This document shows, one piece after another, positions 1 to 64,000 of a DNA stretch of 64,000 nucleotides (its first letter is position 1; every line of letters begins with the position of its first letter). The notes beneath the pieces are model-generated. The model did no database searches. It was not told the origin of the DNA and was given only the letters and a program-made list of their open reading frames with translations. This DNA comes from an uncultured Gammaproteobacteria bacterium. GTDB taxonomy: Bacteria > Pseudomonadota > Gammaproteobacteria > JABCZS01. Both the position numbers and the translations under genes were made by a program. Location: contig CAWKDC010000001.1 of assembly GCA_963848305.1 (NCBI GenBank), positions 288,001-352,000 of the forward strand, written 5' to 3'.

Positions 1-141
1 CATCATGGGTTTTGCTGCAGGTGCCATAGCGGCAGGGGCTGGCGCTGCAGCAGGAGCAGCTGCTGTCGCAGCGATAGCAACATTAGCAGCCAACAGGCTA
101 GCCAATACCACGGTGTTTAATACAGTATTCTTCATAGACAT
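1..141 (-). CDS. Partial (runs off window) secreted Ala/Pro-rich protein, divergent from ompR
   Basis: Hand translation MSMKNTVLNTVVLASLLAANVAIAATAAAPAAAPAPAAMAPAAKPMM; GGAGG RBS at 148-152; Sec signal peptide shape. Not in ORF track. Confidence 0.7.
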   Translation of the reverse strand, partial: MSMKNTVLNTVVLASLLAANVAIAATAAAPAAAPAPAAMAPAAKPMM

Positions 142-233
142 AGTAATCCTCCAAAAGGAAAAATGAGACTCATTGCATTAAATATACTCTATTTTTTTCA
201 AATCACCAGTGAAAAAGCAGCTAAAATATAGCC

Positions 234-947
234 ATGAACGAACTTAAACACCATATCCTTGTCGTCGATGATGACGATAAATTGCGCCGTCTGCTGGAGC
301 GTTTCCTTAAAGATCAAGGCTTTGAGGTATCAACTGCCCCTGACGGCGCCGCCATGGACAAGCGTTTAGAGCGCGAACACATTGACTTGATTGTCCTAGA
401 CCGCATGATGCCTGGCGAAAGTGGGATTGAGATATGCCGGCGATTGCGTGAACAGCCCTCCTCTCCAGCCATTTTAATGCTCACAGCCCAATCTGATGAG
501 GAAGAAAGGATCCTTGGATTGGAATCAGGTGCTGATGATTATTTACCCAAACCATTCAATCCACGCGAACTATTGGCGCGAATTCGTGCTATCTTAAGGC
601 GCCTGCCAACTGAGATTCCTGGCGCTCCTACAAACGATGTGATTTCATTTAGCAACATGGAGGTCGATTTAGCCCAAAGGACGCTAACCCAGAATGGCGT
701 AGAAATGGAATTATCGAGCGGGGAATTCGCATTGTTAAAGGCATTGGTGATGCGCCCGTATCAAACCCTTTCGCGCGAACAATTGATGCACCTGGCAAGG
801 GGAAAAGATTTTGATCCAAACGATCGCACCATTGACACACAAGTATCCCGTTTGAGAAAATTAATCGAGCGAGATCCTGTTCACCCCAAACATATTCAAA
901 CAGTGTGGGGCAAAGGTTATGTATTTATCCCGGAGGGGGAAAAGTAG
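234..947 (+). CDS. ompR: OmpR-family response regulator
   Basis: Receiver ILVVDDD...LDRMMP...DDYLPKPFNPRELLARIRAILRR; winged-helix end IQTVWGKGYVFIPEG. Confidence 0.85.
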   Translation: MNELKHHILVVDDDDKLRRLLERFLKDQGFEVSTAPDGAAMDKRLEREHIDLIVLDRMMPGESGIEICRRLREQPSSPAILMLTAQSDEEERILGLESGADDYLPKPFNPRELLARIRAILRRLPTEIPGAPTNDVISFSNMEVDLAQRTLTQNGVEMELSSGEFALLKALVMRPYQTLSREQLMHLARGKDFDPNDRTIDTQVSRLRKLIERDPVHPKHIQTVWGKGYVFIPEGEK

Positions 948-950
948 TTC

Positions 951-2234
951 ATGAGAAGTTTTATGCCGAGAAAGATTTCAACTCGAATTGTAGCGCTCAT
1001 TTTATTCATTTTGCTCGCGAATGCAGCCTTAACCACCATTTTCTCAAGGCAACATGCAAAAGAACTGGCGCAACAAAAAACAACACAAGTCTTGAAAGCC
1101 GTCATCAGCTATATCGCCACGAATTCGTCTGTATTGCACATCGATAAAGTACTGGAAACTTATGGCATTCAAATTGTAGCGCATCCGACAGCGCACGTGC
1201 TTCCTGCGCAGAACGATATTCTTCAAAAGATATCGCTTGATTTCAACAAAGCCCATAAATCTAAAATTTCTCTCTATGAAGACAAGGCCCAGCCCAACAT
1301 TCTATATATTTTATACACGCCATCTAGAGACAATAGCCACCAATGGTTAACAATACCACAGGAACCTGTTGAAAAACACTCGATAACGATTGCGCATGCT
1401 GAAGAATTTATCATTCTCTTGATCATATTTTTGGGCAGTTATTTCACGGCAAGAACCATCAACAAACCGCTTGAAAAAATCATGAAAAGTCTTGACGATT
1501 TTGGCCTCAACATTATCCCCTCTCAACTGCCAGAAGAAGGTTCAGAAGAGATAGAGCATTTGGCTCGAAGTGTGAACCAAATGATCCGCAATCATCATGC
1601 GTTGGCCAAAGAACGCGAACTCATGCTCGCCGGCATTTCACATGATCTACGAACTCCGCTGACACGTTTGCAATTACTGGCAGAGCTATCGAGCGCATCA
1701 CCTGATACCGTCACTGCAATGAAAGAAGAAATTGAGCAGATCACCAAAATGCAACAACAATTCATCGATTTTATCACGGCATCGACTCAGGAAACATCTG
1801 ACTGGGTTCATCTCAATGAGTTCTGCCAAGAACTTGCGAATAAATATCGATTGTCATCTCAAATCATTCATCTTGATACACATGGCATCACAGATATCGT
1901 CTTGAAAACGCAGCCAATCGGTTTATACCGGATTTTAACGAATGGTATCAATAATGCCATTAAATATGGCGAGCCACCCTATTCAATTGAATTGAAAGAA
2001 AATGACAAGGAAGTGACGATCAATATCAAAGACATGGGTGTTGGCGTGCCAGACAATATGTTATTAGAAATTTTCAAACCGCTTTATCGAGGAGATGCTG
2101 CCAGGCAAAATGCCGATGGCAGTGGTTTAGGGCTTGCCATTATTTCTCGGATTGTTGAGCGCTTAGGTGGAACCATTCGAGCCTATAATTTACAGCCAAA
2201 AGGTTTTTGTCTTGAAATAAAATTGCCTAAATAA
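951..2234 (+). CDS. envZ: EnvZ-like sensor histidine kinase (2 TM, HAMP, HisKA, HATPase)
   Basis: H-box SHDLRTPLTRL, N-box NAIKYG, G boxes DMGVG and GSGLGLAI; 3 nt after ompR. Confidence 0.75.
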   Translation: MRSFMPRKISTRIVALILFILLANAALTTIFSRQHAKELAQQKTTQVLKAVISYIATNSSVLHIDKVLETYGIQIVAHPTAHVLPAQNDILQKISLDFNKAHKSKISLYEDKAQPNILYILYTPSRDNSHQWLTIPQEPVEKHSITIAHAEEFIILLIIFLGSYFTARTINKPLEKIMKSLDDFGLNIIPSQLPEEGSEEIEHLARSVNQMIRNHHALAKERELMLAGISHDLRTPLTRLQLLAELSSASPDTVTAMKEEIEQITKMQQQFIDFITASTQETSDWVHLNEFCQELANKYRLSSQIIHLDTHGITDIVLKTQPIGLYRILTNGINNAIKYGEPPYSIELKENDKEVTINIKDMGVGVPDNMLLEIFKPLYRGDAARQNADGSGLGLAIISRIVERLGGTIRAYNLQPKGFCLEIKLPK

Positions 2235-2257
2235 GACATGTCCTCTTACGTCCATGC

Positions 2258-3007
2258 TCAAGCCCCAGAAGATGACGCCTTGCAGACCCCTTCACCTGGC
2301 GGTGGTTTAGGGGGTGCTTGACGGCCTTCACCCTTGATAAATACACCTTTAGAACCCGCTTGTGCAGCCGCAGCCGCTTGTTGCCTCAGTTGGTTGAATC
2401 CCCCTGGTTTAAAGCCTTGGCTTAAGCTCGCAGGCATGCTGAATGTACGTGTAAATTGGCCATTAGGCGTGACTTCTATCCCTGGATGTTCAGTATCAAG
2501 ACGAACCTCTTGTCCAGTGGGTAACTTTAAATTGACAGCCCCTTCTTCGATGAAAGCATCCACATTCTGTTGAATACCCAGGGTATAAGCTGTTCCCTGA
2601 ATGGTTAATGTGGTGGTTTCAGCTTTGATTTGATAAGCAGTAGGGCTACGCTTGCCCAGCTCCCCCGTGATGGTTCTGAATGCACCATAAAGAAGCTCAA
2701 TGAAATAAGAATCCTTCTCTGGCTCCGATTCGGTGTAATGATAGTCACTGATTTTGTAAGAAGTTTTTTCACGCAGCTCGACCAATGTGCCATCCACAAA
2801 ACGAAGAGATGCACTTGCAGCTTCCCCAGTCGTGATGACATCTTTAGAAAAAAAATCATCGTTACGTTTTAATGGCCTCTTGGGGGCGCCCCCATTACTA
2901 GCAAATACGTCACCATCTGCGGCAATCACTTTACCGGCAGATAACTGGGCATCGGCAAAGGCAATAGAGAACATCAAGCAAAGCAGCAACGCGAAGATGT
3001 ATTTCAA
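2258..3007 (-). CDS. Secreted FecR-domain protein
   Basis: Signal peptide (AFA-D); FecR-like pattern DVITTGEAASASLRFVDGTLVEL...LYGAFR...TLTIQGT...IEEGAV. Confidence 0.8.
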   Translation of the reverse strand: MKYIFALLLCLMFSIAFADAQLSAGKVIAADGDVFASNGGAPKRPLKRNDDFFSKDVITTGEAASASLRFVDGTLVELREKTSYKISDYHYTESEPEKDSYFIELLYGAFRTITGELGKRSPTAYQIKAETTTLTIQGTAYTLGIQQNVDAFIEEGAVNLKLPTGQEVRLDTEHPGIEVTPNGQFTRTFSMPASLSQGFKPGGFNQLRQQAAAAAQAGSKGVFIKGEGRQAPPKPPPGEGVCKASSSGA

Positions 3008-3796
3008 TTAATATCCTCCCGATGATAAATCCAGATGAAGTTCAAAATCTTTCACACGGAATACTGATGTTTCAAAAGTACCATCATCACGAAGGGTGAT
3101 CGTACGGTACCCTGGCATGATTTGCTCCAGCCCAAATGTTTTGCTCTGGCGTGAAAACTGAAAACATGTTGAAGGTGAAGTATAGACTGGTATGCCATGG
3201 CTTTCAGTGTAAAATTCCTGATGCACATGTCCACAGAAAATGCCCTTCACGTGATGAAAGGGTTCTATCATTGTCCAAAAATCATCCGAGTTCGTTAACA
3301 TCAATCTATCAAGCCATTCGGATCCAACCTTAACAGGCGGATGATGCATAAAAATGAGTGTGTGATGCTCAGGATAATTGCCCAGTGTCATATTCAAAAA
3401 AGTCAATTCATCATCGGTTAAAAGTCCCTCAACAGCTTCACGTTTTTGTGTGTTAAGCAAAATAATATTCCAATTATCGATCACCAGCTGTCTATTTTCC
3501 TGTAAATTTTTTTCATGAAAAACGGTTAACATGTGATCTTCACTGTCATGGTTGCCTGGAATACCATATTTGGGGCAAGAAAAAATATGCAAACGATCTG
3601 TTAATTTTTGATATGTCTGGATGGCTTCGTCTTGTGCCAAATCACCGGTTAAAAACATAACGTCAGGCTTGGGATGCTGTTGCTCTACAAGGGACACCAC
3701 TGCATTGAAACTGTCCCAAGTTTTCATGCCCAATAATGTGCCATCCTTGTCTTTAAATAGATGCATGTCAGTTATTTGAATAATATTCTTAGACAC
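3008..3796 (-). CDS. cpdA: 3',5'-cyclic-AMP phosphodiesterase (class III metallophosphoesterase)
   Basis: DMH, TGDLAQD, GNHD, HHPP, GHVH, SPSTCFQF motifs and C-terminal GGY. Confidence 0.93.
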   Translation of the reverse strand: MSKNIIQITDMHLFKDKDGTLLGMKTWDSFNAVVSLVEQQHPKPDVMFLTGDLAQDEAIQTYQKLTDRLHIFSCPKYGIPGNHDSEDHMLTVFHEKNLQENRQLVIDNWNIILLNTQKREAVEGLLTDDELTFLNMTLGNYPEHHTLIFMHHPPVKVGSEWLDRLMLTNSDDFWTMIEPFHHVKGIFCGHVHQEFYTESHGIPVYTSPSTCFQFSRQSKTFGLEQIMPGYRTITLRDDGTFETSVFRVKDFELHLDLSSGGY

Positions 3797-3881
3797 AATT
3801 TTTCCCCAAATGATTGTTCCAATTTGACATTTACAGCTATTATTAAATAGTGTAGCTCATGGATCTAATGGAGACAATAAG

Positions 3882-6104
3882 TTGATTTTAAATAAAATCT
3901 CACAAAAAATGCAGCCCATCCTGCTTGGATTGTTTATCACGATTGGCGTACTTTGGTTCGATACCACACAACATCCAGGCGCAAGCTTAGTACGCGAGCG
4001 TTTAAATAATCTCTTTTACGACATGCATATGCGTATTAATATCATTCAAAACAAACCTAAAGAAAGCAATATCATGATCGTCGATATTAATGATGAAACC
4101 ATGAACAAAATGGGGCGATGGCCATGGCCACGGGATACGGTTGCCACATTGATAGACATTCTCAGAGAACAGGGTGCAGCAGTGATTGCCATGGACATTG
4201 TTTTTCCGGAAGCAGAAAAAAACATGGTAGATTCAATTCTTGAACGCGCGCCGAGTCATACACTGAGTCCTGAAACGATTCATGATTTGATTGGCATCAA
4301 GCCAAGCTATGATCACGATAACGCGCTTGCCAAGGCCATTGCCACGCCTGACGTTGTGGCTGGTTATATCTTGACGGCTGAAAAGGGTCAACATATTGGC
4401 ACATTACCACCTCCCCTTGAAACTTTATCGCCTGACAAAATAGACCATGTGTTTGTGCGTGAAATGAGCGGTTATATCGGTATAACACCGGTTTTGGCGG
4501 CAAGCGCACAGAGCACCGGTTTTGTCACCACCTTGACAGACGATGATGGCGTCATTCGCCACTACCCTGTGGTGCTCGAATATCAAAATGCCATTTATCC
4601 ATCATTGGCGTTGAGTGCCGTCAAACAATATTTATTGTTAAATGAGATCAAATTAAATTGGGTGAATATTGGTAATGATTTTTCTTTATCAGATATTCTT
4701 TTTGGCACCAGAAAAATACACACTGATGGAAGTGGACAGGTATTAATTCCATATAGAAATCTGCAGAATATTTATAATTATGTCTCGGCTGAAGATATTT
4801 TTGCTCGAAAAAATGATCCTAAATTTGTTCATGGTAAAATTGTTTTTATAGGAACGTCTGCAGCAGGTTTGGGGGATTTACATACTACCCCCATTGAAAC
4901 CTCATTTCCTGGCGTTGAAATTCATGCAACAGTTGCTGATACATTGCTATCAGGTAAATTTCCCTACAAACCTGATTGGGCAATTGGCGCACAGATTTCT
5001 CTCATTATTTTTGTCGGCATTGTGTTTTCAGTTTTGCTCCCATTCATGCCCGTTTGGTTAACCATATTTATACCAATGGTGTGCATGACAGCCCTACTCT
5101 ACTTAGACGATATGCTCTGGGATCACCTTAATTTATATTTACCATTTTTTTCAGCAGTATTGAATATTTTTCTGATCACTGTGTTCGCATTGATGCATGG
5201 TTTTATATTTGAAACCCGAAAGAGATCACAGCTCAAACACATGTTCGGTCAATACATTCCACCTGAACAAGTTGAAAAAATGTCTGACTCCAACAGAAAT
5301 TATGGTTTTGAAGGAGAAAGTCGTGAAATGACTGTCCTATTTGCAGATATTCGCAACTTTACCGGCATCAGTGAACACATGGATCCCACCGTACTCAAGA
5401 AATTTTTGAATGATTTCTTTACACCCATGACAAAATCAATCTTTGAACACAATGGTACCATCGATAAATATGTAGGTGACATGATCATGGCGTTCTGGGG
5501 CGCCCCCCTGGAGAATCCCCATCATGCGCTTGATGCCGTTAAAACAGGCTTTGAAATGCTGCGTATAGCAACAACGCTAAAGGAAAATTTTGACTCCATT
5601 GGCGTGAGAGATCTGCACATTGGCATCGGCATTAACACAGGTAAAATGAACGTCGGCGACATGGGATCAGAGTATAGACGTTCTTATACCGTTTTGGGAG
5701 ACTCCGTTAACTTGGCATCTCGTCTTGAGAGTTCCACCAAATTCTATGGCACTTATTTTATCATCAGTGAACATACGCTCAAGGAATGCAAAGGAGAGGT
5801 TGTCTGCCGTCACTTGGACCGTGTCAAGGTGAAAGGCAAAATCGATGCGATTGATATTTATGAACCTATTTGCATGCGGGATCAACTGACGTCCGAAATT
5901 AAAACGGAATTGGGCATGCTGACGGAAGCACAGCATCATTACTTCCAAGCTGAATGGGATCAGGCTATTGCTGGTTTTGAAGCATTGAACCAGGCATTCC
6001 CGGGTCATAAGCTTTATGAATTATATGTCGACCGTATCAAAGCGATGAAGGATGTGGGGATCACAGCACCTTGGGACGGATGCTTTGTGCGTGACGAAAA
6101 ATAG
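3882..6104 (+). CDS. CHASE2-domain class III adenylate cyclase
   Basis: CHASE2 motifs GRWPWPR, DDDGVIR, PGVEIHA; 3 TM; catalytic FADIRNFT, DKYVGD, YTVLGDSVNLASRLE (K/T pair indicates ATP specificity). Confidence 0.92.
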   Translation: MILNKISQKMQPILLGLFITIGVLWFDTTQHPGASLVRERLNNLFYDMHMRINIIQNKPKESNIMIVDINDETMNKMGRWPWPRDTVATLIDILREQGAAVIAMDIVFPEAEKNMVDSILERAPSHTLSPETIHDLIGIKPSYDHDNALAKAIATPDVVAGYILTAEKGQHIGTLPPPLETLSPDKIDHVFVREMSGYIGITPVLAASAQSTGFVTTLTDDDGVIRHYPVVLEYQNAIYPSLALSAVKQYLLLNEIKLNWVNIGNDFSLSDILFGTRKIHTDGSGQVLIPYRNLQNIYNYVSAEDIFARKNDPKFVHGKIVFIGTSAAGLGDLHTTPIETSFPGVEIHATVADTLLSGKFPYKPDWAIGAQISLIIFVGIVFSVLLPFMPVWLTIFIPMVCMTALLYLDDMLWDHLNLYLPFFSAVLNIFLITVFALMHGFIFETRKRSQLKHMFGQYIPPEQVEKMSDSNRNYGFEGESREMTVLFADIRNFTGISEHMDPTVLKKFLNDFFTPMTKSIFEHNGTIDKYVGDMIMAFWGAPLENPHHALDAVKTGFEMLRIATTLKENFDSIGVRDLHIGIGINTGKMNVGDMGSEYRRSYTVLGDSVNLASRLESSTKFYGTYFIISEHTLKECKGEVVCRHLDRVKVKGKIDAIDIYEPICMRDQLTSEIKTELGMLTEAQHHYFQAEWDQAIAGFEALNQAFPGHKLYELYVDRIKAMKDVGITAPWDGCFVRDEK

Positions 6105-6119
6105 TGGTAAAATGCTGCC

Positions 6120-9100
6120 ATGATTTATACTTATCCTGCCGCTGTTCTCGGCTTAAAGCTCAGCGAATTGATTGCCCAAGCCAATGCTCCAATACTGGTT
6201 ATTGTCGAAGAAAGCACCAGTTTGCAGCGGATTCAAGATGAATGCCACTTTTACCTCGGGCACAACTTCCCCATGATGGTTCTCCCAGACTGGGAAACCC
6301 TGCCTTACGACCATTTTTCGCCCCATGAAGATATCATTTCAGCCAGGCTTAAGGTCATGTCTACACTCCCCCAACTGACCAAGGGAGTGGTCTTCACGAC
6401 GGCCAGCACCCTGATGCATCGTTTACCCCCCGTTGATTTTGTGAGTGCTCATAGCCATGTCTATCGGCAGGGTGAGAAGCTCAATATTATCCCCTTTCGT
6501 GAACGCTTGCAGTCAGCCGGTTATCGGGCTGTCAACCAGGTTTATCAGCATGGTGAATATGCCCTTCGTGGGTCCATTTTAGACTTGTATCCCATGGGGT
6601 CATCGCGCCCCATTCGTATTGATTTATTTGATGACGACATTGACACGATTCGTTTTTTTGATCCAGAAACGCAACGCTCTGATGCACCAATCGATGCTTT
6701 CGAACTGTTGCCTGCCCATGAATTTCTGCTCACCGACGAAGCCACCTCGCAATTCCGCAGTGCTTGGCGTGCACGATTTTCTGGTGATCCGATGCAATGT
6801 CGCGTGTATGAAAGTATTTCAAAAGGCCAAGCACCTGCCGGCATTGAATATTACTTACCGCTTTTTTTCAATCAAACGACATCCCTCGTTGATTTCCTCC
6901 CGCAAAATGGCCTCATCATCAAAATCAATGATCTGGCCAAGCGATGTGATGATTATTTTCGTGAGACCGAAAAACGATATGAGCAATATTCGCATGATAT
7001 GAGTATGCCTATTTTGAAACCCTGTGAAATCATCTTTTCAACCTCAGCACTATTGGCTCAGGTAAATTCTAGAAAATCAATTCACTTGAAGTCAGGTAAT
7101 GATGAAACAGGAAAATACTCAATATTACCTGATCTCAAACTGGAACATCAGAAGCAGTATCCTTTGCAAAAACTGTCTGATTTTCTTTTACAATATTCAA
7201 AAGACAAGATATTATTTTCTGCCGAATCAAAAGGTCGTCGAGAAACACTGCACGAAACACTCAAGCCTTTGTCGCTCCATCTCACTGACATTCAACATTG
7301 GGATGACTTTGTGAATGCCCCGATAGGACGATATATCAGCGCGGCTCCCATTGAACAAGGTTATATTGACAATCAAAATCACCTGCTGGTGATCACAGAA
7401 CAAGATCTGCTTGGCGAACATGTGCGCCAAACGAGAACCAAAGGCACTAAAACATCCTCTGAATGGGTGATTAAAAATCTTGTCGAACTGAAAGTTGGTG
7501 AATCCGTTGTGCATGAAACGCACGGTATTGGGCGATATTTGGGATTAAAAACGCTCACCATCGATGGCGTTCCCGGTGAATTTTTACAGCTAGAGTATGC
7601 AAATCAAGATAAAATTTATGTGCCCATTCAAAAGTTGGGTTTGATCAGCAGGTATGGTGGTCTCGACAGTGATCATGCTCCCCTTACCCGTTTGGGCACA
7701 AAGCAGTGGGATAATGCCAAGCGTGCGGCCATTGAAAAGATCAGGGATACGGCTGCTGAATTATTGAATATTTATGCACTGCGTAAAGCAAAGTCTGGCT
7801 TTGCGCATAAACCACTAGATGACACGTACCTGGCTTTTGCGAATAGTTTTCCGTTTGAAGAAACGGCTGATCAATCCAGAGCCATTCAGGAAATGATCAC
7901 TGACATGTTGTCTCCTCAACCCATGGACAGGTTGATTTGTGGTGATGTGGGTTTTGGAAAAACTGAGGTCGCCATGCGTGCGGCATTCATTGCAGCGCAC
8001 AGCGGAAAACAGGTAGCTATTCTAGTGCCAACAACTTTGCTCGCAGAGCAACACTATGAATCTTTCAAAGATCGATTCGCCGACTTCCCGATCACAATCT
8101 ATTCATTGTCTCGATTTTCAAGCGAGAAAGAAAAACTCAAAACAATCGATCAAATTAAAGAAGGCAAGGCTGATATTGTGATTGGTACTCATGCCCTGTT
8201 GAATCATTTATCTGATTTCAAGGAATTGGGTCTGATCATTATTGACGAAGAGCATCGATTTGGGGTGCGTCAAAAAGAGAAAATGAAATCAATTCGTTCT
8301 AGCATTGATGTACTCACGCTCACTGCAACGCCCATTCCGCGCACACTGAACATGGCCATGCACACCATCCGAGATTTGTCGATCATCGCCTCTCCCCCTA
8401 AGCGTAGGTTGTCCGTCAAAACATTTGTCAGGGAATTTGACGAACAAATCGTTAAAGAGGCCATTTTGCGAGAAGTCTTGCGTGGAGGTCAGGTTTATTA
8501 TTTGCACAATAAAGTTGAAACGATCGAAAGAACTGCTGACATGCTCAGACGATGGGTGCCTGATGCCAAAATTGAATTGGCACATGGCCAGATGCGAGAG
8601 CGTGATCTCGAGAAAACCATGGCTGATTTTCATCATCAACGTTTCAATGTATTGGTTTGTACAACAATCATTGAAACTGGCATCGACATTCCCACAGCAA
8701 ACACTATTATTATAGAACGTGCAGATATGTTTGGTCTCGCACAATTGCATCAATTGCGCGGCCGCGTGGGACGATCTCATCATCAAGCGTATGCTTATTT
8801 GTTTACACCACAGGAAAAAGAAATCACCAGCGATGCAGAAAAGCGTCTGACGGCCATTGAATCCCTAGAAGATTTAGGCGCAGGATTCATGCTGGCTACA
8901 CATGATTTGGAAATCCGAGGCGCAGGAGAAATTCTCGGGGAAGAACAAAGCGGTCACATGCAAAGCATTGGGTTCACATTGTATACTGAATTACTGGAAC
9001 GTGCTGTAGAATCCATTAAATCTGGTAAAGAGATCAGCGCGGAATCTCTCGAAAAAGAGGAAATTGAGATTAATTTGCGCATTCCTGCTCTCATTCCAGA

Positions 9101-9488
9101 TACTTATATGCCAGATGTTCATACTCGTCTCATCTTTTACAAACGACTTGCATCCTGTCCGGATAACGAGACCACTGATGAACTGCAAATTGAAATGATA
9201 GATCGCTTTGGTTTATTGCCTCAACCTTTGAAAAATCTTTTCATGATCACCAAAATGCGTTTGACCGCACAAAAAATAGGTGTGCGTAAAATTGAAATTG
9301 GCAATGAAGGAGGATATATTGAGTTTGGCCAAAACCCTCAGCTGAATACTTCATTTTTACTGACACTTATTCAGACAAAACCCAAACAATATCGATTGAA
9401 AGGAAACAAAGCATTATATTTAACCTACCCGATCCCAGAGACAGATAGGATACGAACCGTTCAGGCATTATTATTTGATTTGCAATAA
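6120..9488 (+). CDS. mfd: Transcription-repair coupling factor
   Basis: LPDWETLPYD, CGDVGFGKTEVA, DEEHRFGV, QLRGRVGRS, DLEIRGAGE, C-terminal TRCF domain. Confidence 0.98.
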   Translation: MIYTYPAAVLGLKLSELIAQANAPILVIVEESTSLQRIQDECHFYLGHNFPMMVLPDWETLPYDHFSPHEDIISARLKVMSTLPQLTKGVVFTTASTLMHRLPPVDFVSAHSHVYRQGEKLNIIPFRERLQSAGYRAVNQVYQHGEYALRGSILDLYPMGSSRPIRIDLFDDDIDTIRFFDPETQRSDAPIDAFELLPAHEFLLTDEATSQFRSAWRARFSGDPMQCRVYESISKGQAPAGIEYYLPLFFNQTTSLVDFLPQNGLIIKINDLAKRCDDYFRETEKRYEQYSHDMSMPILKPCEIIFSTSALLAQVNSRKSIHLKSGNDETGKYSILPDLKLEHQKQYPLQKLSDFLLQYSKDKILFSAESKGRRETLHETLKPLSLHLTDIQHWDDFVNAPIGRYISAAPIEQGYIDNQNHLLVITEQDLLGEHVRQTRTKGTKTSSEWVIKNLVELKVGESVVHETHGIGRYLGLKTLTIDGVPGEFLQLEYANQDKIYVPIQKLGLISRYGGLDSDHAPLTRLGTKQWDNAKRAAIEKIRDTAAELLNIYALRKAKSGFAHKPLDDTYLAFANSFPFEETADQSRAIQEMITDMLSPQPMDRLICGDVGFGKTEVAMRAAFIAAHSGKQVAILVPTTLLAEQHYESFKDRFADFPITIYSLSRFSSEKEKLKTIDQIKEGKADIVIGTHALLNHLSDFKELGLIIIDEEHRFGVRQKEKMKSIRSSIDVLTLTATPIPRTLNMAMHTIRDLSIIASPPKRRLSVKTFVREFDEQIVKEAILREVLRGGQVYYLHNKVETIERTADMLRRWVPDAKIELAHGQMRERDLEKTMADFHHQRFNVLVCTTIIETGIDIPTANTIIIERADMFGLAQLHQLRGRVGRSHHQAYAYLFTPQEKEITSDAEKRLTAIESLEDLGAGFMLATHDLEIRGAGEILGEEQSGHMQSIGFTLYTELLERAVESIKSGKEISAESLEKEEIEINLRIPALIPDTYMPDVHTRLIFYKRLASCPDNETTDELQIEMIDRFGLLPQPLKNLFMITKMRLTAQKIGVRKIEIGNEGGYIEFGQNPQLNTSFLLTLIQTKPKQYRLKGNKALYLTYPIPETDRIRTVQALLFDLQ

Positions 9489-9585
9489 ATGACCTATTAA
9501 CAATCTATACTTTCTGCTTCGATGCACATTTCCCCACCCCATGCTACACTCCAAATGAGCCCTTGTTGTTTTTGGGGAGTATTTT

Positions 9586-9903
9586 ATGCCAGTCCTATGG
9601 TCGTATGGTCGTAAAACGCATCTGTCACCTGCAGAAGTGGATGAATTTATTTCAAAAATTCCTCCTAACGTCAATCCGATATTTTATCTGATGAATGAAT
9701 CGTCTGCGCTCAACAAGTATGATGTTCTTTCGGCTCGTTTGCAAATTATTCAGGTGCTGCTAGAAAGGAACCCAGCATTGGCACATTCAACGAACGCGAT
9801 GGGAGATACCCCGCTGACCTTAGCAAAAGAATCCGGCCAAACAGCCCTGATTAACCTATTAACAGATATAGGAAATAAGCAAAATCGTCCATCAATGCTA
9901 TAA
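9586..9903 (+). CDS. Small ankyrin-repeat protein
   Basis: IIQVLLE...NAMGDTPLTLAKESGQTALINLL ankyrin consensus; GGGGAG RBS. Confidence 0.7.
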   Translation: MPVLWSYGRKTHLSPAEVDEFISKIPPNVNPIFYLMNESSALNKYDVLSARLQIIQVLLERNPALAHSTNAMGDTPLTLAKESGQTALINLLTDIGNKQNRPSML

Positions 9904-9910
9904 TTTTTGA

Positions 9911-11654
9911 ATGGCGAAACAGCAACACTATCATTTTCCCTCTCTGCCGGCATCCTATAGGCCAAATCTATGGGATTTGATGATTTTCGTCCTTATTTTT
10001 TCATTATTTGTTTTGTTAGCCCAATCTGCAGCCAAAATGGCCATGCCCTATCATTTGGGTGAAATACTGCCCATTAACTTGGATCCAAGCGCCCTTCCCG
10101 AGTACGCATTACGGACTGTATTGCGTATGTTTTTTGCCATGATATTGTCTCTCCTCTTCAGTTTGGGAGCAGGATTATTAGCAGCAAAATCTCGATATGC
10201 CGAACGAATCATTATACCCGCGATTGATATTTTACAATCCATTCCCATTTTGGGATATTTATCGATCACTGTGGTTGGATTTATTTGGCTTTTTCCAAAC
10301 AGTTTGCTCGGGCCCTGAATGTGCAGCGATATTCGCCATTTTTACCTCCCAAGCGTGGAATACAGCGTTGAGTGTTTATCAATCCATTAAAACCGTACCA
10401 CTCGATCTCTGTGAAGCCGCAGACATTTATCGTTTATCACCTTGGCAACGATTTTGGCGTTTAGAAATGCCCTACGCAACACCTCCGCTGTTGTGGAATA
10501 TGATGATGTCAATGTCTGCCGGTTGGTTTTTTGTGGTTGCTGCTGAAGCAATCACTGTCTCTAATCAACAAATATATTTACCAGGAATAGGTTCGTACAT
10601 TGGCGCAGCCATCAATGAAGCTAATATCCAGGCCGTTTTTTATGCAATTCTCGCTATGTTTATTGTGATCATCATATATGATCAGATTATTTTTCGCCCC
10701 TTAATCAAATGGTCTGAAAAATTTAAAACAGATGAAAATACGATGGAGCACGCCGCTTCATCTTGGGTGTATTCGATGTTTACGAGAAGCCGATTATTTC
10801 AGAAATTCGGCATAGGTTTGTCTATCATCAGTGATGCTCTTATCAATATGCCTATTTTTATCAGGCAAAAAGAATCATATAAAACAGAAAAACTACAGCG
10901 ATCAAGCTCAATATTCTTTACCTTCCTTGGCATTGCAGCACCACTCTCCGTGATCTTAATTGGCTTCTATGGAATGAGTCACTATATTTTAGAAACCATC
11001 TCCTATCAAGAAATAAGCTATGTCTTTCAATTGGGGGGAGTCACTGCCCTCCGTGTTTTTTCGTTAGTCATCATTTCATCCATTATATGGGTGCCGATAG
11101 GTGTTTGGATCGGCATGCGACCCCGCATTCGTCAAATTGTACAACCGATTGCGCAATTCATGGCAGCCTTCCCAGCAAATTTATTATTTCCTATTTTCGT
11201 GATCTACATTGTTAAATATCATTTGGATGTCAATATTTGGTCTTCTCCGCTGATGATCATTGGGACTCAGTGGTATATTTTATTCAATGTGATTGCGGGC
11301 GCTGCGAGCATTCCTGGCGATTTATATGACATGAGTGAAAATTTCGGCTTAAAGGGTTGGCTATGGTGGAAACGACTGGCACTGCCTGCCATTGCACCAC
11401 TTTATGTGACTGGTGCATTAACAGCTGCAGGCGGTGCATGGAATGCGAGCATTGTTGCTGAAGTGATCAGTTGGGGAAACACAAAATTAGTCGCGACAGG
11501 TCTTGGCGCTTATATTACAGAATATACCACCAGTGGCGACTTTCATAGAATTTTACTCGGGATTGGCGTGATGAGTATTTATGTTGTCACGTTCAACATC
11601 TTATTCTGGCAACGCTTATATACTTACACTCAAAAACGGTTTCGCGGAAATTAG
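9911..11654 (+). CDS. NitT/TauT-family ABC permease with duplicated TM domain; one extra base near 10310-10315
   Basis: ORFs 9911-10318 and 10197-11654 join as ...NSLLGP/ECAAIFAIFTSQAWN; EAA loop present. Confidence 0.85.
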
Positions 11655-11662
11655 GAGCAGCA

Positions 11663-12967
11663 ATGAATACTTCCATCATCAAATGTCATAACATCTGCAA
11701 ATCTTTTCCAAAGCCAAATGACAAGCCTTTGTTGGTTTTGAATAATATCGAATTAGAATTGTACCAAGGCGAAATTGTCGCATTACTCGGAAAATCAGGC
11801 TCTGGAAAATCTACCTTACTTCGGGTCATCGCAGGTTTGATTCCTCCTTCAAGCGGTGATGTCTATTATCGTGGACAACCGATTAAGGGCCCTGTGCCAG
11901 GCATCAGCATGGTATTTCAACATTTTGCGTTGATGCCATGGTTAACGGTATTACAGAATGTTGAATTAGGATTAGAAGCACAAGGTGTTCCACGTGAAGA
12001 GCGCAGGCAACGCGCCTTGAAAGCCATTGACATGATTGGGCTGGACGGATTTGAATCAGCTTTCCCAAAGGAATTGTCCGGCGGCATGAGACAGCGTGTT
12101 GGATTCGCACGTGCCTTGGTTGTCAATCCTGATTTGCTTTTAATGGATGAACCATTTTCAGCATTGGATGTGCTGACAGCTGAAAACTTGCAATCAGATT
12201 TGCTTGATCTATGGAATGAAAAGAAAACACCGATGAAATCCATTTTATTGGTCACACATGATATCACTGAAGCCGCAACAATGGCTGACCGTATTATTAT
12301 TTTCAACAGTGATCCTGCTTCTATTCGCGCGGAACTTGACGTCGATTTTCCGCATCCACGAAATCCACAAGATCCTAAAATGCGTGAACTGATCGACGAA
12401 ATTTATACCATGATGACATCTCCTGAGAAGGACGTCAGTCGTGTTGCATTTGGACCTTATCAGCATAAAACCATTGAGATAGGCTATCCATTGCCTGATG
12501 TTGAAGTCTCGACACTCACTGGATTGATTGAAGAACTCGCCTTCGCGAATCATGAAGGGGCTTATCACTTGCAAGATCTGAGTGATTCACTTAAAATGGA
12601 CATCGAAGATCTATTCCCCATCATTGAAATGCTCGATATTCTTCATTTCGCACAAATCACGGACGGTAATATCGCACTGACTAAAGCGGGGTCTGATTTT
12701 GCTGATGCCGATATTTTAAGCAAAAAGGAAGCATTTGCCAACCATTTGATGCGATTTGTTCCCCTTGCAAAGTATATCCAAGATGCCATTGATGACGCAC
12801 CAAATCATCGTATTAAAGAGGAAGATATTCTTAACAAACTTCAACAATATTTAGATTCGAAAAAAGCTAAGCGTGCCATGTCCACGATTATTGACTGGGG
12901 ACGTTATGCAGAGATATTTGCATATAACGTAAATAACAGAATGCTTAGTTTCGATAACCCTGATTAG
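11663..12967 (+). CDS. NitT/TauT-family ABC ATP-binding protein with C-terminal extension
   Basis: GKSGSGKST, LSGGMRQR, LLLMDEPF, VTHD; C-terminal IIDWGRYAEIF domain. Confidence 0.92.
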   Translation: MNTSIIKCHNICKSFPKPNDKPLLVLNNIELELYQGEIVALLGKSGSGKSTLLRVIAGLIPPSSGDVYYRGQPIKGPVPGISMVFQHFALMPWLTVLQNVELGLEAQGVPREERRQRALKAIDMIGLDGFESAFPKELSGGMRQRVGFARALVVNPDLLLMDEPFSALDVLTAENLQSDLLDLWNEKKTPMKSILLVTHDITEAATMADRIIIFNSDPASIRAELDVDFPHPRNPQDPKMRELIDEIYTMMTSPEKDVSRVAFGPYQHKTIEIGYPLPDVEVSTLTGLIEELAFANHEGAYHLQDLSDSLKMDIEDLFPIIEMLDILHFAQITDGNIALTKAGSDFADADILSKKEAFANHLMRFVPLAKYIQDAIDDAPNHRIKEEDILNKLQQYLDSKKAKRAMSTIIDWGRYAEIFAYNVNNRMLSFDNPD

Positions 12968-12991
12968 TTTGTAAACGTGAAAAATGCACCC

Positions 12992-13705
12992 CTACACTTT
13001 GATGATCACACTCATGACAAACGCTAATATATTCATCATGGTCCAAAACAATACCATGGCAGACGGAAAGGGATAAAACAAAACCAGAAAAACAATGGCC
13101 ATCGCATATAAAAAGTATTTTTCGTTTGTCTTTTTCATCAAAAAGGTTGATAACATTGAGACGGCTGTCATCACAAAAGGCAAGATAGGATCAGGCAAGG
13201 ACAGATCCTCTATCCAAAGAAGTGAAGCCCCCTCCAACTCAGGCATTTTCCACAAGACATTAAAAATGGCGACCTGAATAGGTAATTGCACAGCAGGGCC
13301 AATCATGGGTTTCATGCCATAAAAAGGGGTGATACCTAATTCTTTGTATTCAGCCATGATGAGATGATGTGCTTCTTCCCCATCGTATTGTTTTTTGATC
13401 TCGTGAAGCTTCGATTTTAAAATCGCTGCATAGTGATCGTTCGTGCGTTGCATCTTTTCGACCCAGAATTGTAGCGGTAAAAAAATGACTTTAAAAATAA
13501 TTGCCAAAACAATAATAGCAATACCCCAATGATTCCTGAGTAATCCGCCTAATACGATAAAAGCCGTTTCAATAGCGCGACACACCACAGCCAACCATGG
13601 CCACAAATAATCATATTGCGCTGAGGATTGCACCAAATCATTCGCTTGAGCAACACCTGAAAAAATCAAGTAAAAAAATAAAGTCAAAAAAGCTATTGGT
13701 CGCAT
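12992..13705 (-). CDS. Short YidC/Oxa1-family insertase paralogue lacking the large periplasmic domain
   Basis: WGIAIIVLAIIFKVIFLPL, coiled-coil hairpin, VQLPI, LWIEDLSLPDP, FPSAMVLFW; probable start ATG 13705 (MRPIAF...). Confidence 0.8.
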   Translation of the reverse strand: MRPIAFLTLFFYLIFSGVAQANDLVQSSAQYDYLWPWLAVVCRAIETAFIVLGGLLRNHWGIAIIVLAIIFKVIFLPLQFWVEKMQRTNDHYAAILKSKLHEIKKQYDGEEAHHLIMAEYKELGITPFYGMKPMIGPAVQLPIQVAIFNVLWKMPELEGASLLWIEDLSLPDPILPFVMTAVSMLSTFLMKKTNEKYFLYAMAIVFLVLFYPFPSAMVLFWTMMNILAFVMSVIIKV

Positions 13706-15387
13706 GAAATACCACCCAAATCCGAACATTTTAAAATCCAATCTTGTGGATTACGTACATCACCATCAATCGTATATATTGTCAAAGGTGGAAGCTTACT
13801 GTCTCCCCAATAGGTTTCATCAAACTCATAGAAAATGAACTCTCTTACCCTTTTGTCAGTTTCTTGTAGTGCGATTATATTTTTACCGTTATTTAATAGT
13901 GGCATTTTCATGGCAGCCAATATTGTATTCGGGATATCATTGAGTGAGACAGGTGCATTCGATGTGCGCATAGGCCCAGCTGAATGAAATGGTTTGATAA
14001 AAAGTGTCGCGAGTGCAGTTGAATAATGTTTCTGACTGATTGGAGTCTGTATCAAATTTTGTTTCTGCGATTCAGATAGATAGTTTGAGCCATGATCAGA
14101 TGAAATGATGATCAACGAATTATCATAAATATCCGCTTTTTTCAGATTTTCCAACAATGAATCAATATGATTGAAAGCACATTGGGCCTGGTCTGTTTTA
14201 CCAATCAAACCTCTTCGAGAGGCCTTTGTGATACGCAATTCACAATCCTTACCAAGGACAGCTGGACTGTGGGTGATCATCGAATGATAAAATTTATAGG
14301 TTGGGTTGATATCGTCAACTGAGAATTGATCATTAAAATATTGAAATGCCAAATGATTCAAGCCGCCGAGTGTTGTTTCATGGCTCGGATTGACGAAATA
14401 TCGCCTGATTATCCAGTGGTCATCATGGTAAATGACAGGTTTAAGTATGTCAGGCACTGCTTTGAAAAGGCTATAATCGAGAAGTAAAAACGCGCTCTTA
14501 TCCGGGGATAGCTCTGGTTGCGAGATACAATTTTTAATGTGGGATTTATTGCAGTAATAACCCATTGTATATATCGAAGTTGAAAAATTACTCTGCTCTA
14601 ATTGCGTCGTCAGTGGATTATGACTAAGGACATCATCGAGGAACTGATTTTTATCACCATTGTTCTTATAAACCTCACCAGTCAACATCGCTGGAATAGC
14701 CATGTTAGTTGAGCGATAATTAGACGTTGTATTTGGAAAAAAGATAAATCCAGACAAATGTTGAATGAACGATGGATCAGTTTCAATCAAATGCTCAATC
14801 ACAGTTGACTGTTGCTCATCAAGCACAATGTGGATAATATTTTGGTGTTTTGAAAATGTGGCAAAGTCCTCTGGCATAAAGTTTGATTGATACTGACGCC
14901 TGTTGAGTTTATCTATATTGTTGATAACTTGAAATCCAGTGAATATCATGACTGCGCATAACAAACCCGTCACTGCCTGATACATCACGAAGTGTATCTT
15001 TTTGCAAAAGATAATGGCAGATATTAGCATAATAATCCAAATGGAAGCTTGAACAATTGATTTGACTGAAAATGGCTCAATCGACAACCCGCGGCCATCA
15101 AATGCGCCATAACTACCGAAGAGAAAATTTGCTGTTATCCAGCATAGTACTGCAAACATCGCTAAAAAAGCAAAATAGCGATCTCGAAATCCTGAATAAG
15201 GAATGATGGCAGGCAAAAAGGCCATGAGAAAGAGAATTACAAATGAAATACCCAATGTATAACAAAGTGATTTTAAGGGGATGGAAAACTCGTCTATATT
15301 ATTTATATAGATATCTACAGGCATCTGTATGCAAATCACAAATGCCAAGAATAAGCCTGCTGAAATAATAGGCAATATTTTTCTCAT
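13693..15387 (-). CDS. Membrane-anchored alkaline-phosphatase-superfamily phosphotransferase (LtaS/EptA/sulfatase-like)
   Basis: About 5 N-terminal TM helices; NIIHIVLDE, YRSTNMAIP (Thr nucleophile position, no CxPxR), ITHSP, ISSDHG. Confidence 0.8.
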   Translation of the reverse strand: MRKILPIISAGLFLAFVICIQMPVDIYINNIDEFSIPLKSLCYTLGISFVILFLMAFLPAIIPYSGFRDRYFAFLAMFAVLCWITANFLFGSYGAFDGRGLSIEPFSVKSIVQASIWIIMLISAIIFCKKIHFVMYQAVTGLLCAVMIFTGFQVINNIDKLNRRQYQSNFMPEDFATFSKHQNIIHIVLDEQQSTVIEHLIETDPSFIQHLSGFIFFPNTTSNYRSTNMAIPAMLTGEVYKNNGDKNQFLDDVLSHNPLTTQLEQSNFSTSIYTMGYYCNKSHIKNCISQPELSPDKSAFLLLDYSLFKAVPDILKPVIYHDDHWIIRRYFVNPSHETTLGGLNHLAFQYFNDQFSVDDINPTYKFYHSMITHSPAVLGKDCELRITKASRRGLIGKTDQAQCAFNHIDSLLENLKKADIYDNSLIIISSDHGSNYLSESQKQNLIQTPISQKHYSTALATLFIKPFHSAGPMRTSNAPVSLNDIPNTILAAMKMPLLNNGKNIIALQETDKRVREFIFYEFDETYWGDSKLPPLTIYTIDGDVRNPQDWILKCSDLGGISCDQ

Positions 15388-16505
15388 GTGAGTATCTCCA
15401 GTAAGGCGCGAGCACCTTTTTGGCCGCTTTGATGGATGTTGAATACATGAGATTCACGCATGATAGTCATTTTTTCTACCAAATGATTGTTGATAAGCAA
15501 CCTTTCTACATATTCTGTCAGCGCATTGAGTTTATCCAATGGGACAATTTCTCCGATTCTTTCGCGTATAAAATCTTCGAACGGAACAATGGCCAGATCA
15601 GTGTATCTCGGATTATTGATCTTCCTTTCTATATCTAAAAAAAGCACAGGTTTACCAAGACCGAAAGCATAATCCAGTGCCGCGCCAGACCAATCACTGA
15701 TCATCAACGATGAAAGATGCAATGATGATTGATCAGCCATATTGGTTTCAAATGAAAATAATAGATTACTGGCATATTTCTCTTTAATCTTTTTTAGAAT
15801 TCCGGAAGAAAACTTGACAGTTTGGGGATGCGGACGCAATGTGACTTTATAACCATGCTTCAGCAACTGCCCAATCACTTGATCACCTATAGTTTCTATC
15901 ATGCCATGCTGCCCCCACGAGGGGGCAATCAATATATGCTTTGGTTCTGGCATAATGTTGTGTGATTGTGCATTTGCTAAAATAGCATCTAGCCTTCCAT
16001 AGCCATGTTCAACTAATTTTTTTGGCTTCAACTGATGCAGTTTTTCCAAAGTGCGAATTTCATCAACATGATGAGGACCTGCGCAAAAAATAGTATCAAA
16101 ATGATCGAAAGCACCAGGACGGTACACCATATGGCAGCTAACCAATGCATGATGAACATAAACATAGTGAACAGGGTATCGGGAGCGTTTAACTTGAAAA
16201 TTGTCTAAATCAGGCATCGTCATGATCATGACATCTGTATCAATATTAGAGAATAACCAGTTCCTGAGAAATCCTTCGTCCAAGTAAAAAATGGTCAGGT
16301 TTGGATGATCAACCTCAAATGCGGGATCATCTAATCCTGACGTGATATAGCAAACAGGAATATCACTTAGGATCAAAAATGATCTTAATAGGCTTTCCAA
16401 GTGCGGCCAATTTGATTTCCCCTCGGAATAAAAAACAATGCGACGCCTAGATTTAGGCAATTGCATGAATGTCGCTATATCAAAGATTGATCGAAAAAAA
16501 CTCAC
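15384..16505 (-). CDS. CDP-glycerol glycerophosphotransferase (TagF/TagB)-family protein
   Basis: HHAL, GYGRLD, ILIAPSW, LRPHP, MISDWSGAALDY motifs. Confidence 0.85.
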   Translation of the reverse strand: MSFFRSIFDIATFMQLPKSRRRIVFYSEGKSNWPHLESLLRSFLILSDIPVCYITSGLDDPAFEVDHPNLTIFYLDEGFLRNWLFSNIDTDVMIMTMPDLDNFQVKRSRYPVHYVYVHHALVSCHMVYRPGAFDHFDTIFCAGPHHVDEIRTLEKLHQLKPKKLVEHGYGRLDAILANAQSHNIMPEPKHILIAPSWGQHGMIETIGDQVIGQLLKHGYKVTLRPHPQTVKFSSGILKKIKEKYASNLLFSFETNMADQSSLHLSSLMISDWSGAALDYAFGLGKPVLFLDIERKINNPRYTDLAIVPFEDFIRERIGEIVPLDKLNALTEYVERLLINNHLVEKMTIMRESHVFNIHQSGQKGARALLEILT

Positions 16506-17262
16506 TTAAATCTCCTGAAGCATATAATTGCTCGTACAGTTTCAAATCATCGACAGAATCAACTTCTAGCCAGCCATTTTTAACAGGAATAGCTTTGATT
16601 TTCCATCCAGCATTTATCAATGATTGAAGAAAGCTTGTCATGTACATTTGATCAAATTGTTTACCGTCGTAAATTGCTTGTTTATCTAATCGTTCATAGA
16701 AATCGATCATTTCAGGGATTCGACCTGCTTTGATTTTGATCAACCCTGTGTATTGCCCTTGAATATCGTTGAATGATGCTGGTTTCTTACCGAGCTCTTT
16801 CACGAGACCATCCTCATCCATTTTAAATGATTCAGCGTCCGACAGCGGATCTTCAAATCGAAGTGACCAATAAGATTTCCAATCAATATCACACATAATG
16901 CTTATCTCAGCATCTGATGCAAGAATAGCTTTTAAATTTTCTGATTGATATATGATATCACCATAGGAAATCAGCAAATCATCCTCACCTTTCAAGTAAT
17001 CCATCGCTGAAAACAAAGTTGCAACCATATTGGTTGTTTCAAAATGCGGATTAACAGAACAAACATAGCCGTGATGCATTATCTGATCAGCGCAATACCC
17101 TCCCACAACATGGATATTTTTCACGCCACAGTCTTGCAAAACACCAGATTGCCAAGCCAAAAGAGATTTCCCTAAAAAAGGAACCAGGCACTTAGGTCGA
17201 TTATTTGTTAAAGGCCTTAATCGTGTCCCCTGCCCCGCTGCTAAAATAATCGCGCGTGTCAT
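16480..17262 (-). CDS. CTP:phosphoglutamine cytidylyltransferase-like NTP transferase (Cj1416/LicC family)
   Basis: IILAAGQGTRL..PKC, TNMV, ISYGDI, WSLRFEDPLSDAE, MYMTSFLQ, WLEVDSVDDL match remembered Cj1416 motifs. Confidence 0.85.
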   Translation of the reverse strand: MTRAIILAAGQGTRLRPLTNNRPKCLVPFLGKSLLAWQSGVLQDCGVKNIHVVGGYCADQIMHHGYVCSVNPHFETTNMVATLFSAMDYLKGEDDLLISYGDIIYQSENLKAILASDAEISIMCDIDWKSYWSLRFEDPLSDAESFKMDEDGLVKELGKKPASFNDIQGQYTGLIKIKAGRIPEMIDFYERLDKQAIYDGKQFDQMYMTSFLQSLINAGWKIKAIPVKNGWLEVDSVDDLKLYEQLYASGDLSEFFSINL

Positions 17263-17861
17263 GCTATTAATCTCCTGAGCAATGCGATGTCTTCTTCGCT
17301 TTTTGTCGATTCACGCTCTGGGTGCCACATGATACCTGTAATATTGTATTCAGGATGAATAAAAGCTTCGATGGAACCATCCTTATGGATAGCTGTCGGC
17401 ACCAAGACCCTAGAAAGTTGTTCCGGGTACATTCCAAAGTCATGATAGCTATTGACGTCTCTTGCGTGATCCTCTGCCCACGCATTACTGAATAAAACTT
17501 CATGACGTGTGAGTTTATGTCCAGCCAGCTTAACAAGCGTACCGCCGAAATATCGATTCAATGTTTGCATGCCTCGACAAAATCCTACGATGGGAATATT
17601 TTTATTGATCGCCCAATCTATCAACGCAAACTCGAAAACATCTCGTGTCGCATCATCATCACCGCCTGTGAAAAAAATGGCTGAGAGATTTAATGATTCT
17701 GCATAGGGTGCTGCTAAAGACCCAGACAAAGTGGCTAAAGGAACAGGAAAAAAACCCAATGCCTCAGCTACTTGCCACCAGCGCCTGTCTAAACTGTCTC
17801 TTTGTTCATGGTATTGCTCTACCACTGTGACTCTTTGGGTGAATCCAATTTTTTTGCTCAT
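17259..17861 (-). CDS. Gamma-glutamyl-CDP-amidate hydrolase-like class I glutamine amidotransferase (peptidase C26, Cj1417-like)
   Basis: IGFTQRV..YHEQRD.L...W, GFCRGMQ (Cys), NSYH, MWHPER (His-Glu); start 17861 overlaps upstream stop as ATGA. Confidence 0.88.
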   Translation of the reverse strand: MSKKIGFTQRVTVVEQYHEQRDSLDRRWWQVAEALGFFPVPLATLSGSLAAPYAESLNLSAIFFTGGDDDATRDVFEFALIDWAINKNIPIVGFCRGMQTLNRYFGGTLVKLAGHKLTRHEVLFSNAWAEDHARDVNSYHDFGMYPEQLSRVLVPTAIHKDGSIEAFIHPEYNITGIMWHPERESTKSEEDIALLRRLIA

Positions 17862-20836
17862 GATAATCCCCGTACTTGTTGCAGACCACAATCTAAATGC
17901 AGAAAACTTGATCGACATAACTCTTCATACAATTTATCCCCTACACCAATCGCAGCAGGAATTGCCATTTCAGCTGCGCGAATGGCCATATGGGAATTTG
18001 CCCCACCATATTGTGTGATGAGACCTGCTATTCCATGCGAGAAAAGCCAATCATATCCTGGATCAGCCTGGGGAACCAAGACAATCGACCCGCGAAGATT
18101 GTCATGTTTATCATGTGAAACAGCCGGGGCAGTCACCGTCATGGTGGTGATAAAATTAGGTTGAGAGGTCATTCGCTCAAAACAATAAAAATCATTTTCC
18201 GAAACAATCAGTTGTGGCAGCTCAACCATTTTAGTCAGTTTCGCATTTCTACGACGTTGATCAACAATCTCTTGAATCATCGATACATTCAATTGACCTG
18301 ATCTTATTTGCTTAAACTCATCGAACTGCAAATATGAAATTGACTCACGCGAAAGCCCTACAAGTTTTCCAAAATGAGAAAAATGGTCTAGTGCAATACT
18401 CAGATTTTTCGTAAATTCAAACTTGACAGACTCGCGTGATTTGATAGCGCTTATCAAATAATTCACAAAGCACGAGAAAGAGATTGGCGATCCCAGATCA
18501 TTCAATACTGTCTGAATTGCATATTCAGCATTTTTTGAAAAAATAAATTGTTTATGTTGCGGTTTCTCATGAATCAATTTTGTTTTACGCAATAGATACC
18601 GTTCAGCTTCCTCCCAATACGCATGTTGTGTAATTTCATATGTTCCTGGCCTGAGGTGCCCATATCGCTGGCAAAAAACATTAACATCTAACTGATCATT
18701 TGCGACCTGATATGCATCTTCTTCAAATTCGCCAGCCACAGTTTTGATGGCATTCAAAAAGTCCTGCTTATCTTCAACAGATAAAATATGCGCTCTCACA
18801 AGACTATTGATAAAACTCATAGCGACAAAACCTGCTCTAGCTGCATGAGCAAATGCAAGTGTACCGAATTGGCGACAGTCCTCCAACAGTAAAATGGCTT
18901 TGTCGAGCGGTTCTAAATCACTACCCAGTATCAGTTTTCTTCTTTCCTCAAGTTGATTTAAGCTCGATATGTCATTATCAAGTCGTGTTAACGCTTGACG
19001 GGTGAGGATTTTCAATCCGTCTGACAACGCGATGATCTCATCGTGAGTGATGCCCAGTGGCGTTAATCTTGCTTTAGCTTCCTGCTCAAAGGTTGGTGTC
19101 CACACTGTAAAGGCAACAGCAAATTCAAGTTTGTCGTGAAGGTGTGGATTAGTGCTCAGAATGGACAGGTATGCATTGACAAGTCTTTTGGCACAATCAT
19201 GGCTCACTGTTTTTGGGATAAATGAATTAAGACTGGCTCGAATATCAACATAAGGTTGACCACAAAATGACACCAAAAGAGGCTGCGGGCGAACATCACG
19301 GTATCCGAACTGTGCACGTTGCGTTGCCCATACATCATCTGTAATCAGGAAACGATAAAGACTATAAGCCAGTGGTCTTGGGCGGATTCCAATAATTTCT
19401 GCGGGATTCCAATCGGGCATAACGCCAAATAATGTTTTTTCTCCTAACATAAATGGAGTAGGAATCTGAAGTGTCTGGAAAAGCTTTTTACTTTGATGAA
19501 GAGAGTCAGCAATATCGTTATCGCTGATATCATAATTGCTGTGATCCACTGTGATTGGACGCACCTGAAAAATATGCACAGTGCCACGTTTATCAACGGC
19601 AAATTCCACATCAAAGCGATCATAATCTAAGAGCACTTCGAGCTCACGAACAGCCCCGACAACGGGCGGCAGCTCTGGCGCAATATCAACGACAGATGAC
19701 GTTTGATCGCGGTTAATCAATACGGTTCTCAGATGTGCGCCATGACCAGAAGTGACAGATTCTGTCGAGCAAGATTGGTCGTCGAAGTTGATGCGATAAT
19801 AAGGTGAACCTGTTTCAAGTCCACGTGTAAATACGACACCCGAAAATTGAACGTCTGATAAAAAAGATTGAATGAGAATTTGATCTGAATGAGAAGATTC
19901 ACCAGATCGATACGATGCCACAACACTTTCAATACCGACATAAACATCTTGATAATTTCCGCTATCCACATTAAGAATGCTGGTGTAACAACCTGCATTT
20001 GATTTTGACCAATTGTCTTCAGATTTAGAACTGCTTCGAATAACGATTGGTGAATCATGAAAGGATTTTTTTATTTCACAAATAATGTCATTGGGTTTCT
20101 GAAGCCATTCTTTCACAGTGAAGCAACATTGCTCACCAATCACAGACTTTTTGACAAGTGGAGATAGACGGCTGAGGGTTTCTGCTTTCGTACCTAAAAT
20201 AAAATGCGCGATGTCTTTCGGGGAATTGAACTCAGTCCAGGCGCCTTCAGCATTGATCGATTGAATGCTGAAACCCTTTTTTGACAGAAATGTGAGCAAA
20301 TCCGTTAAATGCTGTCCAACCCATCGTTCATTCAAATCGATCATGTATTGACTTGCAAGAGGAGAAAATTTTAGCAGTCCTGTAAATTCCATTATTTGAC
20401 CGTCAATAGACATGACCTCTGCGCGCTTGATATCTTCTGGATCACGGTTGTCGTAACGATGTCGCCACTGTGCATCGTAAACCCAAACAACATCAGCCGT
20501 TTGTTCATATGCTTGACGAATGACCTCCGGTCGAAAAATGGTATCTGCGTAGGAAACAATGGTTGTGGCGGCGCGCCAGGGTGCCTGAAAAAGTGTATGG
20601 AGCACTGAATGTGACTGCCACTCCGGTACAACGATATAATGCAATTGTGGATAAGCAGCAATAATATCATCAATATGATACCCGCCTAAAAAATGAACTT
20701 TGGGCTGAGGCAATACGGACAAACTGTGTATCTGCCAATCTAACGCACGCTTCTGGATGCCGATTTCTTTGAGGGCAGATGGCTTCTCTCCAGAAACAGG
20801 TCGTCCTGCTCCTAGAAAGAAAACATCACAGGCTAT
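17858..20836 (-). CDS. L-glutamine kinase-like PEP-utilising/ATP-grasp enzyme (Cj1418-like) with extra N-terminal NTP-transferase domain; start uncertain
   Basis: TKAETL, IRSSSKSED, SNAG, FGVMPDWNPAEIIG, GHLRPGTY, ADPGYDWLF, GGANSHMAIR (phospho-His). Frame stays open upstream of 20722 to 20866 and encodes DVFFLGAGRP...KPSAL. Confidence 0.88.
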   Translation of the reverse strand: MACDVFFLGAGRPVSGEKPSALKEIGIQKRALDWQIHSLSVLPQPKVHFLGGYHIDDIIAAYPQLHYIVVPEWQSHSVLHTLFQAPWRAATTIVSYADTIFRPEVIRQAYEQTADVVWVYDAQWRHRYDNRDPEDIKRAEVMSIDGQIMEFTGLLKFSPLASQYMIDLNERWVGQHLTDLLTFLSKKGFSIQSINAEGAWTEFNSPKDIAHFILGTKAETLSRLSPLVKKSVIGEQCCFTVKEWLQKPNDIICEIKKSFHDSPIVIRSSSKSEDNWSKSNAGCYTSILNVDSGNYQDVYVGIESVVASYRSGESSHSDQILIQSFLSDVQFSGVVFTRGLETGSPYYRINFDDQSCSTESVTSGHGAHLRTVLINRDQTSSVVDIAPELPPVVGAVRELEVLLDYDRFDVEFAVDKRGTVHIFQVRPITVDHSNYDISDNDIADSLHQSKKLFQTLQIPTPFMLGEKTLFGVMPDWNPAEIIGIRPRPLAYSLYRFLITDDVWATQRAQFGYRDVRPQPLLVSFCGQPYVDIRASLNSFIPKTVSHDCAKRLVNAYLSILSTNPHLHDKLEFAVAFTVWTPTFEQEAKARLTPLGITHDEIIALSDGLKILTRQALTRLDNDISSLNQLEERRKLILGSDLEPLDKAILLLEDCRQFGTLAFAHAARAGFVAMSFINSLVRAHILSVEDKQDFLNAIKTVAGEFEEDAYQVANDQLDVNVFCQRYGHLRPGTYEITQHAYWEEAERYLLRKTKLIHEKPQHKQFIFSKNAEYAIQTVLNDLGSPISFSCFVNYLISAIKSRESVKFEFTKNLSIALDHFSHFGKLVGLSRESISYLQFDEFKQIRSGQLNVSMIQEIVDQRRRNAKLTKMVELPQLIVSENDFYCFERMTSQPNFITTMTVTAPAVSHDKHDNLRGSIVLVPQADPGYDWLFSHGIAGLITQYGGANSHMAIRAAEMAIPAAIGVGDKLYEELCRSSFLHLDCGLQQVRGLS

Positions 20837-21048
20837 TGTGGGGTTGTTTTCTCGGGTTCTTTTTTTTTAGATTTCACAAATAGGGATTTTATTTTGTACC
20901 AATACCCCTTGACAGCCATCACTGATGCCACCAATAACCCAGCCAGGGCTGACAAAATGGCACTGCCCGAACCCGGGTCAATGTAGGCCATCGCAGGTGT
21001 GGCGAATAAACTGAGACATATTGTCGCCATGAGAAATCGTGTATGCAT
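20833..21048 (-). CDS. Small membrane protein: signal peptide, YIDPGSGS motif, TM helix, basic tail
   Basis: MHTRFLMATICLSLFATPAMA-YIDPGSGSAILSALAGLLVASVMAVKGYWYKIKSLF...; AGGGG RBS at 21056-21060. Confidence 0.8.
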   Translation of the reverse strand: MHTRFLMATICLSLFATPAMAYIDPGSGSAILSALAGLLVASVMAVKGYWYKIKSLFVKSKKKEPEKTTPQ

Positions 21049-21127
21049 TGTATTGCCCCTGAAATCCTTTAACACTCTGCAATATTACATGCAATGTGCC
21101 TAAAATACAAGGCGGATATAACGTAAG

Positions 21128-21817
21128 TTAGTTAGACTCGAGAAGTTTTTTTCGTGCTCGCCAGTCAGGCATGAATTTATCCATCAATGACTTGAATCGT
21201 GCATTATGAGAAGCTTCTAACAAATGCACCAATTCATGCACAATCACATATTCAAGACAAGCAAGTGGGTATTTTATCAACGCGAGGTTCAAGCAAATAT
21301 TGCGTTTAACAGGGTGACATGTGCCCCAACGCGATTTCATTTGCCTTATTTGACAATGCGAGACACGCTCACCAATCATCTCTTCCCAGTGCGGTAACAA
21401 TTGTGTCATTTTCACTTCTAATTGATGGCGGTAAAATTGCATCAGTGCCTTCTGGCGATGCAATATCGTAGAGTTTTTTGAAACAAATATATGGATGTAA
21501 TCAGAATCGATGCAATGAACTTGTGATCGCTTGAGACGTTCATTGACTTGCAATACATATTCTTGACCTAAAAAAGCATGTCGCTCCCCGGAGTGATAAT
21601 GATAAACCGCTTCCGGCGATTGTGATTGACATGCAGATTGATGTTTTTTTATCCATTGAATATTCATTTCTGCAAAACGACGAATGGATGTCATTGAGCT
21701 ATGCAAGGGTGCTGATAATTTCACGGTGCCCTGTGGCGCGCAGACACGCAATGACATGTTTTTCATTTTCTTGAGATGCACTTCAATTGAAATGCCGTCT
21801 ATGCTGAATGTTATCAT
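21128..21817 (-). CDS. YgjP/M48-like (DUF45) zinc metallohydrolase
   Basis: MKSRWGTC, YVIVHELVHL..SHNARF. Confidence 0.9.
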   Translation of the reverse strand: MITFSIDGISIEVHLKKMKNMSLRVCAPQGTVKLSAPLHSSMTSIRRFAEMNIQWIKKHQSACQSQSPEAVYHYHSGERHAFLGQEYVLQVNERLKRSQVHCIDSDYIHIFVSKNSTILHRQKALMQFYRHQLEVKMTQLLPHWEEMIGERVSHCQIRQMKSRWGTCHPVKRNICLNLALIKYPLACLEYVIVHELVHLLEASHNARFKSLMDKFMPDWRARKKLLESN

Positions 21818-21964
21818 ATATCAAGTTTGCAGTATTTATGAAAAAGTTTGAAATCGCCACGAGCCGTAATCAACTGACAACCGTAAAACCACAGATCATC
21901 TATGCCCATGCCGTAAAGTATACCGTAATATGTGACGTAAGACAAAGGTACTTGGGATTTATTA

Positions 21965-22408
21965 CTATACTTTCATCAAAAACCGATCCAATGCATTGGC
22001 AAAAGCCTGCTGATCCTGCTTATTTAACGGCGGTGAGCCGCCTGTTATCTGCCCTGCCCCACGTAGACCGTCCATGATATTGCGTACCGCAAGACGTTCG
22101 TGAATATTGTCTTTTGTATACATCTCCCCACGTGGATTGAGTGCATGCGCTCCTTTTTGAATCACAGCTGCAGCCAAGGGAATATCAGCGGTGATCACTA
22201 AATCACCAGGTTGAGAGACATCAATGATTTTTTGATCTGCAACATCAAAACCACCCAGCACCTGAACACGTTTAATAAAGGGGCTGCGCGGAATGGTGAT
22301 TGCATGATTTGCATAACAAATCGTTTGTATTTTTAATCGAATAGATGCGCGAAAAATGATATCTTTGACTTGATTAGGACACGCATCAGCGTCAACGAGA
22401 ATGTTCAT
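21965..22408 (-). CDS. YaiI/YqxD (UPF0178) family protein
   Basis: [32 protein letters not shown]. Confidence 0.92.
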
Positions 22409-23540
22409 TATGCTGCTCAATGCCTAGTCGCGCTTTCAAATAGCGCTCTTGCCGACGTGTTTTGTCTTTGACCTGCCCCACCAACTGCCCGCAAGCTGCA
22501 TCAATATCATCGCCACGCGTGCGTCTGACGGTCGTCACAAAACCGGCTTTAGACAGGATATGTTGAAAACGATCAATCGTATCGTCATCAGATCGTTGAT
22601 AAATCGTATGGGGAAAAGGATTGAAAGGGATCAAATTCACTTTTGAGGGAACATCACTCAACAACTTCACAAGCTGTCGTGCATGCTCTGGTTGATCGTT
22701 CACGCCCGCCAACATCACGTATTCCATTGTGACACTACGTCTTGGCTCATCTTTGAAAAAGTTTTTACATGCGAGCATCAAATCTTTAAGCGGATATTTT
22801 TTATTGAGCGGCACTAATTTATCGCGCAGCTCATCATTGGGTGCATGCAAAGACACCGCCAATGCCACATCACATTCTTTGCTCAGCGCATCCATGCCGG
22901 GAATCACGCCAGAGGTGCTCACAGTGACGCGGTATTTTGATAAACCATACGCAAAATCATCTCGCATCAAATTCAGTGCAGGAATGAGATTATCATAGTT
23001 CAACATCGGCTCACCCATGCCCATCATCACGACATTGGTCACGGCATGATCATGCATGCCATTGGTTTTTGATAATGAGCGCACAGCAATCCAAAGCTGG
23101 CTGATAATTTCTGCAGTGGTGAGATTCCGATTAAAGCCTTGCTTACCGGTAGAACAAAAATCACAATTCAGAATGCAGCCCACTTGTGATGAAATGCACA
23201 ATGTCCCGCGATTGGCAGATGGAATGAATACCGTTTCAATCGAATTCCCATCTTCTAATTGTATGATCCATTTGTACGTTCCATCATCCGCGCGTTTTTC
23301 AAGCGCTATTGTCGGTAATTTGATCTCGGCAATTTCAGCTAATTTTTCACGCAATACTTTGCTGAGATTGGTCATCTCATTGAAATCTTGAACACCTGCC
23401 GTATGGATCCACTTCAATACTTGTTGCGCACGAAATGGCTTCTCCCCATGGGATTCAAAAAAGGCGCGCATGTTCTTTAAATCAAGGCCTAATAGATTTG
23501 TTTTGGGTAACGTATTAATTTTCAGATCCTGTGACAACAT
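22392..23540 (-). CDS. rlmN: Dual-specificity 23S rRNA m2A2503/tRNA methyltransferase
   Basis: [15 protein letters not shown] radical-SAM motif, [22 protein letters not shown]; start approximate. Confidence 0.97.
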
Positions 23541-23698
23541 ATTGATAAAATGCCCGCATGCTTCGCCCCTGCAATTCTGCATGATTTTCACGTTATTGTG
23601 AATCATACTGCAATAAGCCGGAACAAGTCAATCAACTAATAATGGAATTAAATCAATACATTAAAATATCATTGTATCCTATTGATTTATATGACCTA

Positions 23699-23727
23699 TT
23701 GACAAGTTTTTATGGCTGGTATATCCT
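23699..23727 (+). promoter_or_regulatory. Sigma70-type promoter for 23734 gene
   Basis: TTGACA (23699-23704), 17 nt spacer, TATCCT (23722-23727). Confidence 0.55.
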
Positions 23728-23733
23728 GGGGGC

Positions 23734-24681
23734 ATGACTCAACCTAAAGAACCAATACAGACAGATACCACGCTGACCGAGCAAGAAAAGGCCATTCTCT
23801 GGGGGATGCTGGCTGCCACTGCCTACGAACTTGTCGTTGTCGGCCTCGCTGTTTATTTGTATTTTGAATACGGCCTCATCGAAACCATGATATCTACCAT
23901 GGTGGCGCTCGGCATCCAATTGCTGGCCATGAAAGCTTTGAAAAAAGACATTCACCCTGTCTTATACGTTCAATTTTTTATTTTAATGGTATTTGGTTTG
24001 CCTGCGATGCTAGTCGATGAAGATTTTTATAAGTATTCGCAAGTCGGATCTGGGCTGATCATGGGACTTGCCTTTTTTGCACGATCTTTTTATGCGTCCT
24101 ATTACGACCAAACGGTACCTCCGCTTGTGCAATCGTTTATTCCAAACGATGCAACAGGCGCCCTGTCGAAATATTTTCATCTTAAGGATGAAGCATCTCA
24201 ACATACACGCATAAAACAATGGACACTGATCGGTCTTTCAATAGGAATCATCATTGGATTATCTCTTTTATACACTCAACAAGACGTTCTGCACAGCGAC
24301 TTTTTAGAAGAATGGGCTTCTTGGCTGTGCATAGCTGCGCCAGTCATTGCTACACCACTGTTGGGGTGGGGTTCTGCACATTTGGTCCAAGCATTTCCGC
24401 GCATCCATGATACGATCGCGTCGTCAATACCTCAAAATCCGCATTTATGGCGAAAAGTCGATCACCTCTGGTCCGCCGAAATGACAGCCAGCGCATTGAT
24501 CAGTGGTGCCGTTGCGCTTTGGGGTAATACTGATCAATGGTTTATTGGCAGCTATACCATTGGGCCGTCGCTCACATTCATTGCTTTCGCGATCTGGGGA
24601 AAATGGATGTATGATGCGGCTAAGTCAAGTTCTTCAGCACAGGCAACTGAGCCCAGCGCGTTGTGTAAGCAGGCGACTTAA
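23734..24681 (+). CDS. Multi-pass membrane protein, divergent YciB/IspZ-like with internal insertion
   Basis: ILMVFGLPAMLVDEDFYKY and LWRKVDHLW...WGNTDQW resemble the two halves of YciB; about 7-8 TM segments. Confidence 0.5.
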   Translation: MTQPKEPIQTDTTLTEQEKAILWGMLAATAYELVVVGLAVYLYFEYGLIETMISTMVALGIQLLAMKALKKDIHPVLYVQFFILMVFGLPAMLVDEDFYKYSQVGSGLIMGLAFFARSFYASYYDQTVPPLVQSFIPNDATGALSKYFHLKDEASQHTRIKQWTLIGLSIGIIIGLSLLYTQQDVLHSDFLEEWASWLCIAAPVIATPLLGWGSAHLVQAFPRIHDTIASSIPQNPHLWRKVDHLWSAEMTASALISGAVALWGNTDQWFIGSYTIGPSLTFIAFAIWGKWMYDAAKSSSSAQATEPSALCKQAT

Positions 24682-25885
24682 ACTCAAATTGCGTATCCCA
24701 GGTTTTATCAAAACCAACTGAAGCCAATCGCACAGTATTTTTACCGTACCGTTTATTGATGCTATCGAAAATAGATAAAAATGCGGCGGTTTCTTCCTCT
24801 TTTGCCTCATCTTGTTTTTGAAATAAATCACATTGAATAATGCTGTTGTCTGATAAATCATCCAGCCACACGCCTACTTTTTTGTATTGAAAAGCGGGCT
24901 TAAAAATCTCGCGCAAACATTGTTTGGCATGATGGGTGAGCACCCTTATATCATCGGTTGGCACAATAAAACGCACGGAGGCTGATTGTTCATATTGAGG
25001 CAAATCCTCCCGAAAACGATTCGTGCGCAAAAAAACACTGAGATGCCTTGCCAATGATCGTTGCTGACGCAATTTCTCATAAACGGATGCACAATGCATG
25101 CTAACGGCCTGCGCAAGCACATCCAATTCTGTTTCCATTTTATTGAAAGAACGGGATGATAGGATAGATTTTCTCGGCTCTTCTACTTGCTCCATCGCCA
25201 AACAAGACACGCCATTTAATTCCATCGCCGTTCGCATCATCACCACATTATATTGCCGCCTCAATTGATTCGGATCGATCTGTGTTAAATCGTATGCAGT
25301 ATTGATGCCTTGACACATCAGTTTTTTACGCCACTGCCGCCCTATTCCCCACACATCGCCAATATCGATTCTCTTCAGCCAATCAAGCTCGTTCATCACA
25401 TTAAACACAGGCACTTTCAAACATTTTTTAGCGACATGATTTGATATTTTGGTTAACGTTTTGCTCGCGCCCAAGCCAATCGAGGTGGGAATGCCTGTCC
25501 ATTTGAAAATCTTTTTTTGTAGATCGATACAAAAGGATTCGTGACGATCAGGCGGCAAAGCTGATAAATTTAAAAATGCTTCATCGACAGAATATATTTC
25601 AACCTCTTCCCAGGCATCCTCAATCACAGACATCACACGCTGTGATAAATCCCGGTAAAGCGTGAAATTCGATGAAAACACATGAATATGTTTGCTCATG
25701 CAAAATGGTTTGATTTTAAAATAAGGCTCACCCATCTCAACGCCGAGCGCTTTCGCTTCATTTGAGCGCGCAATCACGCAGCCATCGCCACTTGATAAGA
25801 CGACAATGGGCTTTCCTATTAAATCCGGGCGAAATAGCCGTTCGCAAGATGCATAGAAGTTATTACAATCGACCAATGCATACAT
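24620..25885 (-). CDS. umuC: Y-family DNA polymerase V catalytic subunit
   Basis: ALVDCNNFYASCE, YSVDEAF, DVWGIG, C-terminal SPAYTTRW. Confidence 0.95.
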   Translation of the reverse strand: MYALVDCNNFYASCERLFRPDLIGKPIVVLSSGDGCVIARSNEAKALGVEMGEPYFKIKPFCMSKHIHVFSSNFTLYRDLSQRVMSVIEDAWEEVEIYSVDEAFLNLSALPPDRHESFCIDLQKKIFKWTGIPTSIGLGASKTLTKISNHVAKKCLKVPVFNVMNELDWLKRIDIGDVWGIGRQWRKKLMCQGINTAYDLTQIDPNQLRRQYNVVMMRTAMELNGVSCLAMEQVEEPRKSILSSRSFNKMETELDVLAQAVSMHCASVYEKLRQQRSLARHLSVFLRTNRFREDLPQYEQSASVRFIVPTDDIRVLTHHAKQCLREIFKPAFQYKKVGVWLDDLSDNSIIQCDLFQKQDEAKEEETAAFLSIFDSINKRYGKNTVRLASVGFDKTWDTQFEFKSPAYTTRWAQLPVLKNLT

Positions 25886-25892
25886 ACTATAT

Positions 25893-26414
25893 TTACTCCG
25901 GCGTATGAATCACGTGGGTGACAACTCCCCAAATCACCAATTCGTGCATATCAGTGATATCCATCGGGTGATACTGTGGATTGGCGGGCATGAGTTGTAA
26001 ACGCCCATTTATTTGCGACAGCCGTTTCACGGTTAATTCCCCGTCTATGGCTGCAATCACGATTTTGCCATGCCGAGCCTCTAGGCTTCTGTCGACAATC
26101 AGCAGATCACCAGATTGAATGCCCGCACCCGTCATCGAATCCCCCGAGGCGATAACCATAAAGGTAGCTGCCGGGTGCTTGATGAATTGCTGGTTTAAAT
26201 CGAGATAACGTTCAATATAGTCGTCCCCAGGCGCAGGAAAGCCAGCGGGAACTTTACTACCGTACAAGGGGATGCCGTGCTTATGTTCAAGTAACAGCTG
26301 AATATCGTCCACCCGGGAGACTGGGACGCGGATAGACTGCGTCGGGCTTAACCCGAACTTCCCGCGCCCCACAGGCCGCCCCGCCCCTTCCCGCCGACCA
26401 CCCCTTTGAGCCAC
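25893..26414 (-). CDS. umuD: UmuD/S24 peptidase with N-terminal GGRREGAGRP extension
   Basis: VPAG/FP cleavage site, GDSM (Ser), TVKRL (Lys); probable GTG start 26414 after AGGGG RBS. Confidence 0.9.
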   Translation of the reverse strand: MAQRGGRREGAGRPVGRGKFGLSPTQSIRVPVSRVDDIQLLLEHKHGIPLYGSKVPAGFPAPGDDYIERYLDLNQQFIKHPAATFMVIASGDSMTGAGIQSGDLLIVDRSLEARHGKIVIAAIDGELTVKRLSQINGRLQLMPANPQYHPMDITDMHELVIWGVVTHVIHTPE

Positions 26415-26426
26415 AACTGCACCCCT

Positions 26427-26479
26427 TTTGATTATTGAAACAATATTCAAATAGTAGGTTAAGCGCTAAGGCCTGTCAA
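26427..26479 (-). promoter_or_regulatory. umuDC promoter with downstream palindromic operator candidate
   Basis: Minus strand TTGACA (26479-26474), 17 nt, TACTAT (26456-26451); inverted repeat TTTGATTATTG-aaa-CAATATTCAAA at 26427-26451. Confidence 0.7.
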
Positions 26480-26530
26480 GGAGAAAAATATGCGGTATAC
26501 TTCATGGGGAATATATGGGGATAAGGGACT

Positions 26531-26968
26531 ATGAGACCGTACAAACTAGACACATCATCATTGGCGCGAGCCATCAAGCAAATGGAGCAAAGTCTCGCCT
26601 ATTACCATTCAGAGACAGTACAAGCAGATCCTGGGCTGACACGGCAGTTGCGTGCGGCAGCTATTCAGGCATTTGAATTTACCTATGAGCTTTCATGCAA
26701 AATGCTGAAGCGTTATCTTGAAATGACCTCCCCTCATCCACAAGAAATCGAATCGATGTCTTTTAAAGATTTAATTCGAACAGGCTGCGAGCGTGAATTA
26801 TTACTGTCGGATGTAGAACAATGGACACGATTTCGATATGAGAGAAGTATTACCAGCCATACGTATGATGAAAAAAAATCAATAGAAGTTTTTCAGAGTA
26901 TTCCATCATTTTTGAATGAAGCAGAATACCTTCTCGCATCACTCAACACAAGAATCGGTGAAGTATGA
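26531..26968 (+). CDS. HEPN-domain toxin (HI0074 family)
   Basis: IQAFEFTYEL, RSITSHTY (RX4H followed by Tyr). Confidence 0.88.
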   Translation: MRPYKLDTSSLARAIKQMEQSLAYYHSETVQADPGLTRQLRAAAIQAFEFTYELSCKMLKRYLEMTSPHPQEIESMSFKDLIRTGCERELLLSDVEQWTRFRYERSITSHTYDEKKSIEVFQSIPSFLNEAEYLLASLNTRIGEV

Positions 26969-27264
26969 TTGCGATGAATTCTTCTCATCTTGAATTGGTT
27001 AAAAAAATTTTGCATCATCATCTGCCGAAAGGAACAAGTATTTGGGTATTTGGATCACGCGCAAGAGGACAATCAAAAAAATATTCTGACCTCGACCTGG
27101 CAATTGACATGAACGGAGAACCCATTCCAATCAAACTGCTTTCTGCGATCTGTTTTGATCTGGAAGAATCAGACCTGCCTTACAAAGTAGATATTGTAGA
27201 TTGGAATACGATTGACAAAACGTTCCAAGAATGTATTCGAGAAGATATGGAAGTATTAAATTAA
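26965..27264 (+). CDS. Minimal nucleotidyltransferase (MNT) antitoxin (HI0073-like)
   Basis: FGSRARGQSKKYSDLD = GSX10DXD; LPYKVDIVD; ATGA overlap with HEPN gene. Confidence 0.9.
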   Translation: MIAMNSSHLELVKKILHHHLPKGTSIWVFGSRARGQSKKYSDLDLAIDMNGEPIPIKLLSAICFDLEESDLPYKVDIVDWNTIDKTFQECIREDMEVLN

Positions 27265-27270
27265 AAAGGA

Positions 27271-28454
27271 ATGGATATGAGAACAAAATGTTTTAAAATT
27301 GCTTTTCTAACGCTGTGCTTATGTTTTATGGGGATCCTCTCAGGACAGGCAGCAACCTCATTAGAAGATAAAGCCAAAAGCTGGATGAAACGTAATGGCA
27401 TTCCTGGGGCAGCCATTGTTGTCTACGACAATGGCAAAATCAAAAAATACTCTTTCGGATATGCCGACAGGGAGAATAAAAAACCAGTCACAGAAGACAC
27501 CATTTTCGAGATCGCCTCTCTTACCAAAATTTTCACGGCTGTTTTATTAGCGGGAGAAATCAATAGCGGCAGCATGAAACTCAGCGATTCCGTGACAAAA
27601 TATGTTTCCGACATCACTCCATCGTCTCGCAATAAATTCAATCAAATCACGCTTGAAAACTTGGCCACACACACTTCAGGCCTTCCTTTCAATGTTCCAA
27701 GAAGCATTAACTCAAGAACTAAATTGGCGAAGTATTTGTCCTCATGGAAGAATCCTGCATCGGTAGGCGCATCCTGGTTATATTCTAATGTCAATTTAGG
27801 GCTGATAGGTTATGCGCTTGAAAAGGAAAGTCAAAAATCGATTTATGATTTATATGCTGAAAAAATTTTACATCCACTCGGCATGCGCACCAGTAACGCA
27901 ATGATTCCTGATGGCTTGCTGTCCTTTTATGCACAAGGATACAACATGGCGGGCAATCCAGCACCACGACGCAACATGAAAGAGTGGATCAAACCGCCGA
28001 ACAGCGATTGGATATTCCCAGCAACAGGTGCGCTCAAATCAACGCCACGCGATATGGCACTGTTCTTGAAAGCTGCTTTGCGATTACCCGGTACGCCTGC
28101 ATACATTGCTGATGCGATGAAATTAACACAAACCACTTTTGTTCAAACCACTCGTTTCCAACAAGGATTAACGTGGATTATTCACCCAGATCCTGTCAAA
28201 AACAAAACTAAATTATTATCTGCTAAAATCAAGGGCGAGCCTTTCCAGCGAATGCCTACACTAAAGGTGATATATTTGATGGAAATGCGTTGATGGAAAA
28301 AACAGGTGCGTCTGGTGGTTTTCGTGCCTATATTGCTGTTATCCCCAATCAGCAAAAAGGAGTTGTCGTGATGGCGAATCGTTACATCACAAGCACCGAA
28401 TTGGTTCACATGGGGAGATGGGTTTTGCTTAGCAACGACATTTTGATGCAATAA
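27271..28454 (+). CDS. Class C beta-lactamase-like serine hydrolase; frameshift near 28245
   Basis: Signal peptide, SLTK (SxxK), YSN; the KTG motif (MEKTGASGGFRAY) is in a shifted frame ending TAA 28452-28454. Confidence 0.82.
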
Positions 28455-28491
28455 ACATGACCTTAGTTATACACGGATTATAGGCGACATT

Positions 28492-29268
28492 ATGATCATT
28501 CCATTGGTTAACATATTCATCGGCATGTTCATCCTCATGTCTGTTTTGTGGTTATATCAAGTTGTTACACGCAATGCAACCATTGTCGATGTAGGATGGG
28601 CTTATGGCATGGGTGCTTCCAGCGTTTATCTTGCGCTCGCTACACATGGTGATATGGGCGTTGGGCTTCTTGCATCGATATTATTACTGATATGGTCATT
28701 ACGATTAGGTACGTATTTATTCAGAGCACGTATACTGAGTGGCGAGGGTGAAGATACGCGCTATCAAACGATGCGTAAGAAAATGGGCAATAGGGCAAAT
28801 CTCATGTTTTTTATTTTATTTCAAGCGCAAAGTCTTTTTGTGCTGCTATTCATGGCACCGCTGCTCGTTGTCTTTGATCGATTGCAGCCTCTTTGGCAAT
28901 GGCATGATATCCTTGCTGTGATTATTTGGACAGTGGCTGTTGCGGGAGAAACGATTTCGGACAAACAATTACATGCATTTAAACAAAATCCGGAAAATCG
29001 TGGTAAAACTTGTCAGATCGGTCTGTGGCAATTCTCTCGTCATCCTAATTATTTTTTTGAATGGTTACACTGGTTTACCTACCCACTCATAGCATGGGGT
29101 GCACCCAATGCGATTTTGACATGGGTGCTGCCAGCGATCATGTTGCTTTTTTTATGGAAAATGACGGGCATCCCTTTCAGTGAATCTCAAGCGTTAGAGC
29201 ATCGCAGTGATTACGCGGCTTATCAACGTAAAACATCTATGCTGATCCCATGGTTTAAAGGCAAATAA
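28492..29268 (+). CDS. DUF1295 / steroid 5-alpha-reductase-like membrane protein
   Basis: IVDVGW, EDTRY, GLWQFSRHPNYFFE. Confidence 0.9.
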   Translation: MIIPLVNIFIGMFILMSVLWLYQVVTRNATIVDVGWAYGMGASSVYLALATHGDMGVGLLASILLLIWSLRLGTYLFRARILSGEGEDTRYQTMRKKMGNRANLMFFILFQAQSLFVLLFMAPLLVVFDRLQPLWQWHDILAVIIWTVAVAGETISDKQLHAFKQNPENRGKTCQIGLWQFSRHPNYFFEWLHWFTYPLIAWGAPNAILTWVLPAIMLLFLWKMTGIPFSESQALEHRSDYAAYQRKTSMLIPWFKGK

Positions 29269-29280
29269 TCAGGAAATAAA

Positions 29281-29622
29281 ATGCATCCTTACATTTATTC
29301 AATCGGTTTGTTAATGATCTCAAATGTATTCATGACATTTGCTTGGTATGCGCATCTCAAAGAATTAAGCGGCAATAAATGGTATATCGCTGCACTGCTC
29401 AGTTGGGGCCTTGCTTTTTTTGAATATATTTTTCAGGTACCAGGTAATCGTATCGGCTACACTGTGATGGATTTGTCTCAGCTCAAAATTTTGCAAGAAT
29501 GCATCACACTCACCGTTTTTGTCCCATTCGCGCTGTTTTATATGAATGCGCCCTTAAAATGGGATTATTTGTGGGCAGGATTATGCATGATTGGTGCCGT
29601 TTATTTCATTTTTAGACAATAA
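29281..29622 (+). CDS. DMT-family small membrane protein (DUF486-like)
   Basis: SNVFMTFAWYAHLK, FEYIFQVPGNRIG, QLKILQE. Confidence 0.9.
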   Translation: MHPYIYSIGLLMISNVFMTFAWYAHLKELSGNKWYIAALLSWGLAFFEYIFQVPGNRIGYTVMDLSQLKILQECITLTVFVPFALFYMNAPLKWDYLWAGLCMIGAVYFIFRQ

Positions 29623-29701
29623 CAAAATAGCACTCAATCCGTTACGGGTGAAATTGTTCAGCTATAATTATGATAATTCAATCCACCCTGAGGGTATTCT
29701 T

Positions 29702-30229
29702 ATGAAAAAATCTATGTTGATGCTCGCGTCCACGGCGCTTATTTTTAGCTCTACAGCTTACTCACTTTCGACGTCACAAACAACGGTTTCAGCGACTGAA
29801 GCAAAAATCGGCTATGACTGCTACGTCTCTATTATTGATAATGCCGCTGCAAAACTGTCACAATATCCATGTTACAGTACGAACAAAAAAGGTGTCGCGC
29901 AGGGCACGCAAGATGTTAACAGCCTGACCCTTGGCACTCAGGGTCAGACTTTCGTGATTGCGCCCCCCGCTTTCACCTGTACAGCCAAAAACAGCTGCAG
30001 CGCTTCTGTTTATGTGGGCCTGTCGGCGACGGGGGCATATCCAATCACAATGTCTAAGTCAGCAGCAAGCAAGCTTGAGCTCTCGATTGCAAACTCATGC
30101 CCCAAAAACGCTCAAAATGCTTTAGTCACTAATGGAGGTGTCACAGGTAACGACGGGATGTGTCTCTTACTATGGACATTTGCGAAAGCAAGTGATTTGA
30201 CCAAATTTGAATTTACGGTTAAGCCCTAA
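29702..30229 (+). CDS. Secreted Cys-containing hypothetical protein, paralogue 1 of 3
   Basis: MKKSMLMLASTALIFSSTAYS signal; C-terminus DLTKFEFTVKP resembles neighbours; GAGGG RBS. Confidence 0.8.
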   Translation: MKKSMLMLASTALIFSSTAYSLSTSQTTVSATEAKIGYDCYVSIIDNAAAKLSQYPCYSTNKKGVAQGTQDVNSLTLGTQGQTFVIAPPAFTCTAKNSCSASVYVGLSATGAYPITMSKSAASKLELSIANSCPKNAQNALVTNGGVTGNDGMCLLLWTFAKASDLTKFEFTVKP

Positions 30230-30239
30230 TAATCTCAAA

Positions 30240-30280
30240 AAGCCTTATTCCCTGTGATTGTATGCGAGGGAATAAGGCTT
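30240..30280 (+). other. Intergenic stem-loop (second copy at 30796-30833)
   Basis: AAGCCTTATTCCCT...AGGGAATAAGGCTT; second copy GCCTTATTGTC...GACAATAAGGC. Confidence 0.7.
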
Positions 30281-30302
30281 GCTTTAACTATAGGAGCCTT
30301 TT

Positions 30303-30785
30303 ATGAAAAAAACTATTCTGATACTCGCGTCAACAACATTGTTATTTGGTTCTGTAGCTTATTCGGATTCAGCAACAGCGATTGATTATGTCTGCGCTAT
30401 TTATACGAACGTGCACGCTCAAGACAATATGTACATACAACACAAATGTTATTCTACGAAGAAGAGTGGAAAAGCAAATGCAACTGTCGATGGCACTTAT
30501 CCCATTGGCAAAGACGGTCTTGAGTTTGTGATTAAACCACCCGCATCAACCTGCTGCGGTCAAATTTCGGCGGCGCTAGTGACAACAGGTGCATATGTGA
30601 TCACAATGGCTGCCAGCCCCGAAGAAGCTTATCTTGACTATGATCCAAATGTATCTGGTGCCCAGTGCACAAAAATCAGCGACGGTCACTATGAAACTAA
30701 TGCAACTTACGGTTGCGCACTTACCTGGAATTATAACAGTGTCAATGATTTTACCGAACTTAAGTTTACGGTTAAACCGCAATAA
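30303..30785 (+). CDS. Secreted Cys-containing hypothetical protein, paralogue 2 of 3
   Basis: MKKTILILASTTLLFGSVAYS signal; EFVIKP; DFTELKFTVKPQ. Confidence 0.85.
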   Translation: MKKTILILASTTLLFGSVAYSDSATAIDYVCAIYTNVHAQDNMYIQHKCYSTKKSGKANATVDGTYPIGKDGLEFVIKPPASTCCGQISAALVTTGAYVITMAASPEEAYLDYDPNVSGAQCTKISDGHYETNATYGCALTWNYNSVNDFTELKFTVKPQ

Positions 30786-30857
30786 TCTTAAAAAGGCCTT
30801 ATTGTCGGTGAAGTTAATGTTAGACAATAAGGCTTATTTTCACTATGGGAGCCTTTT

Positions 30858-31322
30858 ATGAAAAAATCTATTTTGATACTCGCGTCGACAACATTGTTAT
30901 TTGGTTCTGTAGCTTATTCGAAGCAGGCACAACCCGCAACGTCGACGACTTCAACATACAATATTCAATATATTTGTCAAGTTACCGCGAGCAACAATGC
31001 TCAACACGACTGTTATATGAGAAACAGTAATACGCATGCAGTAACTGGGACTGTAAATGGCACATATGCCTTTGGTGAAGCTGGTAAAGAATTTGTGATT
31101 AAACCTGCAGCTCTCGGTACAATTGCTGTTATCCTGCAGCAAGCAAGTGTTCCCTATATTATCAGCATGTCTGACACCCCGGAAAAAAGCAATCTTACCA
31201 GCATGAACTGCACAAAAAATGCCGACGGTACCATCGATAATGTTGCGATTTGTGAGCTTGTGTTTAATTATGCCCATAAGAGTGATTTCACTGAGCTTAA
31301 ATTCACGATTATACCGCAATAA
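30858..31322 (+). CDS. Secreted Cys-containing hypothetical protein, paralogue 3 of 3
   Basis: MKKSILILASTTLLFGSVAYS signal; EFVIKP; DFTELKFTIIPQ. Confidence 0.85.
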   Translation: MKKSILILASTTLLFGSVAYSKQAQPATSTTSTYNIQYICQVTASNNAQHDCYMRNSNTHAVTGTVNGTYAFGEAGKEFVIKPAALGTIAVILQQASVPYIISMSDTPEKSNLTSMNCTKNADGTIDNVAICELVFNYAHKSDFTELKFTIIPQ

Positions 31323-31408
31323 GCTGTGTAACCTTTGGCATTGTTCGGGCGCACTGTCGGGCGCCCGGACAGTGGATTAAATAGGAATTTACCCCGGCGA
31401 AAGCCGAC

Positions 31409-32131
31409 CTACAATGCCGTCACGACCACTGGCTTCTCGATCGGACCGCGATCTGTTTGCAATTTCACCACCACTTCCTTCGCACCCTTCACTTCTTTCC
31501 ACTTCAATGGCCAGACTTTAGATTGTTCTGGAAGCAAATAAACAAATTTGTCTTTGGTCACCGTGGTTTCCAAAGGTTTTTCCTCACCTTGGTAAAAATC
31601 GATATTCGTGATTTGAATATGACGATTGCCAGCATTCTTAATATGCAATTCCAAATCACCATTAGGCAAAGATTTTGTATCAATACTCAAATCATCGATT
31701 TTGTTTTTCGGTTCAATGAAAACGGGTATGCTAAAGCGAATAAGGGTCTCGACCTGAAAAGAATCAGTCTTGTTTTTAGAAGGAACCTGCGTTGCAATCA
31801 CACGGTAGGTGTGCTCAATTTTGGGATTCAGTGGCGCGCGAAGACCAACGCGCACCAACTGATAACTTTCCTCAGCAATGTTGGCAATGGGTGGATTCAA
31901 GATTATGTCTTTCGTATCGGTGTAAACATCTTTCCCTTCTTCCTGCGTCCATTTGAATGCCTTCAATTGAAACAACACAGGATCCTTACCCGCATTCACC
32001 ACTTTGAACGAGTCAATCGTTTGGCCCGGCTCAAACTTCAGCCTGACAGGATTAATATGAACTTCTGCGGCCAAGAGCATGCAAGGTACAACAAGGAAAA
32101 CAAAAGCAAAAAAATGTTTTACACGTAACAT
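31409..32131 (-). CDS. Fimbrial periplasmic chaperone (CsuC/PapD-like)
   Basis: INPVRL, FKWTQEEGKD, PPIANI..QLVRVG, EHTYRV, FSIPVF, NAGNRH. Confidence 0.9.
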   Translation of the reverse strand: MLRVKHFFAFVFLVVPCMLLAAEVHINPVRLKFEPGQTIDSFKVVNAGKDPVLFQLKAFKWTQEEGKDVYTDTKDIILNPPIANIAEESYQLVRVGLRAPLNPKIEHTYRVIATQVPSKNKTDSFQVETLIRFSIPVFIEPKNKIDDLSIDTKSLPNGDLELHIKNAGNRHIQITNIDFYQGEEKPLETTVTKDKFVYLLPEQSKVWPLKWKEVKGAKEVVVKLQTDRGPIEKPVVVTAL

Positions 32132-32153
32132 AACAACACCTACTTAAATCAAC

Positions 32154-32658
32154 TTAAAACACAACGTCAACTGTAACCGTATCTGAATAACTATCATCTA
32201 CCACAGATGTCTGTCCCGCAGGAACTTGACCATAAATGGTATACGTTTGTGGCAAGCCTGTGCCTGTGCCACATTGATAGTCAGTACCCACAGTCCCATC
32301 ACCCCACACTGGCACTCAATGTGGATGTGGTGTAAAGTTCATAGCCAAGTAAATCACTGGAAGTTCCGCCAATCATATTGCGACTGAGCACTGAGTCGGA
32401 GTTAAGACCAGCATTTAAATAGATGCCGTAAAGAGTACCATCTACGCATGTAACGTACATATCCGTCTGCGCTGAAAGTGCAGTATCATCTACAGGATCG
32501 TACGCGCCAAAAGCCAATGGATCTGGCACGCTAACAACGCATGCTGAATTGACAGCAGCATTTACCAAAAAAGTTTCGGCCGCGGCCTGTGCCGCATAAA
32601 AAAACATGGAAGCGGCCGCAACGCCTGCTAACATTCTTTTGAGTTGATGGTTAACCAT
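32154..32658 (-). CDS. Csu-type (spore coat U domain) pilin; frameshift near 32311
   Basis: ETFLVNAAVNSAC..LAFGAYDP; continues in shifted frame PVWGDG...YTIYGQVPAGQ...YSDTVTVDVVF to TAA at 32154. Confidence 0.85.
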
Positions 32659-32713
32659 TTAACACTCCTTGTTCACGGTTGATATCCTTAGCACAGTCTA
32701 CAACAATTTCGGG

Positions 32714-32744
32714 AAAAAGTCACCCCTTTTTTCGGAGTGACTTT
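32714..32744 (-). terminator. Intrinsic terminator after pilin 32760-33248
   Basis: Minus strand GTCACTCC-gaaaaaa-GGGGTGAC followed by TTTTT. Confidence 0.7.
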
Positions 32745-32759
32745 CTTCCGTTTTAAACA

Positions 32760-33248
32760 TTAGAAAGTCGCAGTTACTGTAATGGTATCAGAGTAGCTGT
32801 CATCTTCAACTGTTGTTTGACCTGCGGCAATTTGACCATAGATTGTATAAGGTTGATCAACACCTGAACCTGTACCAGACACTGTATTGGTACCTACCGT
32901 ATCACCCCATTCTTCGCTGTACATATTATCTTGATAAAGATTATATGCGAGAAGATCCGATGTCGTTTCACCAAGCATATTGCGGGTTGTGACATCACCC
33001 GGGGTGCCTGCATTTTGACCTGCATCCAGTGAAATATTGTATGCTGCACCATTAGTACATGCTGCAGACAGGACAGTAGAACCGTTGGTAAATTCGCTAT
33101 CAACTGGATCGTATGTTCCAAATGCCAGTGTGGGCGCACTGAAAACGCATGTGCTTCCGACAGTAGCTGTTACCAAAAATGTCTCAGCAAACGCACTCAC
33201 AGCACATACGCTCAGTACTGCTGCAGATAATAATTGAAGTTTCTTCAT
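32760..33248 (-). CDS. Csu-type pilin, probable major subunit (CsuA/B-like)
   Basis: ETFLVTATVGSTC..LAFGTYDP..C..YNLYQD..WGD..YGQI..YSDTITVTATF; own RBS and terminator. Confidence 0.9.
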   Translation of the reverse strand: MKKLQLLSAAVLSVCAVSAFAETFLVTATVGSTCVFSAPTLAFGTYDPVDSEFTNGSTVLSAACTNGAAYNISLDAGQNAGTPGDVTTRNMLGETTSDLLAYNLYQDNMYSEEWGDTVGTNTVSGTGSGVDQPYTIYGQIAAGQTTVEDDSYSDTITVTATF

Positions 33249-33346
33249 ATAAAATTCCTTTTACAAGTTTAGATGCCCTTTCGGGATATAAAAAAATATA
33301 GTGCTTATTTTCGCGCTTTACAAGAAGATTTATGTAAATAATTTTT

Positions 33347-33871
33347 TTAATAAAGCACACTTACCGTGATCGTATCGGTATAAGTATCAGATGGCAGTTT
33401 TGTTTGATAAGGAGAAACAACACCATATGCAGCAATTGTTTGTTGTATACCTGTGGCTCTTGTTGATACAACTGTACTGCCATTATCTCCATCACCCCAT
33501 TGTGGGCCACTCAATTGTATTGTTGGATAAATCCGGTATGGAAGTAAAGCGCCATGCATGCCACCTTTCATGTTTCGCGTGTTCACGTTGTTAGGAGTGG
33601 ATGGATATAGGCCAGCATTCAGTGTGAGCGTGTAAGGCGTGCCATTCACACAAGTAGCGTAAATAAAACCTGCATTGGTAGATGTTGTCTCATTGGTATT
33701 TTTATCTTTCGTATCGGTAGGATGATACTGACCAAAAATAAGCGGCAATGCAGTGATTGAACAAGTCGGTTTAACAACTGCTTGCACCAAAAAGGTTGTA
33801 TTTGAACTGGCAGCGAATATTTGCACCGGGAAAATTGAAAGAAAGATAACTAATAATATTGACTTTTTCAT
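33347..33871 (-). CDS. Csu-type pilin
   Basis: TTFLVQAVVKPTC..LIFGQY..C..WGDG..YTDTITVSVLY. Confidence 0.88.
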   Translation of the reverse strand: MKKSILLVIFLSIFPVQIFAASSNTTFLVQAVVKPTCSITALPLIFGQYHPTDTKDKNTNETTSTNAGFIYATCVNGTPYTLTLNAGLYPSTPNNVNTRNMKGGMHGALLPYRIYPTIQLSGPQWGDGDNGSTVVSTRATGIQQTIAAYGVVSPYQTKLPSDTYTDTITVSVLY

Positions 33872-33935
33872 TGTTAGATTCCTGTCATGCTTTAGTTACT
33901 AAAATTATAACCAAAGAATCCAGAAAGTCAACTTT

Positions 33936-36900
33936 TCAAATTGGGCAATAGACAAATGCGGAGGTGCCTACCGTGGTTTCCAAGGAGGCAGTGATGGGCC
34001 ACTGTGCACTGCTAGGCGTAATGGTTAGATCGCGGTTCAAGCTACCCGATTCACAGGGCTGATAATCTAATACAATGTTACAAGAAGCGAGTGCATCTAG
34101 GGTTTGCCCATCCGTACAGGTTGAAGCGTTATCGATGATCACAGCCGTTTGCCCTAACGAATCATTATTCACCAGGTCGACATTGATCACCGTATCCGTT
34201 ATACCTTGATTTTCGATGGAATAGGTAACTTGGATAGGGTTTGTACAATTGGCTGTACTCAAATTATCGGGTGTGGTTGGTGTACTTGTAAAAACAATGC
34301 CACAGTTATCTAAACTCGCATTGCAACGCTCTTGAGGTGTAGTAGCTAGCGCATGGGTGCGTGCACCCTTTTTGGTTGAAGGGCAAGTAGGAAGGCTGCT
34401 GCTCACTAAATTTGCTGTACCACCTGCAGTAGTGACTGTTACACCCACCTGCCCTGCTGGATCTGGAGGCGTAATCGCTGTGATCGTTGTCCCATCACTT
34501 GAAACGCTCAGGACTGTTGCAGATTTACCTCCGATGGTGACGACAGAACCCGCAGTAAATCCTGCCCCCATTAATGTGACCTCTGTTCCGCCTGATGTAC
34601 TGCCATAATCGGGTGCGATAGAAGCAATGGACGGAACGTAGTTGAACAACACTGGAGCGGAAGTACCCCCAGCTGAGTTCACGGTCACACTGGCCTGCCC
34701 TTGCCCCACGGGACTGATGACAGTTATTTGAGCATCGCTGATGAATGTGAACGGAATGCTTGTATCATTCCACGTCACACTCGTTGCTTGTGTAAAATTA
34801 ACCCCTTGAATGCTCACAGATGTCCCGCCACTGGGCGAACCTGCATTAGGACTGAGTGAAGCAATTGAAGGGGCATTGTAAGTGAAGACATCATTCGGAT
34901 TGATTGCACTGCTTCCACCAGGTGTTGTCACTTGAACATCAACAGGTCCCGCACCCGACGGTGAGACTGCCGTGATGGTGCTGTCATTGACAACCGTAAA
35001 TGATGCTACAGGTTGATCCCCAAAATTCACATCTGTTACGTCTGTGAAGTCGCTACCTGAAATTGTGACCGATGTTCCTCCTGCTGCTGGACCCGAGTTG
35101 ACACTCAAACCCGTGACAACTGGAACAGCATAATAGATGAATTGATCGACAGAGGAAGTCGCACTCGTGCCATTGCTATTCGACACTGTCACATCCACTG
35201 TGCCTGTGCCTGCTGGTGCAGTCGCCACAATGCCCGTTGTGCCTGAGCTGGACTGCACGACCGCTTCTACTTCACCAAAATATACAGTGGTACCAGAGGT
35301 AAAACCTGTTCCGGTGATCGTGACTGCAGTTCCCCCATTGAGCGACCCACCAGAAGGACTCACAGAAGACACAGAAGGCGTATTATTGTATGTGTAACTA
35401 CTGTAGGTTGCTGAACCTACGCTATTGGTCACAGTCAGTGTCACAGCCCCCGCCGACTGTGGAGGAGCGATCGCTGTGATACTATCGTCACTGTTCACAG
35501 TATATGAAGTTGCATTGATAGTACCAAATTGCACACCTGAAGCACCTGATACCGTTAAAAATCCTGTGCCGATAATCATGACAGGTGTTGTTCCCCCAAC
35601 AGAACCGGCATCAGGTGAAATCGATGTGATGGTCGGCGCTTCAGTATAAGTGAATTCACTGGCCGATGTTTCGGGTGTTGTTCCTGAACTATTCGTGACA
35701 GTAACATTCACCACGGTTGAGCCATTGATCAGCAGGGCGGTTGATGGCGGCGCAATGGCCGTGATCTGTGTATCGCTGTGAATCACAAATGATGTCGCAG
35801 GTGTTGTGCCAAAATTCACTGCGGAAGCCGTTGTGAAACCTGTTCCTGTGATCAATACAGAGGTTCCACCCGTAATAGAAGTGGCTGGCGGATTAAGTGC
35901 CGTGATAGTAGGAACCGTATCGAAAGTATACGCATTGGCTAACGTATAGGACCCCACATCATTCGTGACGGTGATGCCCACCTGCCCCACCGCATGTGCA
36001 GGGGTGATCGCTGTGATTTGTGTGTCACTGTTCACAGTGAATGAAGAAGCTGCAACAGAACCAAACTGCACATCCGTCGCGCTTAAAAATCCTGTGCCAC
36101 TGATCACAACAGATTGATCACCTGTGCTAGGCCCTCCATTTGGCGTCACTGCAGTCACCAAAGGAAGATAGGAAAACTGATCAGCTGAAGTTGTTGGGCT
36201 CGTTCCTCCGGCCGTTGCCACAGTGATATCGACTTGACCCGTGCCAGCAGGTGCAACTGCCATGATTGCTGTATCAGTATTCGTCAACACCGTACCGGGA
36301 TTATCCTCGCCAAAATAAACGTCTAAGGCATTGCTCATCCCTACCCCTGTGATTGTCACCACTGTCCCACCAGCGCCACTGCCTACATTAGGCGTGATCG
36401 CAGTCACCACAGGCACATATGACAATTTTGCAGCGTTTGAAATGGCGTTTGTTCCATCAGCATTCGCAATGGTAACGTAAACGGCACCTGTCCCAGCTGG
36501 AATGCTGTCAATCACTATGCTGGTCTCCGTCATTGATGCAGGAGTCACTAAATTGCTTCCCAAATAAACGGTTGTGCCTGCAATAAATCCTGTCCCATTG
36601 ATTGTCAAGCTCACGTTTCCGGTGGCAGGAACTGCGTTGGGACTCAAGCTTGTGATGCTTGGAGAAGAATTATATGTAAAAGCATTGGTTGAATTCCCTG
36701 TTCCAGTGACATTGTCGACAGAAACTGTCACTGGACCATTCGTGCCCGGTGGTGTAATGGCAGTGATTCGCGTATCACTTGTTACTGTAAAGGAGGTTGC
36801 ATCGATGCCTCCAAATTGAACTGATGTCGCCGTTAAAAACCCTGTGCCCTTGATGAGCACGACTGTGCCACCTGCATTGGATCCTGCAGGAGGACTGACA

Positions 36901-39900
36901 GTGGTAATAACTGGGATATCATCATACGTATAAACACTTGCGGATGAAATGGCACTCGTCCCATTGCTATTAACCACGGTGATGTTAACCGTGCCTGTTC
37001 CAGGCGGCGCGCTTGCCACCATGATGGTGGTGTCTGTTTTAGAAGTCACTGTTGCCAGCGTGTCACCAAAATAGACAGCTGTTTCATCTAAAAAACCCGT
37101 GCCTGTGATTTCAACATCTGTTCCACCATGAGAAGATCCCGCATTCGGACTCACACCCGTCACAGATGGCGTATCATCATAAGTATAACCGTTGGTAAGG
37201 GTGCCTGTGTCAATGATATTCGTGATCGCAACATCGACTGCTCCTGCAGCATGTTCGGGAGTAATGGCAGTTATCTGTGTATCACTGTTGATCGTGTATG
37301 AGGTTGCATTGAGCCCTCCAAATTCAACAGATGATGCTGTTAAAAAGCCTGATCCGGTGATGACCACTGATGTTGCCCCACCAATTGAACCTGCCGGTGG
37401 ATTGACAGAGGAGATCGTTGGCGGATTTTGGTATGTGTAGTCGGTTGTGTTAGAGATAAAATTTGTAGCAGCACTTGTGCCTGAAGGGTTTGTCACTGTG
37501 ACACCCACCGTCGTGCCTGCCGTACCCGGAGGCGCTATTGCCGTGATTTGTATGTCGCTGTTCACTGTGAATGATGTCGCGGCGTTGCTCCCAAAATCAA
37601 CATCTGTAGCTGTTAAAAATCCAGTGCCCAGGATCGTCACTATGTCACCGCCTGCAGGCAAACCGCCTATCGGTGAAACGGAAACCACTGTGGGTATACC
37701 GTCATAAGTAAATCCGTTTGTTAACGTCCCTGAACCTGTGCTATTCGTCACAACAATATTGACCACACCTGCAGCATGTGCGGGTGCAGTCGCTGTGATT
37801 TGTGTATCACTATTAATCGAATATGCAGTTGCCGCTGTGCTTCCGAATTGAACAGAGGTGGTGGTTAAAAACCCCGCCCCTAAGATCGTCACAGAAGTGC
37901 CTCCCGAAATCGGGCTTGATGATGGGCTGGCAGCAGTTACTATGGGTATGCCATCATATGTGAACCCATTCTCTAAAGTACCAGAGCCCGTGCTGTTCGT
38001 CACAACAATATTGACCACACCAGCAGATTGTGCCGGCGATGTTGCTGTAATTTGTGTATCGCTACTCACTGTGTATGACGTTGCAGCAGTACTGCCGAAT
38101 TTAACAGCTGTGGTGGTTAAAAATCCTGTCCCTGTGATCGTCACAACAGTTCCGCCGGCAATCGGGCCTGATGCTGGACTGACCGCTGTCACTGTCGGCG
38201 TTGCATCATAGGTAAAGCCATTGGTTAATGTGCCTGAGCCAGTGCTATTCGTGACTACAACATTCACGACGCCTGCAGATTGCGCCGGCGATGTCGCTGT
38301 AATTTGTGTATCGCTATTCACTGTGTATGACGTTGCCGCAGTACTGCCGAATTTAACAGCAGTGGTGGTTAAAAATCCTGTCCCTGTGATCGTCACAGAT
38401 GTACCACCCGCAATCGGGCCTGATGCTGGACTCACCGCAGTCACTGTCGGTGTGGCATCATAAGTAAAACCATTCGTTAATGTGGCAGAAGCAGTGCTAT
38501 TCGTGACTACAACATTCACCACACCTGCAGATTGCGCCGGTGTTGTCGCAGTGATACTTGTATCACTGTTGACAGTGTATGACGTTGCATTTGTTGTCCC
38601 AAATTGAACTGCTGTGGTGGTTAAAAATCCTGTCCCTGTGATCGTCACAGATGTACCGCCCGCAATTGGACCTGATGCGGGACTCACCGCTGTCACTGTC
38701 GGTGTGGCATCATATGTATACTGATTTCCAGCGCCAGTACTGCTTGTGCCCACAGGTGTTGTGACCGTCACATTCACTACCCCTGCCACACCAGCAGGTG
38801 CTACTGCGGTGATTTGTGTACCGCTGTTCACCGTATAACTTGTGGCATTATTTGCCCCGAACTTAACCGCTGCCGCCCCACTCAAATTATAAAAATCTGT
38901 GCCCGTGATCGTCACTGAAGTACCACCTGCAATAGAGCCAGCTTTAGGCGACAATGTTGTCACTGTTGGCACATTCTGATAAGTAAACTTGTCTGCACTA
39001 GAGGTCGAACTAGTTCCTGATGGATTCGTCACAGTGATATCCACTGTTGTACCATCTGTGCCTGAAGGAGATGTTGCTGTGATTTGTGTATCGCTGTTCA
39101 CCGTGAATGATGCCGCTGCTGTACTACCAAATTTCACAACTGTACTTGTTAGAAATCCCGTCCCTGTGATCGTCACAACAGTTCCGCCGGCAGGGAGTCC
39201 TGCAATGGGCGAAATGGAAGTCACTGTCGGCGTTGCATCATAGGTAAAGCCATTGGTTAATGTGCCTGAGCCAGTGCTATTCGTGACTACAACATTCACG
39301 ACGCCTGCAGATTGCGCCGGCGATGTCGCAGTAATTTGTGTATCGCTATTCACTGTGTATGACGTTGCCGCAGTACTGCCGAATTTAACAGCAGTGGTGG
39401 TTAAAAATCCTGTCCCTGTGATCGTCACAGATGTACCACCCGCAATCGGGCCTGATGCGGGACTGACCGCAGTCACTGTTGGTGTTGTGTCATACGTAAA
39501 CCCATTCGTTAATGTACCTGAGCCAGTGCTATTCGTGACTACAACATTCACCACACCTGCAGCATGTGCCGGTGCAGTCGCTGTAATTTGTGTATCACTG
39601 TTGACGGTGTATGACGTTGCAGCAGTACTACCGAATTTAACAGCAGTGGTGGTTAAAAATCCTGTCCCTGTGATCGTCACAGATGTACCGCCCGCAATTG
39701 GACCTGATGCGGGACTCACCGCTGTCACTGTTGGTGTGGCATCATATGTATACTGATTTCCAGCGCCAGTACTGCTTGTGCCCACAGGTGTTGTGACCGT
39801 CACATTCACTACCCCTGCCACACCAGCAGGTGCTACTGCGGTGATTTGTGTACCGCTGTTCACCGTATAACTTGTGGCATTATTTGCCCCGAACTTAACC

Positions 39901-42900
39901 GCTGCCGCCCCACTCAAATTATAAAAATCTGTGCCCGTGATCGTCACTGAAGTACCACCTGCAATAGAGCCAGCTTTAGGCGACAATGTTGTCACTGTTG
40001 GCACATTCTGATAAGTAAACTTGTCTGCACTAGAGGTCGAGCTAGTTCCTGATGGATTCGTCACAGTGATATCCACTGTTGTACCATCTGTGCCTGAAGG
40101 AGATGTTGCTGTGATTTGTGTATCGCTGTTCACCGTGAATGATGCCGCTGCTGTACTACCAAATTTAACAGCTGTACTTGTTAGAAATCCCGTCCCTGTG
40201 ATCGTCACAACAGTTCCGCCGGCAGGGAGTCCTGCAATGGGCGAAATGGCAGTCACTGTCGGCGTTGCATCATAGGTAAAGCCATTGGTTAATGTGCCTG
40301 AGCCAGTGCTATTCGTGACTACAACATTCACGACGCCTGCAGATTGCGCCGGCGATGTCGCTGTAATTTGTGTATCGCTATTCACTGTGTATGACGTTGC
40401 CGCAGTACTGCCGAATTTAACAGCAGTGGTGGTTAAAAATCCTGTCCCTGTGATCGTCACAGATGTACCACCCGCAATCGGGCCTGATGCTGGACTCACC
40501 GCAGTCACTGTCGGTGTGGCATCATAAGTAAAACCATTCGTTAATGTGGCAGAAGCAGTGCTATTCGTGACTACAACATTCACCACACCTGCAGATTGCG
40601 CCGGTGTTGTCGCAGTGATACTTGTATCACTGTTGACAGTGTATGACGTTGCATTTGTTGTCCCAAATTGAACTGCTGTGGTGGTTAAAAATCCTGTCCC
40701 TGTGATCGTCACAGATGTACCGCCCGCAATTGGACCTGATGCGGGACTCACCGCTGTCACTGTCGGTGTGGCATCATATGTATACTGATTTCCAGCGCCA
40801 GTACTGCTTGTGCCCACAGGTGTTGTGACCGTCACATTCACTACCCCTGCCACACCAGCAGGTGCTACTGCGGTGATTTGTGTACCGCTGTTCACCGTAT
40901 AACTTGTGGCATTATTTGCCCCGAACTTAACCGCTGCCGCCCCACTCAAATTATAAAAATCTGTGCCCGTGATCGTCACTGAAGTACCACCTGCAATAGA
41001 GCCAGCTTTAGGCGACAATGTTGTCACTGTTGGCACATTCTGATAAGTAAACTTGTCTGCACTAGAGGTCGAGCTAGTTCCTGATGGATTCGTCACAGTG
41101 ATATCCACTGTTGTACCATCTGTGCCTGAAGGAGATGTTGCTGTGATTTGTGTATCGCTGTTCACCGTGAATGATGCCGCTGCTGTACTACCAAATTTAA
41201 CAGCTGTACTTGTTAGAAATCCCGTCCCTGTGATCGTCACAACAGTTCCGCCGGCAGGGAGTCCTGCAATGGGCGAAATGGAAGTCACTGTCGGCGTTGC
41301 ATCATAGGTAAAGCCATTGGTTAATGTGCCTGAGCCAGTGCTATTCGTGACTACAACATTCACCACACCTGCAGCATGTGCCGGTGCAGTCGCTGTAATT
41401 TGTGTATCACTGTTGACGGTGTATGACGTTGCAGCAGTACTGCCGAATTTAACAGCAGTGGTGGTTAAAAATCCTGTCCCTGTGATCGTCACAGAAGTGC
41501 CGCCAACAATTGGGCCTGATGCGGGACTGACCGCAGTCACTGTTGGTGTTGTGTCATACGTAAACCCATTCGTTAATGTACCTGAGCCAGTGCTATTCGT
41601 AACCACAACATTCACGACGCCTGCTGATTGCGCCGGTGTTGTCGCAGTGATACTCGTATCACTGTTCACTGTGTAAGATGATGCCGCAGTACTGCCGAAT
41701 TTAACAGCAGTGGTGGTTAAAAATCCCGTCCCTGTGATCGTCACAGAAGTGCCGCCCGCGATCGGGCCAGATGCGGGACTGACTGCTGTCACTGTTGGTG
41801 TTGTGTCATACGTAAACCCATTCGTCAATGTACCTGAGCCAGTGCTATTCGTAACCACAACATTCACGACGCCTGCTGCTTGCGCCGGTGTTGTCGCAGT
41901 GATACTTGTATCACTGTTCACTGTATGTGACGTTGCCCCAGTACTACCGAATTTAACGACGGTGGCGGTTAAAAACCCTGTCCCTGTAATCGTCACAGAT
42001 GTGCCACCCGCAATTGGGCCAGATGCGGGACTCACTGCAGTCACTGTCGGCGTTGCATCGTAAGTAAAACCATTTGTGTCAGTGACCGTCCCTGCAGAGG
42101 CAGTGAGCACAACATTGACAGCCCCCGCTGCATGGCCGGCGTAGTCACCTTAACACTTGTACTGGTATTACTGCTGATACTAGTTCCGGCAGTGCCTCCA
42201 AAAGCAATCGAACTGGTACCCGTTAAGTTGGTTCCTGCAATCGTCACAACAGTCCCCCCTGCTAACGGACCCGCATTCGGAGTAATAGAGGTGATCGTAG
42301 GTGCAGCGTTATCAAGCATGACAGGCTTAATAGGCGCCAACGTGGTAGTCTCTTCTGAGATCGCCAAAACTCGATCCATATAAATGGAGGGCGTCTTTAC
42401 CCATTGCGCAAGATCAGGCTGAGCAAATACACCAGATAAAGTGTAAGGAGGAATCGAAGTAGATTTTCCACTTAAAAAGCTGACATTCAATCCATAAGTA
42501 TTGCTGTTCGGCGTATCATTACTTGAAATCAAACGCTGCGCATTGGCAATGATTTCCATCCCGAAAGATTGCGCAAAAGAAGGCTTGTATGCAAGCTCAA
42601 GATCATAAGTGTCGTAAATAGCACGATTTTCAGCAGCAATCGAAAACTTCATGTTATCGCCGATCAATTGATTAAGTTGCAGCGCTGCTCCTAATCTTTT
42701 ATCGTCATCATCACTATCATCAGTTAATTTATGATTGTAGCTCACATCATCATAATACAATGTTGCATCTAATGAAGTGCTCGGCGATAAACGGAGCGTT
42801 GTTCCCAGATCAAGCCCTTGGCTGGTTGCGCCCACAATATGACGCTGATTGATATAGGCTAATTCATGGGAGATGAAATTCACAGAAGACAAATGTTGAT

Positions 42901-43417
42901 TAGGAGCTTGCGCCCAATAAGCACCTACATTCAAATTTTGTAGGAAACGCTGATTCAAGTTGTGCTGAAAACGCGCACCATATGCAGCCTGATAAACCCT
43001 CTCATCAATACTGCCTGAATCGAACTCGAAAGGAAGCACTTGACTTAAATATTCAGCGCCTAATTTAATGGCACCGCTTGAATAAAGTTGATAACCTGCC
43101 GTTCCATTTAAGCGGTATTGATTAATACCGTATTCACCAAGCATACCGATAGCAAAACTTTTATTAAGTGACTGAACAAATTGCGCGTTAAAAATAGTTT
43201 TTTCTAATGTGTCATATTCAACGCCGAATGAAATAGGGCCAGATAATCCTGCCATGTCAGAGTCAAGATAAAGCGCTGTCTGACTAGGAGTTTCGGCTGG
43301 ATTCTGACCAATTGGCACCATTGTTGAATTTGCCAATGCCACCGTGGCGGTCCTTATTTGAAACAAATAGAGAAGTATTGTCCCTTGCGCAACTCTGCGG
43401 ATCCACTGCTTGCTCAT
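33936..43417 (-). CDS. Giant (~3,160 aa) surface adhesin: N-terminal putative beta-barrel, ~31 IPT/TIG domains, Cys-rich Ig-like tip; one base missing near 42134
   Basis: ORFs 42041-43483 and 33936-42110 join as TTPA/HAAGAVNVVLTASAG inside an IPT repeat; repeats PTVTAVSPASGPIAGGTSVTITGTGF...FTY; probable start MSKQW at 43417 after AGGA. Confidence 0.85.
38000..42060. repeat. Near-identical intragenic tandem repeats (about 252-bp IPT units in 1032-bp super-repeats)
   Basis: Matching shadow ORFs recur at 38221/39253/40285/41317 and 38989/40021/41053 (period 1032). Confidence 0.93.
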
Positions 43418-43509
43418 CACATTCCTTGTCATGCACATACCAAACAACGAACGCAATATATCAAAAAAAGTTGAATATTGCAAGGATTTTTTTAGCGAAC
43501 ATTTCTAGA

Positions 43510-43965
43510 TCAAAAACTAAGTGTCACGTTCACTGTGTCTGCATACGACCCCACACCGACAGAAGTTTGATTAGGCGGAATTAAACCATAGGCAGTGTAT
43601 TGACAACCAGTGACGCAATCCGAACCCTCATCGCTCACCAAACCGGTTCCGGAAGTCCCGTCTCCCCAAACTGTCGTGTACGCAGGATCGATATAAATAT
43701 TATAATTCATCGTGAAGTCGCCACTTATCATGGTGCGATCTGAGAATTCTCCACTGCTCCCTGTATCAAGGGTGAGCGTGAAAGCAGATGAACCTCCTTC
43801 TGGGCATGTAACCTCCAATTGAGTCATGCTTACATTGGTACCACTGCTGAAAGGATTGTATGATCCAAAATTCACGCCCGACGAAACATCGAGTGTACAG
43901 GCAAAGAGAATATTTACCGGTTGAAACAATAATATCAGCAAATAACTTTTCTTATCGCAAAACAT
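43510..43965 (-). CDS. Csu-type pilin lacking an N-terminal donor strand (tip/initiator candidate)
   Basis: Signal peptide followed directly by CTLDVSSGVNFGSYNP; YNIY..WGDG..YADTVNVTLSF. Confidence 0.85.
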   Translation of the reverse strand: MFCDKKSYLLILLFQPVNILFACTLDVSSGVNFGSYNPFSSGTNVSMTQLEVTCPEGGSSAFTLTLDTGSSGEFSDRTMISGDFTMNYNIYIDPAYTTVWGDGTSGTGLVSDEGSDCVTGCQYTAYGLIPPNQTSVGVGSYADTVNVTLSF

Positions 43966-43980
43966 CTGACCCTCCGAAAG

Positions 43981-44487
43981 TTAGTACGTGACAGTCACAC
44001 TGATGACATCAGAATAATTATCTACCGGCACAGTAGACTGTCCGCTCGGTATCATTCCGTAAACTGTATATTGTGATTGTGCGCCTGTGCCGATACCACA
44101 TTGGTAATCTGTACCTACGCTGCCATCTCCCCAGACGGGTCCGGTCATGGATGCATTGCCATAGAGCTGATAGGAGAGTAATTCTCCACTGCTTGCCCCC
44201 TGCATATTTCTATTCAACACATTCGAGCCGGAGTGAAGCCCTGCGCTTAAATAAATATTGTAGACCGCCCCATTAACACAGGTCACGCTGATCGTTGTTG
44301 TGGCATTTACCTTGGCGCCACTGGTGGGATCATAAATGCCAAATTGCATATCCTCAGCAGAGACCATACAAATGGCGCTGACGGATACTTGATTCATGAT
44401 CGAGGTATTCTGACTCAAAGCGAAAACCTGCGGCACGTTCAATGAACATAAACAAACACACACACGTATTAACTGTTTCATTTTCAT
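43981..44487 (-). CDS. Csu-type pilin
   Basis: VSVSAICMVSAEDMQFGIYDP..C..WGDG..YSDVISVTVTY. Confidence 0.88.
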   Translation of the reverse strand: MKMKQLIRVCVCLCSLNVPQVFALSQNTSIMNQVSVSAICMVSAEDMQFGIYDPTSGAKVNATTTISVTCVNGAVYNIYLSAGLHSGSNVLNRNMQGASSGELLSYQLYGNASMTGPVWGDGSVGTDYQCGIGTGAQSQYTVYGMIPSGQSTVPVDNYSDVISVTVTY

Positions 44488-44515
44488 ATGATATAAACAT
44501 CCTCATTAAAAACAT

Positions 44516-46957
44516 TTACTCATGACACACAATCGTTCCAAGATCAGGAATTTCATCATCTGGGTTCACAATGTAATCGATTGAGAACTGGCATTCTTTA
44601 CCATTCACCACAGCTTTAAATGCATTATGTCCTTTCACGAGTTTGTTAAGGTAGACATCTCCATTATCAGCCACCATCATGAGATGACCCGTGTCGGCTG
44701 ACTGTACATCAGTTCCCGCAAGCAATGCAACACCATGCACATCCACCAGACGCGCTATCGCACTGTAATGAGATTCAACTGCAAAATGAACGAGGTAGCC
44801 GCTTTGATAGTAAGGAATAATATAAGTTTCAGCCGATTTAATTTCTGTACCAATCGGTAGATCATTTGGCTCGATGGCAATTTTATTACTTTGATAGGGC
44901 AATAAGTTTGGCATAAAGGCTTTACCCTTGCTATTCGTGGTGGCGACAACCTGGTTGAAGTTATAAACACGAATGTCTTCATAGCCTGCCACTTCGACAA
45001 CACCAAAGCTGCTACCCAATTGACGTGATAGATAAAAGTCGTTGTCAATCACTGCAACGGCACCAGAGATGGATGCTTGGTACCCCATTTCATCAGCTTG
45101 TCTTGCGGCACCAACTGTCGCTGTACCAATATCATTTTGTCCGCTCAGGCTGGCTTGATAATTAGCAGGGTCTCCTGTTCCAGCATATAAATTGTAACCC
45201 CAACCAGGACCGAGTGGGAGAGATTGGTTAACTTGAATGGTGCCTTGGGCATCACTGCCTTGTTGGACATTACCCCCTAAATTGAGGGTCGTGCGCTCTC
45301 CAAATAAACGTGACAATGACAAATATACTGCATTGTTATCTCGAGCTTCACCAGATACCTGCGTCAATGAGGTGAGTGTTAATGCCCATGTATTCCAGAA
45401 CGTTCTATTATAGCTAACCGTCACAAAACCTGTATGACCTACACCACGATTGTTCTGTTGCACATAGTTGGTTACCAATGAACCCCATTCCCATAATGGA
45501 ATCCCCGCAAAGAACTGCCCCTGAAAAGAAGGTGCAACAGTATTTTCACCATACCCGATTTGAGTGAAATTCGAAGAGGTGGTCGTGACGTTCCACCCAA
45601 AGCTGATGCTATCCTGATCCTGACGTTGGAAGCCCAGCTCAAGCAACCCTCCTCCCCCAAACTCACTGTTGCTCACAGCTGTAGAAGCTGACACGGTGGC
45701 CCAATCCGCCAATAAATAGATTGCGCCAGCACCCACTGTTTGCTGATCCAGCAAGCCTTCAAAACGCCACTCTGCAGTGAGAATGTCATTCAACCCTACC
45801 CTGTCGGTAGCCACTGTCATGAACTGACCATAATCATTGCTTTCGTTGCCGAAATTTTCACGAATAAAACCCACATCGATTGAGTAATCGTGCAAACCTG
45901 GTTTCATGAGTGACGTACTGAGGTAGTATGGGATACTGATGGTTTGTTGACGACCCAGCATGTCAGTCACTACTACATTGAGGGTACCAGAACCATTGGC
46001 AACTGGGATTTCATTGATGGCGAATGGGCCAGGTGGTACCGATTCTTTATTCAGTAATGCATTGTTCGTATATAGGTCTACAACCGAAGGAACAACGGCT
46101 TGACCTTCATAGCCGGGCAAGGGATACGTGATAAAAGCGGGCTGTGTACCGAAATTCGTTCCCCATTGAATGCCACCAAAGCCAACTGAACTTCCCCATA
46201 AACCAGTTGCTGTATAGGAATCTCCCAAGTATAAACTGGTCATTGAATGAGGGTAATCAATTTCCCAAGTGGTATTGAGACGAACGACGCTGGACTCTTG
46301 GAATTCACTGTTGTATGTACTTAAGAACTCACTGGTGCCGGTGCCTGCTGCACAAAAAACACCAGGGACGAACAATGCTTTGACCGCGGTGATATCAGTA
46401 TATTGCTGCGCATATACATCATAGTTAAAAAACCCACCCAAATCAGGTTGGGTAGCCGTTGTAAATTCGCGCGTGTCTGCTTGAAAATAGTTTTTCTTGA
46501 ATTTATCTGGTGGCACAGATAAATTAATGGTCAAGTTTTGTGGATCTATATCAGATGCACCTTGAACATACAATGATACTGGATAGTACGCCACTCCCTC
46601 ATGAACCAAGGGTTCCCTTTGAGGGAGTTCAAATCCGTAACCTGCTAAATCACTTTCACGAATAAAAAGATTGCCGGATTTATCTTGAACGAACAATGAT
46701 ATTTGATTGGTATTGTATCCGTTGACACTCACCTCGTAGAAAATTTCCGTATACTCCTGCGAATTTTCTAGTGATGCCTGATTGATTGTCTGCGAGGATG
46801 CGTCAAGACTCGATGATCGTTCAAGCGCTGCTTGCAACAATGTCGAATGAGTAAGTGCCAATACAAAAAAAATGCTTTTGTAAGGGAAACACAACGAGAA
46901 ACGGTACATAAAAAAAGAACCCCTACAGTCCATCCTGAACAGGAAACGATTATTCAC
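44516..46957 (-). CDS. Fimbrial outer-membrane usher (CsuD-like)
   Basis: FFNYD, VRLNTTW, GGIQWGTNF, VPSVVDLY, GPFAINEIP, DMLGRQ, C-terminal PDLGTIVC; true start may be near 46909. Confidence 0.92.
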   Translation of the reverse strand: MNNRFLFRMDCRGSFFMYRFSLCFPYKSIFFVLALTHSTLLQAALERSSSLDASSQTINQASLENSQEYTEIFYEVSVNGYNTNQISLFVQDKSGNLFIRESDLAGYGFELPQREPLVHEGVAYYPVSLYVQGASDIDPQNLTINLSVPPDKFKKNYFQADTREFTTATQPDLGGFFNYDVYAQQYTDITAVKALFVPGVFCAAGTGTSEFLSTYNSEFQESSVVRLNTTWEIDYPHSMTSLYLGDSYTATGLWGSSVGFGGIQWGTNFGTQPAFITYPLPGYEGQAVVPSVVDLYTNNALLNKESVPPGPFAINEIPVANGSGTLNVVVTDMLGRQQTISIPYYLSTSLMKPGLHDYSIDVGFIRENFGNESNDYGQFMTVATDRVGLNDILTAEWRFEGLLDQQTVGAGAIYLLADWATVSASTAVSNSEFGGGGLLELGFQRQDQDSISFGWNVTTTSSNFTQIGYGENTVAPSFQGQFFAGIPLWEWGSLVTNYVQQNNRGVGHTGFVTVSYNRTFWNTWALTLTSLTQVSGEARDNNAVYLSLSRLFGERTTLNLGGNVQQGSDAQGTIQVNQSLPLGPGWGYNLYAGTGDPANYQASLSGQNDIGTATVGAARQADEMGYQASISGAVAVIDNDFYLSRQLGSSFGVVEVAGYEDIRVYNFNQVVATTNSKGKAFMPNLLPYQSNKIAIEPNDLPIGTEIKSAETYIIPYYQSGYLVHFAVESHYSAIARLVDVHGVALLAGTDVQSADTGHLMMVADNGDVYLNKLVKGHNAFKAVVNGKECQFSIDYIVNPDDEIPDLGTIVCHE

Positions 46958-47022
46958 GATAATATCAAAATATGCAACATCTGTTTGTGGTAATCATTCC
47001 AAAATACTGCTAGAGTTTTCGG

Positions 47023-47037
47023 ATGTCGAATCGACAT
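47023..47037. promoter_or_regulatory. Palindrome ATGTCGA-A-TCGACAT upstream of each propeller gene (also 49133, 51253, 53376)
   Basis: Perfect 7-bp arms, 16 nt before ATG, conserved in all four copies. Confidence 0.6.
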
Positions 47038-47053
47038 TACTCAAGGAGGATAT

Positions 47054-48993
47054 ATGCAAATTAACTTACGAAGGATCGGAATGCTCGGTTTGACATTCTC
47101 ATGTCTACTCTCTGCGCAAGCTGCTGATGAAGCATCAATGATGTGCGCCTCAGGAATGTTAGCATGCGGAATTTCTTTCCAGACTCCCATACAAGCAACA
47201 CCATCACCTTTAACACCACTTACACCGACACAAGCAATTTATACGATCGTCAATAACGATGAGGTCAATGCTGTGAATATTGCACTGGATCTTACTGAAA
47301 TTGACAGTCTTGATGACACTAATGCTGTTCAATTTGATGAGAGCATGACATGTCCTGAATCCGGTACACTCGGGGCAGGCGCAACATGCACCATCGTGCT
47401 CGATTTTGCGCCTACCGTCGTGGGTGATTTGAACTGGAATCTCACTGTCACACCAACCGGCTATGCCGCTCAACGTCCGCTGACGTTAGCGCTTGAAAGT
47501 ACCATAGGTATTCCCTATGCTTCAGCGGGTGGTTTTTACACAGATACCGATGGGGGTAACTATCCATTCCTGACAATGTCGAGCGATGCCGGTGGCACCT
47601 GGAACTATTTCCTGGATGATACCACAACACCATTACCCAATAATTATGACCCAACCTCGAGCCTTGAGTATGGCATTACGAGCACCAGCTGCTCGGGCTC
47701 CACCTGTGTGGCAGGCGGGCAATATTTTGATGGGGACAACTATTACCTCTTTGCGGCATCCAATGCGGGCGGCAGCTGGTCCTATACGTATGATAGCAGC
47801 AGCGCCGCAATACCTCTCGATTTCCTGAGTAGTTCAGACAACCCTGTATCCGTGGGCTGCTCAGGCAGCACTTGCATGCTGGGAGGACAATATACCCTAA
47901 CCGCCGGCGAGCAATATCCGTTGGGCATCATCAGCACTGATGGAGGCTTGTCCTGGGCCGTAACCATAAGCAGTGCGCTCAACCCACCTCCCGATATCTC
48001 TGAGAGTTGCTTAACTGCCGGCTTGAACGGCATCAGCTGTATAGACGCTACGTCTTGTGTGGTGGCAGGGGTATATACTAATACCAATGATTGGTACTAT
48101 CCACTCCTTGCCTACAGCACCTACAGCGACGATGCTTGGACATGGCAGCTTATCCAGATATCAGTTCGCAGATACCCAGCGATCTTGACGGGAAGTTTTT
48201 ATCCCTTGAAGCACTCAGCTGCTATGAATCTACTTGTATCGCGGGAGGAAATTATGGACCACCTGTTATGTACATGAGCTTTGACGGCGGAGAAGCCTGG
48301 TCTCTGATGATCGACAGCAGCTCCCCATCGACAGTCGTACCATCTGATTGGAATTTCAGGGCTGGTGGTTACATTAACGGCGTAAATTGTAGCGAGAGTG
48401 CCTGTGCTGTCGCTGGTACTTATGTTGACGATAGTTACGATAATTGGCCCTATATGGCAACTGCCGTTATCAGCAATGCATATCCTTGCACCAACGCCAG
48501 TAACTGCAACTGGATCATCACCATTGACTCGAGTAGTATCTTTGCGGACTGGGACAGTTCGGGATTTGGCACTAATCTAAATGAGGTATCCTGTACACAA
48601 ACCACCTGCATAGCCGTTGGAACCTACGTGAGCGAAACGGACGGAAACCAATATCCGCTAGCCATTACTTACACCTTCGCCGGTGAAGATACTGGCATTG
48701 CTTACACGGTTGATCGCAGCACCATTCAAGCTAATATGCCGACAGATTATAATGATAACTCTGGAGGTGAGCTGACAGATATCAATTGTTCAAACTGGCC
48801 CTACTGTACTGCATCAGGATATTATGCAAGCGAGCTGCATGAACCAAATACGTACCCCTTCTTGATCACCAGTCAAGATGCGGGTCATACATGGGCCTAC
48901 ACCATCGATGGCACAACGGACACGCTCCCTGTGAATTTCGTCAGCGGACAGTTCAATGCCAATAACGCTGCGCCACCTACCGTGAAGAAGTAA
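47054..48993 (+). pseudogene. Secreted Ig-like plus Asp-box beta-propeller protein, diverged copy; frameshift near 48146 (real or sequencing error)
   Basis: ORFs 47054-48277 and 48091-48993 together are collinear with the 650-aa paralogues (AWTW/YPDISSQIPSD; ends PPTVKK). Confidence 0.8.
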
Positions 48994-49017
48994 ACTGTTT
49001 AAAATAGTTGTACCCAG

Positions 49018-49051
49018 AAAAGGGACTTGAATTCATTCAAGTCCCTTTTTT
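49018..49051 (+). terminator. Intrinsic terminator, repeated at 51138-51172, 53261-53295, 55384-55417
   Basis: AAAAGGGACTTGAA-N4-TTCAAGTCCCTTTTTT; A and T tracts on both sides, so probably bidirectional. Confidence 0.9.
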
Positions 49052-49163
49052 AGTGTAAACCGATCGCATAGATGTCCTTCCCGTGCCACACATTTTTTAA
49101 CAAAAAAATATAAATTCCGCTACACTGGTTGTATGTCGAATCGACATTATTCAAGGAGGATAT

Positions 49164-58619: not shown

Positions 58620-59829
58620 TCCGCCCCCTGATCAGATCTTGCATGTAATCTTTAACCTGAGGATCTTTTATTTTCTCCAACAAACTCACCACATGAGCAA
58701 GCTCAAGCATGGATTGCGCTTGTGATTCTTCAATACCCCGAGAGACCAGATAAAACAACGCGTCACGATTTAATGAACCAACAGTCGCGCCGTGACGACA
58801 TTGTACATCATCGCAATCAATTTCCAGCTCGGGTTTTGCATCTATACGTGCTCGTCTTGATAAGAGCAATCCATGATGGGATTGTTCCGATAATGAATGA
58901 TGAGAATGCCTCGGAACCCTTACGCGGGCATTAAACACAGCTCTTGCGTCTCCATCAACACAGCCTTTCACATGTTGCTCTGATCTGCAATGTGGACTGA
59001 TATGATCAGCATTTAAATGATAATCGACGTGCTGTTGACCATCAACATGGTATATGCCGCATACTTGAGATTCCGCTTGAGTTCCTTGATAGCATATGTC
59101 TACATCCATGCGAGCCAACTTCGCCCCCAATGACATAGAATGAACATTCAAAACAGCATGATCAGACAGGAAAGCAGATAATCGCTCAATGTGAAATGCT
59201 GCTCGAGAATGTGTCTGAAGATGGTAAATATTGACCTCTGATGATTCTCCCGAATCTATATGCATGTCATTATTAGACAAATAAGAGCATTCAGTTTGCC
59301 CAACAAAGCGACAGATGAAATTAACTTTCGATTGCTTGCCTATGCTGAGATTCAGACGCATATGCGTCGCACAATCTTTTGCAATATCCGTGAAGAGAAA
59401 AACACAATCAATAGGTTTGTCAATCGAGATATTATCGACAACAGCTATGCGCAAACTTTCCGCACTGGCCGCAGCACTCATCAATGAAAAGGCATGAGAA
59501 GGTACTGACTGAAGCGACATATTTTCAACGCTAACACCCTCAGGCAATCGGCTGATGGCTCGCATAAAATATCCATTCACAAACACACATTGACCAGCTG
59601 TCTCGAAGGGCAATGCGGGAACAACGGAATCATCAGCTGATGACTTCTCAGCCGTTAGAAATAGAAACTGATCAAGTTCACGCAATGAAGTATATTTCCA
59701 CTGTTCATGCTTTATCGTTGGCAATCCTGACGCATGAAATTGCTCAAACGCAGATTGACGCATTGAGGCTGACTCAGGGAATACAGCACATTGTGTTAGA
59801 ACTTGTTGTCTGATCCGATCAATGATCAT
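58612..59829 (-). CDS. sufD: Fe-S assembly protein SufD
   Basis: EQWKYT, AKPELEIDCDDVQCRHGATVG, LFYLVSRGI. Confidence 0.93.
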   Translation of the reverse strand: MIIDRIRQQVLTQCAVFPESASMRQSAFEQFHASGLPTIKHEQWKYTSLRELDQFLFLTAEKSSADDSVVPALPFETAGQCVFVNGYFMRAISRLPEGVSVENMSLQSVPSHAFSLMSAAASAESLRIAVVDNISIDKPIDCVFLFTDIAKDCATHMRLNLSIGKQSKVNFICRFVGQTECSYLSNNDMHIDSGESSEVNIYHLQTHSRAAFHIERLSAFLSDHAVLNVHSMSLGAKLARMDVDICYQGTQAESQVCGIYHVDGQQHVDYHLNADHISPHCRSEQHVKGCVDGDARAVFNARVRVPRHSHHSLSEQSHHGLLLSRRARIDAKPELEIDCDDVQCRHGATVGSLNRDALFYLVSRGIEESQAQSMLELAHVVSLLEKIKDPQVKDYMQDLIRGRNG

Positions 59830-60583
59830 ACGCGCTCCGCTTGTTCTTGTTCAATCCAGGCATAGCCTGTCTTTTCGAGCTCCAAAGCCAATGATTTGTC
59901 CCCGGATTTAATGATCTTGCCATCTGAAAAAACGTGAATATAATCAGGCACAATATGATTCAATAAACGCTGATAATGCGTAACCAATAAAAATGAATGA
60001 GATGCATCCCTCATGAGATTCACACCCTTTGCCACCGATTGCAATGCATCAATATCTAATCCAGAATCAATTTCATCTAAAATTGACAACGCAGGATCTA
60101 AAACAAGCATTTGCAGAATTTCATTTCTTTTCTTTTCTCCACCCGAAAATCCTTCATTCACATTTCGGTACAACAAGGCTTCCGGCATATCCAATTGTTT
60201 CAGCTTTGCTTTAACATTTTTCAAAAAATCAATTGCATCCATCTCTGGCAAACCCAATGCCTTTCGCTTTGTATTGAGTGCCGCTTTCATAAAATTCACA
60301 TTGCTCACGCCGGGGATTTCCACAGGATATTGCATGGCTAAAAATATGCCTTTCTGAGCTCGCTCGTTCGGCGGCAATAAATGAATAGGCTCACCGTTCA
60401 GCCAAATCTCACCTTCCGTTAATTCGTAACCGGGACGCCCGGCAAGAATATTTGAAAACGTAGATTTACCTGAACCATTTGGCCCATGATTGCATGCACT
60501 TCTCCCGTATGAATGGTCAAGTCAAAACCTTTCAGAATGGCCTTTCCTTGAATAGATGCATGTAAATTTTTAACGACCAGCAT
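59826..60583 (-). CDS. sufC: Fe-S assembly ATPase SufC; one base missing near 60481 in Walker A
   Basis: MLVVKNLHASI...HAIMG then shifted PNGSGKST; FSGGEKKRNE, LDEIDSGLD. Confidence 0.92.
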
Positions 60584-60602
60584 TTTAACTCCCACTGTTT
60601 AA

Positions 60603-62033
60603 TTAACCCACGGAACCTTCCAAACTGACTTCGAGCAATTTTCTTGCTTCAACAGCAAATTCCATGGGAAGTTCTTTGAATACTTCTTTGCAAAATCCAT
60701 TCACAATCATGGAAACTGCATTTTCCTGATCTAAACCTCGACTCATACAATAAAACAATTGATCATCACTGATCCGCGTTGTTGCAGCCTCATGACCTAA
60801 TTCTGCAGTTTGATTAGACACTTCGGTATAAGGAAATGTATAAGCACCACATTGATCACCAATTAAAAGGGAATCACATTGCGTAAAGTTTTTTGCATTT
60901 TCAGCTGTCGGCGCAATACGGACCAATCCACGATAACTGTTTTTCCCTCGACCTGCTGAAATACCTTTTGATACAATTGTACTTGTCGTGTTTTTACCGA
61001 GATGAATCATTTTTGTGCCAGTATCTGCTTGTTGCGCATGGTTAGCCAACGCAACAGAATAGAATTCACCGACACTGGATTCTCCTCGCAATATACAGCT
61101 TGGATATTTCCATGTAATGGCTGATCCTGTTTCAATTTGTGTCCAAGCAATTTTTGAACGTGCACCTCGACAGTCGCCACGTTTTGTGACGAAATTGTAA
61201 ATACCGCCCTTTCCTTCTTTATCACCTGGATACCAATTTTGCACAGTTGAATATTTTATTTGAGCATCTGTCATGGCAACCAATTCAACGACTGCTGCAT
61301 GAAGCTGATTCTCATCCCGCATCGGTGCCGTGCACCCTTCCAAATAGCTGACATAGCTACCTTCTTCAGCGATGATCAAAGTTCTTTCAAATTGTCCTGT
61401 TTTGGCGGCATTGATCCTGAAATAAGTTGACAATTCCATGGGGCATCGAACGCCTTTGGGAATATAAACAAATGAACCATCACTGAAGACTGCCGAATTC
61501 AGTGCTGCGTAGTAATTATCAGCATATGGAACGACAGTACCCAAATATTGCTGGATAAGCTCAGGGTGTGTTTCAAGCGCTTCTGAAAATGGGCAAAAAA
61601 TCACGCCGTGTGCTTTTAATTTTTCTTTGAAAGTGGTTGCAACAGATACACTATCGAACACAGCATCTACAGCCACATTTGCTAACATTTCTTGTTCGCG
61701 TAATGGGATACCTAATTTTTCATAGGTGCGCAATAATTCTGGATCGACTTCAGATAAACTTTTCGGACGATTTTCATTGGATTTTGGCGCTGAATAATAG
61801 CTGATTTCTTGAAAATCAATTGGCTGATAATTCACATTGGGCCATTTGGGTTCTGTCATGGTTAGCCAATGCGCATAGGCTTTCAATCGCCATGCCAACA
61901 TAAACTCTGGTTCATTTTTTTTCTTTGAAATAGCGCGGATCACCTCTTCATTCAGCCCAGGTGGCAAGCTGTCGGAAGCAATGTCGGTCACAAAACCATG
62001 CTGGTATTCTTGTGTGGTGAATGCTTCAATCAT
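60603..62033 (-). CDS. sufB: Fe-S assembly protein SufB
   Basis: [50 protein letters not shown]. Confidence 0.97.
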
Positions 62034-62505
62034 GATACGGCGCCTCTTCGCAAGCTGTTGAGTATATCGGCTGGTCGAATAATAAAAGGGTTGTTTTCTG
62101 GGGATACCAGTAAATCTGCCAACGTGACCTCACTCAAGGCAGCCATCACCACATCGTTAATGCGCTGCCAATGCCCCTGCACCTGGCAATCATGGGCCTG
62201 AGTACAGTTATGGCCCCGCATGGCACATTCCGTCAGGCCACAGGGCCTTCCATTGCAACCAGGATATCTGCCAGGGAAATGCCTGTCGGATCTTTCAATA
62301 ATCGGTAGCCGCCTTCTGCCCCGCGGGTGGCGAGCACAATATGGCGTGCTGAAAGCATTTTTAAAATCTTGCTCGTGGTCGCCTGGCCGATTTTCATGAT
62401 ATCTGACAATGACTTAGCGCTGAAAACCTGTTCAGGTGCGCCCGCCATGTGAGTTAATAATTGTGTAGAATAATCGGTTAATCGTGTGATTCGAAGCATA
62501 AACAT
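62030..62505 (-). CDS. Rrf2-family SUF regulator; one base missing near 62237
   Basis: [25 protein letters not shown] then shifted [11 protein letters not shown]...C...WQRIN (three Cys ligands). Confidence 0.88.
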
Positions 62506-62621
62506 CTCATAGGTAACAACCAGGCCCTATATTAGTACTAATTCAGTACAGAATCAAGCCCCCTAGCGCAAGTTTAAAAAACCTGATAGTCTATCTGCGG
62601 TTATCCATTTTTGAACAGGGA

Positions 62622-63947
62622 GTGTTTCATATGATCTACTATCGTACCCCATCTCGCCTCGCCACCCTATGGGCTGCAGGCACCCTTCTCGCTTTCTCAC
62701 AAACCGCTCTTTCTTCTGGTTTTATGCTCCACGAGCAAAATGCATCGGGGCTGGGTGAATTTTATGCTGGCGCAGGAGCCATTGCTGAAGATGCCAGCAC
62801 GAACTACTACAACCCAGCGGGTTTAACATTATTACCGGGCACGCAAATTGTGGTCAGTGGTGTTTGGGTTAATACCAACTTTAACTTTGATGGAACCGTC
62901 ACAACAGGTCCATACGAGGCTTCTGGCAAAGCAGAAGGCGGGACAGGTCGTACCATACCGGCCATCCATATTTCTCATCAATTCAATGATAAAATAGCGG
63001 CCGGGATCAGTTTCACGGTTCCTTTTGGCCTGGCCACACACTATCCTGAAGATTCTATTGTGCGTTATCAAGCCATTTTGTCTGATCTGAAAACCTACAA
63101 CATCGGGCCTAGCCTTGCCTATCGTGTGGTGCCCTGGTTGTCATTAGGTGTTGGCTTTGATGCTGAGTATGCGACAGTGGATATTACTACTGCTACCAAT
63201 TACCACGTAGGCTATATCCCTAACACTGAGACAGACGCCTTTTCAGAAAACACAGCAAACTCCTGGGCCTGGGGTTGGCATGCCGGTGCATTGGCCATCA
63301 TTGACGAGAAATCACGTGTCGGTCTTAACTTCCGTTCGCATTTTGACCATGATTTCGAAGGCGATAGCATTTACACAGATCCTACCTATGGCCAAGCCAG
63401 CAGTGATGTCAGCGGTAACATTAATTTCCCCTGGATGATTGATTTGGCGGGTGTACATGTATTTGATGATAAGTGGACTGTCTTGGGCACGGTGAGCTAC
63501 ATTCACTGGTCAACTGTATCTCAACTGGAACTGGAAAATGTGTCGGTGGTTTTGCCGATTGCTGAACCGCCTGTCCATGTCACTGGTACCAGTGTTGATG
63601 AATTAAACTTCAAAAACAGTTGGGGCGCCTTTGCAGGGTTACGGTATCAAATCAACCCCACGGTGATGGTGAAAGTCGGTGGAGGGTTTGATCAATCTCC
63701 CACTGTCGATGCAGACAGAGATCTACGCTTACCAGATTCCAATCGTTGGATCGCAAGTACAGGTATTCGCGTGATGCCGCAGCAAATCAAATGGCTCAGC
63801 GCCGACCTAGCGTACGCGCATATTTGGGCAGTCAATGCACCGATTGACAAGGATCTTTCTTCAGAAACCAATCCAGTCAATACCGCCATTGGCAATGTGA
63901 CCACACATGCGGACTTGGTGGGTGTGCAGCTCACTGTGAAGATCTAA
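62622..63947 (+). CDS. fadL: Long-chain fatty acid outer-membrane transporter (OmpP1/FadL/TodX)
   Basis: SGFMLHEQNASGLG, AEDASTNYYNPAGL, PFGLAT.Y, RLPDSNR. Confidence 0.9.
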   Translation: MFHMIYYRTPSRLATLWAAGTLLAFSQTALSSGFMLHEQNASGLGEFYAGAGAIAEDASTNYYNPAGLTLLPGTQIVVSGVWVNTNFNFDGTVTTGPYEASGKAEGGTGRTIPAIHISHQFNDKIAAGISFTVPFGLATHYPEDSIVRYQAILSDLKTYNIGPSLAYRVVPWLSLGVGFDAEYATVDITTATNYHVGYIPNTETDAFSENTANSWAWGWHAGALAIIDEKSRVGLNFRSHFDHDFEGDSIYTDPTYGQASSDVSGNINFPWMIDLAGVHVFDDKWTVLGTVSYIHWSTVSQLELENVSVVLPIAEPPVHVTGTSVDELNFKNSWGAFAGLRYQINPTVMVKVGGGFDQSPTVDADRDLRLPDSNRWIASTGIRVMPQQIKWLSADLAYAHIWAVNAPIDKDLSSETNPVNTAIGNVTTHADLVGVQLTVKI

Positions 63948-63954
63948 AGGGGTG

Positions 63955-63980
63955 GAGGGGTGCACATGGCTGCACCCCTC
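63955..63980 (+). other. GC-rich hairpin after fadL (no U-tract)
   Basis: GAGGGGTGCA-catggc-TGCACCCCTC. Confidence 0.55.
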
Positions 63981-64000
63981 TACAGCTAACGATGCAATGA

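Follow-up and report, generated by a model that had tools for sequence, protein, structure and literature searches.

A conserved four-part membrane module with a TagF-like enzyme and a YidC paralogue, encoded beside a putative phosphoramidate donor cassette in an uncultured gammaproteobacterium

Several described systems resemble parts of the locus studied here or of its relatives. LtaS and EptA move a phospho-alcohol head group from a phospholipid onto a threonine and from there to an envelope acceptor, leaving diacylglycerol behind. In Campylobacter jejuni, a trio of kinase, C26 hydrolase and nucleotidyltransferase (NT) makes cytidine diphosphoramidate (CDP-amidate), as set out in excerpts of PMC11800397. 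Excerpts of a preprint on FtaD of C. difficile (bioRxiv 10.64898/2026.02.12.704994) describe a TagF-like enzyme that uses a non-polyol CDP donor from neighbouring genes and acts directly on a glycan, in a system whose methyltransferase acts on the CDP compound; the same excerpts indicate that CDP-threonine-type donors exist. For phosphonates, a PEP mutase-nucleotidyltransferase fusion makes CMP-AEP, with LicD-like transferases and glycosyltransferases named as next steps of Pnt clusters (excerpts of PMC6697681), and clusters ‘that encode multiple sulfatases’ have been assigned to Group 4 phosphonolipids (excerpts of PMC8942020). The excerpts on phosphonates name no TagF-like enzyme, YidC or small peptide, with 0 occurrences of TagF and YidC. 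Finally, E. coli YidC scrambles phospholipids in vitro, according to excerpts of bioRxiv 10.1101/2023.09.01.555937.

The window, by which we mean the whole stretch of 64,000 nucleotides that was analysed, encodes parts akin to several of these in a single operon. ORF calls and family searches place seven genes on the minus strand at 12992-21048, co-oriented and overlapping as the earlier note had described them: a small peptide, a glutamine-kinase-like enzyme, a C26 hydrolase, an NT enzyme, a TagF-like enzyme, a sulfatase-like membrane enzyme and a short YidC. The C26/NT and TagF/sulfatase junctions are ATGA overlaps, as is the kinase/C26 junction provided that the hydrolase starts at M20, and the NT/TagF and sulfatase/YidC overlaps measure 26 and 49 nt. 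Chance does not account for the arrangement: this gene set is seen together again across 80 loci that belong to many phyla. Our preferred reading, to which we give a probability of about 45%, is that the operon combines a donor cassette with a conserved four-part membrane module, the two acting as a relay from cytoplasm to periplasm, here for unmethylated phosphoramidate.

The donor genes appear to represent the enzyme families of Cj1418, Cj1416 and Cj1417 in the C. jejuni MeOPN donor pathway and stand side by side here too. The kinase gene lies at 17858-20722 (954 aa from the first TTG; open frame 17858..20836) and matches NF004508 (PRK05849), which we take to be the family built on Cj1418, at 962.9 bits (cut-off 501), with residues 169-953 covering profile positions 4-788 of 789. 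It contains PPDK_N (PF01326, 42.2 bits; ATP-grasp) and PEP-utilizers (PF00391, 47.7 bits; swivel) domains and the phospho-carrier His motif GGANSHMAIRAAE; sequence search found no solved structure for the family. The frame is open for 1002 codons and has at its N-terminus a degenerate NT-like domain that hhalign aligns with the NT family over 206 columns (99.6% probability, E 6.2e-25), the Gly-rich loop being interrupted by a 5-residue gap. Cj1418 is not known to have such a domain. The first canonical start is the TTG at 20722; the homologous start falls near 20836, where an ATA that overlaps the TAG of the peptide gene is all that is in frame. The kinase of locus L003 has an ATG at the homologous place. 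Judged by sequence, 17858..20836 encodes a fusion in which this degenerate NT-like domain precedes an L-glutamine-kinase-like enzyme made up of ATP-grasp and phospho-histidine swivel domains.

The C26 hydrolase (17259-17918) matches Peptidase_C26 (PF07722, 75.7 bits) as well as PF00117, and carries GFCRGMQ and WHPE of the class-I amidotransferase Cys-His-Glu triad. Its best NCBIfam family is NF045546 (gamma-glutamyl-CDP-amidate hydrolase; 109.3 bits over positions 3-190 of 198, short of the equivalog cut-off of 250), and the second-best family scores 43.9 bits. Homologue alignments begin at residues 19-22. Translation probably starts at M20 (17861), where an ATGA combines the start codon with the stop codon of the kinase gene. 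The enzyme is likely a gamma-glutamyl-CDP-amidate hydrolase. Its neighbour, the NT enzyme (16480-17262), has an NTP_transf_3 domain (55.9 bits) with an intact LAAGQGTRLRP loop; sugar-1-P nucleotidyltransferases are its nearest named families and, with LicC, its closest solved structures. It adjoins kinase and hydrolase in 26 of the 28 surveyed loci that have this cassette (class A, below), and is likely a CTP:phosphoglutamine cytidylyltransferase. From family membership, the kinase would phosphorylate the amide of L-glutamine, the NT enzyme would form CDP-L-glutamine, and the hydrolase would free glutamate to yield cytidine diphosphoramidate. CDP-amidate is a putative donor, since the hydrolase scores below its NCBIfam cut-off and there is no model for Cj1416.

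The same shortfall would also suit a different CDP-linked product for the same module, such as CDP-glutamine or a CDP-amino-acid derivative, with the NT-like domain of the kinase taking part. The presence of that domain, the existence of CDP-threonine-type donors (bioRxiv 10.64898/2026.02.12.704994, in excerpt) and a formyltransferase-like 450-aa gene that accompanies 16 of the 28 class-A loci point the same way. We nevertheless judge such a product improbable: the kinase matches NF004508 end to end and far over the cut-off, for the hydrolase NF045546 outscores the next family by a wide margin (109 versus 44 bits), and the three genes together are the CDP-amidate set of C. jejuni (PMC11800397, in excerpt).

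In contrast to C. jejuni, the operon lacks a Cj1415-type 3'-kinase and a methyltransferase, the window lacks a capsule locus, the kinase has its extra domain, the hydrolase stays below the equivalog cut-off, and the transferase is a TagF-like enzyme that we propose to be membrane-tethered. A stand-alone Cj1415-like kinase, reported as missing in the earlier note, was found nowhere in the genome (92% complete), where the sole match to PF01583 (APS-kinase) is the C-terminus of a 579-aa ATP-sulfurylase fusion. With no Cj1415-type kinase, unphosphorylated CDP-amidate would itself be the donor. The search of the window for capsule genes was likewise negative, in agreement with that note, and no glycan genes were found near the operon within the window. 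Ordinary Campylobacter-type modification of a capsule with MeOPN, with Cj1415 and Cj1419-1422 encoded elsewhere in the genome, could draw on the incompleteness of the assembly and on generic SAM methyltransferases that the genome may encode, but we hold it to be extremely improbable: besides the missing APS-kinase-type and capsule genes, the peptide and TagF genes enclose the donor genes in 23 of the 28 class-A loci in which the peptide is seen.

The TagF-like enzyme (15384-16505) matches PF04464 at 37.1 bits (cut-off 22.1). A sequence search found no solved relative, and the predicted structure (pLDDT 90.5) has as its best Foldseek matches TagF of S. epidermidis (3l7j; E 5.7e-13, TMq 0.56), the capsule polymerase 8qoy and TarL (8va1), with 13-17% identity to the structural matches; TagF chains occupy every one of the top 11 rows (E 5.7e-13 to 4.6e-12, TMq 0.55-0.60). 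It has 3969 relatives at E<=1e-3, the top ones sharing more than 50% identity, and H35, H67, H113, H119, H125 and H226 are invariant among 23 sequences. We found no TM segment in the protein, which is predicted to be a CDP-activated phosphotransferase, soluble or peripheral, with an N-terminal amphipathic helix. The PF04464 match and the GT-B TagF fold are shared with TagF, TarF, TarL and FtaD. Unlike those enzymes, it is a single domain of 373 aa, its gene is linked to those for YidC and an LtaS-like enzyme, and its type is usually paired with, or fused to, the small peptide, its proposed membrane anchor.

The longest ORF for this peptide spans 20833-21075. A start at M10 gives a normal signal peptide, and the end of the region given in the earlier note, 21048, is that same M10; the peptide is probably 71 aa long (20833..21048). 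It consists of a signal peptide ending in A-x-A, the motif Y-I-D-P-G-S-G-S, a single TM helix and the basic tail K-G-Y-W-Y-K-I-K, and hydrophobicity analysis likewise gives two hydrophobic segments and a basic tail. Neither Pfam nor NCBIfam has a family for it, and its profile finds 12325 cluster representatives at E<=1e-3. Across 41 aligned members, Y31, D33, P34 and K56 are invariant and S38 is serine in 40; position -1 is alanine in 40 and position -3 a small residue in all 41. Longer proteins with the motif (16 of 16) are 413-453 aa in length, with PF04464 in 10 and other families in none. The mature peptide is predicted to lie N-out/C-in, with its N-tail in the periplasm.

Such a periplasmic tail with fixed residues raises the thought that the peptide is itself the carrier or acceptor, modified on a Ser/Thr of G-S-G-S or on the N-terminal Tyr, with YidC translocating the loaded N-tail; protein Ser/Thr residues are modified by members of the sulfatase family, PptA and EptC among them. 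We consider this very improbable. The motif varies across loci (P-A-S-T-S, P-M-A-G-S, P-A-T-G-A), so that the Tyr is the only fixed hydroxyl, and 12 loci have it as the N-terminus of TagF, where it would be a single-turnover carrier.

The sulfatase-like enzyme (13693-15387; PF00884, 35.8 bits, cut-off 25) has five hydrophobic segments followed by a 409-aa domain, and its loop charges fit an N-in orientation. Full-length Foldseek matches of the model (pLDDT 91.5) are PbgA (6xlp), MCR-1 (9nww) and EptA (5fgn). At the nucleophile position, T227, which was assigned by motif register and not by superposition, 33 of 37 sequences have Thr and 4 have Ser; D190, H373, D431, H432 and K465 are invariant in the same set, and the C-x-P-x-R motif is absent from the enzyme. 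The periplasmic Thr-nucleophile enzyme that had been postulated finds support in the five TM helices, a predicted periplasmic domain and Thr or Ser at the nucleophile position. The helices, sulfatase-fold domain, Thr nucleophile and Asp/His ligands are common to LtaS, EptA (MCR-1) and PbgA. Its sequence similarity to these is weak and, unlike them, it either shares its locus with a YidC or follows a YidC domain in a fusion; in contrast to LtaS and EptA, it would presumably draw on a donor lipid that the TagF-like enzyme supplies for the purpose, and not on PG or PE. Its profile scores LtaS (2w5q) at 50.7 bits and choline sulfatase at 52.7 bits. In the model, the periplasmic domain appears structurally no nearer to LtaS than to true sulfatases, the VIA-align Z scores over residues 180-564 being close to a tie (22.6-25.1; LtaS 22.7, PbgA 23.9, sulfamidase and choline sulfatase 25.1).

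The short YidC (12992-13741, 249 aa) matches PF02096 at 96.4 bits (cut-off 35) and TIGR03592 at 94.9 bits (cut-off 84.3). A housekeeping YidC is encoded elsewhere (C1:1137395-1137931, a 576-aa frame, 227 bits), so the operon gene is a second copy. It has the full core of the YidC/Oxa1 insertases. It differs from them in having no P1-like region; the N-terminal periplasmic stretch of about 140-200 aa that is found in its orthologues is missing here. The YidC of the module is also operon-linked or fused to the transferase and tandemly repeated with it. Residue K84, a candidate for the positive residue of the hydrophilic groove, lies in a motif ahead of the invariant P89; 38 of 43 sequences have K there and 1 has R, and it was equated with the canonical Arg by eye. 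The predicted complex of YidC, sulfatase-like enzyme and mature peptide scored 0.34, against 0.00 for the best of three controls. Among reference cases, 116 of 157 solved complexes reach the pass mark, as do 2 out of 215 mismatched pairs; passes at or below 0.60, as here, account for only 18 of those 157 complexes but for both mismatches. Partner pLDDT was at least 63, the runs agreed in at least 90% of contacts, and replacing the sulfatase-like chain brought the score down to 0.00. This predicted complex weakly supports coupling of the three proteins.

Coupling is also indicated by a survey of 80 loci with a TagF-like orthologue, 53 of which have at least 5 kb on both flanks. The co-occurrence of the four module genes proposed in the earlier note held, with the peptide present in 68 loci, YidC in 61 and the sulfatase-like gene in 49. 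All three partners stand beside TagF in 41 of 80 loci (34 of 53 with full flanks) and none does in 6 of 80. Among the full-flank loci, 13 lack YidC, 14 lack the sulfatase-like gene, and four (L033, L057, L062 and L071) have no peptide, YidC or sulfatase-like gene near TagF. A search of five genomes whose locus lacks the sulfatase-like gene, MAG/SAG records of unreported completeness, gave no copy elsewhere in three, so TagF can evidently function without the other parts. The proposed coupling also appears as pairwise fusions in one clade (12 rows, support 100): peptide to TagF in 12 loci, and YidC in front of the sulfatase-like enzyme in 8. Locus L077 has up to three tandem YidC-sulfatase copies beside one peptide-TagF. 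Because both fusions are confined to this clade, each may be a single event. The coupling of peptide, TagF-like enzyme, YidC and LtaS-like enzyme is observed by synteny and fusions, and this module is real, widespread and unnamed. The literature we searched held no description of it, which matches the earlier statement that no characterised system is known to have this composition.

Which donor-synthesis genes accompany the module, a question the earlier note had raised, varies from locus to locus. Class A, the glutamine-kinase/C26/NT cassette of the window, is found in 28 loci, and class B, a 219-aa SAM methyltransferase, in 27; the class-B profile has no match in the window's genome. Class C (17 of 80 loci) consists of phosphonate genes, with PEP mutase fused to a cytidylyl- or nucleotidyltransferase in the manner of PntC, phosphonopyruvate decarboxylase, and Fe-ADH or an aminotransferase. 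In the tree, TagF sequences from class A and class B loci are intermixed, and the kinase is absent from 5 of 5 class-B genomes examined, from which it follows that TagF either does not discriminate by the group on the phosphate or takes a donor other than the cassette product. The wiring of the module elsewhere to methyltransferase or phosphonate genes makes it probable that it attaches small phosphorus groups to the cell envelope. Beyond phosphoramidate, these would be other small CMP-linked groups: C2 phosphonates in class C and a methyltransferase-dependent group in class B.

The trans-envelope relay suggested in the earlier note gains from the co-occurrence of the module, its exchangeable donors and the Thr/Ser enzyme; the individual steps are our inference. 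In this relay, the TagF-like enzyme, tethered by the small peptide at the cytoplasmic face of the inner membrane, would move phosphoramidate to a hydroxyl group on an acceptor bound to the membrane, the simplest candidate being a lipid such as diacylglycerol, and release CMP. The YidC paralogue, stoichiometric with the LtaS-like enzyme, would pass the head group along its hydrophilic groove into the periplasmic leaflet, a role that would rest on the in vitro scrambling by E. coli YidC (bioRxiv 10.1101/2023.09.01.555937, in excerpt); at the least, it may assemble the complex. The LtaS-like enzyme would then pass the group by way of Thr227 to a periplasmic acceptor, which may be a glucan, the LPS core or some other glycan. 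Conjectural elements of the scheme are the lipid carrier, the flipping by YidC and the final acceptor.

A shorter route, somewhat doubtful in our view, would have the TagF-like enzyme load phosphoramidate directly on the final acceptor (an undecaprenyl-linked glycan, lipid A-core or a glycolipid) at the cytoplasmic face, with export by ordinary routes. YidC would then serve only the peptide and the 5-TM enzyme, as their own insertase or chaperone, and the sulfatase-like enzyme would do a separate job, trimming, moving or recycling the group. The peptide, presumably a typical small YidC client resembling M13 procoat and Pf3 coat, is built like the classical substrates (signal peptide, short acidic loop, TM helix, basic tail). 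FtaD, which is TagF-like, acts on its glycan directly (bioRxiv 10.64898/2026.02.12.704994, in excerpt), and L033, L062 and L043 (the last with short flanks) have donor genes and TagF with no peptide, YidC or sulfatase-like gene. In many loci, too, the neighbours are of O-antigen or capsule type (GDP-mannose dehydratase, ABC-2 transporter, glycosyltransferases, rmlCD, Wzy_C), yet the window has no glycan genes nearby. Against direct loading, and in favour of the relay, the Thr/Ser nucleophile and the metal ligands are kept in 37 of 37 sequences, as in known transferases of that architecture, and the fused, stoichiometric and tandem YidC-sulfatase units of L069, L070 and L077 are hard to explain by insertion alone.

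The seven-gene operon reported in the earlier note is real. It lies head to tail on the minus strand at 12992-21075 and encodes, in the order of transcription given there, a small peptide, a glutamine kinase-like protein, a C26 hydrolase, a nucleotidyltransferase, a TagF-like protein, a sulfatase-like (LtaS-like) protein and a short YidC. The genes look translationally coupled, because their junctions overlap, several as ATGA. None of the neighboring genes is related to it: Mfd and an ABC transporter flank one end, and YgjP, YaiI and RlmN the other. We detected no capsule or LPS genes in the whole 64-kb window. No Rfam families were found in the window, and promoter and terminator scans of it did no better than on shuffled sequence (35 versus 29.5 and 8 versus 7.2, respectively). 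Contigs from four metagenome runs span parts of the stretch, uncovered bins being uninformative, and near-identical contigs are present in soil and wetland metagenome runs; no RNA datasets carrying the stretch are listed among public runs. About 3.5 kb from the operon, at 24620-26450, is a pair of genes for UmuD-like (Peptidase_S24) and UmuC-like (IMS) proteins. A comparable pair is found two to four genes from the related genes at four surveyed loci (L019, L026, L060 and L076), which may reflect coincidence or a shared mobile context.

The TagF-like protein matches PF04464, and no transmembrane (TM) segment was found in it. Its structural model (pLDDT 90.5) is best matched by Staphylococcus epidermidis TagF (E 5.7e-13, TMq 0.56), with a capsule polymerase ranking next and TarL after it; a PDB sequence search with the TagF profile returned no solved relative. 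In the sulfatase-like protein (PF00884; model pLDDT 91.5), five TM segments precede a periplasmic domain of 409 aa. Its Thr227 stands in the register of the sulfatase nucleophile (T in 33/37 sequences, S in 4/37), and D190, H373, D431, H432 and K465 are invariant across 37 sequences. Full-length structural matches of the model are PbgA, MCR-1 and EptA.

The topology put forward in the earlier note is borne out as a prediction, and because the TagF domain is placed in the cytoplasm and the sulfatase-like domain in the periplasm, a carrier across the membrane would be needed. Enzymes with five TM segments and a threonine nucleophile, such as LtaS and EptA, take the head group from a phospholipid and leave diacylglycerol. 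Given such chemistry, the simplest carrier would be a head-group lipid onto which the cytoplasmic TagF domain puts the group. The carrier, flipping and acceptor steps of the relay envisaged in the note are ones that we infer. Alternatively, TagF may decorate the final acceptor directly, with YidC a mere insertase for the peptide and the five-TM enzyme, and with a separate role for the sulfatase-like protein. The periplasmic domain of the latter weighs against the relay, since its structure resembles hydrolytic sulfatases at least as well as it does LtaS: taken alone, it matches true sulfatases, PbgA and LtaS in a tie at Z 22.6-25.1.

The YidC of the operon (PF02096; 249 aa, 12992-13741) is a second copy in the genome, the housekeeping YidC being at another site (227 bits, 576-aa frame). 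It lacks an N-terminal region of ~140-200 aa that is borne by orthologs of 333-535 aa and consists of a signal or TM segment and a periplasmic stretch with the motif F-x-G-L-A-x-Y-Y/L-N. The YidC proteins of the closest loci, L002 and L003 (62% and 60% identical to that of the window), keep this region. The genome encodes only one TagF-like gene and one sulfatase-family gene.

Neither Pfam nor NCBIfam holds a family for the peptide, and its ESM Atlas clusters are annotated as ‘hypothetical protein’ only. Its longest open reading frame reaches 21075, and a start at M10 (21048, where the earlier note ended the operon) gives a normal signal peptide, with Ala at -1 in 40/41 and a small residue at -3 in 41/41 aligned members. 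The mature peptide carries, in order, an invariant Y-[IL]-D-P, G-S-G-S, a TM helix with many small residues and a basic tail, K-x-Y-W-Y-K-x-K, which opens with a Lys invariant among the 41 aligned members. Hydropathy and charge fit a hairpin precursor that would be N-out/C-in once cleaved. A three-chain prediction of YidC, the sulfatase-like protein and the mature peptide as scored partner gave 0.34, against 0.00 for the best of three controls, on a scale whose mark is reached by 116/157 solved complexes and 2/215 mismatches, passes at 0.60 or under comprising only 18/157 solved complexes and both passing mismatches. The partner had pLDDT of at least 63, at least 90% of contacts were shared between runs, and the score dropped to 0.00 with the sulfatase-like chain replaced. 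The model thus hints weakly at docking of the peptide on the membrane domain of the sulfatase-like protein.

The module formed by the peptide, TagF-like protein, YidC paralog and sulfatase-like protein is sporadic among relatives, yet very common overall, as the TagF subfamily has 3969 relatives and the peptide profile, run against 1.84 billion cluster representatives, matches 12325 of them at E<=1e-3 and 3500 at E<=1e-10. The TagF-like gene was detected in 2 of 40 other relatives (0/2 in the same genus, 1/11 in the same family). In an even sample of 400 genomes from across the class, 11 carry it at E<=1e-60, the genome studied here included. We surveyed 80 loci, drawn by alignment of TagF-like orthologs from one-genome-per-species contigs and scanned by tblastn and then, on six-frame translations, by profiles built from the tblastn matches. 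They belong to Pseudomonadota (including Pelagibacteraceae), Bacteroidota, Acidobacteriota, Bdellovibrionota, Verrucomicrobiota, Cyanobacteriota and others. The peptide occurs at 68 loci, the YidC paralog at 61, the sulfatase-like gene (counted at >=100 bits) at 49, all three at 41 and none at 6, many of the misses being at contig ends. Among the 53 loci with at least 5 kb on both sides, the counts are 49, 40 and 39, with all three partners at 34, so that the co-occurrence on which the earlier note would have the module judged is strongly confirmed.

Four of these 53 (L033, L057, L062 and L071) have none of the three partners, and at some full-flank loci TagF is accompanied by donor genes in the absence of peptide, YidC and sulfatase-like genes, which speaks against the relay. 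In five genomes with a locus that has no sulfatase-like gene, we looked for one elsewhere; three have none, these being MAG/SAG records of unreported completeness, and the other two hold module-type copies, one genome with matches of 527.6 and 505.4 bits and the second with a match of 348.9 bits.

Parts of the module are also fused pairwise, and together with the conserved linkage this upholds the coupling claimed for them. At 12 loci, nine of them from Bacteroidota (Bacteroidales or Salinivirgaceae) and the others from Verrucomicrobia, Pseudomonadales and Sedimenticola records, the TagF-like protein itself begins with the peptide motif, minus the signal peptide. At 8 of the 12, the sulfatase-like enzyme is preceded by a fused YidC domain. 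Because the fused forms all fall together on the TagF tree, in one clade of 12 rows with support 100, each fusion may be a single event, and we do not count them as repeated evidence. The longer proteins with the peptide profile number 16, all of 413-453 aa; PF04464 is recorded for 10/16, and no other family for any. We had considered the peptide as a protein carrier, and downgraded this candidate as the peptide-TagF fused forms spoke against it. Loci L069, L070 and L077 (L077:11093-20566) contain two or three tandem YidC-sulfatase fusions, and the sulfatase-like gene is often duplicated, as in L003 (two tandem copies, 6533-9912), L037 and L040. Such duplication would be in keeping with several transferases, each specific for one acceptor, that draw on a single TagF product. 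Since the YidC-sulfatase fusions are stoichiometric and repeated, it is plausible that the YidC domain brings a lipid head group across the membrane. In vitro scrambling of phospholipids is reported for Escherichia coli YidC (bioRxiv 10.1101/2023.09.01.555937).

The donor half of the operon is a variant of the Campylobacter phosphoramidate pathway, as the first three enzyme types of the donor pathway for MeOPN, a capsule modification of C. jejuni, are also present in the window. As outlined in PMC11800397, C. jejuni Cj1418, Cj1416 and Cj1417 convert Gln, ATP and CTP to cytidine diphosphoramidate, to which Cj1415 then adds a 3'-phosphate. The kinase-like protein (954 aa, in a frame open over 1002 codons) matches NF004508/PRK05849 at 962.9 bits (cut-off 501) and has PPDK_N and PEP-utilizer domains, and the nucleotidyltransferase belongs to NTP_transf_3. 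The best NCBIfam match of the C26/class-I amidotransferase is gamma-glutamyl-CDP-amidate hydrolase (NF045546) at 109.3 bits, far ahead of the next family at 43.9 bits and under the equivalog cut-off of 250, a shortfall that weighs against the relay. Models for Cj1415/1416 were not found beside NF045546 in NCBIfam, where NF045547 and NF045545 are unrelated families, and PDB sequence searches found no Cj1416-1418 structures. Judging from family membership, the three enzymes would supply a cytidine diphosphoramidate donor. The only APS-kinase domain in the genome lies inside a 579-aa ATP-sulfurylase fusion; there is no stand-alone domain of this type and the window contains no capsule genes, and to this extent the reported lack of the further MeOPN genes is sustained. 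Since TagF-type enzymes release CMP from a CDP-X donor, they have no need of the 3'-phosphate, which fits the absence of a Cj1415-type kinase.

The N-terminal ~210 residues of the kinase-like protein (20100-20836, minus strand) have no Pfam match. Their kinship to the nucleotidyltransferase family comes from hhalign only (99.6% probability, E 6.2e-25, 206 columns at 26% identity), according to which they are a paralog of the adjoining nucleotidyltransferase with a Gly-rich nucleotide loop five residues short. This domain may serve as a partner without catalytic activity, or it may bind CDP. At L003, the closest locus, the kinase gene opens with an ATG that overlaps the peptide's stop. The homologous position in the window (within 20722-20866, minus strand) has no ATG, GTG or TTG, and only an ATA (20836-20834), in frame and overlapping the peptide's TAG; the first canonical start, a TTG at 20722, would cut off the region of the Gly-rich loop. 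The junction is not obviously an assembly error, as a contig of metagenome run X2 spans 20673-21091 without any difference from the window.

The genes between the peptide and TagF vary from locus to locus, and these donor cassettes are interchangeable. Class A, the type found in the window, consists of kinase, C26 hydrolase and nucleotidyltransferase (28 loci, 26 with all three). In class B (27 loci, among L005-L081), the sole gene between peptide and TagF encodes a SAM methyltransferase of 219 aa that is weakly TehB/MduS-like (e.g., L054:9298-9957). Class C (17 loci) has a PEP mutase fused to a cytidylyl-/nucleotidyltransferase, accompanied by phosphonopyruvate decarboxylase and an Fe-alcohol dehydrogenase or NT-aminotransferase. 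According to PMC6697681, such PEP mutase fusions make CMP-2-aminoethylphosphonate (CMP-AEP) for cell-surface tailoring, and the later transfer steps to the cell surface are termed ‘enigmatic’ there. Eight loci are unclassed (L002, L004, L029, L031, L048, L059, L060 and L071); L002, cut at a contig end, still shows kinase, C26 and nucleotidyltransferase pieces, and L059, likewise cut, a nucleotidyltransferase fragment only. At L048:8952-12315, labeled Myxococcota, the genes after TagF encode an ATP-sulfurylase, a protein with a pyruvate-kinase barrel and a protein of 409 aa without family, a set that may be a fourth kind of donor cassette. A glutamine kinase ortholog was detected in none of five class-B genomes, where PEP-utilizer-domain matches reached only 25 bits; our guess is that the methyltransferase methylates CDP itself to make the donor. 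A gene for a ~450-aa protein, weakly formyltransferase-like in one region, follows YidC at 16 of the 28 class-A loci and at three unclassed ones (e.g., L015:12363-13721 and L051:12222-13574). It was found at no class B or C locus and is absent from the genome studied here.

Classes A and B are interleaved on the TagF tree, where A needs 15 changes, at least four of them forced by well-supported branches, and B needs eight. Either TagF is largely blind to what the phosphate carries, or the cassette serves a different step. With these points against the relay, direct decoration of the acceptor stays a serious rival to transfer through a lipid. We tentatively propose, with a probability of about one in four, that the module is a general relay. 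TagF would couple any small CMP-activated phosphorus group to diacylglycerol in the inner leaflet, YidC, acting as a scramblase and not an insertase, would pass the lipid to its fused or partnered LtaS-like transferase, and this enzyme would decorate LPS or other glycans, regenerating diacylglycerol. The group would be phosphoramidate here, C2 phosphonates in Bacteroidales and perhaps methyl-phosphate, from methylated CDP, in the methyltransferase class. Clostridioides difficile FtaD is a precedent for a TagF-like enzyme using an unusual CDP donor that neighboring genes make (bioRxiv 10.64898/2026.02.12.704994).

We regard the operon as a variant of known systems that decorate the envelope with phospho-forms. 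Each part is of a known family and the assembly appears undescribed: a TagF-like enzyme paired with a peptide anchor of its own, an LtaS-like transferase to which a YidC copy is linked or fused, and donor cassettes that plug in. For the transferase half, we could not find a description of the three known families in combination: outside subscription journals and closed supplements, no paper was found to join YidC, sulfatase and glycerophosphotransferase, and none of the phosphonate literature retrieved with PntC, TagF, YidC and sulfatase terms, subscription journals excluded, names the combination. The accessible portions of phosphonate genome-mining papers mention LicD-like transferases (PMC6697681) and ‘multiple sulfatases’ (PMC8942020), and neither TagF nor YidC. 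Unmethylated phosphoramide is reported as a substituent of the LPS core in Xanthomonas campestris and in Shewanella MR-4 (PMC8042644, PMC3210612). If the general relay is correct, it would be the missing machinery for these groups and for bacterial phosphonoglycans. The module, which is widespread, unnamed and directly testable, is thus of high interest; it would open to experiment the route of phosphonates from CMP-AEP onto cell surfaces, the genes that install phosphoramide in these LPS cores, and the question whether the YidC fold has been recruited in nature to move a lipid head group instead of a protein.

The window contains two further gene groups. At 31409-46957 is a chaperone-usher cluster that includes several SCPU (spore coat protein U) subunits. 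It encloses a 2724-aa protein with ~30 TIG/IPT repeats (33936-42110), and G+C is raised in this stretch (0.49-0.50 versus ~0.42 nearby). On the plus strand at 49164-55359, three successive open reading frames of 649-650 aa, ~170 nt apart and with no Pfam match at E<=1e-5, look like tandem paralogs.

Follow-up and report, generated by a model that had tools for sequence, protein, structure and literature searches.

A membrane micro-protein family with a highly conserved octapeptide marks a gene module for putative phosphorus-group transfer

Why should a membrane micro-protein of 71 residues be encoded beside a soluble phosphotransferase, an LtaS/EptA-like enzyme and a YidC paralogue? The question is raised by a 64,000-nucleotide stretch of DNA from an uncultured Gammaproteobacteria bacterium (hereafter the window). 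In the original prediction, made from the letters alone, the octapeptide YIDPGSGS of the micro-protein was proposed to carry a phospho-group, by analogy with DltX, or to scaffold a complex.

A large family without a name

The micro-protein ORF (20833..21048, minus strand) encodes 71 aa counted from an ATG. The longest frame extends to a GTG at 21075, and an AGGGG located 7 nt upstream of the ATG favours the ATG start, as assumed originally. The proposed layout, with a signal peptide ending in AMA, the octapeptide, one transmembrane (TM) helix and a basic tail, is borne out by the sequence, cleavage being predicted (Table 1). The signal peptide shows the features of a Sec substrate of signal peptidase I, namely a basic n-region (MHTRF), a hydrophobic h-region (LMATICLSLFA) and a last part (TPAMA) with small residues at positions -3 and -1. 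After export and the predicted cleavage, the mature chain would be about 50 residues long.

Table 1. Features of the micro-protein and of neighbouring genes in the window
Feature	Position	Strand	Remarks
Signal peptide, residues 1-21 (MHTRFLMATICLSLFATPAMA)	20986..21048	(-)	n-h-c layout; predicted cleavage after AMA
Octapeptide YIDPGSGS, residues 22-29	20962..20985	(-)	Predicted mature N-terminus, outer face
Single TM helix, residues 30-46	20911..20961	(-)	Kyte-Doolittle peak 2.11
Basic tail, residues 47-71 (KGYWYKIKSLFVKSKKK...), motif K-G-Y-W-Y-K-I-K-S-L-F	20836..20910	(-)	Cytoplasmic, juxtamembrane
Stop codon of the micro-protein gene	20833..20835	(-)	
954-aa protein, N-terminal nucleotidyltransferase-like part and Cj1418-type L-glutamine kinase-like body	17858..20722	(-)	
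219-aa Peptidase_C26 / glutamine amidotransferase, similar to gamma-glutamyl-CDP-amidate hydrolase (Cj1417)	17259..17918	(-)	Pfam PF07722, E 5.9e-21
260-aa nucleotidyltransferase, candidate cytidylyltransferase (Cj1416 role)	16480..17262	(-)	Pfam NTP_transf_3, E 7.3e-15
373-aa soluble TagF-like CDP-alcohol phosphotransferase (Glyphos_transf)	15384..16505	(-)	Pfam PF04464, E 2.3e-9; no TM segment
564-aa LtaS/EptA/PbgA-like enzyme, five N-terminal TM helices and outer alkaline-phosphatase-fold domain	13693..15387	(-)	Pfam Sulfatase, E 7e-9
249-aa short YidC/Oxa1-family paralogue	12992..13741	(-)	Pfam 60KD_IMP, E 2.4e-27

The ORF is not a chance frame, as, of 296 candidates scored (39-125 aa), 295 match at E<=0.01, and a profile search among 1.84 billion representatives yielded 6,744 clusters (50% identity) at E<=1e-3. 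The family occurs in Proteobacteria, Patescibacteria, Actinomycetota and one Nitrosarchaeum, and spans at least a dozen phyla, the archaeon included. A six-frame search of a sample of 400 Gammaproteobacteria genomes gave 42 matches (about 1 in 10 genomes). The window micro-protein has no Pfam or NCBIfam match; scanning 30 family members against Pfam at E<=1 returned sub-threshold TM noise only, and a PDB profile search with the family returned only a P450 (E 0.017) and ExbB (E 9.3), which we judged to be noise. All ESM Atlas matches are unnamed 'hypothetical protein' clusters. In a literature text search, the strings YIDPGSGS, IDPGSGS, YIDPGTGS and YIDPGSG were absent, the shorter DPGSGS occurred in unrelated contexts among the matches listed, and no paper combined at least 4 of the five terms phosphonate, cytidylyltransferase, glycerophosphotransferase, sulfatase and YidC. 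The family is real and large, and has no existing name or annotation.

Residue conservation was counted in the 260 motif-bearing proteins out of 269 family proteins. Within the octapeptide, Y1, D3 and G7 reach 100%, P4 99%, S/T6 98% and S8 97%; in line with the original prediction, the motif is conserved, being invariant in 55/55 aligned homologues from many phyla. Upstream of it, Pro at -4 (70%), Ala at -3 (84%) and Ala at -1 (95%) are frequent, and the Ala conservation at -3/-1 fits signal-peptidase-I cleavage, which is predicted to leave Tyr as the new N-terminus. The TM helix has a conserved small-residue face formed by S/Q12, G16 and A20 in mature numbering (S12 86%, G16 93%, A20 72%), and the tail is conserved at K26 (93%), W29 (94%), Y30 (91%), K31 (89%) and K33 (87%). 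The N-region is variable and hydrophobic across the 80 loci described below.

Genes that travel with the micro-protein

We surveyed the neighbourhood of the micro-protein gene from -6 to +9 kb in 80 loci, 41 of which have full flanks. An LtaS/EptA-like five-helix enzyme with an alkaline-phosphatase (AP) fold (Sulfatase family) is present in 57/80 loci (34/41 with full flanks), in agreement with the originally suggested linkage to AP-superfamily membrane enzymes. A short YidC paralogue is found in 44/80 (28/41), and a soluble TagF-like or X460 (methyltransferase-bearing) enzyme in 60/80 (37/41). At least one of these module genes occurs in 40 of the 41 full-flank loci; 7 of the 41 have no Sulfatase-family gene within the searched span and 13 no YidC-like gene. 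The tightest neighbour of the micro-protein is the cytoplasmic enzyme (37/41), rather than the LtaS-like one. All Sulfatase-family neighbours carry N-terminal TM bundles, and the TagF-like and X460 proteins have no TM segments. The YidC-like gene directly adjoins the micro-protein gene in several loci (L002, L017, L058, L067, and L080), is naturally fused to the Sulfatase-family gene in L060, and is present in four full-flank loci (L014, L018, L019, and L026) where no Sulfatase-family gene lies within the searched span. The YidC paralogue is absent from many type-B loci, among them that of the archaeon.

The original view of the micro-protein gene as the first of its operon holds for the conserved module, since in 60/80 loci a module gene is the next one in the same direction, within 400 nt. 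In the window, however, only 80 nt part the gene from the end of ygjP, which precedes it on that strand, and the transcript may start further upstream. A promoter/terminator scan of the window was uninformative (33 found versus 28.7 expected from shuffles). Synteny with the same-genus genome G001 is poor and does not allow island borders to be defined: matches are limited to ygjP at 59% identity, a 340-aa ORF of the window that resembles class C beta-lactamases at 68%, and a weak ABC-ATPase hit at 29%.

Micro-proteins with TagF-like and X460 partners have 100% identical octapeptides and differ further along the chain: TM position 12 is S and the tail KTYWYKIKSLF in the TagF-like class, versus Q and K.[YF]W.[RK]I..FF in the X460 class, the two classes being confounded with phylogeny. 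The N-terminal part of X460 shows no relation to the TagF-like family in hhalign (probability 0.1%). Its consensus gives the impression of a kinase-like H/LxDxxxxN...IDxxxF pattern, and X460 may resemble kinase-methyltransferase capping enzymes such as WbdD. Structure searches with X460 (Foldseek, VIA-align) gave lists filled by the methyltransferase domain.

Donor genes vary beside this constant core, with phosphoramidate genes in the window and CMP-phosphonate genes elsewhere. For example, L002 and L021 carry a PEP-mutase-cytidylyltransferase fusion, a decarboxylase and an Fe-ADH, and a methyltransferase is found in 25 loci. Cj1418/1417/1416-like genes are present in the window and in about 20 loci. 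The 954-aa protein of the window has the features of a Cj1418-type L-glutamine kinase: its residues 169-953 match NCBIfam NF004508, which we take to stand for the Cj1418 family (962.9 bits versus a cut-off of 501), and it also matches Pfam PPDK_N and PEP-utilizers. The 219-aa protein scores 109.3 bits against NF045546, under the cut-off of 250, and the NCBIfam matches of the 260-aa protein are to generic nucleotidyltransferase models only. According to the available text of PMC11800397, the Campylobacter MeOPN donor pathway consists of the L-glutamine kinase Cj1418, the hydrolase Cj1417, the cytidylyltransferase Cj1416 and the kinase Cj1415. No Cj1415-type kinase gene was seen within the window operon. 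The 249-aa YidC paralogue has the YidC/Oxa1 five-helix core and scores 94.9 bits against TIGR03592 (cut-off 84.3).

Natural fusions and the LtaS-like enzyme

Four of the 42 matches in the Gammaproteobacteria sample sit in open frames of 415-458 aa (L085, L086, L087, and L088), in which a signal peptide, Y[IL]DPG[ST][GS]S and one helix are directly followed by a full TagF-like domain. All four keep the octapeptide, one as YLDPGTSS, and the tail motif is degenerate or lost. The L087 and L088 fusions match Pfam PF04464, the C-terminal domain of the L085 fusion aligns with residues 22-373 of the window 373-aa protein (E 1e-42), and YidC-like and Sulfatase-like genes lie downstream of the fusion in L085 and L088. 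Each of the four genomes has one octapeptide match, located on the fused enzyme. A word-indexed database search for longer fused forms returned one 131-aa protein only.

A soluble, CDP-dependent domain has to reside in the cytoplasm; with a single helix between this domain and the octapeptide, the latter lies outside and the tail inside. The fusions fix the topology of the micro-protein (octapeptide on the outer face, C-terminus cytoplasmic), thus giving independent support to the outer exposure originally proposed, and suggest that its tail is tied to the TagF-like enzyme. The 373-aa TagF-like protein would be the partner of the tail in the window.

The 564-aa enzyme has five TM segments forming a helix bundle and an outer AP-fold domain, and its AF2 model has a pLDDT of 92.5. 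It resembles LtaS, EptA, MCR-1 and PbgA in its five N-terminal helices, outer AP fold and conserved Thr and Asp/His, but is very distant from them: its model retrieved PbgA (6xlp, E 6.5e-10), LtaS, MCR-1 and EptA in Foldseek with TM-scores of 0.31-0.41, and its best PDB sequence match is LtaS at E 0.028. Its SDHG stretch aligns with the GDHYG stretch of LtaS. The Sulfatase family of the module has diverged strongly, with a mean column identity of 14%, and its conserved positions are mainly those read as catalytic: among 55 homologues, D190, H373 and D431 are invariant and T227 and H368 at least 90% conserved. Judging from the aligned SDHG stretch and from LtaS/EptA chemistry, T227 is presumably the nucleophile and the Asp/His positions metal ligands. 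Known LtaS/EptA-family members draw their head groups from ordinary phospholipids, whereas the cytoplasmic enzymes encoded with the 564-aa protein would make cytidine-activated phosphoramidate or phosphonate donors.

Co-folding of the LtaS-like protein with mature micro-protein residues 22-71, based on alignments built in this analysis, gave a median ipSAE of 0.40 (runs 0.44, 0.34 and 0.40) versus 0.00 for the best of 3 controls; the mark used was reached by 116/157 solved complexes and 2/215 mismatched pairs, and at ipSAE <=0.60, 18 of the 157 solved complexes passed alongside both mismatches that passed. Between runs, at least 55% of the contacts are shared, and the partner pLDDT is at least 56. 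This co-folding, which had been suggested as a check on the original prediction, lends weak model-based support to the pairing, although the contacts themselves were not returned.

Possible roles of the micro-protein

The explanation that we favour, and to which we give an even chance, is that the micro-protein is a two-sided adaptor, anchoring a cytoplasmic phosphotransferase and presenting its octapeptide to outer machinery. Eight invariant residues would stand outside, followed by one helix with a small-residue packing face and by a basic W-Y-K-I-K-S tail in the cytoplasm, which would bind a separate TagF-like phosphotransferase and hold it at the membrane. This enzyme would use cytidine-nucleotide-activated head groups; the Cj1418/1417/1416-like enzymes of the window operon probably supply cytidine diphosphoramidate as the donor. 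Helix and octapeptide, the latter exposed by the predicted cleavage and possibly in contact with the LtaS-like enzyme, may tie the TagF-like enzyme to the LtaS/EptA-like transferase, to the YidC paralogue, or to both. A membrane-bound intermediate would thereby be synthesised inside and used outside in one complex; the type of group that is transferred, like its final acceptor, is putative. The four fusions, the conserved neighbourhood, the class-specific tail and position 12, the interchangeable donor modules and the co-fold speak, in about equal balance with doubt, for the adaptor. Against it, a mere anchor leaves the invariance of eight outer residues across phyla unexplained, and there is no universal outer partner, be it Sulfatase-family or YidC-like. 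The scaffold option of the original prediction is favoured by the fusions.

A comparable arrangement is found in the E. coli Bcs cellulose system (bcsEFG), where the available text of PMC11470070 describes BcsF as a single-pass peptide that recruits cytosolic BcsE by its tail, is encoded with the AP-fold transferase BcsG and makes no direct contact with it. Like the micro-protein, BcsF is small, has a single helix and is encoded with an AP-fold transferase and a cytosolic protein, and its tail recruitment is the mechanism that, by analogy, the fusions suggest for the micro-protein. However, the partner of BcsF is a regulator, whereas that proposed for the micro-protein is a phosphotransferase, and no sequence relationship was found (30 members versus Pfam at E<=1). 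To our knowledge, BcsF has neither a signal peptide nor a conserved outer motif. For the micro-protein, a single helix and a cytosolic tail are supported, and tail binding is suggested by the four fusions and the class-specific motifs.

Other readings give the octapeptide a chemical role. As a covalent relay or acceptor, which we consider unlikely, it would exchange a phospho-head group with the LtaS-like enzyme, moved via the enzyme's Thr to or from Tyr1, Ser/Thr6 or Ser8, and would then pass the group on or keep it as an end product. The fixed hydroxyl residues (Y1, S/T6, S8) and, weakly, the co-fold point this way, as does the fact that the octapeptide is as invariant as the presumed catalytic D190, T227, H368, H373 and D431, and far above the rest of the Sulfatase family. 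Since that family is conserved mainly at presumed catalytic positions, the catalytic centre is the likeliest target of the octapeptide if it recognises this enzyme at all, which leans towards a shuttle or acceptor. Moreover, AP-fold transferases can reportedly modify protein Ser/Thr (PptA on pilin, EptC on FlgG). On the other hand, LtaS/EptA-type enzymes do not have to use a relay, since their Thr normally hands the group directly to the acceptor; 7/41 full loci have no nearby Sulfatase-family gene; and the catalytic domain of the fused partner lies across the membrane from the motif, unlike in the MBOAT fusions of Dlt-type systems. The analogy with DltX is instructive here. DltX is a membrane micro-protein, first in the envelope-modification operon dltXABCD (PMC5541007), and the available text of PMC12148441 describes an acyl ester-carrying FXYXXF motif at its outer C-terminus, the MBOAT DltB and SGNH DltD as partners, and a motif that, in related systems, is found either on its own or joined to an enzyme of the pathway. 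The micro-protein shares the small size, the invariant outer-face Tyr and this split/fused pattern, which counts for a relay, but has YIDPGSGS at its mature N-terminus, a cytoplasmic C-terminus and TagF-like, YidC-like and LtaS-like partners, and its chemistry would be phosphoryl rather than acyl transfer. We rejected it as a DltX relative, as motif, motif position and partner enzymes all differ; the comparison made originally stands as an analogy only. The window operon (PPDK-like, C26, NTP-transferase, Glyphos_transf, Sulfatase, YidC) has no MBOAT or SGNH gene, and an MBOAT was seen in L018 only, further downstream. We similarly doubt that the octapeptide is a reusable phosphoryl shuttle analogous to the acyl shuttle of DltX, whose outer Tyr/Ser would take an unusual head group (phosphoramidate, methyl phosphate or hydroxyethylphosphonate) from the phospho-Thr of the LtaS-like enzyme and give it to an envelope acceptor, while the tail of the same chain would hold the donor-using enzyme and the YidC paralogue would move the intermediate across.

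Alternatively, the micro-protein may be a partner or client of the YidC paralogue, either as a dedicated, procoat-like insertase substrate or as part of a joint device flipping a lipid-linked intermediate. In M13 gp8 procoat, a leader that is cleaved off precedes a short, acidic stretch that is translocated, a single helix and a basic cytoplasmic tail, the mature protein having about 50 residues, and YidC-only substrates such as procoat share a hairpin layout with acidic translocated loops. The micro-protein has the same layout and mature length, with a co-encoded YidC-family gene, but belongs to a cellular family found in enzyme operons of many phyla, with no phage context seen. The YidC-like genes of 44/80 loci, sometimes adjoining, the L060 fusion, the four full-flank loci keeping only the YidC-like gene of the two, and the invariant D3 all fit, while the many type-B loci without YidC paralogue do not, and a need for an insertase leaves the eight-residue invariance unexplained; we regard this role as distinctly improbable. 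It is very improbable that the octapeptide is a consumable carrier, modified by the soluble transferase before export, translocated and used outside. Such a carrier would explain the joint travel of cytoplasmic enzyme, micro-protein and insertase, at a cost of one 71-aa protein per group; yet the sole octapeptide in the four fusion genomes is on the enzyme and leaves the ribosome ahead of the catalytic domain of the same chain, so the enzyme would be single-use. That the micro-protein has nothing to do with these operons and is simply carried along in them is scarcely credible: its want of a family annotation is outweighed by a module gene near 40/41 full loci, four gene fusions and extreme motif conservation.

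Small membrane proteins are routinely missed in annotation, and here thousands of clusters had no name. No other component identifies the conserved gene module as readily as the micro-protein. The module joins rare-phosphorus head-group enzymes in the cytoplasm, an LtaS/EptA-like outer transferase and a YidC paralogue of its own. From the fusions, a simple and testable wiring diagram can be drawn, and mutagenesis and mass spectrometry can be aimed precisely at the invariant octapeptide. Phosphorus groups of this kind change charge, phage receptors and the binding of antimicrobial peptides in the few systems that have been examined. Judging from its neighbours, the module seems to decorate the envelope with unusual phosphorus groups, and the micro-protein seems to mark an undescribed modification system which, if the interpretation is correct, would serve generally to attach phosphoramidate, phosphonate or methyl-phosphate groups to cell envelopes.

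The micro-protein gene, its product and its family

An AGGGG sequence lies 7 nt 5' of the ATG, so the frame proposed in the original prediction is the likely gene. The product has every element of the layout claimed for it: an N-terminal part (MHTRFLMATICLSLFATPAMA) that starts basic, continues with a hydrophobic core and ends small-x-small, directly followed by the octapeptide YIDPGSGS, then a helix (AILSALAGLLVASVMAV, hydropathy peak 2.11) and a tail (KGYWYKIKSLFVKSKKKEPEKTTPQ). The motif is present in 260 of the 269 family proteins compared. In these 260 proteins, the predicted cleavage site is preceded by Pro at -4 (70%), Ala at -3 (84%) and Ala at -1 (95%). The segment ahead of the motif is variable in sequence while retaining its hydrophobicity and basic residues at its start. 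Both features are the signature of a signal-peptidase-I site, and the predicted cleavage would make Tyr the new N-terminus. Tyr1, Asp3 and Gly7 are found in 100% of the 260 proteins, Pro4 in 99% and Ser8 in 97%, the other positions being I/L2, G/S/A5 and S/T6. All eight residues are invariant across 55 homologues from very different phyla, and the motif conservation proposed as a check is thus borne out. The helix retains a small-residue face (mature positions S/Q12, G16 in 93%, and A/T/S20), pointing to tight helix packing.

In a word-indexed search, 295 of the 296 candidates scored (39-125 aa) reached E<=0.01. A 30-member profile, searched against 1.84 billion cluster representatives, matched 6,744 clusters at E<=1e-3 (568 at E<=1e-10), and all of the best 150 among these 6,744 are 52-124 aa long. 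We therefore regard the micro-protein gene as real. No Pfam or NCBIfam model matched it, the 30 family members gave only sub-threshold membrane-helix noise against Pfam at E<=1, a PDB profile search yielded no credible match, and the ESM Atlas returned unnamed clusters only. The motif was not found in any paper of the library searched.

The gene is present in single copy in the host genome (1.89 Mb in 4 contigs, 92% complete). The RlmN protein of the window shares at most 81% identity with any other protein, its nearest named relatives being those of Aquicella lusitana and A. siphonis (73-75%); the host is therefore an uncultured Legionellales-like gammaproteobacterium. The family occurs in 2 of 12 genomes of the host's order and was not found in the two genomes of the same genus (95% and 99% complete). 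It was detected in 38 of 400 sampled Gammaproteobacteria genomes, a tally that counts two unpublished genomes (G048 and G269) and corresponds to 31 of 308 genera, and in 17 of 401 genomes sampled across the phylum. A pattern scan (one genome per species) yielded 324 relatives; carriers that are harmless and can be cultivated include Marinicella litoralis KMM 3900 (L018) and Mesorhizobium zhangyense (L070). The 80 loci retained come from Gamma- and Alphaproteobacteria, SAR324, Bdellovibrionales, Cytophagales, Patescibacteria, Latescibacterota, Acidobacteriota, Dadabacteria, Actinomycetota, Kiritimatiellae, Clostridia and a Nitrosarchaeum.

Genomic neighbourhood and donor genes

Six genes follow the micro-protein gene on the same strand (Table). 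We surveyed the best 80 genomic loci over -6/+9 kb around the micro-protein gene, calling ORFs and building jackhmmer families from window proteins and recurring neighbours. Sulfatase-family genes were found in 57 loci, YidC-like genes in 44, TagF-like genes in 40, a methyltransferase of ~218 aa (MT218) in 25, a soluble protein of ~460 aa (X460) in 21, and glutamine-kinase-like genes in about 20 (tblastn gave 21, the family labels 18). Forty-one loci have flanks of 6 kb or more upstream and 9 kb or more downstream; of these, 37 carry a TagF-like or X460 gene, 34 a Sulfatase-family gene and 28 a YidC-like gene; 40 carry at least one of these, the sole exception being L059. In 60 of the 80 loci, a module gene comes next in the same direction within 400 nt. 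The postulated linkage to alkaline-phosphatase-superfamily transferases therefore holds.

Table. Features of the window and of related loci (L handles denote genomic loci with micro-protein relatives; other positions are those of the window)
Feature	Position (strand)	Length	Properties
Micro-protein gene	20833..21048 (-)	71 codons from ATG	longest frame reaches GTG at 21075
Operon gene 1		954 aa	residues 169-953 match NF004508 (962.9 bits, cut-off 501); PPDK_N and PEP-utilizer domains
Operon gene 2		219 aa	Peptidase_C26; resembles gamma-glutamyl-CDP-amidate hydrolase (109.3 bits, under the model cut-off of 250)
Operon gene 3		260 aa	nucleotidyltransferase
Operon gene 4		373 aa	Glyphos_transf (TagF-like)
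Operon gene 5		564 aa	Sulfatase family
Operon gene 6		249 aa	YidC family
Cj1418/Cj1417/Cj1416-like set	16480..20722 (-)		in an uncultured Legionellales-like genome; glutamine-kinase-like protein has an additional N-terminal nucleotidyltransferase-like part
YidC-Sulfatase natural fusion	L060:11710-14388 (+)	893 aa	YidC-like residues 29-215, Sulfatase-family residues 419-738
X460 family	L041:10167-11561		with 16 relatives (alignment A4); strongly conserved between phyla (51% mean column identity)
Recurrent protein, weak Formyl_trans_N match	L005:17042-18391; L012:9328-10680; L026:8509-9888; L029:669-2048	~450 aa	between or beside YidC-like and Sulfatase-like genes in glutamine-kinase-type loci; absent from the window operon
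Class C beta-lactamase-like protein	27271..28293 (+)	340 aa	195 bits (cut-off 415), hence probably a serine hydrolase/penicillin-binding relative, not a true AmpC
Choice-of-anchor-Z repeat protein	33936..42110 (-)	2,724 aa	NF058597, 699.7 bits
Protein near the repeat protein	44516..46957 (-)	813 aa	fimbrial-usher-like similarity, well under curated cut-offs
Three tandem ORFs	49164..55359 (+)	649-650 aa	nothing in NCBIfam at E<=1e-10; candidate paralogues, judging by their near-equal length and spacing

The 564-aa protein begins with five helices. Its AF2 model is confident (pLDDT 92.5, pTM 0.91), and the best structural matches are PbgA (6xlp, E 6.5e-10), LtaS/LtaP, MCR-1, EptA and sulfatases. 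Its best PDB sequence match is LtaS (E 0.028), and the label LtaS-like is fair, though the relationship is very distant. Three positions (D190, H373, D431) are invariant among 55 homologues, and four others (T227, H368, P375, G433) are at least 90% conserved; from the aligned SDHG stretch and the chemistry of LtaS/EptA, we take these positions to be the Thr nucleophile and the Asp/His metal site.

As for the donor, Campylobacter Cj1415-Cj1418 are described as converting glutamine, ATP and CTP into CDP-phosphoramidate 3'-phosphate (PMC11800397). Operon genes 1-3 resemble this route's kinase, hydrolase and cytidylyltransferase, and neither a fourth (Cj1415-like) kinase nor a methyltransferase was seen in the window operon. 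Given the three Cj1418/1417/1416-like genes and the lack of the fourth kinase there, we infer that the donor is likely cytidine diphosphoramidate. The donor genes of loci L002 and L021 (a cytidylyltransferase-PEP-mutase fusion, a TPP decarboxylase and an Fe-alcohol dehydrogenase) match the Fom1-type route to CMP-hydroxyethylphosphonate, as outlined in PMC6697681. As these genes differ from those of the window, the core is constant and the donor module exchangeable. All recognisable donors would be cytidine-activated phosphorus head groups, which would suit a TagF-like enzyme. By hhalign, X460 is homologous to MT218 in its C-terminal domain (94%) and shows no relation to TagF-like proteins in its N-terminal part. 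The best structural matches of the C-terminal methyltransferase domain are MePCE, BCDIN3D and DhpI (Z 17.1-16.9), all phosphate/phosphonate O-methyltransferases, level with generic methyltransferases.

Natural fusions and the role of the octapeptide

A class-level search of Gammaproteobacteria gave four micro-protein matches inside open frames of 415-458 aa. The fused proteins (L085, 410 aa; L086, 434 aa; L087, 457 aa; L088, 433 aa) all consist of a signal peptide, Y[IL]DPG[ST][GS]S, one helix and then directly a full TagF-like domain. L087 and L088 match PF04464, and L085 residues 66-405 align to residues 22-373 of the window 373-aa protein (E 1e-42). In L085 and L088, the fusion is followed by YidC-like and Sulfatase-like genes, and each of the four genomes has a single micro-protein match. 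Sulfatase-family neighbours all have N-terminal TM bundles; TagF-like and X460 proteins have no TM segments. As a soluble enzyme using cytidine nucleotides must be cytoplasmic, and a single helix separates it from the octapeptide, the octapeptide lies outside and the tail inside, as originally predicted. The fusions also indicate that the micro-protein tail and the TagF-like enzyme belong together as a pair. The tail motif K-T-Y-W-Y-K-I-K-S-L-F is strongly conserved with a separate TagF-like gene (39 loci), different with an X460 partner (20 loci) and degenerate in fusions; partner classes are confounded with phylogeny, so these differences are supporting evidence, not proof. The octapeptide is 100% identical in both partner classes.

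Anchoring by itself would not call for an outer tip that is invariant, and even the fusions retain it; the octapeptide thus has its own role outside. It is unlikely to be loaded in the cytoplasm before export, since the sole octapeptide of fusion genomes is part of the enzyme's own chain and has left the ribosome before any catalytic domain has formed. Docking on the LtaS-like enzyme is a candidate role: the Sulfatase family has only 14% mean column identity, and its catalytic positions are the main surface matching the octapeptide in conservation, which keeps alive the original idea of an active-site encounter. Co-folding of the 564-aa protein with mature residues 22-71 of the micro-protein, based on custom alignments, was classed as 'weak support': median ipSAE was 0.40 (0.44, 0.34, 0.40), with a mark passed by 116 of 157 solved complexes versus 2 of 215 mismatches, and with 18 of the 157 complexes and both passing mismatches falling at <=0.60. 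The highest score among three controls was 0.00, at least 55% of contacts agreed between runs, and partner pLDDT was at least 56.

Another candidate is that the octapeptide works with the YidC paralogue, either as its client or as a component of a flipping device. YidC-dependent phage procoats consist of a leader, an acidic loop, a helix and a basic tail, and the layout of the micro-protein may be said to recall them. The L060 fusion, which adjoins micro-protein and X460 genes, suggests that the YidC paralogue and the LtaS-like enzyme work together. A third candidate, binding of the octapeptide to some small entity that is itself invariant (a phosphate head group, for example), is pure speculation. 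Of the original interpretation, conservation, topology and transferase linkage stood, and its scaffold option received direct genomic support from the fusions; the evidence speaks neither for nor against a covalent shuttle on the octapeptide.

Comparison with known systems

DltX, the model for the shuttle, is described as a membrane micro-protein whose outer C-terminus bears an FXYXXF motif with an invariant Tyr, taking D-alanine from the MBOAT protein DltB and handing it over to the SGNH protein DltD; fusion of the motif to the MBOAT is described for related pathways (PMC12148441). Like DltX, our micro-protein is small, exposes an invariant Tyr outside and occurs free or fused. However, it has none of the features that define DltX in that account, and is therefore not a DltX member. 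The closest working analogy for the tail is BcsF, a single-pass peptide that recruits BcsE by means of its cytosolic tail and whose operon includes the alkaline-phosphatase-fold transferase BcsG, with which it makes no contact according to the description in PMC11470070; our micro-protein shows no sequence relationship to BcsF.

There is no curated model for the micro-protein or for the TagF-like, X460 and Sulfatase-like members of the module, and both family and module appear undescribed, as judged from curated models and literature searches. The Cj1418/Cj1417/Cj1416-like set of the window suggests phosphoramidate decoration beyond Campylobacter. The micro-protein would take its place among the small adaptor subunits of machines that modify the envelope, and the chance that it is something more unusual is real.
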